Shown here piece by piece: positions 1 to 64,000 of a DNA stretch of 64,000 nucleotides; the first letter of the stretch is position 1; each line of letters starts with the position of its first letter. Origin of the DNA: a bacterium (GTDB lineage Bacteria; SAR324; NAC60-12); contig CBDDTI010000746.1 in assembly GCA_965233585.1 (NCBI GenBank), positions 32,001 to 96,000 on the forward strand, read 5' to 3'. The position numbers were made by a program, and so were the translations under genes. Under the pieces are notes generated by a model. That model was given only the letters and a program-made list of their open reading frames with translations, was not told where the DNA came from and ran no database searches.

Positions 1-119
1 TCCCAATCTATACAAGCAGAGTTCCCTCCCTGTGTGCAATTTTCATCAAGAATATCCTGAGCATAACTTGTGACCACCACCTGAAGTAGCCCCAACCATA
101 GCAAAAAGAAAACTTTCAT
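1..119 (-). CDS. 5' end of a secreted protein, running off the window
   Basis: Manual translation MKVFFLLWLGLLQVVVTSYAQDILDENC...; Sec signal peptide (SYA|QD); AAGG upstream of the ATG. Confidence 0.6.
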   Translation of the reverse strand, partial: MKVFFLLWLGLLQVVVTSYAQDILDENCTQGGNSACIDW

Positions 120-193
120 GTGACCTTGTTTTATTGACAAATTTTAGTAAGAAAAAGAAAGGCAAGAATCACTCGCCTTTGATACAATCCGTT

Positions 194-2260
194 TTATTGG
201 CAATCTTTCATGCTTAATTGAAGTTTCCCTCTCCTGTCAAAAGAAGTCGCTAGCACACGGACCTCTTGACCTTCTTTGAGAAAATTTTCTACTTTGTCAA
301 CATGTCCTTCTTGAATATTGGAAATGTGAACAAGCCCTTGCTGCCCGGGAAACAACTCTACAAACGCTCCAAATTCCATAATTTTCACAACACGTGCGTC
401 ATACTGTTTTCCAAGTTCTACAACACGTGTCATGTCTTCAATTTCACCAAGCGCAAGTTCTGCCCCCTGACTATTTGGTGCTAAGATTGAAACAATGCCA
501 TCATCACTGACATTAATTTTCGCACCAGTTTTCTCAATCAAGGCTTTAATATGCTTTCCACCCGGTCCGATGATGTCTTTGATTTTTTCAACAGGCACTT
601 TGTGACGGATACATCTTGGAGCATAACTTGACAATTTTTCTCTTGGAGCAGCCAATTCTTTACCCATTTCTTCCAAGATATGCAATCTTCCTGCCTTTGC
701 TTGAGTCAATGCTTTTTCAATAATTTTACGATTGATTCCTGAAATTTTAATATCCATTTGCAAGGCTGTTACTCCGTCCTTTGTTCCTGCCACTTTGAAG
801 TCCATGTCTCCCAAATGGTCTTCATCACCAAGAATATCTGAAAGAATAGCTGTTTTTTTGCCTTCGTGAATCAATCCCATAGCAATTCCTGCAACAGGGT
901 TGGAGATAGGCACACCCACATCCATCAGTGCTAGAGACCCCGAACAAACTGTCGCCATGGAAGAAGAACCATTGGATTCAAGAATCTCTGAAACAAGGCG
1001 AATGGTATATGGGAAGTCTTCAAATTGGGGCAAAACAGCACTCAAGGCACGTTCAGCTAATGTTCCGTGTCCAATTTCACGCCTACCGGGAGGTCTCGGT
1101 GGGCTGGATTCACCAACAGAAAAAGCAGGGAAGTTATAATGCAGTAAAAAATTTTTGTAGTTGACTCCTGATAAGCTATCAATCATTTGCTGGTCATCAG
1201 TTGTTCCAAGAGTCAATGCTGCCAGTGCTTGGGTCTCGCCTCTGGTGAACAAAGCAGAACCATGTGAGCGTGGCAAGAATCCTGTCCTGCAATTAATGGG
1301 TCTGATTTCATCAGTCTTTCGTCCGTCAAGACGGTCGCCTTCCTTTAAGATTTTTTGACGCATCACCTCTTTTTTAGTGTCATCAAAAACGGTTTGTACA
1401 TCTTTTGAGACGTCATTTTCCTCTGAGACAAACTCGGTAAGGACTTCCTGCTTCGCTTTATCCAAAGCGGCATATCTTTCTTGTTTGGTGGTGATGCTGA
1501 AAGCCTCTGTAACTTTGGGCAATGTAACATGATGCACTTGTTGACGCAACTTTTCATCTACTTCTACAACAGGAGGGGCAACTTTAGTCTTTCCCCCAAG
1601 TTTGACAAGTTCGTGTTGCATGGGAAGAATTTCTTTGATTTGTTCATGTCCAAACATTAACGCATCTACCATGACTGCTTCACTGACTTCTTTGGCTTCT
1701 CCTTCTACCATCACGATTGCCTCTTCAGAACCTGCCATGAAAATATTCAAGTCTGATTTTTCTAAATCGGCATAAGGAGGATTGAATACAAATTGATTGT
1801 CTATTCTGACCACTCTACCGCCAGCAATAGGATTGTGAAAAGGCAAATCAGACACCATCAGTGCTGCAGATGCACCAATAAGCGACACAAAGTCAGGGTG
1901 ATGCACAAAATCATAACTCAAGACTGTTGCAATGACTGAAGTCTCTGAACAAAAGTTTGGGTCAAACAGAGGACGAATGGAGCGGTCAATGATTCGGGAG
2001 ATCAGTGTCTCAGAGTCTGAAGGCTTGGCTTCTCGCTTAAAAAACCCGCCCGGTATCTTGCCCGTTGCGTAAGCCTTTTCTATGTAATGGACAGACAGAG
2101 GAAAAAAATCTTTAGGTTCTGTTGATTGGGTTGATGTGGAAGTGACCAATACCATCGTATCGCCGTAGCGGACTAAAGCAGAGCCGTTTGCTTGTTTGGC
2201 AAGAGTTCCCGTTTCAATAGAAAGGGTTTGTTGACCAAGTGTTTTAGTAACTGTGTGCAT
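194..2260 (-). CDS. pnp: polyribonucleotide nucleotidyltransferase (PNPase)
   Basis: RNase PH domains (FFKRE, RREIGHG, SNGSSSMA, DFKVAGT) plus KH and S1; follows rpsO. Confidence 0.98.
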   Translation of the reverse strand: MHTVTKTLGQQTLSIETGTLAKQANGSALVRYGDTMVLVTSTSTQSTEPKDFFPLSVHYIEKAYATGKIPGGFFKREAKPSDSETLISRIIDRSIRPLFDPNFCSETSVIATVLSYDFVHHPDFVSLIGASAALMVSDLPFHNPIAGGRVVRIDNQFVFNPPYADLEKSDLNIFMAGSEEAIVMVEGEAKEVSEAVMVDALMFGHEQIKEILPMQHELVKLGGKTKVAPPVVEVDEKLRQQVHHVTLPKVTEAFSITTKQERYAALDKAKQEVLTEFVSEENDVSKDVQTVFDDTKKEVMRQKILKEGDRLDGRKTDEIRPINCRTGFLPRSHGSALFTRGETQALAALTLGTTDDQQMIDSLSGVNYKNFLLHYNFPAFSVGESSPPRPPGRREIGHGTLAERALSAVLPQFEDFPYTIRLVSEILESNGSSSMATVCSGSLALMDVGVPISNPVAGIAMGLIHEGKKTAILSDILGDEDHLGDMDFKVAGTKDGVTALQMDIKISGINRKIIEKALTQAKAGRLHILEEMGKELAAPREKLSSYAPRCIRHKVPVEKIKDIIGPGGKHIKALIEKTGAKINVSDDGIVSILAPNSQGAELALGEIEDMTRVVELGKQYDARVVKIMEFGAFVELFPGQQGLVHISNIQEGHVDKVENFLKEGQEVRVLATSFDRRGKLQLSMKDCQ

Positions 2261-2341
2261 GAATTAGATTAAAATGGGTTAAAGGACACCTTCTACCCTA
2301 AAACGTAAAAGGCTTGTTGGTAAAGTTTTTTTTTGAAGATT

Positions 2342-2608
2342 TCATCTTCTTATACCGAGTTTGGCAATGATGCTTTGGTAACGGGATTCATCTTTTCTTG
2401 CAAGATATTGCAGAAATTTTCTACGTTGACCAACCAGTTTTAAAAGACCACGCCTAGAAGCATGGTCTTTGGGTTTGATTTTGAAGTGCTTCGTCAAATA
2501 AGTAATTCTTGCTGAAAGCAAGGCGATTTGTACTTCTGCAGAACCTGTGTCGGTGTTTGATGAGCCGTAAGTCTGAATGACTTCCTTTTTTTGTTCTTTG
2601 GTTAACAT
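2342..2608 (-). CDS. rpsO: 30S ribosomal protein S15
   Basis: DTGSAEVQIALL and DHASRRGLLKLVGQRR motifs. Confidence 0.98.
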   Translation of the reverse strand: MLTKEQKKEVIQTYGSSNTDTGSAEVQIALLSARITYLTKHFKIKPKDHASRRGLLKLVGQRRKFLQYLARKDESRYQSIIAKLGIRR

Positions 2609-2630
2609 AATTCCTTTTGTTTAAAATCAA

Positions 2631-3542
2631 CTAAATAAAAACTTTTTCAGGGTAAAAGTAAGTTTGAGAAGAGTGCTTGTTTAGGTATCCCACAGCAAGC
2701 AGTTGATGACACTTATCAATCATTTTGGTTGGGGTTTTCCAATGTTCCTCTTTGGTTTCAACTTCCACACGATTCCCATGTCCAACATGCGTTTGAGATT
2801 GTTGAGAGTCAACTTGAATGGTATGCCATGTTTGAAGCAACTTGACAGGGTCAATCGTTGGCAACTCTTTGCCTTCTTCCTTAAATTGCTTCAGATCATC
2901 AAATGAATGACTTGTTTCCAATGAAAAACTACTTCCTACTTGGACTCTTTCTAAGCCCTCCAACAATGCGTAAGACCCAAGTTTTCTGCCTAAATCATCT
3001 GCCAAAGTACGAATGTAAGTTCCTGCTGAACAGCAGATTTTAGCCTGAATTAAAGGAGGTTTGATGTCTTCTATGATGATGGATTTAAAAAACACCTGCT
3101 TTTTTTTGCGAATGTGAGCCTTGCCTTGCCTTGCGAGCTGATATGCAGGAACTCCATGATGTTTCACCGCAGCATAAGGAGGTGTCAACTGCGTTTGACT
3201 TCCCAAAAAAGACTGCATAGTTTGTTCTATATCTTTTGCCTTAATATGTTCAAAAGGCTTAGAATCTATGATCTGACCTTGTGCGTCAAAGGTGTCAGAA
3301 CAAGCTCCCAATCTGATTGTAGCAAGATAAGTTTTGTCTGATTTTTCTAGCAGAGAAATGAGCTTGGTATATTTTCCTAAAAAAACAGGCAAAACACCTG
3401 TTGCCATTGGGTCTAGTGTTCCTAAATGCCCAGCTTTTTTAGATTTAAAAAAAGAACGTAGTGAGTAGGTTTGTGAAGAAGAGGTTTGATTCTTTTTTTT
3501 GTATAAATTGATAATTTTATCCATTTTATCTATCTCACCCAT
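2631..3542 (-). CDS. truB: tRNA pseudouridine(55) synthase
   Basis: GHLGTLDPMATGVL and GTYIRTLADDLG motifs; synteny. Confidence 0.96.
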   Translation of the reverse strand: MGEIDKMDKIINLYKKKNQTSSSQTYSLRSFFKSKKAGHLGTLDPMATGVLPVFLGKYTKLISLLEKSDKTYLATIRLGACSDTFDAQGQIIDSKPFEHIKAKDIEQTMQSFLGSQTQLTPPYAAVKHHGVPAYQLARQGKAHIRKKKQVFFKSIIIEDIKPPLIQAKICCSAGTYIRTLADDLGRKLGSYALLEGLERVQVGSSFSLETSHSFDDLKQFKEEGKELPTIDPVKLLQTWHTIQVDSQQSQTHVGHGNRVEVETKEEHWKTPTKMIDKCHQLLAVGYLNKHSSQTYFYPEKVFI

Positions 3543-3547
3543 CTTTT

Positions 3548-3895
3548 TCAGGTCTCTGCATTGACAGAAATTTTTTTGAATGTTTGGTCTAGTTGGTCGC
3601 TATGGTCAAATCCTAAATCATAGACAAATTTTAGTCTAGGAGTCCTCCGTTTATTTAAAGCCTTTGCCAAGCGTGTTCCCAGATAACCAGAGGCATGATT
3701 TAGAGAGGTGACCAGTTCGTCTGTCTCTTGAGAAGGGAAAATGGAAATAAAAACTAATGCGGTTGAAAAATCTGGGGCAGGCTGTACACGTGTCACTGTC
3801 ACTCTGTCAAATCTTGGGTCATTGGATTGTTTCAGAAGAATCTGAGATAACTTGCGTTGTAAAAGAATGGCATGGAATTGTTTTGTTTTCTGCAT
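3548..3895 (-). CDS. rbfA: ribosome-binding factor A
   Basis: DPR..VTVT.V, RRTPRLKFVYD; between infB and truB. Confidence 0.92.
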   Translation of the reverse strand: MQKTKQFHAILLQRKLSQILLKQSNDPRFDRVTVTRVQPAPDFSTALVFISIFPSQETDELVTSLNHASGYLGTRLAKALNKRRTPRLKFVYDLGFDHSDQLDQTFKKISVNAET

Positions 3896-3901
3896 ATCTG
3901 C

Positions 3902-6334
3902 CTAAAGTGTAACTGATTCTTCAACAAATGTATAAACTTCTATGGTGTCTCCAACTTGAACATCATTAGACTCAAAGGAAATTCCGCATTCATAGTGATT
4001 CCCAACTTCCTTGACGTCGTCTTTAAATCGCTTCAAAGAACTCAAGGGTCCGTTGTAACACTCCTTGTCACCTCGCATCAATCTAATGCAAGCATCTTTC
4101 GTGATTTTACCATCTTGGACGTAGCACCCTACAATCTGACGGGACTTAATGGCGTTGAAAATCTCTCTAACAACACAACGTCCGATGACTTCTTCTTTCA
4201 CCTGTGGTTTCAACATTCCTTGCAGGGCGAGCTTCACATCTTCAAGTGCTTCATAGATGACCTTGTAATAACGTATAGCCACACCTTCATCAAGGTTGAC
4301 CTTCTTGGCGGTGGCTTCCATTCCAACATCAAATGCAATGATGATTGCATCAGAAGCCGATGCTAGCATGACATCATTCTCCGTAATGTTTCCAGAGGCT
4401 GAGTGGATGACACGTATAGAGGCATTTTCATTGCCAAGCTGTGCAAAAGTTTCTTCCAACGCTTCTGCAGAACCCTGCACATCAGTTTTAATCAGTAGCT
4501 TGAGTTCAACAAACTCTTCTACTTCAATGCTTGAAAATAAGTTTTCAAGTTGCATTTTTCGCTGCTTGACAGCTGCCTCTTCTCTTGAACGTGTGATGCG
4601 TCTTTCTGCAATCTGTCTGGCAATTTTGTCATCATTTAGAACATGAAGCCTTGAACCAACATCTGCCACACGATTTAAGCCGCTAATTTCAGCAGGCATA
4701 GAAGGGGTGGCTTCAAGCAAATTTTTACCACGACTGTTGGTCATGGCTCTGATTTTGCCATAAGTTTGACCTGCCACAAAACAGTCCCCTACTTTAAGGG
4801 TACCTTCTTCAACGATGACTGTTGCCACAGGACCTTTGCCTTTTTTCAAATGTGATTCAATGATGTTGCCCTGTGCCAATCCTTCTACCTTTGCTTTGAG
4901 TTCTAACACTTCTGCATGCAGATGGATCATATCCATGAGCTGATCAACGCCCTCCCCTGTGATGGCAGAAACATTCACAAAGGTTGTCTTTCCTCCAAAT
5001 TCTTCTGCTATCAGCTCGTGGCTTAGCAACTCTTGTCTGACTTTTTGAGGGTCTGCGTCTGGCAAGTCTATCTTATTGACTGCAACAATCATCTCAGCAT
5101 TTGCCGCTTGTGCATGGTGAATGGCTTCCACAGTTTGTGGCTGAACGCCATCATTGGCAGCCACAACCAAAATGACAATATCCGTTACATTTGCACCTCT
5201 TGCACGCATTGCCGTAAATGCTTCATGCCCCGGTGTGTCAAGCAGTGTCATTTCACCTGCATCAGTGTAAATGCGGTATGCCCCCATGTGTTGTGTGATT
5301 CCGCCTGCTTCTTTGCGAACGACTTGAGATTTGCGAATGTAATCCAAAAGGGACGTCTTACCATGGTCTACATGCCCCATGATTGTTACAACAGGAGCCC
5401 TCGTCATGGCTTCTCCTGTGGCTTGAGATGTCAAGACGTCTTCTAAATCTTTTGCTTCTATTTCTACTTCTACTTGGAATTCTGATGCAATCAAAGCAGC
5501 CTCTTCGCCTGAGATTGATTGATTGATTGTAGCAAGCACCCCAAGGTCCATGAGCTTTTTAATGATGTCTGATGCTCTAATTCCAATCGCACTGGACAAT
5601 TCTGATACAGTGATTGTTGCACCAATTTTGATAGATCCTTTACGAGGATTGAAGGTATGCTTGACGACTTCTTCTTCCTGAATCTTTTCTTTTGATTTTT
5701 TAACTTTTTTGCGTTTCCTTCTTAACTCTGAAGCATGGTCATCAAATTGGTTGTTGTATTTTTTGTCTGATGTTTTTTTTACGTTTTTTCTGCCTGCAAG
5801 CCAATTTTCACGATCTTTAGCAGAGTTGACAATTTCAATTTGTCTTCTAGGAGCAGGTTGGTATTTGGGGGTAGGTGAGTCCTCAACTTGCGGTTGTTCT
5901 GGGGCAGTCTTGTTTGTTGTCTTTTCTACCACTTTTTTGACAACTTGGGGTTCAGGCTTGGGTTGTTCTTGGGTTTGAGGAACGTCTGTTGTCTCTAGCT
6001 TTTTGGTTTCAGTAGGGTTTTGAGTTTTTTTAGTGGTTTCTTTTTCAATCTGCTCTTGCTTGGCGGCTTCTTTTTTTTGACGAATTTCTTTTGCTGTTTT
6101 AGATTGCGTCTCTGTATTTCTGGAAATCCTTCTGCGCCTAGTTGGTGCTTCCTTTGTCTGTGGCGATTTTTGTGGCTTGTTTTCTATCCTGTGTTGAAGT
6201 TTTGCCACCTGATCTTCATTCAAAAAATCAAAAACGCCTTTGACATCCAGACCAATGCTCTTAGCAACTTCAACTAATTCTTTGGCAGGAATATTTAATT
6301 TAGCAGCCAAATCTCTCAGCTTTATTTCACTCAT
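3902..6334 (-). CDS. infB: translation initiation factor IF-2
   Basis: [20 protein letters not shown] GTPase motifs; [12 protein letters not shown]. Confidence 0.98.
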
Positions 6335-6359
6335 AAAATTTCATTTAATGTACGGCAAG

Positions 6360-7544
6360 TCATGTTGTGAGTTCTGTTGTTTTCTCAACCACTTCATCAG
6401 GGTTTCCGCCTTTTTGAAACTCCCTTGCTAAACTTTCCTCAATGGACAGGACATTGGTTGTTTCTTCGGCTAGCGCTGCATTGATATGACAACCCAGTAA
6501 CTTTGATGCAAGCCGAATATTCAGTCCATTCTTACCAATCGCAAGAGACAGATTTTCAGCATCAAACCACGCATTGACAATGGTTTGCTTCCGACCATTG
6601 TCATCGGCTTCTTCAACAATTTCTAACCGTTCTGCCCTTGCAGGAATCAAAGCATTTTGTACATAAGTTGTAAAGTTTTCGCTAAATTGAACAACATCAA
6701 TCCGTTCACCTCTTAGCTCACTGACAATGGCTTGGATGCGACTCCCACGAACCCCAACACACGCACCCACTGGATCAAGGTCTGGGTCATCTGTATCTAC
6801 TGCCACTTTAGCACGTTTGCCCGGTTCCCTTGCGGCATTGATGACTTCTATTGACCCCTCATAAACTTCTGGTACTTCCATCTCAAAAAGTTTCATTAAA
6901 AACCCCGGGTGAGTTCTGGAGATCATCAGTTGAGCCAGTTTTCTTGGATCATTAGAGACGTCCATGAGGTAAATGCGGACATGTTCACCATTTTCAAAAC
7001 GTTCACCCGGAATTTGTTCCCGTTTGAAGAGATAAGTTTCTACGTTCCGGATCACTAATGCAATTCTTCCTGAAGGTTCTACCCGTAAAACAGAACCTGA
7101 TAGGATTTCTCCTTTTTGAGGGTGAAAAATTTCAAAAATTTTGGCACGTTCTGCTTCGTGAATGCGTCTAAGTAGCATTTGTCTTGAAAGCTGTGCAATT
7201 CGGTCAAATTCTTTTTCAGGAAGTTCCACCTCCACTTCTTCTCCTTCTTCAGGGGGAACAGGTTCGGCGTCTTCTGGTCCTTTTGACTCAAGCTCAATTT
7301 TTTGTGCATCATCTGGAGTAATTTCATTGTCAGGGTCAGAAACAAAAGGGACAACTAGCTTGATGTTGAATAGTGTAACAACTCCTTTCTTCTTGTTAAA
7401 AATCCCATCAATCTCTCTGTACTTTGGCAGTTTCTTTTGTGCTGCTGCCACCATGGTCTCAACTAACATTTCTGTAAGTTGATCCCTGTCTAGTTGTTTC
7501 TCCTTTGACAACTCGTTCAATATGGATATTAGATTTTCTTGCAA
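6360..7544 (-). CDS. nusA: transcription termination/antitermination factor NusA
   Basis: [38 protein letters not shown]; start placed at TTG 7544 behind an AAGAGG RBS (track ORF starts at 7595). Confidence 0.95.
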
Positions 7545-7584
7545 AACTGACCTCTTATGTAACGTCTTGGATTCAAATGATTGG

Positions 7585-8040
7585 CTAAAAATCAAAAATA
7601 GGATCTAGGTGTGCTTTCCTGATTTGAGAGTATTGAAAAGTTTGTGATTGATTCCCTGTTTTGAGCTGAATTTGTTGAGCGTCTGCATGTTTTAACACGC
7701 CTTGACAAGGCTCTTGATTACTTGTGTTTTGATGTAGATAAACTTTGACATGATTGCCAATGAAACGTTGGTAATGGCGTGGTTCCTTCAGAGGTCTAAA
7801 AATCCCCGGAGAAGAAACTTCAAGAAAGTAACGTTCTTCAATGAAATTGTGTTGATCTAGTATGGAATCAATAATTTGGTTGGCTTCTTGGCACTTATCA
7901 AGGTTGACACCCCCGATACAATCTACAAAAACTTGCAAAGTCGGCTCACCTTCCGTTTGACAAAAGACGACATCAACCAACTCAAACCCCTCTTTTGCTA
8001 AAGGTTCTTGTAACAGAGTGATGATACGATGACAATCCAA
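7585..8040 (-). CDS. rimP: ribosome maturation factor RimP
   Basis: LEVSSPGIFRPL motif; upstream of nusA. Confidence 0.93.
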   Translation of the reverse strand: MDCHRIITLLQEPLAKEGFELVDVVFCQTEGEPTLQVFVDCIGGVNLDKCQEANQIIDSILDQHNFIEERYFLEVSSPGIFRPLKEPRHYQRFIGNHVKVYLHQNTSNQEPCQGVLKHADAQQIQLKTGNQSQTFQYSQIRKAHLDPIFDF

Positions 8041-8253
8041 ATTTAAGACCTACTTCTAATCCGCCTATGCTATTTTTGAACAAAAGTGGTTAGGATAGCA
8101 AACCTAAATGATGTTGTCTATTTTTTAATTTTAGCGAAGCTCCGTTTCATGCTCTCATGTGACGTTTGGCAAATTTATCGGCAAATATTTGACTGGCCAA
8201 AAAATTGCCTCTGAAGGATTTAGGAGGATAAAACAAAAGAATATAAAAAAAGG

Positions 8254-8282
8254 TTGCAACAGAGAATAGAATTTTGTAATAT
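8254..8282 (+). promoter_or_regulatory. sigma70-type promoter of the ABC transporter operon
   Basis: TTGCAA-17 nt-TAATAT, followed by a TGGGAGG/CCTCCCA hairpin (8291-8309) and an AGGAG RBS. Confidence 0.55.
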
Positions 8283-8336
8283 GCGTTTTCTGGGAGGATA
8301 CCCCTCCCATTTTAACCAATTTCTTAGGAGAATATT

Positions 8337-9560
8337 ATGATAAAAAAAGTAATCGGGGCATCGTTTGCCCTGGCAATGGGAACAGCTGCATATGCAAGCT
8401 GTGATGTAGAAGGTCGTATCAGCGTGCTGTCAAATGCCGGGTTTATTGATACCAGCTTTAAACAAGAATTTGAAGCATGTCATAGCGATAGCTTTAAATC
8501 CACTTGGAAAGCCAACCCAGACCATAAAAGCGAAATTGTTAAAGCATTTGACGCAAAAAAAGGTCCGTATGATGTGTCGTTTGTCGCAAATGGTTCCATC
8601 AATGAAGTTCAATCCAAAGGATTGTTATACCCTTTGGATGATCTGGTTGCCAAGTACAAAGACAAATATAAAATTACCGAAAACCAACTGGTACGCATTG
8701 ACGGCAAGATTTATTCCATCGCCTTTATGGTCAATGCACAACATTTCTTCTATCGCAAAGATTTGTTTGAAAAGCACGACATTCCTGTACCAACAACTTA
8801 TGATGAGATTTTGGCAGCAGCAGAAATCTTGGAAAAAGAAGAAAGTATTGACTTTCCATATGGTGCAGCATTTAAGTCTGGTTGGAACTTGGCACAAGAA
8901 TTTAACAACATCTACCTAGGTCACGAAGGGACATACTTCAAACCCGGTACTTTTGAGCCTGCCATCAGAAACGGTAAAGCCATGAAGAGCTTGGAGTTAA
9001 TGGCGAAACTAAAAGCACACATGTCACCAAACGCCTTGGTATTGGATTCTGGCTCCGTACAACAAATGGCGCGTAATGGTAAAATCGCTATGGCAGTCTT
9101 GTGGGGTACCCGTGCAGAAGGTATGGATGACGCAAGTAAGAGTTCTGTTGTAGGGAAGTTTGAATTTACTTCCGCCCCAAAAATTTCTAAGGATTCCGAT
9201 GTAGTGGCATCTACTGTCTTCTGGGATGGTTTTGTCATCCCCAAAAATGCCCAAGCAGACCGAGAACAAACATTTAAAAATGTAATGTACCTATATTCTC
9301 CTGAAATGGTGAAAAAGTACAATGACAAAGTTGTATGGGTCATGGATGGTTATGAAGTCAACCGATACGCAAAAGGCGTGATTGAAACATTTGAAAACGA
9401 CGCGCCTCAATTTCCATTGACACCTGCATACAGTGTGATGCACGGTATATTTGGCAAGGAAATTGGTAACTACTTGACTGGTAAAAAATCTGCCGAACAA
9501 GTCTTAGAAGATGTAGAAGCAGAATACCGCAAGGTTGCCAAAGAAAAAGGCATCTTGTAA
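8337..9560 (+). CDS. carbohydrate ABC transporter (CUT1) substrate-binding protein
   Basis: Signal peptide; FFYRKDLFEK..IPVPTTYDE motif of family 1 binding proteins. Confidence 0.9.
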   Translation: MIKKVIGASFALAMGTAAYASCDVEGRISVLSNAGFIDTSFKQEFEACHSDSFKSTWKANPDHKSEIVKAFDAKKGPYDVSFVANGSINEVQSKGLLYPLDDLVAKYKDKYKITENQLVRIDGKIYSIAFMVNAQHFFYRKDLFEKHDIPVPTTYDEILAAAEILEKEESIDFPYGAAFKSGWNLAQEFNNIYLGHEGTYFKPGTFEPAIRNGKAMKSLELMAKLKAHMSPNALVLDSGSVQQMARNGKIAMAVLWGTRAEGMDDASKSSVVGKFEFTSAPKISKDSDVVASTVFWDGFVIPKNAQADREQTFKNVMYLYSPEMVKKYNDKVVWVMDGYEVNRYAKGVIETFENDAPQFPLTPAYSVMHGIFGKEIGNYLTGKKSAEQVLEDVEAEYRKVAKEKGIL

Positions 9561-9572
9561 GACACATACTAT

Positions 9573-9602
9573 AAACGGGTGGGGTTTAACCCGCCCATTT
9601 TG
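9573..9602 (+). terminator. stem-loop after the binding-protein gene (terminator or mRNA stabiliser)
   Basis: GGGTGGG-loop-CCCGCCC followed by ATTTT. Confidence 0.45.
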
Positions 9603-9631
9603 TACTACAACACATGTAACGGCATACAACA

Positions 9632-10783
9632 ATGACAAAATTAGATATGCACCCGTACAGTCCAGCACACAGCCGAAATATATCCCCTAAAGGGAAGTTA
9701 CACGGTCGTACCTATACTTATGCTGATATTCATGCGGGGCATAAACGGGAACGAGAAATTCCCATGAAAGGCTTTGAACCCCATTATGGTAGCATTCCCG
9801 ACTATATCATCCGCTGTACCTATGACATATGGAACCATAAAAATTCTGGATTGATTGACACCCACTATGCAGAGGTGGGTGAAATTTATACCCCCCTTGG
9901 CTTTGCCAGTCAAATGCAAGAGGTAATTGAAAGTACCAATCAATCCTTGTCATCTACCTCTGATGCAGAGGGCTATTGTATGAATGTTATTTGGGCTGGC
10001 AACGAAGACGATGGATACTTGTCGTCACATTTGATACGGTCTCACAAGATTAACAAGGGGGATACAGCGTTCGGTCCTGCATCACACAATCGTATTGATA
10101 CATTTACCATCGCCGATTGCCTGTGTTGGGAAAATAAGATTATCAAGGAATGGCTTGTTCGGGACAATGGTGGGATCGTGAAACAAATGGGGTTGAATCC
10201 CAAAGATGTCGCTTGGAAATTGGCGGTGACCGATTATCAAAACGAAGTCACGCACTGGTGGGAAATGGTCTGTACAGAACGAAACCAAGCCCCAAAAACC
10301 CGCCCTATCTTACAAGGACGACCAGACGACAACAACCATACACAAGTTGTTTTAAACATGTTTAATGATGTATGGCATGCAAATTATTTCGCACTGGTGG
10401 ACGAATATTATTCTTATAATGTGCAGGTCAAAGCGTTTGGCAGTCGGGATATTGTGGGAACACCACACCTAAAAACTTTATTAACCGATATTTATGCTGG
10501 ACTAGCAGGAGCAGATTTTGTGGTAGATCATACCCAAGAAACCGCCTCAAATGCTGGGGATAATGAATCGTTTGTGCATGTACGGTGGTCTATTGCTGCA
10601 ACCCATGCAGACAGCCCCACCTTTGGCAAGGGTACAGGGTGTCCTCTGTACATCATGGGCATTTCTCAATTCCGTGTAGTAGATGGTCGTATTTGTGAAG
10701 AATGGACACTGTTTGACGAATTGGCGTTGTGGAAACAAATTCATCTGCACGCTATCAGAAAAAATCCTGAAATGTTAGGGTAG
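9632..10783 (+). CDS. tandem SnoaL/NTF2-like (ester cyclase family) protein
   Basis: Two NTF2-like halves ending KIIKEWLVRD and GRICEEWTLFDE. Confidence 0.75.
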   Translation: MTKLDMHPYSPAHSRNISPKGKLHGRTYTYADIHAGHKREREIPMKGFEPHYGSIPDYIIRCTYDIWNHKNSGLIDTHYAEVGEIYTPLGFASQMQEVIESTNQSLSSTSDAEGYCMNVIWAGNEDDGYLSSHLIRSHKINKGDTAFGPASHNRIDTFTIADCLCWENKIIKEWLVRDNGGIVKQMGLNPKDVAWKLAVTDYQNEVTHWWEMVCTERNQAPKTRPILQGRPDDNNHTQVVLNMFNDVWHANYFALVDEYYSYNVQVKAFGSRDIVGTPHLKTLLTDIYAGLAGADFVVDHTQETASNAGDNESFVHVRWSIAATHADSPTFGKGTGCPLYIMGISQFRVVDGRICEEWTLFDELALWKQIHLHAIRKNPEMLG

Positions 10784-10806
10784 CGACACCTAAAGGATAA
10801 CAGACA

Positions 10807-11862
10807 ATGAAATTAAGCACGTTTTTAAAATTTGCAGCCCCAAGTTTTTTTGTCATGGTAGTCTTTATCTTTTTACCTCTGGTGGGGGCGGGGTGGCTGT
10901 CTGTACACCAAGAAGGTATTAAAACCGAAACGGTCAGAACGGTGGTTTCTACACCCATGTTTGGTGGTAAAGCCCAAAAGAAAGAACGCATGGTCACCCA
11001 AGCAGTTTTAGATGAAGATGGCAACCCACAAAGGTATTATGAATATATTGGCACCGATAATTTCACCAGCTTAATTGCACCACATAAAATTAGTGATGGG
11101 TGGAACAAAGCGTTTTCAAACGATGAACTACACTTTTTCGCTAAAATAGCCTCGTTCTATTACGCACTGACCGCCATTGAGTTTTGGGGGGCATTAGAAT
11201 TTACCCTATTGTACACCTTTGCCACTTTGCCAGCCGTGTTAATATTTGGCTTTATGGTTGCGTGGGCAGTCAATACCATGTTTCAAAAGGTGCGGGGGGT
11301 GTTGGTCTTTATGTCTTTGTTACCCTTTATCATCACACCAGTCGTTGGATCCTTAGCTGTATATTGGTTATTCCTAGACGATGCGATTGTTGCCGCCCTG
11401 ATGGAAAAACTGGGATATGCACAATTTTATTTCCTCAGCAGTAAAATCAGTATTCGTTCGCTGATTATATTCTATGGTATTTGGCATACTCTGCCATTTG
11501 CATTTGTGGTGTTGTTTGCAGGCTTGCAGTCCGTACCTCAAGATTCCATGGAAGCAGCAGATATTGATGGGGCGAGCATGTGGCATAAAATTCGTTTCGT
11601 CGTCATTCCGCATTTAATGCCCTTATTTGTATTTGTTACCTTAATCCATGTGATGGACGCTTATCGCGTGTTTGAACCTGTGTTAGTCTTTGGGTCAGCA
11701 TTGTTTGCAGACAGCTTGCAACACTTGACATATTATATTATTTCTGAAGAAAACAACTATAATAAGGCCGCTGCCTCTGGTCTGCTGACCGTATTAGGCA
11801 TCGTCATCTTACTGATACCAGTGCTAAGACGCACTTGGCGTGAACAACGAGAAGGAGTGTAA
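10807..11862 (+). CDS. carbohydrate ABC transporter permease (MalF-like)
   Basis: EAADIDGAS EAA loop; multiple TM helices. Confidence 0.92.
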   Translation: MKLSTFLKFAAPSFFVMVVFIFLPLVGAGWLSVHQEGIKTETVRTVVSTPMFGGKAQKKERMVTQAVLDEDGNPQRYYEYIGTDNFTSLIAPHKISDGWNKAFSNDELHFFAKIASFYYALTAIEFWGALEFTLLYTFATLPAVLIFGFMVAWAVNTMFQKVRGVLVFMSLLPFIITPVVGSLAVYWLFLDDAIVAALMEKLGYAQFYFLSSKISIRSLIIFYGIWHTLPFAFVVLFAGLQSVPQDSMEAADIDGASMWHKIRFVVIPHLMPLFVFVTLIHVMDAYRVFEPVLVFGSALFADSLQHLTYYIISEENNYNKAAASGLLTVLGIVILLIPVLRRTWREQREGV

Positions 11863-11864
11863 CG

Positions 11865-12698
11865 ATGAAATTACACTTAATGTCTTTAAATAAAGTGTTT
11901 GCGCTGGTCTTATTGGCATGGTTGTTTTTGGCGGTGTTTCCATTCTTGTGGATGTTTCTTATATCGTTTCGCGAACCCGTGGATGCGTTCTTTAATCCGT
12001 TACAATTATTCCCAAGTTTTACACTAAAACACTACTATGAAATATGGGTAGAAGGCAGTTTTTGGGTGCATTCCCTAAACACTTTATTGGTGACTATTGG
12101 TACGGTCACCATATCCATGACCACAGCTTGTTTTGCAGGATATGCGTTGTCACGGTTTCGTGGGTCGTTGGGGTTTTGGTTGTTAATCGTAGCCTTGGTG
12201 TTCCGTGCGATGCCATATGTGGTACTACTGACTTCTTATCAACCAGCGTTCTTGGAACTTGGGATTTGGAACCGTTATGAAACACTGATTATCGTGCTAG
12301 TAGCCATTAACCAACCCTTCACTATTTGGATGTTACGTGCGTTCTTTATGGGTATTCCCCAAGAACTAGACGAAGCTGCACAGGTGGACGGCTGTACACC
12401 ATTTCAAACTTTCTACCAAGTGATTGTACCCGTGATGTGGCCAGGGGTGATCACGGCGGGGCTGTTTTCCGTGTTACTGGCGTATAACGACTTTATGATT
12501 TCATCACAACTGATGAATGGGGACAAAATGACTATGACTGCAGCATTAGCAAACTACATGCGAGCCGATGATGATGTACAAAAACTCATGCAAGGCATTG
12601 CTGGTGCTGTCTCCATTTGTATTCCACTGATTATCCTCATCGTCATATTCCAAAAACGCCTTGTATCAGGATTGGTGCAGGGGGCTATTAAAGGATAG
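11865..12698 (+). CDS. carbohydrate ABC transporter permease (MalG-like)
   Basis: IPQELDEAAQVDG; C-terminal GLVQGAIKG. Confidence 0.93.
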   Translation: MKLHLMSLNKVFALVLLAWLFLAVFPFLWMFLISFREPVDAFFNPLQLFPSFTLKHYYEIWVEGSFWVHSLNTLLVTIGTVTISMTTACFAGYALSRFRGSLGFWLLIVALVFRAMPYVVLLTSYQPAFLELGIWNRYETLIIVLVAINQPFTIWMLRAFFMGIPQELDEAAQVDGCTPFQTFYQVIVPVMWPGVITAGLFSVLLAYNDFMISSQLMNGDKMTMTAALANYMRADDDVQKLMQGIAGAVSICIPLIILIVIFQKRLVSGLVQGAIKG

Positions 12699-12879
12699 TG
12701 TCACCCTATACAAAAAAATCTATTATTTTGAGTATAGATCTTAAACTCTAATTTTGAATCTTCTCTTAACCGAGAAAAGATCTTTGATCTTTGCAAACCT
12801 GCAAATTGAAAACACCTTTGACAATCATTTTTCTAAACTCAATATTGATGTGAGCGATCTATGCCAGCCCCTAGAAAAG

Positions 12880-13575
12880 ATGTCAGGAGAATTAATTTTA
12901 ATCTCAACCCCGATAGGTCATTTAGAAGACATGACCCTTCGTTCAATCAGAGTGCTTGAGGAACTTGATGCCCTAGCATGTGAAGACACCCGTCAGACTA
13001 AAAAAATCTTTCAAAGACACCAGCTGACACTACCACCACTTGTCTTTTCCTACCATGAACACAATGAAAGACCAGCAGGAAGAAAAATTATAGATTTACT
13101 TGAAAAAGGCAAAAGAGTTGGTTTGTGTAGCGATGCAGGGACTCCCACAATTAGCGACCCTGGTTACAGAATTGTTGTTGATGCAATCCACGCTAAACAT
13201 GTTGTCACATCATTACCGGGGGCATCAGCAGTCATAGTTGCCTTGTCTCTTTCAGGGCTTTCCACTTCTAGCTTCACGTTCAAAGGCTTTCCCCCAAGAA
13301 AGCAAGGGAAGTTGACCCAATTCATTGAACAAGAAAAAGAATCTGTCCATTCATTAGTCTTTTTTGAGTCTCCTTATCGGGTAATCCGTTTTTTAGAAAT
13401 TGCAAGAGAATTGCTAGAAGATAGAAAAGTCGCAGTTTGTTTGGAATTAACAAAGAAGTTTGAAAGAGTTTTAAGAGGGAGTTTTTCAGAGGTGATTGAA
13501 CTATTGAAAAGTCAGACAGTCAAAGGAGAGGTCACCATCGTCATTGAAGGGAAAGTGAGGAAGAAGTCAGACTAA
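12880..13575 (+). CDS. rsmI: 16S rRNA C1402 2'-O-methyltransferase
   Basis: STPIGHLEDMTLR, CEDTR, SDAGTPTISDPG, FESPYR; likely ATG at 12880 (track ORF starts at 12754). Confidence 0.95.
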   Translation: MSGELILISTPIGHLEDMTLRSIRVLEELDALACEDTRQTKKIFQRHQLTLPPLVFSYHEHNERPAGRKIIDLLEKGKRVGLCSDAGTPTISDPGYRIVVDAIHAKHVVTSLPGASAVIVALSLSGLSTSSFTFKGFPPRKQGKLTQFIEQEKESVHSLVFFESPYRVIRFLEIARELLEDRKVAVCLELTKKFERVLRGSFSEVIELLKSQTVKGEVTIVIEGKVRKKSD

Positions 13576-13603
13576 TCAAGTTTTAGACCATAAGACTTGT
13601 CAG

Positions 13604-14161
13604 CTAATATTTCTTGGGTTGGTTTGCTTGATCAATGGCAGTGATGACTCTGTGTTTGGCTTCTTCAACACTGATGTTGCTGGTGTCAATCACAATGTCA
13701 AAATGCTTTAAATCGTAGATGTCCACCTTGTAAAGATTCAGAAAATTTTTCTGTAATTGACTCATACGTTTCAAAGTCGCTTGAAGGGACTCTTCGTAGG
13801 TTTTGGCAGATTCAGTTTGTCGCTTGGCTTCAAAAATTCGTCTCGCAGCGATTTCAGTTTGACATTGTAGGAAGATTTTGAGGGCATCTTTGGCAAACCA
13901 AAAACCGATGTGAGCATCTAACACAAAGTTTTCAGAATTTTGCGCATACTGACGTTGTTGCTCGTCCACCTCCAAATCTATCTCTGGGTGAAAAGAAACG
14001 TATTCTACTAGGAATTGAGTGACATCACGGAAGCCGTAATCTTTTGCCATTTCACGCATAAAGTCTCCTGTGGAACGTTCATCAAGACCATAATGCTTGG
14101 CAAGAGTTTCTTTGATTGATGATTTTCCTGAACCCGGTACCCCAGAAAGTGTGATTTTCAT
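13604..14161 (-). CDS. cmk: cytidylate kinase, short archaeal-like type
   Basis: ITLSGVPGSGKSS P-loop, STGDFMREMA, YKVDIYDLKHFDIVIDTS. Confidence 0.75.
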   Translation of the reverse strand: MKITLSGVPGSGKSSIKETLAKHYGLDERSTGDFMREMAKDYGFRDVTQFLVEYVSFHPEIDLEVDEQQRQYAQNSENFVLDAHIGFWFAKDALKIFLQCQTEIAARRIFEAKRQTESAKTYEESLQATLKRMSQLQKNFLNLYKVDIYDLKHFDIVIDTSNISVEEAKHRVITAIDQANQPKKY

Positions 14162-14164
14162 AGC

Positions 14165-15055
14165 TTATTCAATATTGCTCAACTGCTCTTTTATTTTTTC
14201 CAATTCTGATTTAACAGCAACTACCAGTATAGAAACTTCAGCCGATTGTGTTTTTGATGCAATGGTGTTGATTTCTCGGAGGCATTCTTGAGTTAAAAAA
14301 CCTGCTTGTTTGCCACTTTCGGGGGACTGAAAGAGTGTCTCAAAGTGATGAAAATGTGCGTCAAGTCGTGCCAGTTCCTCACTAATATCTTTTTTTTCTG
14401 CAAATAGTGCGACTTCCTGTGCCAGTAATCTCGTGTCAATGTCAGTATTTTGTGAATCGGATAAGAGTTTTTGCAAGTTTTTTTCAAGTTTCTCTAAGTA
14501 AAGTTGAGGCAGATTTTTTGCGATTTCTTGAATTTCTTGGACATGGCTGCTTGCTGTTGCAAGATGCTGTTGTAGGGACTCTAGCAAAATTTTGCCCTCA
14601 TGCTGTCTCATTTCGTTCCATGTAATGAGTGCCTGCTCTAAAGTTCGGTTTGCCAAGTCCTGAGACGTCTCTTCTTCTAAAGTTTGCTCCTGATAAGTAA
14701 CGATTTGCTGATGTTTCAAATCACTCCATCTGACTTGAATTTTTTGATCTAAAATGGTTTCTAGTTTGACTAAATCCGATTTGAATTTTTTGGCAATATC
14801 TGTGTTAATTTGCATGGTTTTTGTACCTGTTTGTTCCAAGTGGTTGATACAGACAGAGCAATCAATTCTGCCACGTCTGGCATAGCTTTGAATGGTTTGT
14901 CTAAACAACCTTTCTTGCCCTTGAAGCTGAGAAGGAAGATGAATGTTAATTTCCAAAAATCTGCTGTTCACTGACCGAATGTCAACTGAACAACTCCATT
15001 GTTCCCATGTCTCCTGTGCTGTACCGCACCCTGTCATTGAAGTGATTTGAGTCAT
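14165..15055 (-). CDS. yicC: YicC/YloC family endoribonuclease
   Basis: SMTGCG, RSVNSRFLE, DISEELARL..H, RE.NTIASK, EKIKEQLSNIE. Confidence 0.92.
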   Translation of the reverse strand: MTQITSMTGCGTAQETWEQWSCSVDIRSVNSRFLEINIHLPSQLQGQERLFRQTIQSYARRGRIDCSVCINHLEQTGTKTMQINTDIAKKFKSDLVKLETILDQKIQVRWSDLKHQQIVTYQEQTLEEETSQDLANRTLEQALITWNEMRQHEGKILLESLQQHLATASSHVQEIQEIAKNLPQLYLEKLEKNLQKLLSDSQNTDIDTRLLAQEVALFAEKKDISEELARLDAHFHHFETLFQSPESGKQAGFLTQECLREINTIASKTQSAEVSILVVAVKSELEKIKEQLSNIE

Positions 15056-15317
15056 ATTTGATTTGAATGTTGTCAACTAAAAACAAGTTCCTAAATCGGG
15101 GAACAAGTTGCATAGATAATCTTTGGCTTTAGACGATTTCTGTTGATTTAGACAGGGAAAATACTATATCATGGCTTGTTTTGATTTTTCCAGAGTTGTT
15201 GGATCAAACATCATCGTTAGCAGTAAAGTCTTGGTCAAAATGGCAGTTGCTGGAAAATAAAACCAACGGCATCGGCTGACTGATTTCTCAAACACTTGAA
15301 GCACAGGAGAACAAAAA

Positions 15318-15932
15318 ATGAGACTAAAAGCAGTGGTTTTTGATTATGGTTGTGTCCTGTGTTTTGACATGAATCCCGAAGTGATGCAGGCAATGCAAGC
15401 CATCTGTCAAATTCAAGATTTTTCTGAAAACTATTGGAAACACCGACCTGATTATGATGCGGGATTCACTTCTGAAAAAGAGTATTGGAATCTCATTGTT
15501 TCAAAATCTCAAATGTCTCTAAAAGATGAAGATTTGCAAAAATTGACCTCTTTAGACAATCAAGGCTGGTGCAACCATAATGAACAAATGTGGCAATGGC
15601 TTGAATTGCTCAAAGAAAACGGTTTAAAAATAGGGCTGCTTTCTAACATGGGCAATGGCACGCGAAACTATCTTGAAAAGCATTTTCCCCGAAAAATGTC
15701 TCTTTTCCATCACAAAACCTTTTCATGTGATGTGAAAGTGAACAAACCCGAAGACGCCATTTATCAACATTGTTTGCAAGGTCTTCAAGTGAACCCAGAA
15801 GAAGCATTGTTCCTTGATGACCGTGAAGAAAATATCATTGCCGCAAACAAATTAGGGATCCATACCATTCACTTTAGCACTGCTGAAAATTGCTTTGCAC
15901 AAATCCAACAATATCAACTGCCAAAATTGTAG
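15318..15932 (+). CDS. HAD family phosphatase
   Basis: FDYGCVL motif I, LLSN, KP, FLDD. Confidence 0.9.
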   Translation: MRLKAVVFDYGCVLCFDMNPEVMQAMQAICQIQDFSENYWKHRPDYDAGFTSEKEYWNLIVSKSQMSLKDEDLQKLTSLDNQGWCNHNEQMWQWLELLKENGLKIGLLSNMGNGTRNYLEKHFPRKMSLFHHKTFSCDVKVNKPEDAIYQHCLQGLQVNPEEALFLDDREENIIAANKLGIHTIHFSTAENCFAQIQQYQLPKL

Positions 15933-16059
15933 ATTCAGGTTGTAATTTTGAAAACCCAACTTCTTCTCAAAAAATTGACTTCTTTTTTAACTTGCAACAT
16001 TTGACCAAAAAACATAGACTGCACTCCTTCTGTCCAACTTTTTTGTTTCTAAAATTCTT

Positions 16060-17217
16060 ATGACGATTGTTCCCGTACTTTCATCAGACCTAGATGCTGC
16101 AGAAGTTTCTTGGTTTGCTCCTCTTTGCTCTGATGATTATCGTTACCTCGGTTTTCCAGAAGGCAAATATCGCTCTAGCTGGGAAAATACATCGGCAGTG
16201 GTACAAACCGCTGAGAAGTTAGGGTTTCGCAACATTTTATGTCCTTCTTCCTATCAGGTTGGGCAAGACACAGTGAGCTTTGTTGCGGCAAATGCCCCGC
16301 TGACTAACAAAATCAATATGTTGTTAGCTGTGCGTTGTGGAGAGTTACACCCAATCATGCTGGCAAGAACAGTTGCGACTTTAGACCATCTTTTGAAGGG
16401 AAGGTTGACGGTCAACATTATTTCTTCCGATTTCCCCGGTCAAAAGGAATCAAGCCCTTATCGTTACAGACGTTCTCGTGAGACTGTAGAAATTTTAAAG
16501 CAAGCGTGGACACAAGACAAAATTCATTATCAAGGAGAGGTGTATCAGTTTGAGGGTTTAGACACTGACCCTGCCCAACCTTATCAGCAAAATGGAGGAC
16601 CTCTTTTGTATTTTGGTGGTTACTCTCCTGATGCCCTAGACCTTTGTGCAAGGCATTGTGATGTTTACCTGATGTGGCCTGAAAAAAAGGAGCAGCTGAC
16701 AGAACGTATGAAGGCAGTCCATGACTTAGCCAAAAACTATGGACGTGTTTTAGACTACGGCTTGAGAGTCCACATGATTGTGAGAGACACCGAAGCGGAG
16801 GCTCGTGAATATGCACGCGAATTGGTAAGTAAACTTGACGAAGAACAGGGCAAATCCATTCGTGAACGTGCTTTAGATGCTCAATCTTTGGGTGTTTCAC
16901 ATCAATCCCAAAATCGTGAAGTTGCCGATGATGAGGGCTATATTGAGCCGCATTTATGGACAGGTGTGGGTCGTGCAAGGTCAGGTTGTGGAGCCGCTTT
17001 GGTTGGCTCTACTGACCAAATCTTGACCCAAATTGAAGACTATCAAAAAATGGGGATTCGTGCTTTTATCTTCTCAGGCTACCCGCATTTAGCAGAATGC
17101 CAGTCTTTTGGGCAACGTGTGCTACCTCAACTTAAAACCTGCTCATTGCCTCACGTCTACGGTCGTGTCCCCTCAGAATTACCCAAAACCCCTCTTGCTG
17201 TTGGAGAAAGAAAATGA
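16060..17217 (+). CDS. LLM-class flavin-dependent monooxygenase (SsuD-like)
   Basis: AEKLGF, ATLDHLLKGRL, YFGGYS, LWTGVGRARSGCGAALVGS. Confidence 0.88.
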   Translation: MTIVPVLSSDLDAAEVSWFAPLCSDDYRYLGFPEGKYRSSWENTSAVVQTAEKLGFRNILCPSSYQVGQDTVSFVAANAPLTNKINMLLAVRCGELHPIMLARTVATLDHLLKGRLTVNIISSDFPGQKESSPYRYRRSRETVEILKQAWTQDKIHYQGEVYQFEGLDTDPAQPYQQNGGPLLYFGGYSPDALDLCARHCDVYLMWPEKKEQLTERMKAVHDLAKNYGRVLDYGLRVHMIVRDTEAEAREYARELVSKLDEEQGKSIRERALDAQSLGVSHQSQNREVADDEGYIEPHLWTGVGRARSGCGAALVGSTDQILTQIEDYQKMGIRAFIFSGYPHLAECQSFGQRVLPQLKTCSLPHVYGRVPSELPKTPLAVGERK

Positions 17218-18119
17218 TGAAACGTGTTCAAATGACTCAAGACCTAAGTTTCAGCCGTCTAGTTTACGGAATGTGGAGACTTGCTGATGACACAGACACC
17301 AGCCCCGCACACATTCAAGCCAAAGTAGAAGCCTGCCTTGCACAAGGCATCACGACCATAGACCAAGCTGATATTTATGGGAATTATCAATCCCAAGTCA
17401 TTTTTGGAAAAGCCTTGAAAGATGCACCATCTTTGAGAAAGCAGATTGAAATTGTGAGCAAATGTGACATTGCAATCACCTCAGAAAAGTATCCTGAAAG
17501 ACGCCTCAAATACTATGACACAACGCCTGACTATCTCAATCATTCTGTGGATAATTCTCTAAAAGATATGGCAATAGACCAGCTGGATTTGTTCCTAATT
17601 CATCGCCCTGACCCGCTGATGGATCATCAGGCAACAGGTCAGGCACTTGATGATTTAGTGAAAAGTGGTAAGGTGAAAGCAGTTGGCGTATCTAATTTTA
17701 AGCCGTATGATTGGGAACTTTTGCAGTCTGGAATGAACACCCCGTTAGTCACCAATCAAATTGAAATGAGTGTTGTAGAGCATCACCCTTTGACGAATGG
17801 AGAAGTTGCCTTTCATCAAAGAAAAAAGACTCCTCTGATGGCTTGGTCTCCTTTGGCAGGAGGAGTGTTATTTGACGAGGCAAGACAGGATTTGAAAGAC
17901 TTGAGGGCTGTCTTGTCCCGTATTGCCAAAGAACAAGACGTAGAGTTGTCCAATGTAGCTATTGCTTGGCTTTTACATCACCCTGTTTGCATTTTACCTG
18001 TGCTTGGGACCAACAGCCTCAAACGTATCCAAAGCATTTCTGACGCTCTCAAAGTATCTTTTGACCGCCAAACATGGTTTGAAGTTTACACAGCCTCGCT
18101 TGGAAGAGACATTGCTTAA
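17214..18119 (+). CDS. aldo/keto reductase (YdhF-like)
   Basis: YGMWRL, DQADIYG, IHRPDPL, GVSNF; overlaps the upstream stop (ATGA). Confidence 0.9.
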   Translation: MMKRVQMTQDLSFSRLVYGMWRLADDTDTSPAHIQAKVEACLAQGITTIDQADIYGNYQSQVIFGKALKDAPSLRKQIEIVSKCDIAITSEKYPERRLKYYDTTPDYLNHSVDNSLKDMAIDQLDLFLIHRPDPLMDHQATGQALDDLVKSGKVKAVGVSNFKPYDWELLQSGMNTPLVTNQIEMSVVEHHPLTNGEVAFHQRKKTPLMAWSPLAGGVLFDEARQDLKDLRAVLSRIAKEQDVELSNVAIAWLLHHPVCILPVLGTNSLKRIQSISDALKVSFDRQTWFEVYTASLGRDIA

Positions 18120-18126
18120 CCCAATC

Positions 18127-18398
18127 GTCATTCTGTGCTTGATGCGGAATCCATCAGCAGTTAGATGATAGATTCCTGCTTCCGCTCCGAATGACAAAAA
18201 AAGAGGCAAGAATGACCAAAGACAACATGCAACCTTCCCAGTCATTCCGCACTTGATGCGGAATCTCTCACCAAACCAAGCATGGATTACTAACATGACT
18301 GGATTCCTGCTTCCGCTTCGAATGACAAAAAAAGAGGCAAGAATGACCAAATGCAACACAGCAAAATCCTCCTGTCATTGCGGGCTTGACCCGCAATC
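18127..18398. repeat. mosaic of GTCAT-type palindromic repeats
   Basis: GTCATTCTGTGCTTGATGCGGAATCC (18127), GTCATTCCGCACTTGATGCGGAATCT (18241), two GATTCCTGCTTCCGCTYCGAATGAC, GTCATTGCGGGCTTGACCCGCAATC (18374); internal direct duplication. Confidence 0.85.
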
Positions 18399-18507
18399 TC
18401 AAACTTCCATCTTCAAAAAAAACTTATTTTCAAAAGGCTCAACCCGCTTGTTTCTTTGCTTTTTTGCTCCACTCATCAAAAATAATTAAAAAAGATGATT
18501 TTAAAAG

Positions 18508-18537
18508 TTGCATTTGTTTTGAATGGTATGCTAGAAT
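18508..18537 (+). promoter_or_regulatory. sigma70-type promoter with extended -10
   Basis: TTGCAT-18 nt-TAGAAT with TGn before the -10; upstream of the AAGGAG RBS of 18591. Confidence 0.5.
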
Positions 18538-18590
18538 CGTAACCTTCTTTTTTGTTCGTTCTCATTTAACATTTATCAAAGGAGTTTTTT

Positions 18591-19829
18591 ATGTTAGAAC
18601 AAATCAGATCCATTCAAACCCTTTTTGTCAGGGGGGTGGCTTTTTATGACAAATCAATCGTTTTCTTGACAATGCTTGTCTTGGCAGGTTGTGTTCCGCC
18701 AGGGGAAGAGGAGAAAGAAGATGGACTTGCCAGCAACATCAAGTGCGAGGTGGACTCTAGCGAATCTGTCACAACAGGTGAGGAACTGGTTGCCAACGTC
18801 GCATGCAACACACCAGAACTTGTTCAAGGCAGAAAATTACAGGTCATTTACGATGAAAGTTTGACCTCTTTGAAGCTAGTTGTGGCAGAAGAAGAAACAA
18901 TCGGGGAAGATGGAAAGTTGACTTACACTTTACCTAATCAAGAACAATTCCAAGCCAAACTGAAGTTAACAGGAGTCGCAGAAGGAGAAGGGAAGGTCAA
19001 GTTCAAAATCTTGAGTCAAAAATCAAACTGGGCGTTCACAGTGGTGAGGGGTGAACCAAAGGCATTTTTGGGTGAGGCTGTTGTCGCATCAGTTTTTACC
19101 AAGATGCAAGATTCATCAGGCAAAGCCTATGGACGTTCAGTGATGCGATTAGACACTTCTGAAACCCTTGTTTCCAATGACGAGGCAGTTTGTAAGGACG
19201 CCCCTTTGAATGCACTGCTTGTCTCATCAGATGACTTTGTCACTTGTGAAAAAGTGTTTGTTCAAAAAGGCGACAACACCAATTATGTCATCATTCCCAA
19301 GCAAACTTGGGCGTTAAACGAAACTTACAAAGTGGCAATCAAAACGGCAAACGGAGGCTCTGCTTTCAATCGTTCTGGCAACCCTGTTTCCTTCTCCACG
19401 AACAATGCCAACCACAAAACCACTGCACACGTCACCAGATTTGATGCAGGGGCAAGACCCAAAGTGTTAGACAATCAATTCCATTTAGAAAAAGATGGAG
19501 AACTTTGGTATTACATCAGCAAAGGTGGGGTGTTAAGTTGGAACCCCACTGAATGCCAAGAGATTAACTACCAAACCACAAGCGATGTCAAGTTTACAAA
19601 TCTTGCCACCAACAATCTATCCGACAGAAAATTTGCTAGATCTCTCGGATTTGAAAGCAGATACATTGCTGGACCTCATCGGTTTGCTGGTTGGGTTACA
19701 GTATTTCGTACCACTTCTGCTCTTGATTCTAGAGGTAGTAGATATAAAGGTTCTGGTGAAAGAGCAGGCAGACATACTTATAAAAAATTTCATTATTTTT
19801 GTTCTGTGAAGATTCCAGAACGTACTTAA
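18591..19829 (+). CDS. putative surface lipoprotein; C-terminal module shared with the 61944 gene
   Basis: Lipobox VLAG-C; KMQDSSGKAYGRSV...FHYFCSVKIPERT aligns by eye with the C-terminus of the 61944 ORF. Confidence 0.7.
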   Translation: MLEQIRSIQTLFVRGVAFYDKSIVFLTMLVLAGCVPPGEEEKEDGLASNIKCEVDSSESVTTGEELVANVACNTPELVQGRKLQVIYDESLTSLKLVVAEEETIGEDGKLTYTLPNQEQFQAKLKLTGVAEGEGKVKFKILSQKSNWAFTVVRGEPKAFLGEAVVASVFTKMQDSSGKAYGRSVMRLDTSETLVSNDEAVCKDAPLNALLVSSDDFVTCEKVFVQKGDNTNYVIIPKQTWALNETYKVAIKTANGGSAFNRSGNPVSFSTNNANHKTTAHVTRFDAGARPKVLDNQFHLEKDGELWYYISKGGVLSWNPTECQEINYQTTSDVKFTNLATNNLSDRKFARSLGFESRYIAGPHRFAGWVTVFRTTSALDSRGSRYKGSGERAGRHTYKKFHYFCSVKIPERT

Positions 19830-19859
19830 ACGTTTTCGTTTCTTTTTTCCTTCCCTTTC

Positions 19860-19997
19860 GTCATTGCGGACTTGACCCGTAATCTCAAACTTTCTCATTT
19901 TAAAAGGGGACGTCCTGCCCCCTTTGTCTTCTTGCCTTTGTTTTCAAACACCATTCCGAGACTTCTACTTGGTCATTGCTCATCTTGACCCGCAATC
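19860..19997. repeat. two GTCATTGC...TTGACCCG.AATC palindromic repeats
   Basis: Copies at 19860 and 19972, same family as 18374. Confidence 0.75.
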
Positions 19998-21091
19998 TCT
20001 ATTTTCCCCTAGTTTCTCCCGTTCCCAAAGGTTCTCTTTTTAAAAATTGCCTCTTCAGCATCTTCTCTTTCTCCTTCTTTCTACATCCTCCCATTCCCAA
20101 ACACATTCTTTTTACAAAAAAGACAAAAATTCCTTAAAAAACCAAAAAATTTCTTCAAAACCCTGAGGCGATGCTTGTTTTTTTTTTGTACGTGCATAGT
20201 ATTAGTTTGATTTTTTACAGAACTCTTGTTTTGAACTTGAAATTTTGTTTTTCTTTCAAGACAAGAGTTTTGCATGACAGCATTCTTTTTGCGGAGTGTT
20301 GTTGTTTGTTGATTTTTTCATTTGTTCATCTTGTTTAATTTTGTTTAATAGCTGAGTTTTTATGCAAAAGCTTATCAAGAACGTTATCGTTCATTTGGCA
20401 AATCATTTTCAGATCATGTCTGGTCTGGAGTTCAAAAACTTTTTCAAATTAGCATCTGTTTGTCTAGTGCTGTCGTTCACTTTGACAGGTTGTGGTTCTG
20501 GAGGAGGAGATAGCGGGGAGGCTTCTCAGGACATTGACAAAGAAGAGCAGTCAGGGACCCAGTGTTTGGGGATTCCCAAAGCGCTGACACAAGGCACTGG
20601 CAATCTGGCGATTTTCAATTCACTAGACACAAACGTCCTACTTTCATATTCCAACGAGCTGACTTCTGACGATGTGATTGCTGTCATTAAAGCCAAGCAA
20701 AATGGAGTGAAGGTGGACATTTCACAACGCACCTCTTCAACAGTCATGGTCTTTGGATTCAAAATGCCAGAAGTTAAGAACTATGTTTCAGCAGGCTGCG
20801 ATGCTTCCCAAATGCCAACTTCTTTTGTGCAAAGTGAGTTTATTCCCACAGCCGAATCTAGTTTTGTACTAGAAGCCAGCAATGAGAAACAAGATTATGG
20901 AACATTGCTGGTCAAAAACAATCGTTCTGGTCTGGTGTCTATTTTTCAAGGGAGTTCACAGAATAAGCAAATCGGAGTGGTTCAGGCTAAGCAGTTTGAC
21001 TATCGGATTCAACTGCCTGTTGGCTACAAGCAGCTGTTGTTCTATCTGCATAAGAAATCGGGGGGCATTGACTTCGAAAATCTTGTCTTTG

Positions 21092-21851
21092 GGCATTGTT
21101 AAGTAATAAGTGATAGCTGATTATTCCGTTTTGCCATGAACAAAAGAACAGAATATTGTAATGCTTTAAGAGACTTGCTGTAACATTTGGTTTTCCTTCT
21201 CATTCTTGCCAAGAAATGTCTCAAGAGAGAATTATACCCTTCTATCGTGTATGTTTCTGCCTTGGAACATGTATGAATTTCTTTGGGAATGACTTGTTTG
21301 TAAGCCTTGCAGTGATCAGTCATCACCTGAAGAGGTTTTGTTTCCTTGACCTTGTCCCATAAATGCCTACAGGCTTTTGAGTCTCTGTTTCCAAGCACAC
21401 AATTGATAAATTGCTTCCCACATCTATCAACAGCAATCCAGAGCCAGCAGTAGTTTTTTTTGACTGGATGTAGGTGTGCATTTCATCAATTTCCATAATT
21501 TCAATGTCTGTGTCCTTTCTTAATGCCTTGAGCTGTTCGCCAAAACTACAGACCCAATTATAAACTGAAACATGAGAACAATTCAGCAAACGACCGATTG
21601 ACCTGAAACCAAGACCCTCCAAATACAACTCTAATGCTCTTCTTTTGATCTGTGGTGAGATTTGACCACGATAGGACTTGGTATATTGATAGTTGCAGGC
21701 ATTGCAACGCCTCCTCGGTTTACCATATAAAAAACCATTCTTAACCGTCTTCTCACTTTCACATCTAGGACACAACTTCATTGCTACACCATGACTATCA
21801 ATTCAATTAAATGAACTTAATATCGCATATCACTTATAGTTTAACAATACC
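21092..21851 (-). mobile_element. IS1-family insertion sequence, 760 bp
   Basis: Terminal IRs GGCATTGTTAA / TTAACAATACC; 8-bp TSD TGTCTTTG at 21084-21091 and 21852-21859. Confidence 0.95.
21099..21781 (-). CDS. IS1 transposase, InsA/InsB joined by programmed -1 frameshift
   Basis: Zn ribbon CPRC..CNAC and HTH, EIDEMHTY, then TDHCKAY and IEGYNSLLRH; A8C slippery run at 21453-21461 on the minus strand. Confidence 0.9.
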
Positions 21852-24800
21852 TGTCTTTGCTAAAGATATGGTCTTTAACAAAGGAGAAGAGAAACTTGTG
21901 ATCATTCCTGAAAAAACACTGCTAGGTGGTGCTCAAATCAAGTTTCTTAATGCTTCTAAACAAAATGTGCTGCTCATGGTGAGAAAGAGTGACCAACCTT
22001 TGTATAATGTAGAATGCGGTTGTGATGCGTTTGGTGAGAAATCTCTTAAAGCCGTGACGATTTTGCTAGAGGAGAAGTATTATGCAGATGACTTCTTCTT
22101 TTCTGTCGTCAATCCCAAAACCAGTAAGACCTTAAAGGAGAGTCAACCTTTTCAGTTAAACAAGAAGACGAATGTGAAGTTTGAGCTAAAAGAAGATTTG
22201 ACTCTGGTCAAGACAGATTTGAACAAGGGCAAGGATGTTGTGTCAAATAAAAGACCCAGCACCCCGAGTGAAGTCAAAATCAGCGAGGTCAAAGCTAGCA
22301 GTGTCAAGGTCAGTTGGTCACCTTCTGCAGACCCTGATGGTCAGGTGACAGGCTATGAAGTCTCTTACAAGGAAAGCAGCGGGTCTTGGACTGGAACACA
22401 AACCACCGCTCAAACATCTTTGATTTTGTCTGGATTACAACCTGAAACCAGCTACACCTTCCGCATTCGTACCAAAGATGATGAAGATGCTTGGAGCGAT
22501 TATGCAGAAAGTGCTAGTGTCAAAACACCAGTCTCTGATAATCAACCCCCAAGCCAGCCAAGCAACATCAGCACCAGTCAAATCAGTGCTAGCAGCATCA
22601 CGGTCTCATGGGAGGCTTCAGTAGATTCTGATGGTTGGGTGACAGACTATGAAGTCTCTTACCAGAAAGACAATGGATTTTGGACAGGAACCAGCATAAC
22701 AAGTGCCAACACTTACACCTTTTACTCATTGCAGCCTGACACTGACTACACCTTCCGAGTCCGTGCTAAAGATGATGCAGGAGACTGGAGCGATTACCAG
22801 CAAAGCTCTGTTGTCAAGACTGCACCAGCCAAACCATCCAGCTTTTCTATTTCGGGCAGAACCTCAACTTTTAATACTGAATCAGGCAAGAGTTACGAAT
22901 GTAGCAAAGATGGAGGTGCAAACTTCACAGACTGCAACAGTCCCTTTACTTTTGGAGACAATGCCATTGACCAAGGCAAGCTCTGTGTCCGTGTCAAAGC
23001 CTCAGACAATGCTCCTGCTTCTGATTGGAGTTGTTACAGCCAAGCCATTGCTGCCAAACCCACCAAACCTAACGCACCAACTGGGTTGGCTATTTCAGGC
23101 AGAACCTTAACTTTTAATACTGAATCAGGCAAGAGTTACGAATGTAGTAAAGATGGGGGTGCAAACTTCACAAACTGCAACAGTCCCTTTACTTTTGGAG
23201 ACAATGCCATTGCCAAGAACAAGCTCTGCGTTCGTGTTAAAGCAGCAAGCAATACTCTTGTATCTGACTGGAGTTGCTACAGCCAAGCCATTGCTGCTAC
23301 TAACCAAACACCGAGCAAACCAAGCACCATCAGCACCAGCAACATTCAAAAAAACAGCATCAAGATCTCATGGTCTGCAGCAACAGATTCTGATGGAAGC
23401 ATTACAGGCTATCAAGTCTCTTACAAAGTAGGCTATTACGGGTCATGGACTGGAACGCAAACCACCACTCAAACCACTTACACTTTCAACAGTCTGCAAT
23501 CTAACACGACTTACACCTTCCGAGTCCGAGCCAAAGACAATGACAACGCTTGGAGTCCTTACAAAGAAAGCTCTGCTACCAAAACTCTCAACCAACCCCC
23601 GAGCAAACCAAGCACCATCAGCACCAGCAACATTCAAAAAAACAGCATCAAGATCTCATGGTCTTCGGCAAAAGATTCTGATGGAAGCATTGCAGGCTAT
23701 GAAGTCTCTTACAAGAAAGGGAGTGGAGCATGGACAGGCATCCAAACGACCAGCTGGAGAACTTACACTTTCTACAGTTTGAAGTCTAACACGACTTACA
23801 CCTTCCGAGTCCGAGCCAAAGACAATGATAACGCTTGGAGTCCTTACAAAGAAAGCTCTGCTACCAAAACTCTCAACCAACCCCCGAGCAAACCAAGCAC
23901 CATCAGCACCAGCAACATTCAAAAAACCAGCATCAAGGTCTCATGGTCTGCGGCAACAGATTCTGATGGAAGCATTGCAAGTTATCAAATCTCTTACAAA
24001 GTAGGCTATTACGGGTCATGGACTGGAACACAAACCACCACTCAAAACACTTACACTTTCAGCAGTTTACAATCTGACAAAGCCTACACCTTCCGAGTCC
24101 GAGCCAAAGACAATGACAACGCTTGGAGTTCTTACAGGCAAAGCTCTACTGTCAAGACAAAACCTACCAAACCATCTAACTTGGCTGTCTCAGCTTCAAG
24201 CAGGACTTTCACTTTTGCTAGAGTATCAGGTAAGAGTTATGAATGTAGCAAAGATGCAGGTGGCACTGCAAACGGCTGTAGCAGTCCCTTCAACTTTGGA
24301 GATGATGCCCTGGTTTCAGGCAAGTTGTGCGTACGTGTGAAGGCATCAGGCAATGCTCCTGCTTCTGACTGGGCATGTTACACAAAAACTGTTGCTGCTG
24401 CCAAGCCCCGTCTCTCTGGCATTGCTGGAAGAAAGTTGACTTTTACCACCGCTTCAGGACTGACTTATCAATGCTCTAAAAGTGGAGGCTCAAGTCCAAG
24501 CGACTGTAGCACTCCTTTCGCTTTTGGAGATGCTAGTATTGCCAAAGATACACTGTGTGTCCGTGTGAAAGCCAAAAACAACATTCCTGCTTCAGATTGG
24601 TCTTGCTACAACCGAGCCATTGCTCCTGCCAAACCCACTTCTCTTGCTCTCTCTGGCAGAACTTTAACTTTTGCCACTGCTTCAGGACTGATCTATCAAT
24701 GCTCTAAAAGTGGAGGTTCAAGTCCTAGCAACTGTCGTAGTCCATTTGCTTTTGGAGATGCTCCGATTCAAACGAGCAAATTATGTGTCCGTGTGAAAGC

Positions 24801-24858
24801 CAAAAGCAATATTCCTGCTTCAGATTGGTCTTGCTACAACGATCAATCTTTAACCAAA

Positions 24859-26615
24859 CAATGGTCTAAACTGCTTGGCACGAGCAGTTATGATGAAGGA
24901 AGAGGAGTGAGTGTAGATGCTTCTGGAAATGTCTACGTCACAGGAGACTCTGGGAATCGTGTGCTTTTAGCCAAGTATAACAGTTCAGGATTGCAACAAT
25001 GGTCTAAATCATTTGGCTCTGGCGATGGCTATGGAGTGAGTGTGGATGCTTCTGGAAATGTTTACGCAACAGGAGACTCTGGGAATCGTGTGCTTTTAGC
25101 CAAGTATTCTCCTTCAGGAGAGAAGCAGTGGTCTAAATCGTTTGGCACGAGCAGTTATGATTATGGATACGGAGTGAGTGTGGATTCTTCTGGAAATGTC
25201 TACGTCACAGGACGCTCTTATGGAGATTTTGACGGACACAGCAATTCAGGAAATTCAGACATGTTTTTAATCAAGTTTGGTGCTGCTTCTGCTTCAGTGG
25301 GCAAACCGAATGCACCCTCTGCTCTGGCACTTTCAGGCAGGACGTTCACTTTTGCTACTGCTTCAGGCAAGAGTTATCAATGTAGTCAAGATGGAGGTAC
25401 AAATGTCACTGATTGCAGCAGTCCTTTTAGTTTTGGAGATGCAGCCATTCAAGCAGGCAAGCTCTGTGTCCGTGTCAAAGCCACAGGTAGCGATCCTGCT
25501 TCAGATTGGTCTTGCTACAAGCAAACCATCTTTGATGCCCCACCGATTAAGCATTGGTCTATGCTACTTGGCACGAGCAGTGATGACAAAGGTAAGGCAG
25601 TGGCTTTGGATTCATCAGGCAATGTCTATGTCTCTGGCAACTTGGGTCAGGACATGGTTTTAACCAAGTATGACTCATCAGGCAACAAGCAATGGTCTCA
25701 GTCTGGCAATAGTGACGACTATGTAGAAGGAATCAGTGTGGATTCTTCTGGAAATATCTACGCAACAGGATACTCTAGCGGAGCTTTTGATGGACAAGTC
25801 AATTCAGGAAGTTCAGACATGTTTTTAATCAAGTATGACTCATCAGGGACTAAGAAGTGGTCTAAATTACTTGGCACTAGTGGTGATGATAGGGGACAAG
25901 GAGTGAGTGTAGATTCTTCTGGAAATGTCTACGTCACAGGATACTCTTATGGAGATTTTGACGGACACAGCAATTCAGGAAATTCAGACATGTTTTTAAT
26001 CAAGTATGACTCATCAGGGACTAAGAGTGGTCTAAACTGCTTGGCACGAGCAGTTCTGATTATGGATACGGAGTGAGTGTGGATGCTTCTGGAAATGTCT
26101 ACGTCACAGGACGCTCTTATGGAGCTTTTGACGGACACAGCAATTCAGGAAGTTATGACATGTTTTTAATCAAGTATAATTCATCAGGCACTAAGCAATG
26201 GTCTAAACTGCTTGGCACGAGCAATTATGATGTAGGATACGGAGTGAGTGTAGATTCTTCTGGAAATGTCTACGTCACAGGAAAATCTTGGAATCGTGTG
26301 CTTTTAGCCAAGTATAACAGTTCAGGATTGCAACAATGGTCTAAATCATTTGGCTCTGGCAATGGCTATGGAGTGAGTGTGGATTCTTCTGGAAATGTTT
26401 ACGCAACAGGATATTCTGGGCATGATGTGCTTTTAGCCAAGTATTCTCCTTCAGGAGAGAAGCAGTGGTCTAAATCGTTTGGCACGGGCAGTTCTGATGT
26501 AGGATACGGAGTGAGTGTGGATGCTTCTGGAAATGTCTACGTCACAGGATACTCTTATGGAGATTTTGACTCACACAGCAATTCAGGAAGTAATGACATG
26601 TTTTTAATCAAGTTT
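24859..26615 (+). repeat. intragenic SBBP propeller repeats; 420-bp block 24859-25278 duplicated at 26196-26615
   Basis: Recurring GGAGTGAGTGTRGATKCTTCTGGAAATGTYTACG, encoding GVSVD(A/S)SGNVY. Confidence 0.92.
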
Positions 26616-26651
26616 GAGAAGTAACCCCCTTTCTTGCTTGCTTTCAAACCT

Positions 26652-26808
26652 TGAGCTAAGTCGTTGCTTACCTTGACCTACCATCTCCTTTTTTTCTCAT
26701 TCCCAAGTCATGGCTCGCCCTGAGCTAAGTCGTTGCTTACCTTGACCCGCAATGACGGAGGAAGTGAGGAAAAGAGCAAACCGTCATTCCGTGCCTGACA
26801 CGGAATCT
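26652..26808. repeat. intergenic repeat mosaic
   Basis: TGAGCTAAGTCGTTGCTTACCTTGACC twice (26652, 26721) and GTCATTCCGTGCCTGACACGGAATCT (26783). Confidence 0.75.
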
Positions 26809-26950
26809 CAAAAAATGGAGTTGTTTAGGAAGTGGAGAAATCAGGGAACCTGAATAGGTCAGGAAATCATAAAAAAAGGCAAGGTAAGAAAAAACACCGC
26901 TTGTCAAAAGCATGTCCCAGTGAAAGTTTTGACAACTTGGCTCAAGAACC

Positions 26951-28135
26951 TCAGTTCCGAAAAAAGATGGTGTCTAGGACGTTATGAATAAAGTGGTCAA
27001 CTGGGGTGTCAATCAGGAACAGAGCATACATGAAGATAAGCATGTAGAGTAACAGCATCAATGCAGATTCTATTTTGCCAACAGTGTAATTATGAGAGTA
27101 GAAGAAATAAAAGGAGATAATAGTGGCAATCACGACAAAAACTAACAACTCAATATGGATCATGTTAATGACAGTGGATTCGCCTGTCATCAAATAAACT
27201 AAAAGAATAGGCAGACCAAGACAGATACACAAATCAAAAATGTTACTGCCAAAAATATTAGAAATGGCGGCGTCATAATGACCTTTTTTGGCACTCAAAA
27301 CTGACAATGCAGTATCGGGAACAGACGTCCCTGCGGCAATCACAACAAATGCCATGATGACGGGGTCAACATTGATAATTGCACCAAATCCGATAGAGGC
27401 TTCTACAAGGACATGGCTGCTTGCTCCCATCATCAGCATCATCGCAACAATCCAAATCCAAGCCACTTTTTCACTCTTTAATTCAAATTCTGGCTGTTCA
27501 TCATCGTCATCTTGTGCTTCTTCAGGCTCTGTCGGGTCGTTTTGATTTTGTTTGTAAGACCGATAATGATGAGTCAAAGTGTAAATATAGACAGCGTATA
27601 TGGCAAGAAAGGTCAATGAGATTCCAAGCCCCCACTCATCAAAAACTAAAACAAAGACAAAAGTCGCTAAGATGACTAAGATGTAAAAAAGGTTGTCTCG
27701 CCAGACCACCTCACGGCTGATGACCATCGGTGTTGCGGCAACTAAACCAGAAGCGGCAGGGATAATCAACACATTGTAAAGTGCTGACCCTGCAATCGTT
27801 GCAAGACCTACCTCAAATTTCCCCAATGTAAACACAGCCACCATCACGACTGCAAATTCAGGAAACGAGCTTGCAATGGCATCAATGACTGCCGCCTTCA
27901 CTGATTGAGGAATGTTGTGCTGTTCTTCAATATAAACTGCAGCATGACTAAAATGATCCCCTGACTTCCAAATTGCAAGCGATGCAATCACAATCAAACA
28001 GATGTAAAAAAGAGCCTGAAAAGCAGGGACAGAAATAAAAGAAGAAACAAATGCAATCAAAGACAGAAGAACACACGCTTTTAATGTGTTCTTACCAAAA
28101 AATCTGGAACAATAATCTATTACAACCATAATCAA
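26951..28135 (-). CDS. sodium/calcium exchanger (CaCA family)
   Basis: Alpha repeats ASSFPE...GSALYN and GTSVPD...GSNIFD. Confidence 0.92.
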   Translation of the reverse strand: MIMVVIDYCSRFFGKNTLKACVLLSLIAFVSSFISVPAFQALFYICLIVIASLAIWKSGDHFSHAAVYIEEQHNIPQSVKAAVIDAIASSFPEFAVVMVAVFTLGKFEVGLATIAGSALYNVLIIPAASGLVAATPMVISREVVWRDNLFYILVILATFVFVLVFDEWGLGISLTFLAIYAVYIYTLTHHYRSYKQNQNDPTEPEEAQDDDDEQPEFELKSEKVAWIWIVAMMLMMGASSHVLVEASIGFGAIINVDPVIMAFVVIAAGTSVPDTALSVLSAKKGHYDAAISNIFGSNIFDLCICLGLPILLVYLMTGESTVINMIHIELLVFVVIATIISFYFFYSHNYTVGKIESALMLLLYMLIFMYALFLIDTPVDHFIHNVLDTIFFRN

Positions 28136-28145
28136 TCAAAAAAAT

Positions 28146-28742
28146 TTAAATTTTCCCTTCTCGCCCTTGCCTCAGACGAGAAATGTTGTCTTTATGTAGA
28201 TACACGATGAACAACGACAATGAAGAAAGAAGTAGAACTTGAGAGATAGGCAAGGTGTTCTGCCAATACCCAACGAAAAGAATAAAAGGCAATAAGGTTA
28301 ACATGCTCAGTGCAGAGAGACTTGAGAGTCTTGTTTTTAAAAAAACTAGTATCCAAACAGCAGCGCAAATGATACCAATTTGCCAATTTAAAGCAAAGAG
28401 GACACCATAAGTCGTTGCAACACCTTTACCCCCGCGAAATTTAAGAAAAACTGGAAAGATGTGTCCAAGTACTGCAATGATTGCTACAACACTTTTCCAA
28501 AGTTCTGACGCATCTACCTGAAGCAAGACGACTAGATAAACAGGAAGAAAGCCTTTTGAGAAATCTGCAACAAAGGTCAAAAGACCGGGAAGCCTACCTC
28601 CAACTCTCATCACATTCGTCATACCAATATTTCCGCTTCCACTTTGTCTCACATCAATACCAAGCATCAGCTTGCTAATGATTAAGCCAAAGGGAATAGA
28701 CCCCATCAAATATGCAAAAATACACAATAGAATCAGAATCAT
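28146..28742 (-). CDS. plsY: glycerol-3-phosphate acyltransferase
   Basis: GSIPFG, GSGNIGMTN, GHIFPVFLKFRGGKGVAT, HKDNISRL. Confidence 0.97.
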   Translation of the reverse strand: MILILLCIFAYLMGSIPFGLIISKLMLGIDVRQSGSGNIGMTNVMRVGGRLPGLLTFVADFSKGFLPVYLVVLLQVDASELWKSVVAIIAVLGHIFPVFLKFRGGKGVATTYGVLFALNWQIGIICAAVWILVFLKTRLSSLSALSMLTLLPFILFVGYWQNTLPISQVLLLSSLSLFIVYLHKDNISRLRQGREGKI

Positions 28743-28816
28743 AAAAGCCTTTGAAAAAAGTTTTGGATTATATGCGATGTCTTGAGAAAATACAACCCGT
28801 TGTCTGTTTTAAAAAT

Positions 28817-30127
28817 TTATTTTGTTGCAACAATCAATAAAGAACTGGCTTGGACAGGCAAGAGATGGTCTATGTGTCTGAAAACTGGGAGAATGGTATT
28901 GAGTATTTTCAGTTGCCAGCGATGATAATGTCCTGTGTCTTGTTGAGACATCAAAGAAGAAAAAAGTTGAGTGGTTTTGTTAAAAGGTTGTGTCTGCTTG
29001 ACCTTAAAATGACATGTTTTCAAATGTTCCATGACATGCTCTCTGTTTTGACTTGGCACAATCAAAACGAAAGTTCCTGTGTCTGACAGAATTTGATAAG
29101 ACTGTTCAATCAACTCATCGTCAATACTCTCTGAATCATAAAAGATAGAATCAATGTTTGCAAGAGGCTCATCAACCAAGGACTCCTTGACCTCAATATT
29201 TTCAGAATTTTGAAAGAGTGCTTTAAGATACTTGGATTTTGGACTGATGGCAATGACCTCTCTTTCTTCAATCAAGTGTCTTGTTCTCTCACCCGATTTC
29301 GCTTCTAATTCCAAAACTCTCTTTCCCAAAAAAGGTCTGGCAAGGTCAATATGCCATTTGACACAGGCAGGAATCAGGGAGGGTAATGCAAAGGTCAATG
29401 GGTTTTGTTTCGGGTCATACATGTCATCTAAAACCCAGTATTTCAAGATACACCAAAGGGCTTGAAAGCCATCTTTCCAGCCAATTTTCTTTCCTTCTTG
29501 ATGAGTGCGAGGATAATAATTGATAGGGACTTCAAAGATGCGAAGTTGCCGTTTTGCTATTTTTGCAGTGATTTCAATTTCAATATCAAAACGGTTAGAA
29601 CGCAAAGGAATTGTTTTGAGTAGAGGAAGACGGAATGCTTTGTAACACGTTTCTGCATCAGTCAGGTAAAGGTCTGTTGCCAAATTGCTCAATGTAGTAA
29701 TGGTGCGGTTAATCAAAAAGTGGCGATACTGCAAAGCACGCCTCACACTTCTGACCATAAAACGAGAACCATACACCACATCTGCATATCCAGACAAAAT
29801 GGGTGCAAAAACTGCAGAATAGTCATTGGTGTCGTATTCCAAATCAGCATCTTGAATGATGGCAACATCGCCTGATGCAATCTCAATGGCTTTGCGAATG
29901 GCAGCACCCTTGCCCTGATTATGGCTTTGAATGTGATACACAACTTGTTCAGGGAATTTTTGTGCCAGCTCAACCACAATGTGAGCTGACCCGTCAGTTG
30001 AACCATCATCAACTAAAACAATCTCTTTTGTTGTGATTCCTTCAACTTGTTGCTCAAGAACACGTTCTACAATCTTCTCTAACGTATTCTTTTCATTGTA
30101 AACAGGAATTAAAATGCTTGCTTTCAT
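28817..30127 (-). CDS. GT2 glycosyltransferase (DPM1-like) fused to a degenerate methyltransferase-like domain
   Basis: IPVYNE, VDDGSTD, NQGKG, QDADLEY, YGSRF, TCYKAF. Confidence 0.85.
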   Translation of the reverse strand: MKASILIPVYNEKNTLEKIVERVLEQQVEGITTKEIVLVDDGSTDGSAHIVVELAQKFPEQVVYHIQSHNQGKGAAIRKAIEIASGDVAIIQDADLEYDTNDYSAVFAPILSGYADVVYGSRFMVRSVRRALQYRHFLINRTITTLSNLATDLYLTDAETCYKAFRLPLLKTIPLRSNRFDIEIEITAKIAKRQLRIFEVPINYYPRTHQEGKKIGWKDGFQALWCILKYWVLDDMYDPKQNPLTFALPSLIPACVKWHIDLARPFLGKRVLELEAKSGERTRHLIEEREVIAISPKSKYLKALFQNSENIEVKESLVDEPLANIDSIFYDSESIDDELIEQSYQILSDTGTFVLIVPSQNREHVMEHLKTCHFKVKQTQPFNKTTQLFSSLMSQQDTGHYHRWQLKILNTILPVFRHIDHLLPVQASSLLIVATK

Positions 30128-30263
30128 CTTTTAAAATCAAAATCAATTAATCCAAGTTGTGCATTCATCATACAAATCTTTTTCTCTATTCTTGAATCGC
30201 TTGCTAGTATTTGACAAATTAAAAATATTGCTCAAATCTCTTTTGGTGTTCAAAATTTATCTT

Positions 30264-31130
30264 TCAATCTTTGAAAGGTTTCAACTTTGATGCAATTTTT
30301 CTTTTGACGCGTTTCCAAAAAGAAGGACGGCAGAGTTGCAACTGCTTTTTCACATCAAAAGTGGCAGGGCTCACATTCAATGAGGATAGTTTTTGCAATG
30401 CTCGTAAGTCGTAACAAGAGATTCCCGCACTAGCCAAACGACAGCTTAAGGCATGTTCGTTGAGAATAGACCTTAATTTTGTTTGGAATTTCTGCCATGT
30501 TTCAGGGCAAAGCTCAAAGGCACTGTGCCAATCTTTTGTCAGCCATTGACGTAAATCATGCTGATAATTCTGGCTCATCGGTGCATCGTCTAGGAAAATC
30601 TGGTCTTCTGCAAATACGTCAGGACAAAAATCATGGGTATTAGAAAAAGTAGCAAGGTCTTGAATTTGCTTTATCACTTGAGCAGGAATTAGAACAAAGC
30701 TGGTTCGTATCCAATACCAAAATGACCACTCTTGCAACACAAAAAGTCTCTCATTTTCTGTGGTATCAATCAATCCTGCCACAGAATTTTGACGAATCAA
30801 CCATTCTATCACTTCTGGATTCAACAGATTTTGATAGCTGTCTCCGTACGCCATAAAAGCATCAGTCATCAGTAAATACGCATCGGGTTTTATGTCTTGG
30901 GCAATCTTGATGCCTTTTGACCATGCAGAAAATTCATGTAGTGAGTTGTCCCCACCCACTACAATATGATTTGGCGATTTGTATTCAAGCTGTTGAGATT
31001 CTTCAAAATTGTCAAGTTGTATCCAAAACAGATTTTTGATTTTTGAATGAACTAACAACGTCTGTGCATTCTTAAAGCTATGAGGATAACGAGATTGGTC
31101 GTATTGGACAAACAGAATACAAAGATGCAA
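30264..31130 (-). CDS. hypothetical protein, possibly glycan-related
   Basis: 288-aa ORF co-oriented between the hydrolase and GT2 genes; GGDNSLHEFSAW motif. Confidence 0.6.
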   Translation of the reverse strand: MHLCILFVQYDQSRYPHSFKNAQTLLVHSKIKNLFWIQLDNFEESQQLEYKSPNHIVVGGDNSLHEFSAWSKGIKIAQDIKPDAYLLMTDAFMAYGDSYQNLLNPEVIEWLIRQNSVAGLIDTTENERLFVLQEWSFWYWIRTSFVLIPAQVIKQIQDLATFSNTHDFCPDVFAEDQIFLDDAPMSQNYQHDLRQWLTKDWHSAFELCPETWQKFQTKLRSILNEHALSCRLASAGISCYDLRALQKLSSLNVSPATFDVKKQLQLCRPSFWKRVKRKIASKLKPFKD

Positions 31131-31133
31131 AAG

Positions 31134-32318
31134 CTAGTTTGTTTGAGAAATAAGATGTTTGGAGAACAAAAAAGCAAGGTACCTTTCCACAGCAGGGAAG
31201 GCACATTGAGCTGTGACATTGTATGTTGCATCAAACCGATGTCCTGCCAAAGGCAAAGCAATCATTGCAGTATATGAAGAGCTTAGTTTATTGTAAAAAT
31301 CTTTTGCAGATTCAAGAGAAGTCAATATATCTGCTGAACCTTGTATCACCAAAAAGGGCGGGTGACCTTTGCCAATCTTCACAAGAGAAAATGCTTGCTT
31401 GGTTTTGGAAAAATCAGGACAAAGTCTGCTTAAAAGTCGTTGCATAGCATGTTGATTTCGCACGTCATAGATTCCATACCATGAGACACAGCCTTGCACT
31501 GAAAAGTCGCAATTTTTCAAATCATCACAATTTTCATTTTCCTTTGGTGTCAACGCCACAAGCGAGGCAACAGAAGCACCAAATGAAGCCCCGCTTAACA
31601 CTATGAAATCAGGGTCAATTTGATAATGCTCTGCATTCTGACGAATGTATGCAATGGCACGTTTACAATTCACGATAGAATCGCCAGACATGAGAGATGA
31701 GATAGAAAAGCACTTCCAACCCTGCCTTGCCATTCTACATAAAAAGGGCTGTCTTTGTGTACCCAGATGCCAAGTTTTCTCACAAACCTCAATCAAGACA
31801 GGTGCTTTTTCAAAAATGGGAATAGCAGGTTCATAAATATCTACTGAAAGAGATGGATTTTTGCAAAATTCGGCATCTCGTTTGACTTGAATCTGTTCAA
31901 GTAATTTTTGGGGATTCCACAACAATTTCCAATTAACAGGTAGAGGGAACAATCGTTGACGCATCTCCAGATGAATGTCCAACTCGTAACGATACCCCAA
32001 AACTGATTTAAGTTGTTGCTGTGCGTAAAAACGAAGGTAAGTCAAGCGATTGAGCCTTAAACCTGTTGCAATGTAGGCTGACAGAGACAAAATGACTCCA
32101 GCCCATGCCGTTTGGGTTTCAATCAAACCAAGTGCAAAAAAGATGAGATTGACCCCAAAGTGAAAGACTGCCCATTGCAAAGCAAATTCACTGAAAAACC
32201 AAGTCGCAAAATAAAAAACAAGAGATTGGAGAGATTGAGTCTTCTTGGGGGTAACAGACAATGCAACAGAACACAGGGAAAGGATTCCCCATGTCAAAAC
32301 GAGCCATTGCATCATCAC
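31134..32318 (-). CDS. membrane-anchored alpha/beta hydrolase (esterase/lipase)
   Basis: N-terminal TM helices; GASFG nucleophile elbow, QGSAD, AGHRFD; the usual HGG motif is not evident. Confidence 0.75.
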   Translation of the reverse strand: MMMQWLVLTWGILSLCSVALSVTPKKTQSLQSLVFYFATWFFSEFALQWAVFHFGVNLIFFALGLIETQTAWAGVILSLSAYIATGLRLNRLTYLRFYAQQQLKSVLGYRYELDIHLEMRQRLFPLPVNWKLLWNPQKLLEQIQVKRDAEFCKNPSLSVDIYEPAIPIFEKAPVLIEVCEKTWHLGTQRQPFLCRMARQGWKCFSISSLMSGDSIVNCKRAIAYIRQNAEHYQIDPDFIVLSGASFGASVASLVALTPKENENCDDLKNCDFSVQGCVSWYGIYDVRNQHAMQRLLSRLCPDFSKTKQAFSLVKIGKGHPPFLVIQGSADILTSLESAKDFYNKLSSSYTAMIALPLAGHRFDATYNVTAQCAFPAVERYLAFLFSKHLISQTN

Positions 32319-32325
32319 AAACTGA

Positions 32326-32721
32326 TTAACGTTTGGAGTATTGAAAACGTTTGCGGGCGCCTGGCTGTCCGTATTTTTTACGTTCTACACGGCGTGCATC
32401 ACGGGTCAGCATTTTGGCTTTTTTCAAAATGGGTCTCATTTCAGAGTTTGCCTGTTCAATAGCACGTGCAAGACCATGACGTATTGCGCTGGCTTGACCC
32501 GAAAGACCACCACCAGACACATTGACTAACACATCGTAATGATCTGAAACCTCACACAATTCCAAAGGCTGTCTGACAATCATTTTCAGGGTCTCTCTGC
32601 CAAAATAGACATTGACATCTTTGCGGTTCACAACAATTTGTCCATTTCCTGGTCGTAAATAAACCCTTGCAACTGAAGATTTACGTCTGCCTGTTCCGTA
32701 ATATTGTTTCACTTTTTCCAT
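32326..32721 (-). CDS. rpsI: 30S ribosomal protein S9
   Basis: [25 protein letters not shown]. Confidence 0.99.
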
Positions 32722-32724
32722 AAT

Positions 32725-33174
32725 CTATTTTTTGAAAGTCAAGGGTTGAGGTTTTTGAGCTTGATGCGGGTGAGTTGCACCTGAATAGACTTTGAGCTTT
32801 TTCAATGATGCACGGTTCAAAGCATTCTTGGGCATCATACGTTTGACCGCCATCTCTAAAACTCTGCTGGGGTGTTTTTCTAAAAGGTCAGATGCACGAG
32901 TTTGTTTGATACCACCGGGGTACCCTGTGTGGTGGTAGTAGATTTTATCAGACAATTTTTTGCCTGTCAGTCTGACTTTTTCTGCGTTGACAACGACTAC
33001 AAAATCTCCTGTGTCTACGTGAGGTGTGTAAATGACTTTGTCCTTACCTTGTAAGATTTTAGTAATTTGAGATGCCAGTCTGCCAAGCGTTTGACCTTCT
33101 GCATCAACAAGCCACCAATTCCTTGGATATTTTTCTGTAAGAAAGTCTTCTTTTTTGGCGGATATGGTCTTCAT
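32725..33174 (-). CDS. rplM: 50S ribosomal protein L13
   Basis: [28 protein letters not shown]; start at ATG 33174 (MKTISAKK). Confidence 0.98.
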
Positions 33175-33244
33175 ACGTTTTGTTTTGGAAAATAAGTAAA
33201 ACCCAATAGGGTAATCCGTTTGATTGAGAATGACAAGAGATTTT

Positions 33245-34258
33245 TCAGACGACCTCGCCTCCACTCCCGTGACCGCTGACAACAATCTTGCCTTCCTCTT
33301 CCAGACGAGACACAACCTTGATGATTTTTTGCTGAGCTGCCTCTACATCTGCCACTCTCACAGGTCCCATCACTTCCAAATCTTCTTTGATCATGTCTGA
33401 TGCACGGGAAGACATGCTGCTAAAAATCAGCTCTTTGACAGAATCACTTGCCGTTTTCAGTGCTAAGATTAAATCTTGTTGTTCTACCTCTTTCATCACA
33501 ATTTGCATCTGACTGCTGTCAATGAGAACGAGGTCTTCAAAAGTAAACATCAACTCACGAATTTGTTCTGCAAGGTCTGGATTACTTTCTTCAATGGTAG
33601 AAAGAATGCGGGTTTCAGAAGATTTATCAAGAGAGTTTAGAATTTCTGCAACGGACTCTACACCACCAACTTTGGTACCAACAGCAGTGGCAGTCTTCAT
33701 TTCTTCTGAAAGCACATCGTCCATTTCTGCCACAATTCCCGGGGGAATGCTTTCTAAAACAGCCATACGATAAACCACATCAGCCTGCAAATTTTCAGGC
33801 AATTCACGCAAGACCATAGATGCCTGCTCAATGTCAGTTAAATGAGCCATAATCAGGGCGATTGTTTGGGGATGTTCGTGTGCAATGTAGCTCGCAATGG
33901 TTTTGGGGTCCATGAATTTAAGGGAATCCAAAGCACCTTCTTCTTGGTGCGCTTTGAGATTGTCAACAATCCCTGCTGCACGGTCAGACCCCATTGCTTT
34001 AATCAAGGCATTTTTGACAAAATCACCTGTTGCAGTGATTCCCACACCTTCATCTTGCATCACCGATTTTCGGTAAAACTCTTCAAGAACAATATCCAAC
34101 TCTTCAGGGGAGACATCAGAAAAACGTGTCATGTAATACCCAACTTGCTGAATCTCTGTGTCTTCCAAATTTTTGATGACCTCTGATGCTCCCTCTTCTC
34201 CCATTGCCAATAAAAGAATCGCAGCTTTTTTAGGTCCTGTTAGTTTTCCAACCCCCAT
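33245..34258 (-). CDS. fliG: flagellar motor switch protein
   Basis: [29 protein letters not shown]. Confidence 0.96.
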
Positions 34259-34410
34259 AATGTACTCCTTGAGTGATTAAAAGAAAATAGATACTGCTGG
34301 CTAGCTTGAGCAACTTCAAAACTTGAAAGAGATAAAATATAAGCGTTTTTGGGGATATATTCAATCGTTTTAATCTTTCTCCTCAATGTCTCCAAAGAAC
34401 ATTTCAAGCC

Positions 34411-34884
34411 CTAAACAAATTCTACCTCAACAATTTCAAAATGTCGTGAACCCTTAGGAATTTGAATAGTCACTTCATCGCCAATACTTTTTCCAATCAA
34501 ACCTTTGGCAATGGGTGAGCTAAAAGAGATTTTTCCAAGTTTGGTATCTACCTCATCTTCTCCCACAATTTTGTAAGTTGCCTCTTCTTCTGTGTCAAGG
34601 TCAAACACTGTGACGGTTGCCCCAAACACGACACGTTCACCTGAAAGCGTTGATGGGTCAATGACGTTACAATTTGCTAGCTTGGCATTGATTTCTTGAA
34701 TCCTGCCTTCTATGAATCCCTGTTGTTCTTTGGCGGCATGATATTCTGCATTTTCCTTTAAGTCGCCATGCGCCCGCGCTTCTTCAATGGCTTTGATCAC
34801 ACCTTGACGCTCCACAGTGGTCAAACGTTGTAGCTCTTCTTTAAGAAGTTCATAGCCTTCTTTTGTCATAGGATAGTTTTCCAT
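34411..34884 (-). CDS. greA: transcription elongation factor
   Basis: [29 protein letters not shown]. Confidence 0.98.
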
Positions 34885-34912
34885 TGTATGTTCCTATTTG
34901 AAAAAATCTAAA

Positions 34913-36616
34913 TTAAATATCTGTTTCAAACTGCAATAAATTTTGTAAAGATGAATCAATCCATTGCACTGCAGTTGCATTCTTTTCTTCCTTGAGTTGC
35001 TTTATTTGTTTTTTCAGCAACTCTAATCCTGTTTGCTGGGTTTGGAGAGATTGACTGCAAAGCTGAAATTGCTCTTGTGTTTTTTGACAGAGTTGACCCA
35101 AATGCTGCCTTGCTGTGCCTTGTGCAATCATCATACCTCCTGCCATGCTTTTTTGAACTCTTGCCAGTGGGAATCTTCTTAAATCTTCACATTCTACGTA
35201 TTCAAAAGGGTCAATCCAAATCGTTTTTTTGCCAACTTGTTGGTAGTCTGATGCGAATAAAATGACTGTTTCCAAGTCTTCATTTTCTTGGTTTTCCAGT
35301 TGCCTTGCATCGGTTAATTGTTGCTGTAAAAATGACGCTGTTTCTCTACAAATTTCTAATAACTCCACTTCTTGATTCAAAATCAGCAAATCTCTTTCAA
35401 TTCTCTTGACGCTCTCCAGCTTTTTTTGTTCGTTTCTGTGGAGTCGTTGCAGGTTTTTTTCAAAGTCTCTTTTTTTTGCAGAATGGTGATGGAATTGCAA
35501 CTGTTCTATCGGAATAAAAGCACTGACTTGTTGGATCATCTTCTGGACGTCATCACTCAAATCATGCTTTTGACCAATCAATTTGACACGAGGAAACGGA
35601 TTAAGCTGAACCCAAATGAATGTGTCTTCTAAAGTGTGTGTGCCATCAGCAAAGTCATCAATCACCTGAACATCTTCAAATCCTTGTTGAGCAAGAATTT
35701 GCATGGCGATTTGATTGATGATTGGAAGGGTTCCAAGGCATCTCACAGGTTTTTTTGTTGAAGTAGAAACTTCCTGTTTGGGAGTATGGATTTGAGAGTT
35801 CAACGTCTCAATCATTTTTTGGAAAGTTTGATTTTCAGGGGACAAGGCATGATAGGAAAGAATGAAATCCAATCGCAAATCTCCTAACTGAAGAGATTGT
35901 AAATCTTCAAGAGTAAGTCCTGCAGAAAAGCTGACACCTTGTGAGTTTTTTAAAATGCCTCTGACTGAAAGCTTTAGAGATTCCTGACCCCGCTTTTGCA
36001 AGGCATATTCTAGCCACTCACTAACAGCTAAACTTTTTTGACCAAGCAAGACTTGTTGAACTTGCGTCAGTGCAATTAGCTCATCTTGGGGCAGTTGTTC
36101 CAACGATTGAGTCACGACTGACCCATGAGAATTTGTGTATTTGATTCGGGTTCGTTTGGCTTCGCTTTCACTGAAATATGAAAAATCCTGTGCCTTTTCA
36201 GCCAGCAGACTTTGTTCTTTCAACACTAAACTTTTTTGAGCATGAGTTGTCAATTTGGGGCTGTATGGCAAAAAAGGAGCAAAATCTTCAGACAGCTTTT
36301 CTACAATTAAACCATAATATGTCTTTTGGGAGGCAAGATGGAGCCTCATTTGCGATAAGAAAAATAAGCAATCGGTAAATGTTTCAAAACCCCTTGGGGT
36401 GATTAATGCCAAGACAGGGGGAGATTGCTGGAGATGCTGGCATGTGGAAATAATCGCTTGCGGTTCAATTTCACGAGAAGACAGAAGTCTGGCACTGATG
36501 AGGTGGGGCTTCAGAGGAGCTTGAATGGAGCGGAAAATCTTTTTCCAATGAGATTTTGTTAATCCCAAACCAAAAATGAGCATATCAAAAGCAAAATAAG
36601 GTTTGCAATCAGCCAA
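34913..36616 (-). CDS. hypothetical protein with C-terminal coiled coils
   Basis: 567-aa ORF, co-oriented with its neighbours; no motif recognised. Confidence 0.6.
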   Translation of the reverse strand: MADCKPYFAFDMLIFGLGLTKSHWKKIFRSIQAPLKPHLISARLLSSREIEPQAIISTCQHLQQSPPVLALITPRGFETFTDCLFFLSQMRLHLASQKTYYGLIVEKLSEDFAPFLPYSPKLTTHAQKSLVLKEQSLLAEKAQDFSYFSESEAKRTRIKYTNSHGSVVTQSLEQLPQDELIALTQVQQVLLGQKSLAVSEWLEYALQKRGQESLKLSVRGILKNSQGVSFSAGLTLEDLQSLQLGDLRLDFILSYHALSPENQTFQKMIETLNSQIHTPKQEVSTSTKKPVRCLGTLPIINQIAMQILAQQGFEDVQVIDDFADGTHTLEDTFIWVQLNPFPRVKLIGQKHDLSDDVQKMIQQVSAFIPIEQLQFHHHSAKKRDFEKNLQRLHRNEQKKLESVKRIERDLLILNQEVELLEICRETASFLQQQLTDARQLENQENEDLETVILFASDYQQVGKKTIWIDPFEYVECEDLRRFPLARVQKSMAGGMMIAQGTARQHLGQLCQKTQEQFQLCSQSLQTQQTGLELLKKQIKQLKEEKNATAVQWIDSSLQNLLQFETDI

Positions 36617-36645
36617 TCTGTTGCAAACCTTCTAAAAAAGACAAC

Positions 36646-37242
36646 CTAACTTCCAGCACTAGCACTAGCGCCAGCACTGGCGATGGAATTGTTAGCGATG
36701 GAATTTTCTAGCTCTTCTATGTCGCTAGATTTGCCAATATATTTGGGAACTTCTTTTGGAGGCTCAACCCACGAGCGACCATAAATTTCAGACTCCATTT
36801 TTCTTCTCCACTCACAGGCTAGTTGAAATGCCTTTTGTTCCCCATATTTATTGACTGAAAACATACGGCAGCGGTGTGAGCGATACTTGGGACTCCAAGA
36901 GACAGAAAAATATTCGCTGTAAACACCATTGCGATTCCGTTTACGTGTCCGACAAACACCAATCACACCTGTTTTATTACGGCTGTCTTTGTTGACAACA
37001 CGCCTTGCAGGGTAGGTTTTTCCGATTCTCTGAATCAGATCATTGCGATACTCCAATGCCTTTTGTAAAGAGACTTCACGCCCGCCAAATTTTCGGTCGC
37101 TAAACAGTTTGGAGTATGTCTCACTGTCGTTGTAAATCCGAACAAACCAGCCGTGTGTGTCCTTGGAGTCAAGACGGCTGATGCCTCTATAACCCGAACT
37201 ATTGCTCGCATGTCCGTCATTGTGTACTAGTTGACTTATCAT
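36646..37242 (-). CDS. tandem AP2-domain DNA-binding protein
   Basis: SGYRGISR...WFVRI...KLFSDRKFGG...ALEYR and TGVIGVCR...SVSW...FSVNKYGEQKAFQLACEWR. Confidence 0.75.
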   Translation of the reverse strand: MISQLVHNDGHASNSSGYRGISRLDSKDTHGWFVRIYNDSETYSKLFSDRKFGGREVSLQKALEYRNDLIQRIGKTYPARRVVNKDSRNKTGVIGVCRTRKRNRNGVYSEYFSVSWSPKYRSHRCRMFSVNKYGEQKAFQLACEWRRKMESEIYGRSWVEPPKEVPKYIGKSSDIEELENSIANNSIASAGASASAGS

Positions 37243-37334
37243 TGTGTCCTCATAATAAAAAATTAATAAAATGATATTAAAATGACGATTATGAATGCTT
37301 TTCTAATTTAATGCAACCTTTTTTCTTAATTTTC

Positions 37335-38129
37335 TTAATTTTCACAAAAAAAAGCCTGCATAGGTTGAACAAAGCCAGAAAATCCGTCAGATTCAGCATC
37401 AGGTAATTGTGAATCTCCGTAATGATAAATCCATATTTTATGACGAATTTCAGGCGGGAGAGAAAGCAACTGATTGTATGACGCATGCACACCAAGTGAA
37501 TTGTTCTCTCCGCTATCAAATAATTGGCAATCGTGAAAGATAAGACTGCAATTTTCAAAGCCATATCGTATGTATTCAGGAGTGAAGCGAACATCTCCAC
37601 TGTATAAAAATCGTTTCTCTTTTTCCAAAGAGCCATTTGCCAATTCTATCCCGTATGTTTCCAAATTCAATACGTGATTATTGGTGTGTAGTTTCAGCAG
37701 CAAAGGGCTTTCTTCAGGGGAAATGGCAACCCATTGATGCTTGTCAATAGGCATCGGGGTAAAGTAGTCTTCCAAGGTTTGAGCTTGGGCATCATTTGGA
37801 GTGGCTTCTAAAAACTCTAAACCGCCACGCAAGCTACAATTCCACAAACGTTCTAGTATAGAAGCCGTGGAAAGTATCTTGATTTTTTTCTTGTACACCA
37901 TACGCATCATAATTGCAACTTGCTCCAATCCGGCAATATGGTCTGCGTGAAGATGAGAAATAAAAATATGAGTCACATTTTTGAAACCACACATTTTCTC
38001 ATCAAGAACGGCTGGAATCGGTTGCCCACAGTCCAATAAGAGCTTCACAGAGCCTGACTCAACTAATGCCGCACTTGTCCCGTAGAGTTTTGAAAATGCA
38101 GAGCCAACACCCAAAAAAGTAATTTTCAT
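37335..38129 (-). CDS. MBL-fold metallo-hydrolase (RNase Z-like)
   Basis: FLGVGSAF, LDCG, SHLHADH, YSGD, HDCQ. Confidence 0.9.
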   Translation of the reverse strand: MKITFLGVGSAFSKLYGTSAALVESGSVKLLLDCGQPIPAVLDEKMCGFKNVTHIFISHLHADHIAGLEQVAIMMRMVYKKKIKILSTASILERLWNCSLRGGLEFLEATPNDAQAQTLEDYFTPMPIDKHQWVAISPEESPLLLKLHTNNHVLNLETYGIELANGSLEKEKRFLYSGDVRFTPEYIRYGFENCSLIFHDCQLFDSGENNSLGVHASYNQLLSLPPEIRHKIWIYHYGDSQLPDAESDGFSGFVQPMQAFFCEN

Positions 38130-38860
38130 GCTGTCAGTGCCTCTTGCAGAAAATCACTCAAAACTTTGACATGAGAGACTTCATTTGACTGCATATCTCC
38201 CAAGATTTGACTGACCTGATGAGAAAGAACATTGTTATAGTTTTCTAACAACGACATTTCTTTTAAAGAGATAATCGTCCCAAAAAGTAATCCATATTGG
38301 AGCAAAATTTTTTGTACAGAATCATCATGTCCCAAGGTCATAGAAGCCCCTTTGGACACAGTGGCGAACAAATAAGCAAAGCGGTTCTGAATCATCTGTA
38401 AAAAACTCTCTGGTGTTGAGTCAAGATTTAATTCTTGACCTTGCCCTAATGCCACCTTAGAGGTGGTGGTTGCAATCAATTCCAACGCGTCCCACCTTTG
38501 CAAATCGTTCACCATCTTCAAAGCCAACGTCAACAAATAGTCCCCAGACAAGATTTGAGTCTCTCCGCTTGTCTTCCAAAGGATTTGTTGTTGATGATGC
38601 CTCAATGCCATCGTACCCTCAGCCTGACGATGAAGCATCGCCGCCAGAGACAAGCATTCTACTGCTGATACAATTTGCCAAAAGTCATCAGTCTCTTGAC
38701 CAAAAAAAACTAACATTGTTGAGGCAAGCCTTATTCTTTGGGAAGAGAAAACAGCCTGTTGCAAGGATTCTTCAATTTCTTCTTGAAATGGCACAGAGGA
38801 ATCTATGTAAGGCTTAACCAACTTCAAAACCTTTTGATATTCAGGCTCGCAGGGTAACAA
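38126..38860 (-). CDS. polyprenyl synthetase-like protein lacking both DDxxD motifs
   Basis: ILSGDYLL and GQGQEL retained; MLHRQAE at the first Asp-rich position and LFGTIISL at the second. Confidence 0.7.
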   Translation of the reverse strand: MLPCEPEYQKVLKLVKPYIDSSVPFQEEIEESLQQAVFSSQRIRLASTMLVFFGQETDDFWQIVSAVECLSLAAMLHRQAEGTMALRHHQQQILWKTSGETQILSGDYLLTLALKMVNDLQRWDALELIATTTSKVALGQGQELNLDSTPESFLQMIQNRFAYLFATVSKGASMTLGHDDSVQKILLQYGLLFGTIISLKEMSLLENYNNVLSHQVSQILGDMQSNEVSHVKVLSDFLQEALTA

Positions 38861-39024
38861 AAGTTATTTTATGTGTTTGAGAAGAGAGAATCATCTCAAA
38901 ATACTAGCATGGTGAAATGCGTTTGACTAGCTTAATTTGAGTTTTGGGGAAGAAAGAACCGTATTGATGAACTTCTGATTTTCCTAAAAAATGAGGACAA
39001 TTTGATGTTTTGAAAAAAAATCGC

Positions 39025-39053
39025 TTGCTTTTCATTTGTTCATTCGTTACAAT
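39025..39053 (+). promoter_or_regulatory. sigma70-type promoter for the phase-variable lipoprotein
   Basis: TTGCTT-17 nt-TACAAT; AAGAAGG RBS ends 7 nt before ATG 39130. Confidence 0.6.
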
Positions 39054-39129
39054 GCTTTCCTTTTTCTCCTTGCTGTTTAGATGATGTTCTAAATAGCGTC
39101 TTTTTACAAACTTTAAAGAAGGTCATCTC

Positions 39130-40882
39130 ATGGAAAATTTATCCGCAATCCGCAATCCGCAATCCGCAATCCGCAATCCGCAATCCGCAATCCGCAATCC
39201 GCAATCCGCAATCCGCAATCCGCAATCCGCAATCCGCAATCCGCAATCCGCAATCCGCAATCCGCAATCTATATAGGCTAAATCAGCTTTTTCAAAAGTC
39301 AAGACAAAAATCGCAAACTTTTTGCTTTTTTGTCAAAAAATTTCCTCATCTACTCAAACCTCACTTCTTCAAACTTTTTCTCGTTCCTCTCACTCTTTTT
39401 GTTTTTTCTGCTTGTGGTGAAGACACACCTTTTAAAAATGCCAAAGAAGAAGAAGCTCAAGAGTCCCAAACTAACCAAGAAGAAAAGACTCCAGATTTAT
39501 CGGGGGCGTCAACTTTTGTTGAAAAGAGGGCATTTACAGGCAATCAACATGGTTGTCCCAACGGGGGTGTAGAGCTTAAAATCGGCTTTGATTATGACAA
39601 CAATGGCAAGCTAGAAGGCAAAGAGCATGTCAGCACAGAATACATTTGTCATGGACGAGATGGACAAAAAGGAGACGCTGGAAAAGATGGACAAAAAGGA
39701 GATTCAGATCAAATTCTCATAGGTTCAAGCAAAATCAAAGACCCCAAGACAGGCAAACTTGTGACCAAAAATTACACCGTCAAAGAGATTGTCAACTTAA
39801 ATATCAGGTCAAAGGGAACGGCAGGAGAAAGACGTAATGCTGGTAGCACCGAATTTGCCCCCTATTTTTACGGCAACAAGTTGTACTATGACGACCCAGT
39901 TAAAGATGAAACTTCTGAAGTCCAAATCAATTTAGATGAGTCTTTAAGTAACAATGTCATGTTTAGTGCTATGAATAAGACGTTGATGTTGCTGAGGAAA
40001 ACAGGGGAGCTTTACGAACTCAAAGACGGACAAGCCAAACTTTTAGACACTCAAAATGACTTTAAAGACCTAAAGACGTCCTTTGTCAAAAGTAGTCCTG
40101 ACGGTTTTTATTTTACTGACAATAAGAATAACGGAGATAATCAGGTCTTCCAGTACGAAATCAATGCTAAACAATTAACCCAGCTCAAAGCAAACAATCA
40201 GCCCGTTGTAGCAAAACAAATAGCAACCAGTGGCTCAAGTCTCTATTACTCGCTTCATATTTCTGGTTCTGGAAGTTATGTCTATCATTATGACGTATCA
40301 GGGAGTCAGGAAGTTTTTAATGGAAGAGGTTATTATGGTTCCTATCATAGGTTGGTACACTTTAAGGGGGAGGTTTATTTTTCCGATGGAGACTCTTTAA
40401 ACAAAGTTTCAGGCAATTCTTCTGTTGAAATCTTGAAAGGTCAGACGTTTTCTTTATTCAAGAGCAGTGAGAAGCTGTGGACGGACCTAAAATTGACAGG
40501 CAATAAAATCCCAGCAGATTTGGTGGGTTTGGGACGATACATCATAAATAGACATGACTTTTCTACTCAATTTAACAATTCAATCTATTATGTTGATTTG
40601 GGATTGAATAAACTGCATGCTGATGGAACATATGAGACAATGACAAACTCTGGCGTAAATGGTGTGGGTTCTAGCCAAGATTATTTGTTTGTGAGTGTGA
40701 ATTCAGACAGAAGCCCTGCGTTATGGTTCAAGTCAAAAGATGGTGACTTTGTGCCTGTTGGGTCAGGTAGCAACTTTACGAAAGGTAGCAACTTAAAAGT
40801 AGTTGGTGATGTGGTTTATATCGTAGCGTCAAAAGGTGTGATGAAAGGCAGGGCGGTTTTTCGTTTTAAATTTAAAGATTGA
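39130..40882 (+). pseudogene. phase-variable surface lipoprotein, currently out of frame
   Basis: ATG 39130 reads into TAG 39274. The +1 frame is open from the repeat through lipobox FSA-C (39413), a CPNGGV..G.D.DNNGKL...C.G motif and short G-X-Y triplets into ORF 39761-40882. Confidence 0.85.
39141..39269 (+). repeat. perfect heptanucleotide SSR (ATCCGCA)18 plus ATC
   Basis: Counted directly; 18 uninterrupted units. Confidence 0.98.
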
Positions 40883-40938
40883 TTGAACTTAAAAATTGAT
40901 TAAACTCAAAATCTGATTTTTTTTCTCCAGCCCTTCAA

Positions 40939-40964
40939 AAAGAGTGTCAAACTTGGCACTCTTT
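40939..40964. terminator. bidirectional terminator hairpin
   Basis: AAAGAGTGTCAA-AC-TTGGCACTCTTT between convergent genes. Confidence 0.65.
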
Positions 40965-40997
40965 GCTTTCTTCTCTGCTTTGCATCCTTCAACGCTT

Positions 40998-41357
40998 CTA
41001 ACCCAGCACTTTCAAGAATCCAATAATAAAAATGGTAGAAGACAGAGTCAAACCCAAAGACCAGAACATAAAGCGATCCATTCTGGCATTGACCATCTCA
41101 AATCCCCTTTGCATATCCTCACGCAAGTCTTTCATATCTTTTTTCATGTCCTCACGGAGTTCTTTCATATCTTCACGCAAGTCTTTCATGTCTTAACGCA
41201 ATTCTACGTCAAGATGATGAAAGTGATTGGTCTGTGACTTGAGGATCATAATGAGCTTGTCATCTTGAGAAAGCGGTTCTTCACCTTTTCTCAATTTATC
41301 TAATACCCGCCTGCTTTCTTCTGCAAGATATTCATCAAAAATATTACTTTCAAACAT
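40998..41357 (-). pseudogene. coiled-coil membrane-anchored paralog E, nonsense mutation
   Basis: Near copy of 41803-42162 with CAA>TAA at 41193-41195. Confidence 0.88.
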
Positions 41358-41383
41358 AATTTATTTTTTACCTTTCAATGCTT

Positions 41384-41776
41384 TTAACCCAGCACTTTGA
41401 GAAATCCAATAATAAAAATGGTGGAAGACAAGGTCAAACCTAAAGACCAGAACATAAAACGGTCCATTCTGGCATTGACCATCTCAAATCTAGCATTGAC
41501 CATTTCAAATCCCTTTTTCATGTCCTCACGGAGTTCTCTATTTTCTTGTTTCATATCCTCACGGAGTTCTTTAATTTCTTGTTTCATATCCTCACGCAAG
41601 TCTTTCATGTCCTGACGCAACTCTACGTCAAGATGATGAAAATGATTGGTTTGTGATTTGAGAATCATAATGAGCTTGTCATCTTGAGAAAGCGGTTCTT
41701 CACCTTTTCTCAATTTATCTAATACCCGCTTGCTTTCTTCTGCAAGATATTCATCAAAAATATTACTTTCAAACAT
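41384..41776 (-). CDS. coiled-coil membrane-anchored paralog D (130 aa; Bdr/CCDC90-like architecture)
   Basis: Conserved head MFESNIFDEYL, EDMKELR-type repeats, C-terminal TM helix. Confidence 0.85.
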   Translation of the reverse strand: MFESNIFDEYLAEESKRVLDKLRKGEEPLSQDDKLIMILKSQTNHFHHLDVELRQDMKDLREDMKQEIKELREDMKQENRELREDMKKGFEMVNARFEMVNARMDRFMFWSLGLTLSSTIFIIGFLKVLG

Positions 41777-41802
41777 AATTTATTTTTTACCTTTCAATGC
41801 TT

Positions 41803-42162
41803 TTAACCCAGCACTTTGAGAAATCCAATAATAAAAATGGTGGAAGACAAGGTCAAACCCAAAGACCAGAACATAAAACGGTCCATTCTGGCATTGACCA
41901 TCTCAAATCCCCTTTGCATATCCTCACGCAAGTCTTTCATATCTTTTTTCATGTCCTCACGGAGTTCTTTCATATCTTCACGCAAGTCTTTCATGTCTTG
42001 ACGCAATTCTACGTCAAGATGATGAAAGTGATTGGTCTGTGACTTGAGAATCATAATGAGCTTGTCATCTTGAGAAAGCGGTTCTTCACCTTTTCTCAAT
42101 TTATCTAATACCCGCCTGCTTTCTTCTGCAAGATATTCATCAAAAATATTACTTTCAAACAT
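41803..42162 (-). CDS. coiled-coil membrane-anchored paralog C (119 aa)
   Basis: Same head, repeats and TM anchor as D. Confidence 0.85.
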   Translation of the reverse strand: MFESNIFDEYLAEESRRVLDKLRKGEEPLSQDDKLIMILKSQTNHFHHLDVELRQDMKDLREDMKELREDMKKDMKDLREDMQRGFEMVNARMDRFMFWSLGLTLSSTIFIIGFLKVLG

Positions 42163-42188
42163 AATTTATTTTTTACCTTTCAATGCTT

Positions 42189-42569
42189 TTAACCCAGCAC
42201 TTTGAGAAATCCAATAATAAAAATGGTGGAAGACAAGGTCAAACCTAAAGACCAGAACATAAAACGGTCCATTCTGGCATTGACCATCTCAAATCTAGCA
42301 TTGACCATTTCAAATCCCTTTTTCATGTCCTCACGGAGTTCTCTATTTTCTTGTTTCATATCCTCACGGAGTTCTTTCATGTCTTCACGGAGTTCTTTCA
42401 TGTCCTGACGCAACTCTACGTCAAGATGATGAAAGTGATTGGTTTGTGATTTGAGAATCATAATGAGTTTGTCATCTTGAGAAAGAGGCTCTTCGCCTTT
42501 TCTCAATTTGTCCAACACCCGCTTGCTTTCTTCTGCAAGATACTCATCAAAGATGTTACTTTCAAACAT
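42189..42569 (-). CDS. coiled-coil membrane-anchored paralog B (126 aa)
   Basis: Same architecture; FEMVNAR duplicated as in D. Confidence 0.85.
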   Translation of the reverse strand: MFESNIFDEYLAEESKRVLDKLRKGEEPLSQDDKLIMILKSQTNHFHHLDVELRQDMKELREDMKELREDMKQENRELREDMKKGFEMVNARFEMVNARMDRFMFWSLGLTLSSTIFIIGFLKVLG

Positions 42570-42596
42570 GATTTACTTTTTTACCTCCCGATACCT

Positions 42597-43109
42597 TTAA
42601 CCCAGCACTTTGAGAAATCCAATAATAAAAATGGTGGAAGACAAGGTCAAACCCAAAGACCAGAACATAAAACGGTCCATTCTGGCATTGACCATCTCAA
42701 ATCCTTTTTTCATATCCTCACGGAGTTCCTTATTTTCTCTTTGCATGTCCTCACGGAGTTCCTTATTTTCTCTTTTCATATCTTCACGGAGTTCTTTCAT
42801 GTCTCTTTGCATGTCCTCACGCAAATCTTTCATATCTCTTTGCATGTCCTCACGCAAGTCTTTCATATCTCTTTTCATATCCTCACGGAGTTCTTTCATA
42901 TCCTCACGGAGTTCTTTCATGTCTTCACGGAGTTCTTTCATATCCTCACGCAATTCCACGTCAAGATGATGAAAATGATTGGTTTGTGATTTGAGAATCA
43001 TAATGAGCTTGTCATCTTGAGAAAGAGGTTCTTCACCTTTTCTCAATTTATCCAACACCCGCTTGCTTTCTTCTGCAAGATACTCATCAAAAATATTACT
43101 TTCAAACAT
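42597..43109 (-). CDS. coiled-coil membrane-anchored paralog A (170 aa, longest stalk)
   Basis: Same architecture; 7-aa and 11-aa repeat units. Confidence 0.85.
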   Translation of the reverse strand: MFESNIFDEYLAEESKRVLDKLRKGEEPLSQDDKLIMILKSQTNHFHHLDVELREDMKELREDMKELREDMKELREDMKRDMKDLREDMQRDMKDLREDMQRDMKELREDMKRENKELREDMQRENKELREDMKKGFEMVNARMDRFMFWSLGLTLSSTIFIIGFLKVLG

Positions 43110-43210
43110 GGCTTTTCTACTGCAGGATCCGAATCATAGTTTTATTGAAGAAACTTTAAATTTGTAAAAGAAGTCTCTTGTGTCTAAAGTATCAATCATC
43201 AAAAGGGGTG

Positions 43211-43738
43211 TCAAATTTGAAGTTTTTTGTTTTCCAAATAGGCTTGCACTTGCTGTAATAAAATCATTTCCAGAGCAAGAATTATGGGAACAAAGGAATC
43301 AAGAGTTAAGGAAATACCAAACATGCCCAACTGCGACCCGCGATACATCGGGTCTTTGAGATATTGAAAAATGCCAGAATTGACCCAATCAGGCTCTGGT
43401 TTGACGAACAACCTCACTTTCATCACACGTCTCCAGCCAAGCTCACACCATGAAAGCCACATAAGACTAGCCCCACAACAGACCACAATCACCCCAATAC
43501 CCTGCAAAATCAAAGAATGATGCCACGCAACATGCTCCATTCTGACCAAAAGCCAAAGCAATAGCATTCCGACAACAATCCAAACACTGCCTAGTTGGAC
43601 GGCTGAAATGATGAATCCATGTTTTTGGAAAAGTCTTGAGTACACCTTCCAGCGAAGTTGAAAAAAGTAGGTGGTGATTTCGTGAATGATTCCAAATGCA
43701 ACCAATGCCATTGTTAAGGCGAGGTCTTGGAAGTTCAA
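43211..43738 (-). CDS. PEMT/ICMT-family membrane methyltransferase
   Basis: TM helices; SGIFQYLKDPMY motif. Confidence 0.75.
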   Translation of the reverse strand: MNFQDLALTMALVAFGIIHEITTYFFQLRWKVYSRLFQKHGFIISAVQLGSVWIVVGMLLLWLLVRMEHVAWHHSLILQGIGVIVVCCGASLMWLSWCELGWRRVMKVRLFVKPEPDWVNSGIFQYLKDPMYRGSQLGMFGISLTLDSFVPIILALEMILLQQVQAYLENKKLQI

Positions 43739-44325
43739 AATCTCACTCCAATTCCTGCACCTAGTTCAGCACCATTGCCATTCAATGTTTGATTTGGTGC
43801 ATTTTGAGCTTCAAAAACAAACTGCTGTCTTCTGACTCCTGCACTTACAAAATAATGTGCAAGCCTCTCCAGAGCAATAAAATAGCCTTCCACCCCAAAA
43901 TGCACACCGTAGCCAAACGATTCTTGCATAGAACCGTGATCTTTCAGTCTGGTCAGTTCCATATCAGCAACGTTTAAATCAAAGCCTATAAATTGCTGTA
44001 AGATGCGTTCATGCCTGATGACCACATATTCTAAACCTGTTTGATAAACTGACATTTGATAATCATCAGTGGCATAATGTTTCAAAGACAGGGTGTGTCT
44101 CCACTTCAAAGAATCGGTGTTTCTTGTCAAAAGGGTCAATCCTGCCCCAAGTGTTCCATTGATTTTAAAGTTCACTTCTGCTCCCCCTTCATCTTCTTGA
44201 TAAGTAAATTGATCTGAGAAGGAGTAGTAAGAAGTACCAGAACGTACATGTTCAGATTGAATGGTTTGACTGGACATATTGGCAAACCAGACTGCAGCCG
44301 CACTAAGTAGCCATAGTTTTATCAT
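43735..44325 (-). CDS. putative outer-membrane beta-barrel protein
   Basis: Signal peptide, amphipathic strands, C-terminal GIGVRF. Confidence 0.6.
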   Translation of the reverse strand: MIKLWLLSAAAVWFANMSSQTIQSEHVRSGTSYYSFSDQFTYQEDEGGAEVNFKINGTLGAGLTLLTRNTDSLKWRHTLSLKHYATDDYQMSVYQTGLEYVVIRHERILQQFIGFDLNVADMELTRLKDHGSMQESFGYGVHFGVEGYFIALERLAHYFVSAGVRRQQFVFEAQNAPNQTLNGNGAELGAGIGVRF

Positions 44326-44406
44326 GCAACCTTTTCAAAGCTTGTTCAAAATTTTGTAGGCAGTATCATTTGGACAACGTCAAAGGAAAACCTTAACAAA
44401 ACAAAA

Positions 44407-45384
44407 TTGATGACGACATCACGACTTGATTTTTGCGACCAAGCACTTCAACCTATCCAACACTTAGTGGATTGGGATAGATTGCAAAACGTCAGACAAA
44501 AAGCAAACAAGAGTTTACAATCTGCAAAAGTGCAAGACCTGACTGAAGCCGTCATTTCTTTTCCCAAAGTGAAAGCCTATCATAGCAAATTCCAAGACGT
44601 TGTTGAAATTGGAGAAAAACACGAGTTAAATGACAACCAGCAGAAAGATTTATTAGCAATTCTCAAACGGCTTTGTCCTTGGAGGAAAGGACCCTTTTCG
44701 GTTTTTGGAGAATTGATTGATTCAGAATGGAAAAGCCACCATAAATGGAGACGACTCAAAGACGATTTACCTGATTTACACCAAAAACGTATTTTAGATA
44801 TTGGAAGCAACAACGGTTATTATCTTTTCCGCATGGCACAAGAAAAACCTCAGCTGGCTCTTGGTCTTGAACCCAATCTACGTTATTGGCTGGCATTTCA
44901 GCTCTTACATTCTTTTGTAGAACACTTGCCATTGCAGACAGAATTGATGGGCTGGCAAGAGTTGTTGATTTTCCCAAAATGCTTTGATGTGATTTTTTGC
45001 ATGGGAATCTTGTATCACCACAGCGACCCAATCTGCCTTCTCAGAACCATTCATTCCTGCCTTGCTGAAGGTGGCACTTTGATCGTTGAAACAGCAGGAA
45101 TTGAAGGACAAGACCCCGTTGCTTTGTTCCCAGAAAAATATTATGCAGGCATGTCCTCTTGGTTCTACCCTACCGCATCATGCCTTAAACATTGGATTCA
45201 ACGGGCTGGTTTTAAAAAGGTTGAAGTCTTTGACCAAATCCAACTCACGACAAGAGAGCAACGTTCTACCCAATGGGCAAAAGGCAAAAGCCTTGCCGAT
45301 TCCTTAATGCCCAACAATCACCGTTTAACCATTGAAGGCTACCTTGCACCGATGAGATTTTGTGCCAAAGCACAAAAAAATTAG
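44407..45384 (+). CDS. cmoB: tRNA U34 carboxymethyltransferase
   Basis: PWRKGPF, IDSEWKS..KW, LDIGSNNGY, MGILYH, EQRST.W, TIEGY.AP. Confidence 0.95.
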   Translation: MMTTSRLDFCDQALQPIQHLVDWDRLQNVRQKANKSLQSAKVQDLTEAVISFPKVKAYHSKFQDVVEIGEKHELNDNQQKDLLAILKRLCPWRKGPFSVFGELIDSEWKSHHKWRRLKDDLPDLHQKRILDIGSNNGYYLFRMAQEKPQLALGLEPNLRYWLAFQLLHSFVEHLPLQTELMGWQELLIFPKCFDVIFCMGILYHHSDPICLLRTIHSCLAEGGTLIVETAGIEGQDPVALFPEKYYAGMSSWFYPTASCLKHWIQRAGFKKVEVFDQIQLTTREQRSTQWAKGKSLADSLMPNNHRLTIEGYLAPMRFCAKAQKN

Positions 45385-45875
45385 CCTGTGGCTCGTTGAC
45401 TTTGCTGCGCATGGTCTTGTGCGATGTTTTCTTCTTGAGGCACTTGCAAGTTTTCTCCAAACAAAGGTTGCCTTGTAGAGTAACTTTCATCAGACAGCAC
45501 CACCTGCGCCCCACAGCGATTTTTGTGATTGACCAAAATGGGACCACGTAGATTCATCGTGACGTCTTGGATATTTTGGCTCATCGTCAAAATGACCAAA
45601 ATAGAAAGGTCATTTGCATCATCTGCCCTCAAACGTTTCAGACTTTCGGGGGACACTGACACCTCATAATTTTTCAATGCGACATAAGGGTCAATCACCA
45701 CGAATGCTAATGACTCTTGTGTTAAGGATTGTAACCACTGGAAAGGCTGATACGAATCGTCATCTAACACAGCATAGATTCTCTCATCAGGGAATCCCAG
45801 TAGTCCATTTTCCATAGTAATAATTTGGTCTTCCCTGACTTCCAAAGAGCCAAATCGTGATGTTTTTACAATCAT
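45381..45875 (-). CDS. fliW: flagellar assembly factor, CsrA antagonist
   Basis: TSRFG, GLLGF, FQWLQS, TMNLRGPILVN. Confidence 0.95.
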   Translation of the reverse strand: MIVKTSRFGSLEVREDQIITMENGLLGFPDERIYAVLDDDSYQPFQWLQSLTQESLAFVVIDPYVALKNYEVSVSPESLKRLRADDANDLSILVILTMSQNIQDVTMNLRGPILVNHKNRCGAQVVLSDESYSTRQPLFGENLQVPQEENIAQDHAQQSQRATG

Positions 45876-45888
45876 AACTATCCTTTAT

Positions 45889-46125
45889 TTAATTAGACAA
45901 ATGATTAAAGAAGTGAATAAAACTTTTGAGCGAACGTGGGGTATGATTGGCGGCATGATGATTTTGCACCTGCACCTTTTCATAAAGTTCTTCACGGTGA
46001 ACAGAATATTTAGACGGGGCTTCAATCCCCAAACGCACTTGCTTCCCTTTGATTTCTAACACACAAATTTTGACATTGTCCCCTATGACAATACATTGTC
46101 CTAACTTTCTGGATAAAATTAACAT
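45889..46125 (-). CDS. csrA: carbon storage regulator
   Basis: MLILSRK, VRLGIEAP, VHREELY. Confidence 0.96.
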   Translation of the reverse strand: MLILSRKLGQCIVIGDNVKICVLEIKGKQVRLGIEAPSKYSVHREELYEKVQVQNHHAANHTPRSLKSFIHFFNHLSN

Positions 46126-46146
46126 CTTTTTTTCAACCTCCTGTTG

Positions 46147-46861
46147 TTAGAAAATTTTCATTTTTTCAAAATCATTTACCAATACATTAATTGCTTTTTG
46201 AATACTTCCTTTTTCCAATGACTTGAAATAATTGGGTTTATGAATTGGTTTATCAACATGCCTTTCTCCTTCCAAAAAAGTCACAATTTTTAAATCTATT
46301 TCTGGAAAATACGACATCAATGTATGTGTAGAATAGCTGCCAAATATTTTTGTTTTGAATTGAGAGTAATCTCCACCAAGCTGGCTTTCTAATTGAAATA
46401 AATAACATATATAGATTGGGAAAAAGAGATCTCAACAAACTAAAATCTACTAAAATTCTTTTGATCATAGCATTTTCAGTATATGCTTTGCATTCTATAG
46501 CCATAACCAATTCTTTATCTATAAATATTTGTTTATCTACACTTATACCAAAATAGTACTGATTTATATTTGAGAGAATATACTTTTTAATCTCTTCATC
46601 TTGAATTTTATCAATATAATTTCTCTCTATTGGAATTTTTTGTTTTTTAGAATTGATTTCAATACGAGAAAAATCACCTCCGACTACTTCCCATGCAATC
46701 TTTACAATTTCTTCTGTAAGATATTCTTGCAACTTACCTTTAACACTTCTAATCATCCCACCATAAGAACGATTACTTTCTCTTGCATCTTTATCGACCA
46801 CTTTGACAACAGTATTATACTCTTCTATCAAATGATTAATTCTTTGTTTCAAATTCTTCAT
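46147..46861 (-). pseudogene. type II restriction endonuclease, DdeI-like, with a +1 frameshift
   Basis: YGGMIRSVKG, VDKQIF, IECKAYTENAM; after a shift near 46410 the frame continues CYLFQLESQLGGDYS...LEGERHVDKPIHKP to TAA at 46147; span 715 nt = 3n+1. DdeI similarity is from my recall of that protein. Confidence 0.85.
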
Positions 46862-48050
46862 TAAAAAGTCTCATTTGTTTGGATTGCTCTTTGATTCTTT
46901 CTTTTGCTTTTTCGCAATAGTCTTCTGAAACATCAATGCCGATGTAGTTTCTATCTAACTGATTTGCCACAGCAGTCGTTGTTCCAACCCCATTAAAGGG
47001 ATCTAAGATGACATCATTTTGATAGCTAAAAAGTTTTAAAATCCGTTCTACTAATTCTTCAGGAAACATGGCAGGGTGTCCATAGTCTTTCATCTTTCTT
47101 TCAGGGGCAATAGACCACTTTGCCACAACCCATTTTTTAAACTCTTCTGCACTGATTGTCATATCATCTCTATTGCCTGACTTCTTTAAATCTCCTTTGC
47201 AAAAAATTTCTATAAACTCCCATGTATATTTTAAGTAAGGGTTACTTGGGCTTTTCCAACTTCCCCATGCCGTATATTTGCAATTATAATTATTTTTCTC
47301 CCACAAAATTTCACCTTTCCAAATGAGTTTTTGCTGAATAAAAAAGTTGCTAATGATATGATGAGACGGAATGTAGTCAGAAAACAAGGGTTGGACATTG
47401 ACAATCATTCTTCCACCATACTTCAAAATCCTGATACATTCTTGGAACACAGAAAACAATTTTTTAAAATAATCTTCCCAATAAAAGTCATCTTCATTCT
47501 TTTCATAATCCAAACCAAAGTTATACGGGGGTGAGGTCAAAATCAAATCAACAGAATTATCAGGTATTTTTTTTAATAATATCTCACTGTCTCCTTGTAT
47601 AATCTGATTGATAAGATGGTCATCTATTTTTTGATTTTCAGTTTGAAAATGATGATTTGCTGCATAGTAATACTTTTTCCTATTGGCTGCTTTTTCTTTT
47701 CTATTTTTAACTTTCCTTTCTTGATTATAATCTACATAGTTTCGTTTTTTTCCATTGATTCCATAGCTTTTAACTGAATCTATTTTTTCTAAAATTTCTA
47801 TAAAGATCGGTTGTTGAGTGGATTTTGAAAGCTGTTTTGTGATATTTTCTAATTCATTAAAATCTAATTCTCTCAATAAAATTGTGAGGACTTGCCCATT
47901 TAACTCCAGTTGGACTTCACTAACCGCAAAGGATTGATTGAATTGAGCAATCGCATTTGGATCTAATTGATGAGAGCAGTGGATTTTAATTTTTTTATAA
48001 ATGGTTTCTTCTGATTCTTCCACTGCTTCGCTGGTTTTCATTGCTTCCAT
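46836..48050 (-). CDS. site-specific DNA methyltransferase, beta class, probably N4-cytosine
   Basis: TSPPY (motif IV) precedes HPAMFP and DPFNGVGTT (motif I); overlaps the endonuclease start. Confidence 0.92.
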   Translation of the reverse strand: MEAMKTSEAVEESEETIYKKIKIHCSHQLDPNAIAQFNQSFAVSEVQLELNGQVLTILLRELDFNELENITKQLSKSTQQPIFIEILEKIDSVKSYGINGKKRNYVDYNQERKVKNRKEKAANRKKYYYAANHHFQTENQKIDDHLINQIIQGDSEILLKKIPDNSVDLILTSPPYNFGLDYEKNEDDFYWEDYFKKLFSVFQECIRILKYGGRMIVNVQPLFSDYIPSHHIISNFFIQQKLIWKGEILWEKNNYNCKYTAWGSWKSPSNPYLKYTWEFIEIFCKGDLKKSGNRDDMTISAEEFKKWVVAKWSIAPERKMKDYGHPAMFPEELVERILKLFSYQNDVILDPFNGVGTTTAVANQLDRNYIGIDVSEDYCEKAKERIKEQSKQMRLFNEEFETKN

Positions 48051-48057
48051 CTCAAAA

Positions 48058-49362
48058 TTACCTTAAAAAATCCAATAATGAGGGTTGCAACAGACGTTTC
48101 CCTGCATTCAAAGAGGCTTGCCGATTGGTCTCAACCGAGTTCATTTCTACAAGGGTTGTTGGCATGTGAATGTCTTGGATTTCAGCTTTTCTGGTTTGAT
48201 AGGAAAACTCTTGTTCTCCTATTTTCTTTTTAGAATCCTGCAATGCAATCATGGTGTTGCCCACTTGTGCAATGAGGTCTAGCACCTGATTTCGTGCATG
48301 GTCAATGTCCCGCAAACGGTCTGCAATGGCATCACGGTCATCTAACTCCAAAGACTTCTGCAACGCCTCCATCACATCAAACATGTTGACGCTTTCGTCC
48401 CCCTGCTGAAAAAAAATTTCTTCAGCCGTGATGCTTAAAGGTACTGTCGTATTAGAATTAAGCAAGACTTCTTTTTTATATTCTGACCCTTGATAAGAGA
48501 CTTTAGGATTTGGAATGAATGAAAATTCCAATCCTTGTGGAAAATAAACTCCTTTCTCATCATTAGAAAAATCAAAAAAACCTGCTGAATCTATGCCAAG
48601 TAAATCAGAAATCAAACCTTGGTCATCAGTAAATTTCAAAAGAACCTGATCGCTGGGCTTCCCTCTTAAATTAACTACTTGAACCACAGGAAGCAATGCC
48701 TCTTCGCGAGACCACGTGAGACCTCCGTCATCAGAAACTTGGTAACGTGCATTCCCAAACGCCCCTGCTCTTGAAATTTTGACACGATATTCATTGGTAG
48801 AATGCCCTTCAAACCTTGCACGAATTTGATCCACTTCCAAAAACTCTGCAAGCTCTTTGACTTCTTCTAACTGATTATCGTCAACTTTTGACCAAACTTT
48901 AGCTTCCTGTATAGGATTATGTTTTTCCAAAGGCTGTGTCAGCGTCTTTGTCCCTGAAAATAAATAAAGTTTTCCCAGCTTGCTGTTGCCTGCATCAAAC
49001 AACGCTTGTTGAATCGCTTTTAATTCACCCGCTACAACTGCACGGCTTTCCTCTGTTGCTGTGTCATTCATTTGTCCAAGCATCAATGTTCTTACGCGGT
49101 CTAGCAAATCTGCAATGTGATTCAATTCCACAGAATTATTTTCAAGCCAATTAAGGTTGCTATCGGTGTTTTTCTGAATCTGATTGCCTCTGGACATGGA
49201 GGTTGTGATGTCCAGAATAATTGTTGACCCAATAGGATTGTCAGACAGCCTGTTGATTTGCTTCCCACTTGCCAGCTCTTGCTGGATTTGCTTCATCTGC
49301 TTCTCATTCTTTTGAATGTTTGTAACAACTTGTTGATGCTTAGAAGGTTCTGTAACTCGCAT
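48058..49362 (-). CDS. flgL: flagellar hook-associated protein 3
   Basis: MRVT, LASGKQINRLSDNP, YLFSGTKT, LQPSLLDFLR. Confidence 0.93.
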   Translation of the reverse strand: MRVTEPSKHQQVVTNIQKNEKQMKQIQQELASGKQINRLSDNPIGSTIILDITTSMSRGNQIQKNTDSNLNWLENNSVELNHIADLLDRVRTLMLGQMNDTATEESRAVVAGELKAIQQALFDAGNSKLGKLYLFSGTKTLTQPLEKHNPIQEAKVWSKVDDNQLEEVKELAEFLEVDQIRARFEGHSTNEYRVKISRAGAFGNARYQVSDDGGLTWSREEALLPVVQVVNLRGKPSDQVLLKFTDDQGLISDLLGIDSAGFFDFSNDEKGVYFPQGLEFSFIPNPKVSYQGSEYKKEVLLNSNTTVPLSITAEEIFFQQGDESVNMFDVMEALQKSLELDDRDAIADRLRDIDHARNQVLDLIAQVGNTMIALQDSKKKIGEQEFSYQTRKAEIQDIHMPTTLVEMNSVETNRQASLNAGKRLLQPSLLDFLR

Positions 49363-49367
49363 ATTTT

Positions 49368-51089
49368 TTACATCTGGATGACAGTTTCCATCATTTGATC
49401 GGTGGTTGTGACAAACTTGGCTGACGCTTCATACGCCTTTTGATAGCGCACAAGGTCTGCCACTTCTTCGTCCATATTGACAGCACTCATGGCATTCCTA
49501 ATGTCTTTAAATTGAGCCATCAGATGGTCTTGATGGTTTTTTTCGGTGTCGTTTCTTTGAATCCGCAAGCCCACGTCTGTTAAGATGCCATTGTAATATT
49601 CATCAAAGGTCATCGTGTTTTCTTGCATGGTTGGTGCAATTTGGAGCTTGGCGATATTTAATGCCACTCTGTTATCACCGGGTTCAAGGTTGCGTCCTGT
49701 TGAAATGTAATTGGGGTCATCAAGAATCTGTTGACTGACAGAGATGTCGGACGCTCCTTTGAGGGTTTTAAAAAACGAATTGAGTCCCATCATCGCCAAC
49801 AAGCCGCTGGAATCTTCTCCAAGAATGAATCGCTTGCCTTGCTTTGCCTCTAAAACCAACGACCCATCATCTTGGATAGATGCCACGATAGAAGGAGGTT
49901 TTGCTCCGTATTCTTCATTTTCAGGGCGTGGAGGATTGGCGGCTTCATTCAATCTTGAAACAATGTCAACAAGTCGGTCAGCACCTGCATTCACCCTGAT
50001 TTGATAGGTCTCTTGAATGTTATTTTCCTCATCAAGCACCTGCACGTTAAACTCACCATCTTTAAGAAAAGGGAGCGGTTTAGTTTGCGCTTCTGCATTC
50101 AAGCCAAAATCACTTTTGATGGTTTCAAAACTAGAATTTAGTCCTGTTCCCGTGGCATGTTCGGTATTGATTTGGTAAGCCAAATTGTATGCAATGTCAT
50201 TAAGCTGTGTTGTGTATTGTGGAATCACTTCATCGCGAATGCTAATAGCTTCTTTCAATGCACCTGCACGGATTTCATCAGTCAAATCCTCACGATATTG
50301 GTATTTTCCCACACCCTGCACAAAATACATTCCCGTTTCGTTGCCATTCAACGAGGCATGAAGGGGCTGACTTTTGCGACCATCTACCAACGTCCACCCT
50401 GTCCGTCCCATCGCAACTTTCATCTCGCCATTCTTGTCTTCCCACCACTGCACATCTACTTTACTGGCAAGGTCTTCTAACAAACCCTGCCTTTGGTCTC
50501 TAGCATCGTTTGAGGTGCGGTGCTGATTTTCAAAAGATGAAATTTGCCGATTCAAATCTGCAATTTGTGAAGAAATAGAGTTGATTTCAGCAATCAAACC
50601 TGCCACACGTCCATTGGCTTCTGCACGGAGTGAATGCAGTTCAGAGCTAGTTTCGCGAAAGGTTTGGGCTAGTGCATCTGCCTGATCCCTCATCTGCTTG
50701 CGTGCGGCATCAGATTCAGGCTCATTACTTAAAAAAGTCCACGCATTCCAGAATTGATCCAGCCTTGTTTTTAACCCAGTAGAATCTGTTTCATTAAAAA
50801 TAACCTCCAGCTTTTGCAAAAACATCTCACGTTGTTCATACATGCCACTATTGGGATTCTCTTGCACAATCTTTTTGGAGGTAAACTGGTCAAAAACTCT
50901 TTGTGGAACACTGCGAGAGACTCCGCCACCTGTGCCGTCTGGTTGGGTAAATTGTGCTTTTGTCAGAGATTCTTGACGTGAATAGCCGGGGGTATTGATG
51001 TTGGAAATATTATGCCCTGCCGTCGCCAAGCCTCCCTGCTGGGCAAACATAGAACGTGCACCAATGTTAAGCGAGGTATTGAGGGACAT
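49368..51089 (-). CDS. flgK: flagellar hook-associated protein 1
   Basis: GHNISNINTPGYSRQ, VNMDEEVADLVRYQKAYEASAK. Confidence 0.96.
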   Translation of the reverse strand: MSLNTSLNIGARSMFAQQGGLATAGHNISNINTPGYSRQESLTKAQFTQPDGTGGGVSRSVPQRVFDQFTSKKIVQENPNSGMYEQREMFLQKLEVIFNETDSTGLKTRLDQFWNAWTFLSNEPESDAARKQMRDQADALAQTFRETSSELHSLRAEANGRVAGLIAEINSISSQIADLNRQISSFENQHRTSNDARDQRQGLLEDLASKVDVQWWEDKNGEMKVAMGRTGWTLVDGRKSQPLHASLNGNETGMYFVQGVGKYQYREDLTDEIRAGALKEAISIRDEVIPQYTTQLNDIAYNLAYQINTEHATGTGLNSSFETIKSDFGLNAEAQTKPLPFLKDGEFNVQVLDEENNIQETYQIRVNAGADRLVDIVSRLNEAANPPRPENEEYGAKPPSIVASIQDDGSLVLEAKQGKRFILGEDSSGLLAMMGLNSFFKTLKGASDISVSQQILDDPNYISTGRNLEPGDNRVALNIAKLQIAPTMQENTMTFDEYYNGILTDVGLRIQRNDTEKNHQDHLMAQFKDIRNAMSAVNMDEEVADLVRYQKAYEASAKFVTTTDQMMETVIQM

Positions 51090-51239
51090 AATGCTGGGTT
51101 TGGATCAGATGGACTTAGCGATGTTTGAGAAATACAAATATCACGCCAAATCAATCAGATGCTTCCCCCAAGTCAGCAGAATTTGACCGATTCTTCGCTA
51201 AATGAAATTTTCAAAACGATTGAATCTGAATGGAGACAG

Positions 51240-52691
51240 TCAAGATTTGTCAGAAGTAGAGCAGACTTTGGTGTGAATCAAGCCATTTTGAAGATGCAAA
51301 GTGAGTTCATCATCAGGCTTAACTTGAGCGATAGAACGGACAGTTTTGCCCCTAGAATCAAGAGGGACTGCATAGCCTCTTTGCAAAGCAGACAGCGGGC
51401 TGGCAGACTCTAGCCTTGTCGTGTATTCTCCAAATTTTGACTTGGAGTTCTTGACAAACACCTCTAGCGAACGATGGAGGCGTGCTTGTAAATTTGCAAG
51501 GTGTTCTTGCTGATGCTTAAAATCTCGTCTTGGAATGTTGGACGCCAGCCGACGGCGGAGTGAATCATGCTTGAGTTTTTTCTTCTCCAGCTCTTTTTTA
51601 AGGCAAAGGCTTGCAGATTTTGTGAGGTCATCAATCTGTTGCAGTTGGTTTTGAATCGTTTGTTCAGGGGTGCGAAGCCAACGTTTGATGCGTTCAAAAC
51701 GTTCCTGCCTTAAATCTTGTTGAGACTGAATGACATGCTTTAAACGGGATTCAAATTGCTCAATCGTATAATGAACGGCAGAAAGTTCAGGGACGATTTG
51801 CTCAATCGCCGCAGAAGGAGTTGGCGCACGAACATCGCTGACAAAATCAGAGATGGTAAAATCTACCTCATGTCCCACGGCTGAGACAATCGGAGTATCA
51901 GCAGCTGCAATAGCATAAGCTAAGGTTTCATCATTGAATGCCCATAAATCCTCAAGAGAACCGCCTCCCCTCCCAATCACAATCACATCAAGCCCCAATT
52001 CTTGAGCATGAGCATCTAAAAATTGGACGCCTTCGGTGATGGCAGGGGCGGCATGTTCTCCTTGCACAGTGGCTGGATAAAGCAGGACTGATGCCACAGG
52101 GTATCGCTTTTTAAGAACACGCAACATGTCATGCAATGCCGCTCCTTTGACAGAAGTGACCATGCCAATCCGAAAAGGGAAAGTTGGGAGTTTCTTCTTG
52201 CGTGCTGGCTCAAAAAGTCCTTCTGACCCAAGTTTACTTTTCAGCTGCTCAAAGGCAATCTGGAAGGCGCCCACCCCTTTCGGTTCTATGTGCTGGGCTT
52301 GAATTTGATACTCCCCCCTTTGTCCATAGACTGAAATCTTGCCCCTGACCGTCACTTGCAAGCCATCTTCCAAATCAAATTGAAGACGTTTCGCATAGGC
52401 AAACATGACACACCGAATTTGCGACTTGTCATCTTTTAGGCTGAAGTAGCAATGTCCATTTGCAGAGGATTTAACATTGGAAAGCTCACCTTCTACCCAA
52501 ACCTCCCCAATCTTGTTCTCAAGCAATGAGGCAATAGTTCTGGTTAACTCGGTAACACTCCATGCGGCGGGAAGTTTTTCTTGCGGGGCAGGTTTTTCTT
52601 GTCCAACTTCCGCTTGGACTTGAGGAGTTACTTGCTGGGGAACAATAGAAGTTTTTGGGTCAAACTCAAAAGGAATCAAGGTCATAAGCAA
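51240..52691 (-). CDS. xseA: exodeoxyribonuclease VII large subunit
   Basis: GHCYFSLKD, RGGGSLEDLWAFNDE, SAVGHEVD, RAPTPSAA. Confidence 0.97.
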   Translation of the reverse strand: MLMTLIPFEFDPKTSIVPQQVTPQVQAEVGQEKPAPQEKLPAAWSVTELTRTIASLLENKIGEVWVEGELSNVKSSANGHCYFSLKDDKSQIRCVMFAYAKRLQFDLEDGLQVTVRGKISVYGQRGEYQIQAQHIEPKGVGAFQIAFEQLKSKLGSEGLFEPARKKKLPTFPFRIGMVTSVKGAALHDMLRVLKKRYPVASVLLYPATVQGEHAAPAITEGVQFLDAHAQELGLDVIVIGRGGGSLEDLWAFNDETLAYAIAAADTPIVSAVGHEVDFTISDFVSDVRAPTPSAAIEQIVPELSAVHYTIEQFESRLKHVIQSQQDLRQERFERIKRWLRTPEQTIQNQLQQIDDLTKSASLCLKKELEKKKLKHDSLRRRLASNIPRRDFKHQQEHLANLQARLHRSLEVFVKNSKSKFGEYTTRLESASPLSALQRGYAVPLDSRGKTVRSIAQVKPDDELTLHLQNGLIHTKVCSTSDKS

Positions 52692-52713
52692 TCAGAGCCA
52701 CCAGAAAGCAGGG

Positions 52714-53610
52714 TTATTTTGAATGAAAATTTCCTGTGAGTTGAGCCACAAGTGCATACTTATTGGCAATGTCTGCAAGTGGGTCTCCATCTCTAAAACT
52801 CTGCTTATCCAGTTGCTTTTTGGGGTTTGCCCCTGGCCAGATTCTCCAGCTGTCATTGTCTATCACGTCTGCAATCAGCAATTTGCCATCGGTTCTGCGT
52901 CTGCCAATTTCTATTTTCATATCAACCAAAGCGATTGCACCATCTTGTGTTTGAATTTCAGACCATGCCTTCTCTAAAACTTCAAAACAGGGGAGGACAA
53001 GCTGATGAGTCATCATGTGAATGTCTTCATCAGAACAAACAGGGGGAATGGTCATTAAGGGAGTGGTTGGGGGTGTTTTGGCAGAAAAGAGTCCCCAAGA
53101 ATCCGTGCCAACTTGAATGTAGGGGTCGGTAAACACACCATCAGCCCATTCGCCATCTTTTAAATACTTGTCACGTGCTTCGTTTTCTGACATTTGAACA
53201 GGTGATGAAACCAAAGGAGTAGTAATGACGCTGTGTTTGTGAAAAAACTCGTGTTTGATGGAATCAAAGCGATGAGGTTTACCATGGACAGGCTCAAGGC
53301 TGGGTTCTCGTTTTAAAAAACTTCCCCAAGCATAACGTCTGCTGACACATTCCAAAGGCAACATCTCGCAGTCATGGCAAAGCAACTGAACATCGTTGAC
53401 TTGCTCCACGTACGAAGTAGGAATGCCGTGTTTTTCTAAAAGTTGAAAGACATTTGCCGTTTGTGTGGTCTTGTGGACTGCAATGCCTTCAATTTCCGCC
53501 TTCTTTGCCGCATCGCCTCCCGTGAGTTGGTCCATTGTCTCTAAAATAACAAGCCCCTCACGATCTGATTCCATGATTCTTTTGGTTTTTCCGTCTGTAA
53601 TGATTTTCAT
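52714..53610 (-). CDS. purC: SAICAR synthetase, PAICS-like subtype
   Basis: GKTKRI, PLECVSRR.A.GSF, LVDMKIEIG, ADVIDNDSWRIWP, LDKQSFR. Confidence 0.9.
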   Translation of the reverse strand: MKIITDGKTKRIMESDREGLVILETMDQLTGGDAAKKAEIEGIAVHKTTQTANVFQLLEKHGIPTSYVEQVNDVQLLCHDCEMLPLECVSRRYAWGSFLKREPSLEPVHGKPHRFDSIKHEFFHKHSVITTPLVSSPVQMSENEARDKYLKDGEWADGVFTDPYIQVGTDSWGLFSAKTPPTTPLMTIPPVCSDEDIHMMTHQLVLPCFEVLEKAWSEIQTQDGAIALVDMKIEIGRRRTDGKLLIADVIDNDSWRIWPGANPKKQLDKQSFRDGDPLADIANKYALVAQLTGNFHSK

Positions 53611-53816
53611 AATACCCTTCGTCAATATTCAAAAAAGTGAAGCAGGCATTATGACATAACCCCCAGCCAACAGGCAAATGATGAATTTTTTGATTTATAT
53701 GTAGTGACTTCTATTTTTTTTGTACTTGTGTATAATAGGCATCTTGTCGTTTTTTTAAATAAAGAGTTATTGCATGACTCGTTATTTGAACTTAACCTTA
53801 AAACTATGGAGAAAAC

Positions 53817-54242
53817 ATGCAAAAAATCAAAAAATGTGTCACAGGGACATTGGTTATTTCAGCAACAGCTTTGTCTGCTTGTTCCACGATGTTTAATTCT
53901 GGCTCACAAACTATCATTGCTCGTTCTACCGGGGGAAAAGAAGGAATCCAAGTAGAAGTGACCACACCATCAGGAGCTTATACAACCAAGCTCCCAGCAA
54001 CGATTGCCGCAGAGTCAAGTTGGGACGGAGTCAAGGTTCGTGTCATTGACAAATGTTATGATTCTACTGCAACAGAAGTCAATAAAGGCATCACCCTATC
54101 ATTCTGGGCTAATATTTTCAACTCGGGAGTTGGATTCTTTGTTGATTTAGCGACTGGTAAGCTTTGGAAATACGACACAAACGTGTCTGTGCCAGTCAAC
54201 GCAAAAACGATGGATAACGTAGAAGGTTGTGAATCTGCGTGA
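53817..54242 (+). CDS. small lipoprotein
   Basis: Lipobox LSA-C; CSTMFNSGSQ and FFVDLATGKLWKY; GGAG RBS. Confidence 0.75.
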   Translation: MQKIKKCVTGTLVISATALSACSTMFNSGSQTIIARSTGGKEGIQVEVTTPSGAYTTKLPATIAAESSWDGVKVRVIDKCYDSTATEVNKGITLSFWANIFNSGVGFFVDLATGKLWKYDTNVSVPVNAKTMDNVEGCESA

Positions 54243-54266
54243 GTCAATTCTGCTTAAAATTTTGAA

Positions 54267-54303
54267 GATGAAGTCATGCTTTCCTTCTGTGCATGACTTC
54301 ATC
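54267..54303. terminator. bidirectional hairpin terminator
   Basis: Perfect 13-bp IR GATGAAGTCATGC / GCATGACTTCATC between convergent genes. Confidence 0.65.
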
Positions 54304-55459
54304 ATCTCCTTTGTCCTTCCTCACATAAATATAAATTGGTTTTAGAAATCGCTCCTCTCACGTAGGGAATCAACCAAATCCCTGCTTGTGCTTTTTTTTC
54401 AACGGGTTTGCATTCAGTGTCTTGAATCCAAGTCAGCCTGACTTTCATCTCCTTTCCCTCTGGATTTTTCAAAAGTAACGTTTGCCCGACGTGAATGGTC
54501 TCTTTGGTGGAAACAGCAAGGTATTCGTCTCTTGCCATCTCAAGTACAGTTCCCACTAAATGCTTATTTTCAATGGACAGATGTTTGTTTTTCAGCCTCT
54601 TGATGGACATGTCTGTTTTGTTAGCACGATAAAATCCATGTGTCGTTTTGACATGCCACGATTTTTTGACTGTTAAGAGTTGCTGCAAATCAAAGGGGTG
54701 TGTCCATTTGTCCAGAGATTGAATGATTTCAAACTGGTCATGGAAACGTAAATCCAACCTCATCGTATGAACCAACGAGCCTAAACCTGGGATCAAATCC
54801 AGCAGAAATAAATCGTAATAATGGAATAAAAAAGACCCGTGAGTTGTTTCTAATGTTGGAAAAGAATGATGAGGCAGGTCGTCATAGTTGACCCACGCCT
54901 GAATGATGTCTTGTTGAGAGTCTTTGAAAAAGCGATGCAACAGGCGTCTGGGTGTATAAAAAAGACAGATTCTTCCCAACCCTTGAATTTCCAAAGGGGT
55001 TTTCAGTGCCTCTTTGTAATATTTTAACAAGGCTTTTGGGGTTTCGTTAGACAATAAAAATCGTTGAAGTTGACTGCCAAAATACTCTTCCCAGCCAAGC
55101 AGACTTTCTAAGTTACGACTGCCAATTTCCACAATCAAATGAATTGGCACATTGAAATCATATTGCTGAATCACCCTTGCCGCACCAACATCTTGAACAC
55201 GAATGGCAGACAACAGATGCAAAGGCAGTTGCTTTAAAACTTGCTTTGCCCTGTCCATCTCATCATTCAAATTGAGGACGTCCCATTGCAAACAGATTGC
55301 AAAACTTCCGTGATATTTTTCAACCAAAGCACATGCCTCATCAGAAGAAAATCCTCCAAACCTGCTTAAATGCTGGTGTTCAATGATCACTTCTTGCAAA
55401 GACGTGCTTTGCAAGGTCTGGACTTCCTTGACTGACCGAACGAATGTGTTGAACTTCAT
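54302..55459 (-). CDS. peptidase U32 family protein (TrhP1/YrrN-like)
   Basis: VQDVGA, RFLLSNE, EIQGLGRICLFYTPRRLL; C-terminal beta domain. Confidence 0.65.
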   Translation of the reverse strand: MKFNTFVRSVKEVQTLQSTSLQEVIIEHQHLSRFGGFSSDEACALVEKYHGSFAICLQWDVLNLNDEMDRAKQVLKQLPLHLLSAIRVQDVGAARVIQQYDFNVPIHLIVEIGSRNLESLLGWEEYFGSQLQRFLLSNETPKALLKYYKEALKTPLEIQGLGRICLFYTPRRLLHRFFKDSQQDIIQAWVNYDDLPHHSFPTLETTHGSFLFHYYDLFLLDLIPGLGSLVHTMRLDLRFHDQFEIIQSLDKWTHPFDLQQLLTVKKSWHVKTTHGFYRANKTDMSIKRLKNKHLSIENKHLVGTVLEMARDEYLAVSTKETIHVGQTLLLKNPEGKEMKVRLTWIQDTECKPVEKKAQAGIWLIPYVRGAISKTNLYLCEEGQRR

Positions 55460-55694
55460 GCTATTAAATACAATAAAAACATCACAGCATTATGACACAA
55501 TCTTTGGGTCATTGCAGAACTGCCTTTTGTCAACTGATGGCTTGTGTTTAAGTCATTGCTCATCTTGACTCGCTGTCTCTCTTTTTTTCTCACTTGCCTA
55601 ATCAATCAAAAATGACTCTGTTCTTTCAAAATCGTTTCCATTTTGTCTTCAAATTGGTTATGATTCTTGATTTGGCATTCTCACTCATAAGCTG

Positions 55695-56216
55695 ATGGAA
55701 ACCGCTTTACTTTTTGACACACTCAAGACCTCCAAACATTTGCAAGCCGCAGGCTTTGAACAAGAGCAAGCAGAGGCACTGACAGAAGAATTTAAATTTG
55801 TTGTAGAAAGCAACTTTGCGAAACTTTCAACCAAAGAACAAGTTTCTGCTTTAGAGACGAATCTCAATGAGAAACTGGAGCAAAAAGCCACCAAAGAACA
55901 AGTCACTCACTTACAAGAACAACTGGAGCAAAAAGCTACCAAAGAACAAGTCACTCACTTACAAGAACAACTGGAGCAAAAAGCTACCAAAGAACAAGTT
56001 TCTGCTTTAGAAATTAGCCTCAATGACAAGCTTGAGAAATTTGCTACCAAAGAAGATGTTCAAAATGAAATCAAAGAGGTCAAAGAAGACATCTATTTTT
56101 TAAAAGGAGACCAAAAGCTCCTTAAATGGATGGTCGGTTTTGGTATTTCTTTAAATCTGTTGACACTTGGAGTTGTGCTAGCTTTTTTGTTTACAGCTAC
56201 CCCTACTCCTACTTAA
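55695..56216 (+). CDS. DUF1640/CCDC90-family alpha/beta coiled-coil membrane protein
   Basis: FDTLK..K.L..AGFE.EQAE head, repeated (A/S)TKE(Q/D) beta-layer motifs, LKWMVG plus TM anchor. Confidence 0.85.
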   Translation: METALLFDTLKTSKHLQAAGFEQEQAEALTEEFKFVVESNFAKLSTKEQVSALETNLNEKLEQKATKEQVTHLQEQLEQKATKEQVTHLQEQLEQKATKEQVSALEISLNDKLEKFATKEDVQNEIKEVKEDIYFLKGDQKLLKWMVGFGISLNLLTLGVVLAFLFTATPTPT

Positions 56217-56539
56217 CAACCCTGCTCCGAAAAACCACTTGACTCCAGCAAACACCACACCAACTGAGGGAACAAGAAAGCAAAGAAAGTGAGAAAAAAA
56301 CAGAGGTTGAGGGTCAAGGTGAGCAATGACGAAAAGACACGCCTGCAAAACCTCCTGTCATTCCGCACTTGATGCGGAATCTATCATCAAACCCAGCATG
56401 GATTCCTAACGACTGGATTCCTGCTTTCGCAGGAATGACAATAGTTGTCATTCTGTGTTTGACACGGAATCTCAAAAAACAAGAGTGAGAGCAGAATGAG
56501 AGAAAAGGGCAGATTGTGTGGCAAGTTCAGCAATGCCAT

Positions 56540-57295
56540 TCAAGGTTCAATGACTTTGATTTGGTCTGCTTCAGGTTGCAGGAGGTAAATTCCTTTGGCT
56601 TTGGCATGAGAGATGAAATGTTCTGGAATGCTTTGACACGCAAGCCCCAGATGAATTTGAAAATCCTGATACTGCGGAAAAACGACAGGGAATGTCTCCC
56701 TGTGCCTGAACACTTGGTCAAAGTCATCAAGACGTAGTTTGTGCTTCACTTCTACAATGAAGATGTGAAAGTCATTGTAAAAAACAACGTCATACTGTCC
56801 CATGACTTTTTTATCGCTTCTCCCCTTCACATTTTTATCCACAGAATCATAACGAATTTGTCCAATCGTGATGAATCCTTGTTCTTCTATCTCTCTTTGA
56901 CCAGTACGATAGTAAGCGTCTTCCTGTATGTCGCTTTCTACCGTGATGTAACTTTCCAGCTTCTTGTTGCTTTCTTTTCTCAATCGTCTTTCTTCCTTCA
57001 TTTCTTTCTCCCAAGCGGCATTGCGTTCTAGCCTTTCTTTTTCCCATCTGGCATCGGACTCTTGCACCTGCTTCTCCCAAGCGGCATTGCGTTCTACTCT
57101 TTCTTTTTCCCATCTAGCACTGGACTCTTGCACCTGCTTCTCCCAAGCGGCATTGCGTTCTAGCCTCTCTTTTTCCCATCTGGCATTGGACTCTTGCATC
57201 TGTTTGGCGACAGCATTGACTGTGTCATTGGCTTCCTTAGCAATGATGCTAGCTTCCGCCAAAATTTTTTCTATTCTATCTAAACGTTCTGACAT
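56540..57295 (-). CDS. coiled-coil plus PD-(D/E)XK-domain paralog P5 (251 aa; DUF3782-like architecture)
   Basis: 11-aa repeats ERNAAWEKQVQ / ESSARWEKERV; QYD...IVEVK. Confidence 0.85.
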   Translation of the reverse strand: MSERLDRIEKILAEASIIAKEANDTVNAVAKQMQESNARWEKERLERNAAWEKQVQESSARWEKERVERNAAWEKQVQESDARWEKERLERNAAWEKEMKEERRLRKESNKKLESYITVESDIQEDAYYRTGQREIEEQGFITIGQIRYDSVDKNVKGRSDKKVMGQYDVVFYNDFHIFIVEVKHKLRLDDFDQVFRHRETFPVVFPQYQDFQIHLGLACQSIPEHFISHAKAKGIYLLQPEADQIKVIEP

Positions 57296-57725
57296 CTTTA
57301 CCTTTCAATTTAAAATTCAAAAAACTTGAGTATAGCATTTTTTGACAAAAGAAAAAAACAGATTGCGGGTCAAGGTGAGCAATGACAAGGAGACGATGGA
57401 ATAACGAAAAGACACGCCTGCAAACTCCTTTCGTCATTCCGCACTTGATGCGGAATCTATCAACAAAACCAAGCATGGATTCCTAACTTGACTGGATTCC
57501 TGCTTTCGCAGGAATGACAAGCCCACGCACGCAAGGTAGGGACAAACCCAAGTTTGTCCTGTGTTTGAAGAAGAATGAAATTGCGGGTCAAGCCCTCAAG
57601 GACTCTTCTGTCATTCCGTGCTTGACACGGAATCTATCATCAAACCAAGCGTGGATTCCTGCTTTCGCAGGAATGACAAGCCCACGCACGAAATGACAAG
57701 AAAGTGAGAAAAAACAGATTGCCCG

Positions 57726-58421
57726 TCAAGGCTCAATGATTTTGATGTGGTCTGCTTCAGGTTGCAGGAGGTAAACTCCCTTAGCTTTGGCATGAGAGAT
57801 GAAATGTTCTGGAATGCTTTGGCAAGCAAGTCCCAGATGAATTTGAAAATCCTGATATCGTGGAAACACGACAGGGAACGTTTCTTTGTGCCTGAACACT
57901 TGGTCAAAGTCATCAAGGCGAAGTTTATGCTTCACTCCTACAATGAAGATGTGAGAACGATTATAAAAAACAACGTCATACTGCCCAACTACTTTCTCAA
58001 ATCTTCCCTTCACATTTTTATCTACAGAATCATAAGCAACCCCACCAATCATGATGAATCCTTTTTCTTCTATTTCTCTTTGACCAGTACAATAGTAGGC
58101 ATCTTCCTGTATGTCGCTTTCTACCGTGATGTAACGTTCCAGTTTCTTGTTGGTTTCCTTTCTCAATCGCCTTTCTTCCTTCATTTCTTTCTCCCAAGCG
58201 GCATTGGACTCTTGCATCTGCTTCTCCCAAGCGGCATTGCGTTCTACTCTTTCTTTCTCCCAAGCGGCATTGCGTTCTTCTTGCTTTTTAGTCAGCTCTG
58301 CTAACTGCTTGCTGTTTTCTTCTTGTTGCTTGCTGTTTTCTTCTTGCCGTTTTTTCAACTCCTGCATGCCTTTGGCATTTTCTTTCAAAATTGCCCAAAT
58401 CTCATCAAATCTTTCACTCAT
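57726..58421 (-). CDS. paralog P4 (231 aa), EVK motif changed to GVK
   Basis: Same architecture; substitution at 57937. Confidence 0.83.
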   Translation of the reverse strand: MSERFDEIWAILKENAKGMQELKKRQEENSKQQEENSKQLAELTKKQEERNAAWEKERVERNAAWEKQMQESNAAWEKEMKEERRLRKETNKKLERYITVESDIQEDAYYCTGQREIEEKGFIMIGGVAYDSVDKNVKGRFEKVVGQYDVVFYNRSHIFIVGVKHKLRLDDFDQVFRHKETFPVVFPRYQDFQIHLGLACQSIPEHFISHAKAKGVYLLQPEADHIKIIEP

Positions 58422-58740
58422 CTTTATCTCCTTTCAATTTAAAATCTACAAGATAAAATATCTAGTCTAGCAGATTTTTTGAAAAAAGAATGAGAAAGAA
58501 GAACAAAAGAAAAAAAACAGATTGCGGGTCAAGCCCACAATGACGAGAAAACACAACCCTGCAAACTCCTTTCGTCATTCCGTGCTTGACACGGAATCTA
58601 TCATCAAACTAAGCGTGGATTCCTAACTTGACTAGATTCGGGGCTTTGGCAGGAATGACAAGGAGACGCCTGCAAGTCACAACGTAGGGACAAACCCAAG
58701 TGTTTGTCCTGTGTTTGAAGAAAAAAACAGAGATTGCCCG

Positions 58741-59382
58741 TCAAGGCTCAATGATTTTGATTTGGTCTGCTTCAGGTTGCAGGAGGTAAACTCCCTTAGC
58801 TTTGGCATGAGAGATGAAATGTTCTGGAATGCTTTGGCAAGCAAGTCCCAGATGAATTTGAAAATCCTGATATCGTGGAAACACGACAGGGAACGTTTCT
58901 TTGTGCCTGAACACTTGGTCAAAGTCATCAAGGCGAAGTTTATGCTTCACTTCTACAATGAAGATGTGAGAACGATTATAAAAAACAACGTCATACTGCC
59001 CAACTACTTTCTCAAATCTTCCCTTCACATTTTTATCTACAGAATCATAAGCAATCCCACCAAGCATGATGAATCCTTTTTCTTCTATTTCTCTTTGACC
59101 AGTACGATAGTAGGCATCTTCCTGTATGTCGCTTTCTACCGTGATGTAACTTTCTAGCTTTTTGTTGCTTTCTTTTCTCAATCGCCTTTCTTCCTTCATT
59201 TCTTTTTCCCAAGCGGCATTGGACTCTTGCATCTGCTTCTCCCAAGCGGCATTGCGTTCTTCTTGCTGTTTTGTTAGCTGTGCTAGCTGTTCATCCGTCT
59301 TTTCTTGCCGTTTTTTCAACTCCTGCATGCCTTTGGCATTTTCTTTCAAAATTGCCCAAATCTCATCAAATCTTTCACTCAT
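58741..59382 (-). CDS. paralog P3 (213 aa)
   Basis: Same architecture, shortest stalk. Confidence 0.85.
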   Translation of the reverse strand: MSERFDEIWAILKENAKGMQELKKRQEKTDEQLAQLTKQQEERNAAWEKQMQESNAAWEKEMKEERRLRKESNKKLESYITVESDIQEDAYYRTGQREIEEKGFIMLGGIAYDSVDKNVKGRFEKVVGQYDVVFYNRSHIFIVEVKHKLRLDDFDQVFRHKETFPVVFPRYQDFQIHLGLACQSIPEHFISHAKAKGVYLLQPEADQIKIIEP

Positions 59383-59702
59383 CTTTGTCCCCCTTTCAAT
59401 TTAAAATCTACAAGATAAAATATCTAGTCTAGCAGATTTTTTGAAAAAAGAATGAGAAAGAAGAACAAAAGAAAAAAAACAAATTGCGGGTCAAGCCCAC
59501 AATGACGAGAAAACACAACCCTGCAAACTCCTTTCGTCATTCCGCACTTGATGCGGAATCTATCACCAAACCAAGCGTGGATTCCTAACTTGACTAGATT
59601 CGGGGCTTTGGCAGGAATGACAAGGAGACGCCTGCAAGTCACAACGTAGGGACAAACCCAAGTGTTTGTCCTGTGTTTGAAGAAAAAAACAGAGGTTGAG
59701 GC

Positions 59703-60377
59703 TCAAGGTTCAATGACTTTGATTTGGTCTGCTTCAGGTTGCAGGAGGTAAACTCCTTTGGCTTTGGCATGAGAGATGAAATGTTCTGGAATGCTTTGGC
59801 ACGCAAGTCCTAGATGAATTTGAAAATCCTGATATCGTGGAAACACGACAGGGAATGTTTCTTTGTGTCTGAATACTTGGTCAAAGTCATCAAGGCGAAG
59901 TTTGTGCTTCACTTCCACAATGAAAATGTGAGAACGATTATAAAAAACAACGTCATACTGCCCAACTACTTTCTCAAATCTTCCCTTCACATTTTTATCT
60001 ACAGAATCATAAGCAACCCCACCAATCATGATGAATCCTTGTTCTTCTATTTCTCTTTGACCAGTACGATAGTAAGCGTCTTCCTGTATGTCGCTTTCTA
60101 CCGTGATGTAACTTTCCAGCTTCTTGTTGCTTTCTTTTCTCAATCGTCTTTCTTCCTTCATTTCTTTCTCCCAAGCGGCATTGCGTTCTAGCCTCTCTTT
60201 TTCCCATCTGGCATCGGACTCTTGCACCTGCTTCTCCCAAGCGGCATTGCGTTCTTCTTGCTTTTTAGTCAGTTCTGCTAACTGCTTGCTGTTTTCTTCT
60301 TGCCGTTTTTTCAACTCCTGCATGCCTTTGGCATTTTCTTTCAAAATTGCCCAAATCTCATCAAATCTTTCACTCAT
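59703..60377 (-). CDS. paralog P2 (224 aa)
   Basis: Same architecture; mosaic of the two sequence types. Confidence 0.85.
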   Translation of the reverse strand: MSERFDEIWAILKENAKGMQELKKRQEENSKQLAELTKKQEERNAAWEKQVQESDARWEKERLERNAAWEKEMKEERRLRKESNKKLESYITVESDIQEDAYYRTGQREIEEQGFIMIGGVAYDSVDKNVKGRFEKVVGQYDVVFYNRSHIFIVEVKHKLRLDDFDQVFRHKETFPVVFPRYQDFQIHLGLACQSIPEHFISHAKAKGVYLLQPEADQIKVIEP

Positions 60378-60649
60378 CTTTGTCCCCCTTTCAATTCAAA
60401 ATTTATAAATCCAAACACTTAGTCTAGCAGATTTCTTGAGAAAAAGAATGAGAAAGAACAACGCAAGGCAAAACAGATTGCGGGTCAAGCCCGCAATGAC
60501 AATCCTTGTTCATCAAACCAAGCGTGGATTCCTAACTTGACTAGATTCGGGGCTTTGGCAGGAATGACAAGGAGACGCCTGCAAGTCACAACGTAGGGAC
60601 AAACCCAAGTGTTTGTCCTGTGTTTGAAGAAAAAAACAGAGGTTGAGGC

Positions 60650-61393
60650 TCAAGGTTCAATGACTTTGATTTGGTCTGCTTCAGGTTGCAGGAGGTAAAT
60701 TCCTTTGGCTTTGGCATGAGAGATGAGATGTTCTGGAATGCTTTGACACGCAAGCCCCAGGTGAATTTTAAAATCCCGATATTGTGGAAAAACGACAGGG
60801 AAAGTTTCCCTGTGCCTAAACACTTGGTCAAAGTCATCAAGACGAAGTTTATGCTTCACTTCTACAATGAAGATGTGAAAGTCATTGTAAAAAACAACGT
60901 CATACTGTCCGATGACTTTTTTATCGCTTCTCCCCTTCACATTTTTATCTACAGAATCATAACGAATTTGTCCAATTATGATGAATCCTTGTTCTTCTAT
61001 TTCTCTTTGACCAGTACGATAGTAAGCGTCTTCCTGTATGTCACTTTCTACCGTGATGTAACTTTCTAGCTTCTTGTTGCTTTCTTTTCTCAATCGTCTT
61101 TCTTCCTTCATTTCTTTTTCCCAAGCGGCATTGCGTTCTAGCCTTTCTTTTTCCCATCTGGCACTGGATTCTTGTACCTGCTTCTCCCAAGCGGCATTGC
61201 GTTCTAGCCTCTCTTTTTCCCATCTGGCACTGGATTCTTGTACCTGCTTCTCCCAAGCGGCATTGCGTTCTTGCATCTGTTTTGCAAATTCTTCTTGCTT
61301 TTTAGTCAATTCTGCTAACTGCTTGCTATTTTCTTCTTGTTGTTTGCTATTTTCTTCCAAGATTTTTTCTATTCTATCTAAACGTTCTGACAT
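60650..61393 (-). CDS. paralog P1 (247 aa)
   Basis: Same architecture; GGAGAGG RBS. Confidence 0.85.
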   Translation of the reverse strand: MSERLDRIEKILEENSKQQEENSKQLAELTKKQEEFAKQMQERNAAWEKQVQESSARWEKERLERNAAWEKQVQESSARWEKERLERNAAWEKEMKEERRLRKESNKKLESYITVESDIQEDAYYRTGQREIEEQGFIIIGQIRYDSVDKNVKGRSDKKVIGQYDVVFYNDFHIFIVEVKHKLRLDDFDQVFRHRETFPVVFPQYRDFKIHLGLACQSIPEHLISHAKAKGIYLLQPEADQIKVIEP

Positions 61394-61943
61394 TTGTACC
61401 TCTCCAATTGAAGATTATTAAGTTTAAACACACTCAGTCTAACAGATTTTTGAAAAAAAGAATTACAGAAGAATGAGAAAGAAAACAAAATAAGAGTAAG
61501 AAAAAAGAGAGATTGCTGGACAAGACACGCCTGCAAATTCCTCTGTCATTCTGCACTTGATGCGGAATTTATCACCAAACCAAGCATGGACTCCTGCTTT
61601 CGCTCCGAATGACGGAAACACAAGCCCGCAAGTTACAACGTAGGGACAAACCCAAGTTTGTCCTGTGTTTTAAGAAGAATGAGATTGCGGGGTCAAGCCC
61701 GCAATGACGGGAACACAAACACGCGATGACAAGGAGACGCACGCAAGTTACAACGTAGGGACAAACCCAAGTGTTTGTCCTGTGTTTTAAGAAGAATGAG
61801 ATTGCATGTCAAGGTGAGCCATGACTACCCCGTCATTCTGTGCTTGATGCGGAATCTATCACCAAACTCAGCATGGATTCCTAAACGTGACTGGATTCCT
61901 GCCTTCGCAGGAATGACATTTTTCAAACCTGCAATGACAAACG

Positions 61944-64000
61944 TTACGAACGAGCAGGAATTTCCACACCGCACAAGTAGTAAAAGGTTTTACTACCATA
62001 ATGTCTTCTACTCCAAGTGCCACTTGAGCCTGAATTAATGTTTACGACACGAGTCATAGTATCCCCCCCTGCGTTAGCAGTCAGATAATAAGTGCTAGTA
62101 CCACCGATTATATCTTTAGCTAGTGTCCTACCTCCGCCAGAGGTGGTTTCAGGCATGAAGTTGTGAGAATTGACATTTTGGTAACTGAACATGTTTTTGC
62201 AAGTATTAGCATCATAAGCTGGTACGGTATTGCCTTCTTTGCGATAGAACCAGAGTTTGCCGTCTTTGTCCAGATGGAAGTCATCACCTTTGAGCTTTGT
62301 GAATCCTCCAACATCAAACTCTTTGATGGCATTGGTGGAGTCATGGGTGTCGTTGTTGGTGGTGAATGACAGGACGTTGCCAGCCAAATCTTTAAGCGGT
62401 TTGGCACCGATGCTAGTCATAATCCCAATTTGATAAGTGGCATTGAGCTTCCAAGTTTCTTTGGGAATGATGACATGGTTCTTGCCATTTCCTTTTTTGA
62501 CAAAGACGGCATCGCAGTTGACAAAGCCATCAGCAGAGACAAGCAAGGTGTTTGCCGTGGTAGAGCAAGCACCTCTGGTGCTTTGAGAGACCAATGTCTG
62601 TTCTGTGTCTAATTTCAAAACAGAACGTCCATAGGCTTTGCCTGCTGAATCCTGCATTTTAGACATAGCACTCAAAGAACTTACATCAACCCAGACATCG
62701 TTGACTTCGCCTCCATCATTCCCTCCTAACACCCAGATTCTGTTGTTGAACACCAGACTGCTATGAGCCAAACGTGCTGCCCAGCCCGCAGAGGCAGTGC
62801 TTTCAGTCCAAGTGCTGCCGTCACTAGAAGACCAGACATCGTTTTTGTAGCCTCTTGCAGCCCCACCTAATACCCACATTTTTCCATTGAAAACAACAGC
62901 TTGATGAGAAACACGTGCTGCCCAATCTGCGGAGGCAGTGCTTTGAGTCCAATTGACGCCATCGCTAGAATGCCAGACATCGTTGACTCCGCCTCTAGAA
63001 TTCCCTCCTAGCACCCACATTTTTCCATTGAACACCACACTGCTATGACTAGAGCGAGCAGACCAGCCCGCAGAGGCAGTGCTTTGAGTCCAATTGACGC
63101 CATCGCTAGAAGACCAGACATCGTTTTTTCTGACTCTATCATTCCCTCCTAACACCCAGATTTTGCTATTAAACACCACACTGCTATGACTAGAGCGAGC
63201 AGACCAGCCCGCAGAGGCAGTGCTTTGAGTCCAATTGACGCCATCGCTAGAAGACCAGACATCGTTTTTATTGCTTCCATCATATCCTCCGATGACCCAG
63301 ATTTTGCCATTAAACACCACACTGCTATGACTAGAGCGAGCCGACCAGCCTGCTGAGTCCGTGGCTTCAGTCCAAGTGCTGCCATCGCTAGAGTACCAGA
63401 CATCGTTGACTACGCCTCCATCAGTCCCTCCTAACACCCAGATTTTGCCATTGAACAGGACACTACTATGCCCGTAACGTTCTGACCAGTCTGCTGAGTT
63501 TGTGGCTTCTTTCCAAACGGAGTTGATTTGCACAGCAGGACTTGCGGCAGACAGTGCGGAACAACCAGCCGAATTGCAGCCTTTGACTCTGTAATAGTAA
63601 GAGTCTGCTGGGAGGTCATGCTGTCCATAAGTCGTTGCTGTTGTTGTTGTTGCGGCAATTTGAAAAGCAGAGGCAGTGGTGGTGTGTGATTGGTACAATT
63701 TGTAACTGCTGGCTAGTGATGCAGCATTCCAGACCACTTTAACAGAATCAAGGGCTTCTTTGCTGGCACTGGCAATGGTCGGAATAGCAGGTTTTTCTAT
63801 CAACGTCACGTTTGTTTCACTGGATTTGGCAGATTCTCCCCCAATGTTCACAGCAGAGATTGTGTAGTAGTTGGTTGAGCCGCTGGTCAGTCCTGTATCA
63901 GTGTAGGAAAGGACTGAACCATCAAGAGTTGTATGGACTAAATTGTTGACACTGCCTGAAGTGGTGCCGTGATAGATTTTGTAACTGGTGGCGTCTGACA
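61944..64000 (-). CDS. large surface protein (FN3 domains, six kelch-like blades, C-terminal module shared with 18591); 5' end lies outside the window
   Basis: Frame stays open to 64000 (SDATSYKIYHGTTSG...YYTISAVN); 141-nt repeats at 62691, 62832, 62973, 63114, 63255, 63396. Confidence 0.85.
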   Translation of the reverse strand, partial: SDATSYKIYHGTTSGSVNNLVHTTLDGSVLSYTDTGLTSGSTNYYTISAVNIGGESAKSSETNVTLIEKPAIPTIASASKEALDSVKVVWNAASLASSYKLYQSHTTTASAFQIAATTTTATTYGQHDLPADSYYYRVKGCNSAGCSALSAASPAVQINSVWKEATNSADWSERYGHSSVLFNGKIWVLGGTDGGVVNDVWYSSDGSTWTEATDSAGWSARSSHSSVVFNGKIWVIGGYDGSNKNDVWSSSDGVNWTQSTASAGWSARSSHSSVVFNSKIWVLGGNDRVRKNDVWSSSDGVNWTQSTASAGWSARSSHSSVVFNGKMWVLGGNSRGGVNDVWHSSDGVNWTQSTASADWAARVSHQAVVFNGKMWVLGGAARGYKNDVWSSSDGSTWTESTASAGWAARLAHSSLVFNNRIWVLGGNDGGEVNDVWVDVSSLSAMSKMQDSAGKAYGRSVLKLDTEQTLVSQSTRGACSTTANTLLVSADGFVNCDAVFVKKGNGKNHVIIPKETWKLNATYQIGIMTSIGAKPLKDLAGNVLSFTTNNDTHDSTNAIKEFDVGGFTKLKGDDFHLDKDGKLWFYRKEGNTVPAYDANTCKNMFSYQNVNSHNFMPETTSGGGRTLAKDIIGGTSTYYLTANAGGDTMTRVVNINSGSSGTWSRRHYGSKTFYYLCGVEIPARS

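Follow-up and report, generated by a model that had tools for sequence, protein, structure and literature searches.

Introduction

The repeat domains closest in behavior to those described here belong to fungal NLR proteins, of which the WD40 repeats of HET-D, HET-E and NWD are reportedly examples. In these proteins, WD40, ANK and TPR repeats occur as near-identical units, in which a few codons assigned to the predicted binding surface are hypervariable; the units undergo concerted evolution and are reshuffled within and between paralogs (Dyrka et al. 2014, PMC4986451, in the parts drawn on here). In prokaryotes, highly repetitive (HR) WD40 proteins combine recent repeats and low dS with a conserved bulk and diverse predicted hot-spot sites (Hu et al. 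2017, PMC5587647, in part), and the WD and TPR repeats of bacterial NLR proteins have 80 to 90% internal identity (Dyrka et al. 2020 preprint, also in part).

We analyzed 64,000 nucleotides of DNA (the window) from a SAR324-related bacterium, which contain a gene with a comparable pattern. Like the fungal NLR repeats, its repeats are near-identical units with a few hypervariable codons at a predicted loop end, known here from sequence. Unlike them, they are SBBP repeats rather than WD40, ANK or TPR, and they lie in a bacterial, putatively secreted lipoprotein with FN3 domains rather than in a cytoplasmic STAND NTPase; no NACHT/NB-ARC STAND NTPase was found in the annotated ORF (P0001), whose Pfam domains are solely FN3-type and SBBP-type. 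RIP, a proposed mutagenic contributor in fungi, has no counterpart here. The gene shares recent bacterial propeller repeats, low dS and variation at predicted interaction sites with the prokaryotic HR WD40 proteins, but HR WD40 and bacterial NLR proteins carry WD40 or TPR repeats and are mostly intracellular signalling or NLR-like proteins, whereas the repeats here are SBBP blades in a family of lipoprotein paralogs. The initial annotation of this DNA had compared the gene with HET-D/HET-E, as a homogenized framework with a few fast codons, and that comparison fits. Its description of an undescribed system was overstated, as the regime is already in print for fungal NLR and prokaryotic HR WD40 repeats in the parts of the literature cited above. 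What appears to be new is the occurrence of this regime in another repeat family, SBBP, on a putative secreted lipoprotein. In a limited search of open-access text, we found no report on the evolution of SBBP repeats or on a HET-like regime in SBBP or LipL53-like proteins.

LipL53 of Leptospira is reportedly temperature-regulated and binds extracellular matrix. The gene resembles the LipL53 family (NF047494) as a putative lipoprotein with an SBBP beta-propeller but differs in its added FN3 and four-cysteine domains. Both the gene and all six paralogs scanned had NF047494 as their top NCBIfam match, with scores under the equivalog cut-off of 400 bits (152.6 for P0001 and 144.6 to 379.8 for the paralogs, the best being P0123). 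The PNPase of the host was nearest to SAR324-cluster proteins (59-62%) rather than to Leptospira, and in the closest relative of the host the PNPase is 88% identical. Other relatives have the fold in common. CylK has a C-terminal seven-bladed propeller (PDB 7fh6, 7ron) but is an enzyme and has a further domain at its N terminus, and the sensor domain of PknD (1rwi) is related in sequence but serves a kinase and has six blades. Designed "Pizza" propellers are also close in sequence to the SBBP blades found here. The PknD propeller is highly symmetric, and its central "cup" has been proposed as a ligand site, according to part of a review. A limited search of the open-access literature found no description of CylK or PknD as a diversifying paralog family.

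Architecture of the gene

The features of the locus, in window positions, are the following.

20362..21091, plus strand: 5' part of the original gene, with a putative lipoprotein-type signal and the N-terminal region
21092..21851, minus strand: IS1-family insertion sequence, recognized by inverted repeats, a direct repeat and a transposase match
21811..26076, plus strand: annotated ORF P0001, 1421 aa, with FN3 domains, four-cysteine domains and SBBP blades
24859..25278, plus strand: block A, with blades A1 (24859-24996), A2 (24997-25125) and A3 (25126-25278), between four-cysteine domains six and seven
25552..26024, plus strand: blades C1 to C3, the opening three of the C-terminal seven-blade set
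26023..26027, plus strand: frameshift, where the first codon of C4 lacks one base relative to the equivalent junction at 26190-26198
26025..26195, plus strand: blade C4, frame +2, with the same framework as A3 and B3
26196..26615, plus strand: block B, with blades B1 (26196-26333), B2 (26334-26462) and B3 (26463-26615), in a frame that differs from that of the annotated ORF

P0001 comprises five FN3 domains (fn3 match, E=4.9e-69), seven four-cysteine domains, and blades A1-A3 and C1-C3. Its SBBP match (PF06739) reached 152.2 bits (E=3.4e-45, cut-off 20.5), and the ORF that carries block B reached 99.3 bits (E=1.1e-28). The four-cysteine domain (81 aa, seven copies) had no match in Pfam. Blade-like repeats in the window are confined to 24856-26616 (repeat families D9, D10 and D16). 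Blocks A and B each form blades 5 to 7 of a propeller module; the two modules lie in tandem in a single, very large putative lipoprotein gene. The three-blade block A, between its two cysteine domains, cannot form a closed propeller by itself. C1 and C2 were copied earlier and have many synonymous differences (10 synonymous and 20 non-synonymous codons between A1 and C1).

This gene copy is interrupted twice, and both interruptions had been overlooked in the initial annotation. The first is the insertion sequence, which cuts the leader fragment (20362-21102) off from the rest of the gene. The element is bounded by inverted repeats of 24 nt (21092-21115 and 21828-21851, 83% complementary), and the 8-bp sequence TGTCTTTG is directly repeated, 768 nt apart, at 21084-21091 and 21852-21859; its minus-strand ORF at 21323-21781 matched the IS1 transposase model NF033558 (E=6.5e-27, 94.8 bits against a cut-off of 100). 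The 5' fragment is now a separate ORF of 246 aa with its stop at 21102. Its hydrophobic leader is a putative lipoprotein-type signal ending in LSFTLTGCGSGG (a lipobox assigned by eye), and the fragment shares its frame with the ORF that begins at 21811 (offset 1449 = 483x3). The second interruption is a 1-base frameshift at about 26023-26027, where blade starts pass from frame 0 to frame 2 and after which the ORF ends at 26076. Block B therefore lies downstream of the frameshift, in a frame other than that of the 1421-aa ORF; after B3 come the codons EK and a stop, ending at 26624. The frameshift may be a genuine lesion or may have arisen in assembly.

Comparison of blocks A and B

Blocks A and B are copies of one three-blade piece. 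MAFFT aligned 24859-25278 with 26196-26615 without gaps over 420 columns, and a codon count placed the 30 differing bases in 19 of the 140 codons. Every one of these 19 codons changes the amino acid, and no codon differs synonymously only. The differing bases fall 15, 10 and 5 at codon positions 1, 2 and 3, each third-position change being in a codon that is also changed at position 1 or 2. Neither block contains a stop codon or an indel. At the protein level 121 of 140 residues are identical, in line with the repeat identity of at least about 70 to 85% of the fungal NLR and HR WD40 regime. The count reported earlier for these 140-codon blocks, 19 non-synonymous and no synonymous differences, was thus confirmed, and alignment software did not bring out the many synonymous differences that could have overturned it. 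Each of the multi-base swaps listed there (AGA/TAC, GAC/AAA, TAT/GTA, CGC/TAC and TCA/AAT) was found, with the remaining codon differences including 11 of the 19 that are single-base changes. The supposed richness in tryptophan is weak, with a single W in the 38 residues found at the differing sites.

Silent markers that separate blades 1, 2 and 3 from one another are all common to A and B (columns 1 CAA/CAG, 5 TCA/TCG, 14 GGA/GGC, 19 GTA/GTG and 25 GTC/GTT). The likeness between the blocks stops sharply at both ends. The T-K codons directly 5' of the blocks encode the same protein but both differ silently (ACC AAA versus ACT AAG), so the absence of synonymous change is strictly true only within the block. 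Most of the unique states are in B, and we infer that B is the derived block.

The contrast is unlikely to arise by random mutation, under which the probability of no synonymous change among 19 codon events is 0.0075. Nei-Gojobori counts for A and B were S=95.3, N=324.7, sd=2.25 and nd=27.75, the "synonymous" steps in sd falling solely within multi-hit codons. As controls within the gene we compared FN3-3 with FN3-5 and Cys1 with Cys2, leaving out FN3-4, in which an indel breaks register. These pairs gave 5/16 and 11/20 synonymous/non-synonymous codon differences. With their synonymous share (16/52) the probability for A and B falls to 0.0009, and a Fisher exact test of 0/19 against 16/36 gave p=0.0039. 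The closest blade pairs of two distant SBBP genes (L001 and L002) had 8/13 and 15/13 synonymous/non-synonymous codons; being ordinary mixtures, they indicate that the A/B pattern is no general property of SBBP repeats. Blade C4 behaves like the blocks: A3, B3 and C4 differ at 8 to 10 of 51 codons, with 0 synonymous and 9 non-synonymous differences between A3 and C4 and 0 and 10 between B3 and C4. The contrast between zero silent changes and 19 replacements is not mentioned in the parts of Hu et al. 2017 and Dyrka et al. 2020 drawn on here.

Position of the variable codons on the blade

The changes recur in the same blade columns, as first noted from the letters alone, and those columns are hypervariable in the rest of the family. 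In a 57-column blade frame, we compared the A/B differing columns with the other columns in 51 blades from eight paralogs (51 of 52 blades; P0229_b5 was left out since the pattern could not split the blade). Mean entropy was 2.30 bits in the differing columns and 0.85 bits in the others (Mann-Whitney p=1.5e-5).

AlphaFold modeled the four blades at 26025-26617 with a pLDDT of 93.1 and paralog P0122 as seven four-strand blades, with a pLDDT of 83 overall and above 90 in the propeller. By the strand topology of these two models, 16 of the 19 differences lie at the blade end with the D-A and B-C loops; the assignment to a face, which draws on secondary structure and sheet topology, is a prediction. 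Together with the hypervariable columns, this location suggests variation at few, probably surface-exposed positions, as in the fungal NLR and HR WD40 proteins. The remaining three differences, one per blade, toggle between Ala and Ser in the A-B turn, at the opposite end of the blade; their column has low entropy (0.32 bits). A binding-face reading leaves them unexplained. The expectation of a single variable face agrees with the predicted location of the 16 changes at the D-A/B-C end but not with the toggles. In the C-D turn, also at the other end, columns 53 and 56 vary among paralogs, and none of their four codons changed between A and B.

The difference in rate is clearest at the 25 hypervariable top-end codons, 14 of which differ between A and B (pN=0.33). 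The remaining 115 codons contain 83.3 silent sites with no silent change (95% upper bound on pS, 0.035), and the probability of this is 1.3e-12 if silent sites changed at the rate of the hypervariable codons. Three of the 25 codons are fully changed, against 0.7 expected from independent point changes, and this excess may favor templated swaps over stepwise mutation.

Exchange between blades and the proposed explanation

Codon states are shared among blades in conflicting ways. Every one of the three 2+2 groupings that A3, B3, C3 and C4 allow is present (columns 6 and 51; columns 21 and 43; and column 30, which has the two-base CGC/TAC difference). The 15-mer GTAGGATACGGAGTG is common to B1 and B3 and missing from A1 and A3, and the B-C loop is identical in A1 and A2 but differs between B1 and B2. 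These conflicts point to exchange from blade to blade, while the single-base columns may reflect parallel change. Repeat shuffling, which the initial annotation had proposed, is probably behind the conflicting groupings and the multi-base states common to non-equivalent blades.

The explanation that we prefer, with a probability of roughly 0.6, is a very recent duplication or conversion of a cassette followed by diversifying selection and repeat reshuffling. One block would be a very recent copy of the other, made by segmental duplication or by gene conversion and ending sharply at blade boundaries; silent sites would have had no time to diverge since. Since then, codons at the D-A loop and start of strand A, and at the end of strand B and the B-C loop, would have changed, placing the altered residues at the same predicted end of each blade around a putative ligand-binding face. 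The variable codons would have outpaced silent sites by a factor of at least about nine. Diversifying selection on binding specificity is the most likely driver, aided by short exchanges between near-identical blades, which would leave no trace in the shared framework and be visible only at the variable codons. The case for selection comes from a pairwise contrast covering one block pair and blade C4 in one assembly.

The state of the gene bears on the timing. With the IS1-family element and the frameshift, the present-day function of this copy is doubtful, and since it is now doubly interrupted, the diversification would be older than the present state. Strong ongoing selection is hard to reconcile with the two lesions unless both arose very recently or the frameshift comes from faulty assembly.

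Selection might be dispensed with if the variable codons were overwritten purely by short gene-conversion tracts from other blades of this gene and its paralogs, where donors and recipients have the same framework and silent differences would for that reason be lacking. We regard this as rather unlikely, though several observations agree with it: the three incompatible groupings with their two-base CGC/TAC state, the V-G-Y stretch shared by B1 and B3, the identical A1/A2 loop, the three fully replaced codons, and one unavoidable silent step within a variable codon (GAC/TAT). Reshuffling of repeat units is also reported for fungal NLR repeats, in the parts of that work cited above. Of the 15-mers at differing codons, 13 of 19 in block A and 5 of 19 in block B recur in other blades, but 14 of the 19 block-B states (and 6 of the 19 in block A) have no second copy in the window, and no donor blade was found in the window outside 24856-26616, where the search proposed earlier might have located one. 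The tracts would also have to be very short, that between B1 and B3 lying within columns 12-18 since columns 11 and 19 differ; 11 of the 19 differences are single-base; and exchange alone does not explain why the same columns vary family-wide. The states that lack a second copy would stem from new mutation or from paralog donors beyond the window.

Artefact, mutator and relaxed constraint

An error of assembly or polishing, in which reads of near-identical blades were mixed into chimeric blocks and the frameshift arose as the same kind of error, is improbable. The region is highly repetitive, a 1-base indel does fall at a blade junction, and the one copy of the protein in the database belongs to the same 830719-nt contig and is no independent confirmation. 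Read mixing, however, would not yield only amino-acid-changing differences while keeping the silent blade markers in register. Both blocks are open-framed, the four-blade piece folds with a pLDDT of 93, and the same columns vary in paralogs on other contigs.

Diversity-generating retroelements (DGR) and cassette variation of the vlsE/tprK type place variable codons in an invariant framework and produce multi-base codon differences. A targeted mutator writing the variable codons here, whether a DGR with an adenine-mutagenized template or the unknown enzyme suggested in the initial annotation, would suit the limitation of change to few codons, the multi-base differences, the absence of silent change elsewhere and the third positions altered solely inside variable codons. 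It is nonetheless hardly credible. No reverse transcriptase family was found among 51 ORFs in the window (49 of at least 150 aa and the two ORFs of the gene), and the window holds no third copy of the block usable as a template. If one block were the template, all differences should fall at its adenines, but 9 of 30 differing sites in block A and 10 of 30 in block B carry A; the 104 adenines identical in both blocks would not be expected of two variable repeats derived from a single template. The check for an adenine-only template proposed earlier thus came out negative, and a DGR of this kind was rejected, there being neither a reverse transcriptase nor a template copy in the window, nor an adenine bias. 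The single-base nature of 11 of the 19 differences also speaks against a targeted mutator. The locus further differs from vlsE/tprK in that no silent partial cassette array adjoins the gene in the window, where blade-like DNA occurs only inside the gene. So striking a dN/dS contrast can be obtained from a very recent blade copy and exchange, with no need of a special mutator.

Free drift of loop residues under relaxed constraint deserves practically no credence: the columns that vary are loops in which the paralogs accept many different residues, and the gene copy is broken, but neutral drift never outpaces silent change (pN of 0.33 against none of 83.3 silent sites, P=1.3e-12), the blocks lack stop codons and indels, and the variable C-D-turn columns are unchanged between A and B.

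Paralogs and implications

At least eight paralogs, on contigs of 830719, 1073512 and 620666 nt, likely come from the same genome. They are putative lipoproteins that carry a single four-cysteine domain, in most cases with seven blades, and they have the same framework and variable columns. Membership in SBBP (PF06739) is supported by the scores of P0001 and of the block-B ORF above gathering and by the closed, four-strand propeller in the P0122 model. The best PDB match of that model was the CylK propeller with E=2e-30 (TM 0.69, rmsd 1.6 Å over 400 columns, 33% identity), and at the sequence level there were matches to CylK (4.9e-47), Pizza and PknD (1.8e-14). A scan of a collection of genome contigs returned 22 loci, the best 45% identical, which indicates that this collection lacks the source genome.

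It is conceivable, though we consider it unlikely, that this SAR324-related environmental bacterium uses at least nine LipL53-like propeller lipoproteins as a diversifying set of extracellular receptors, in which blades are copied and swapped within and between genes and top-face residues are renewed too fast for silent sites to change. Such a set would parallel, on the bacterial surface, the diversification of fungal NLR repeats or lamprey VLRs, and it might involve a dedicated exchange mechanism and switching by IS insertion or short-repeat phase variation. If the regime were confirmed genome-wide, it would extend from intracellular WD40, ANK and TPR receptors of fungi and some bacteria to extracellular SBBP lipoproteins in a little-known bacterial lineage. 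Confirmation would also imply a fast-changing set of ligands, for example particles, glycans, prey, hosts or phages, and would make available a natural seven-blade scaffold that is consensus-like, has defined variable positions and is near the "Pizza" propellers in sequence.

Several paralogs have hydrophobic leaders ending in TGC or VAC, as judged by eye. Separately, the paralog leader at 39130 contains an 18-copy heptanucleotide repeat.

Replacement-only divergence between blocks A and B

Blocks A (24859-25278, blades A1 to A3) and B (26196-26615, blades B1 to B3) of the SBBP gene align without gaps over 420 columns and differ at 30 bases, which are spread over 19 of 140 codons. The amino acid is altered in all 19 differing codons, and each of the five third-position differences accompanies a change at position 1 or 2 of its codon. 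The gap-free alignment and codon count thus confirm the 19 non-synonymous and 0 synonymous differences reported in the initial annotation. Nei-Gojobori counting gave 27.75 non-synonymous differences (nd) over 324.7 sites (N) and 2.25 synonymous ones (sd) over 95.3 sites (S), the latter arising from paths through multi-hit codons alone. Other repeats within the gene served as controls, leaving out comparisons with FN3 copy 4, which are out of register. FN3 copies 3 and 5 (95 codons, 28 differing bases) differed synonymously at 5 codons and non-synonymously at 16, and the corresponding counts for four-cysteine domains 1 and 2 (81 codons, 42 differing bases) were 11 and 20. The A/B ratio of 0/19 departs from the pooled control ratio of 16/36 (Fisher's exact, p=0.0039), and the binomial chance of no synonymous difference among 19 is 0.0009 at the control rate and 0.0075 at a random-mutation rate. 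The A/B excess of replacements is real and not due to chance.

Position of the differences on the predicted propeller

Eight paralogs were cut into blades and aligned with the ten blades of the window on a 57-column frame, using 51 of the 52 paralog blades, as one was dropped when the splitting pattern failed. Mean entropy among paralog blades was 2.30 bits at the 19 A/B differences versus 0.85 bits at the 121 unchanged positions (Mann-Whitney, p=1.5e-5). AlphaFold models of one paralogous SBBP lipoprotein, P0122 (mean pLDDT 83.3, above 90 in the propeller), and of the C4-B3 piece from the window (pLDDT 93.1, pTM 0.89) agree on strands at columns 57-6, 11-19, 25-31, and 44-51. The CylK propeller has a matching fold (E=2e-30, TM 0.69, rmsd 1.6 A, 33% identity), and sequence matches were to CylK, designed Pizza proteins, and PknD. 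Up-and-down four-stranded sheets are standard propeller geometry, and in WD40 proteins the end carrying the D-A and B-C loops is the "top" face. The models place loops 7-10 and 32-43 at one end of the predicted sheet and turns 20-24 and 52-56 at the other. By this strand map, the D-A/B-C end holds 16 of the 19 differences (columns 9, 10, 11, 13, 15, 30, 37, 43, 44, and 45), and column 21, in the A-B turn, accounts for the remaining three with one Ala/Ser toggle per blade. In the C-D turn, columns 53 and 56 carry 2.29 and 1.90 bits among paralogs, and none of their four codons changed between A and B.

Drift in unconstrained loops is excluded by the contrast between variable codons and silent sites. 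Among the 25 codons of the 11 hypervariable top-end columns, 14 differ (pN=0.33); the remaining 115 codons offer 83.3 silent sites and show no silent change (95% upper bound on pS, 0.035), an outcome with a chance of 1.3e-12 had silent sites changed at the variable-codon rate. Zero, one, two, and three bases were changed in 11, 8, 3, and 3 variable codons, respectively, against 8.3, 11.1, 4.9, and 0.7 expected under independent changes, so a special process is unnecessary for most multi-base swaps. Codons with all three bases replaced are somewhat in excess (3 versus 0.7) and are located in columns 13, 15, and 44, the columns with the three highest entropies among paralog blades.

Gene layout and lesions

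The gene and the element that interrupts it are laid out as follows:
20362-21102: upstream fragment ORF with a lipoprotein-type leader, in the same frame as P0001
21084-21091 and 21852-21859: perfect 8-bp direct repeat (target duplication) flanking the IS1-family element
21092-21851: IS1-family element, 760 bp, splitting the SBBP gene near its 5' end, with 24-nt inverted repeats at 21092-21115 and 21828-21851
21323-21781 and 21099-21398, minus strand: two overlapping ORFs forming the IS1-family transposase
21811-26076: P0001, ORF of 1421 aa with five FN3 domains, seven four-cysteine domains, and SBBP (PF06739) blades
22831-25551: seven copies of the 81-aa four-cysteine domain (e.g., 22831-23073)
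26073-26624, frame +2: ORF holding the block B part of the gene

Read in register, this single gene has ten blades, with A1-A3 between cysteine domains 6 and 7, followed by cysteine domain 7, C1-C4, and B1-B3. Compared with the matching junction at 26190-26198, a blade at ~26023-26027 lacks one base of its first codon. The reading frame shifts from there on, and the last four blades, block B among them, are read in frame +2. The IS1-family element (transposase match, E=6.5e-27) cuts the leader ORF off from the rest of the gene; a transposase split into overlapping ORFs is usual for IS1 frameshifting. Because of the insertion and the frameshift, this gene copy is broken in two places, a state absent from the initial annotation, although the frameshift could be an assembly error instead of a real lesion.

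The paralogs examined have one cysteine domain and then mostly seven blades, ending in ...LIKFGR or ...LIKFGK. Block A ends in ...LIKFG, and block B ends in ...LIKFEK followed by a stop codon. From this layout and these ends, blocks A and B correspond to blades 5-7 of two tandem modules, of which the first would have lost, or never had, blades 1-4. A three-blade block cannot close a propeller alone. The four-cysteine domain, with the motif ...SGRTLTF..SGKSYECSKDGG...C.SPF.FGD.AI...KLCVRVKA...ASDWSCY, precedes each propeller module in the window gene and in the paralogs. It had no Pfam match at E<=0.1 and was modelled as a small beta domain (pLDDT about 60-78).

Probable copying and exchange of blades

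Silent markers that separate blades 1, 2, and 3 (columns 1, 5, 14, 19, and 25) are all common to A and B. Similarity ends abruptly at both block ends, and immediately upstream the conserved T-K codon pair differs silently at both codons. The common markers and sharp ends argue for copying in a discrete, recent event. The pattern extends to C4, which has 0 synonymous and 9 non-synonymous differences from A3 and 0 and 10 from B3; synonymous differences number 2-4 for C3 and 10 for C1. The closest blade pairs in two distant SBBP genes have 8/13 (L001) and 15/13 (L002) synonymous/non-synonymous differences, which are ordinary mixtures; the A/B contrast therefore reflects recency and is not typical of SBBP repeats at large.

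A3, B3, C3, and C4 can be paired 2+2 in three ways, and each of these is present: columns 6 and 51 give one, columns 21 and 43 another, and column 30, with its two-base CGC/TAC difference, the third. An identical V-G-Y stretch occurs in B1 and B3 and is absent from A1 and A3, and the B-C loop is identical in A1 and A2 but different between B1 and B2. These distributions lend direct support to a probable exchange between blades, with parallel change possible at the single-base columns. As 15-mers, 13/19 of the block A states but only 5/19 of the block B states recur in other blades; block B looks more derived, or block A more homogenised. Neither a DGR-type process nor the targeted mutator previously proposed is supported: 51 ORFs scanned in the window yielded no reverse transcriptase, the window has no third copy of the repeat, an A stands at only 9 or 10 of the 30 differing sites (depending on the block), and 104 adenines are unchanged between blocks.

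Comparison with known systems

Highly conserved repeat units with a few hypervariable binding-surface positions, evolving in concert with reshuffling and under positive selection, are described for fungal NLR WD40, ANK, and TPR repeats (PMC4986451), making the suggested HET-D/HET-E analogy apt. Two further sources note the conserved-unit/hypervariable-site regime for bacterial NLR WD/TPR repeats (bioRxiv 10.1101/2020.01.06.895854) and recent origin with diverse "hotspot" sites for highly repetitive prokaryotic WD40 proteins (PMC5587647). With the regime already described there for NLR and prokaryotic WD40 repeats, the idea of an undescribed system is not supported. Our limited literature search found no report of SBBP or LipL53-like proteins under this regime.

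Family and host

In NCBIfam, the gene best matches LipL53, a family of SBBP lipoproteins from Leptospira, with scores under the 400-bit cut-off (152.6 for P0001 and 379.8 for the best paralog). Protein searches found eight likely paralogs on three contigs and no close ortholog, the best non-self match being 55% identical. The PNPase at 194-2260 (minus strand) is only 59-62% identical to its best named relatives, from the SAR324 cluster/"Deltaproteobacteria bacterium TL4", and has an 88% identical counterpart on one other contig. These affinities indicate that the host is an environmental bacterium and not Leptospira; its lineage is sparsely sampled and absent from the GTDB-representative collection searched.

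Other features of the window

An ATG at 39130 immediately precedes 18.4 perfect copies of the heptanucleotide repeat ATCCGCA (39141-39269). The lipoprotein-like frame downstream runs into the ORF at 39761-40882 and is off by one base at the present copy number, an arrangement that resembles a phase-variation switch. At this locus (39130-40882), the leader MENLSAIRNP...YRLNQLFQKS is similar to the one in SBBP paralog P0199. A REP-like palindromic element with the core GTCATTCCGCACTTGATGCGGAATC is present in at least 9 mostly intergenic copies (18101-18291, 26770-26810, and 56331-61882), and a similar sequence follows shortly after the end of the SBBP gene. At 56540-61393 (minus strand), five paralogous genes in tandem, coding for 213-251 aa without a Pfam family, show 79-96% identity over ~300-nt stretches, with repeated intergenic modules between them. 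On the minus strand at 40979-43211, long arrays of 33-nt and ~400-nt repeats code for a heptad/undecad-like protein (...MKDLREDMKE...) whose apolipoprotein-like matches are only weak. A kelch-repeat propeller protein, probably the kelch finding of the initial annotation, lies at 61944-63998 (minus strand), with 141-nt tandem repeats at 62691-63554.
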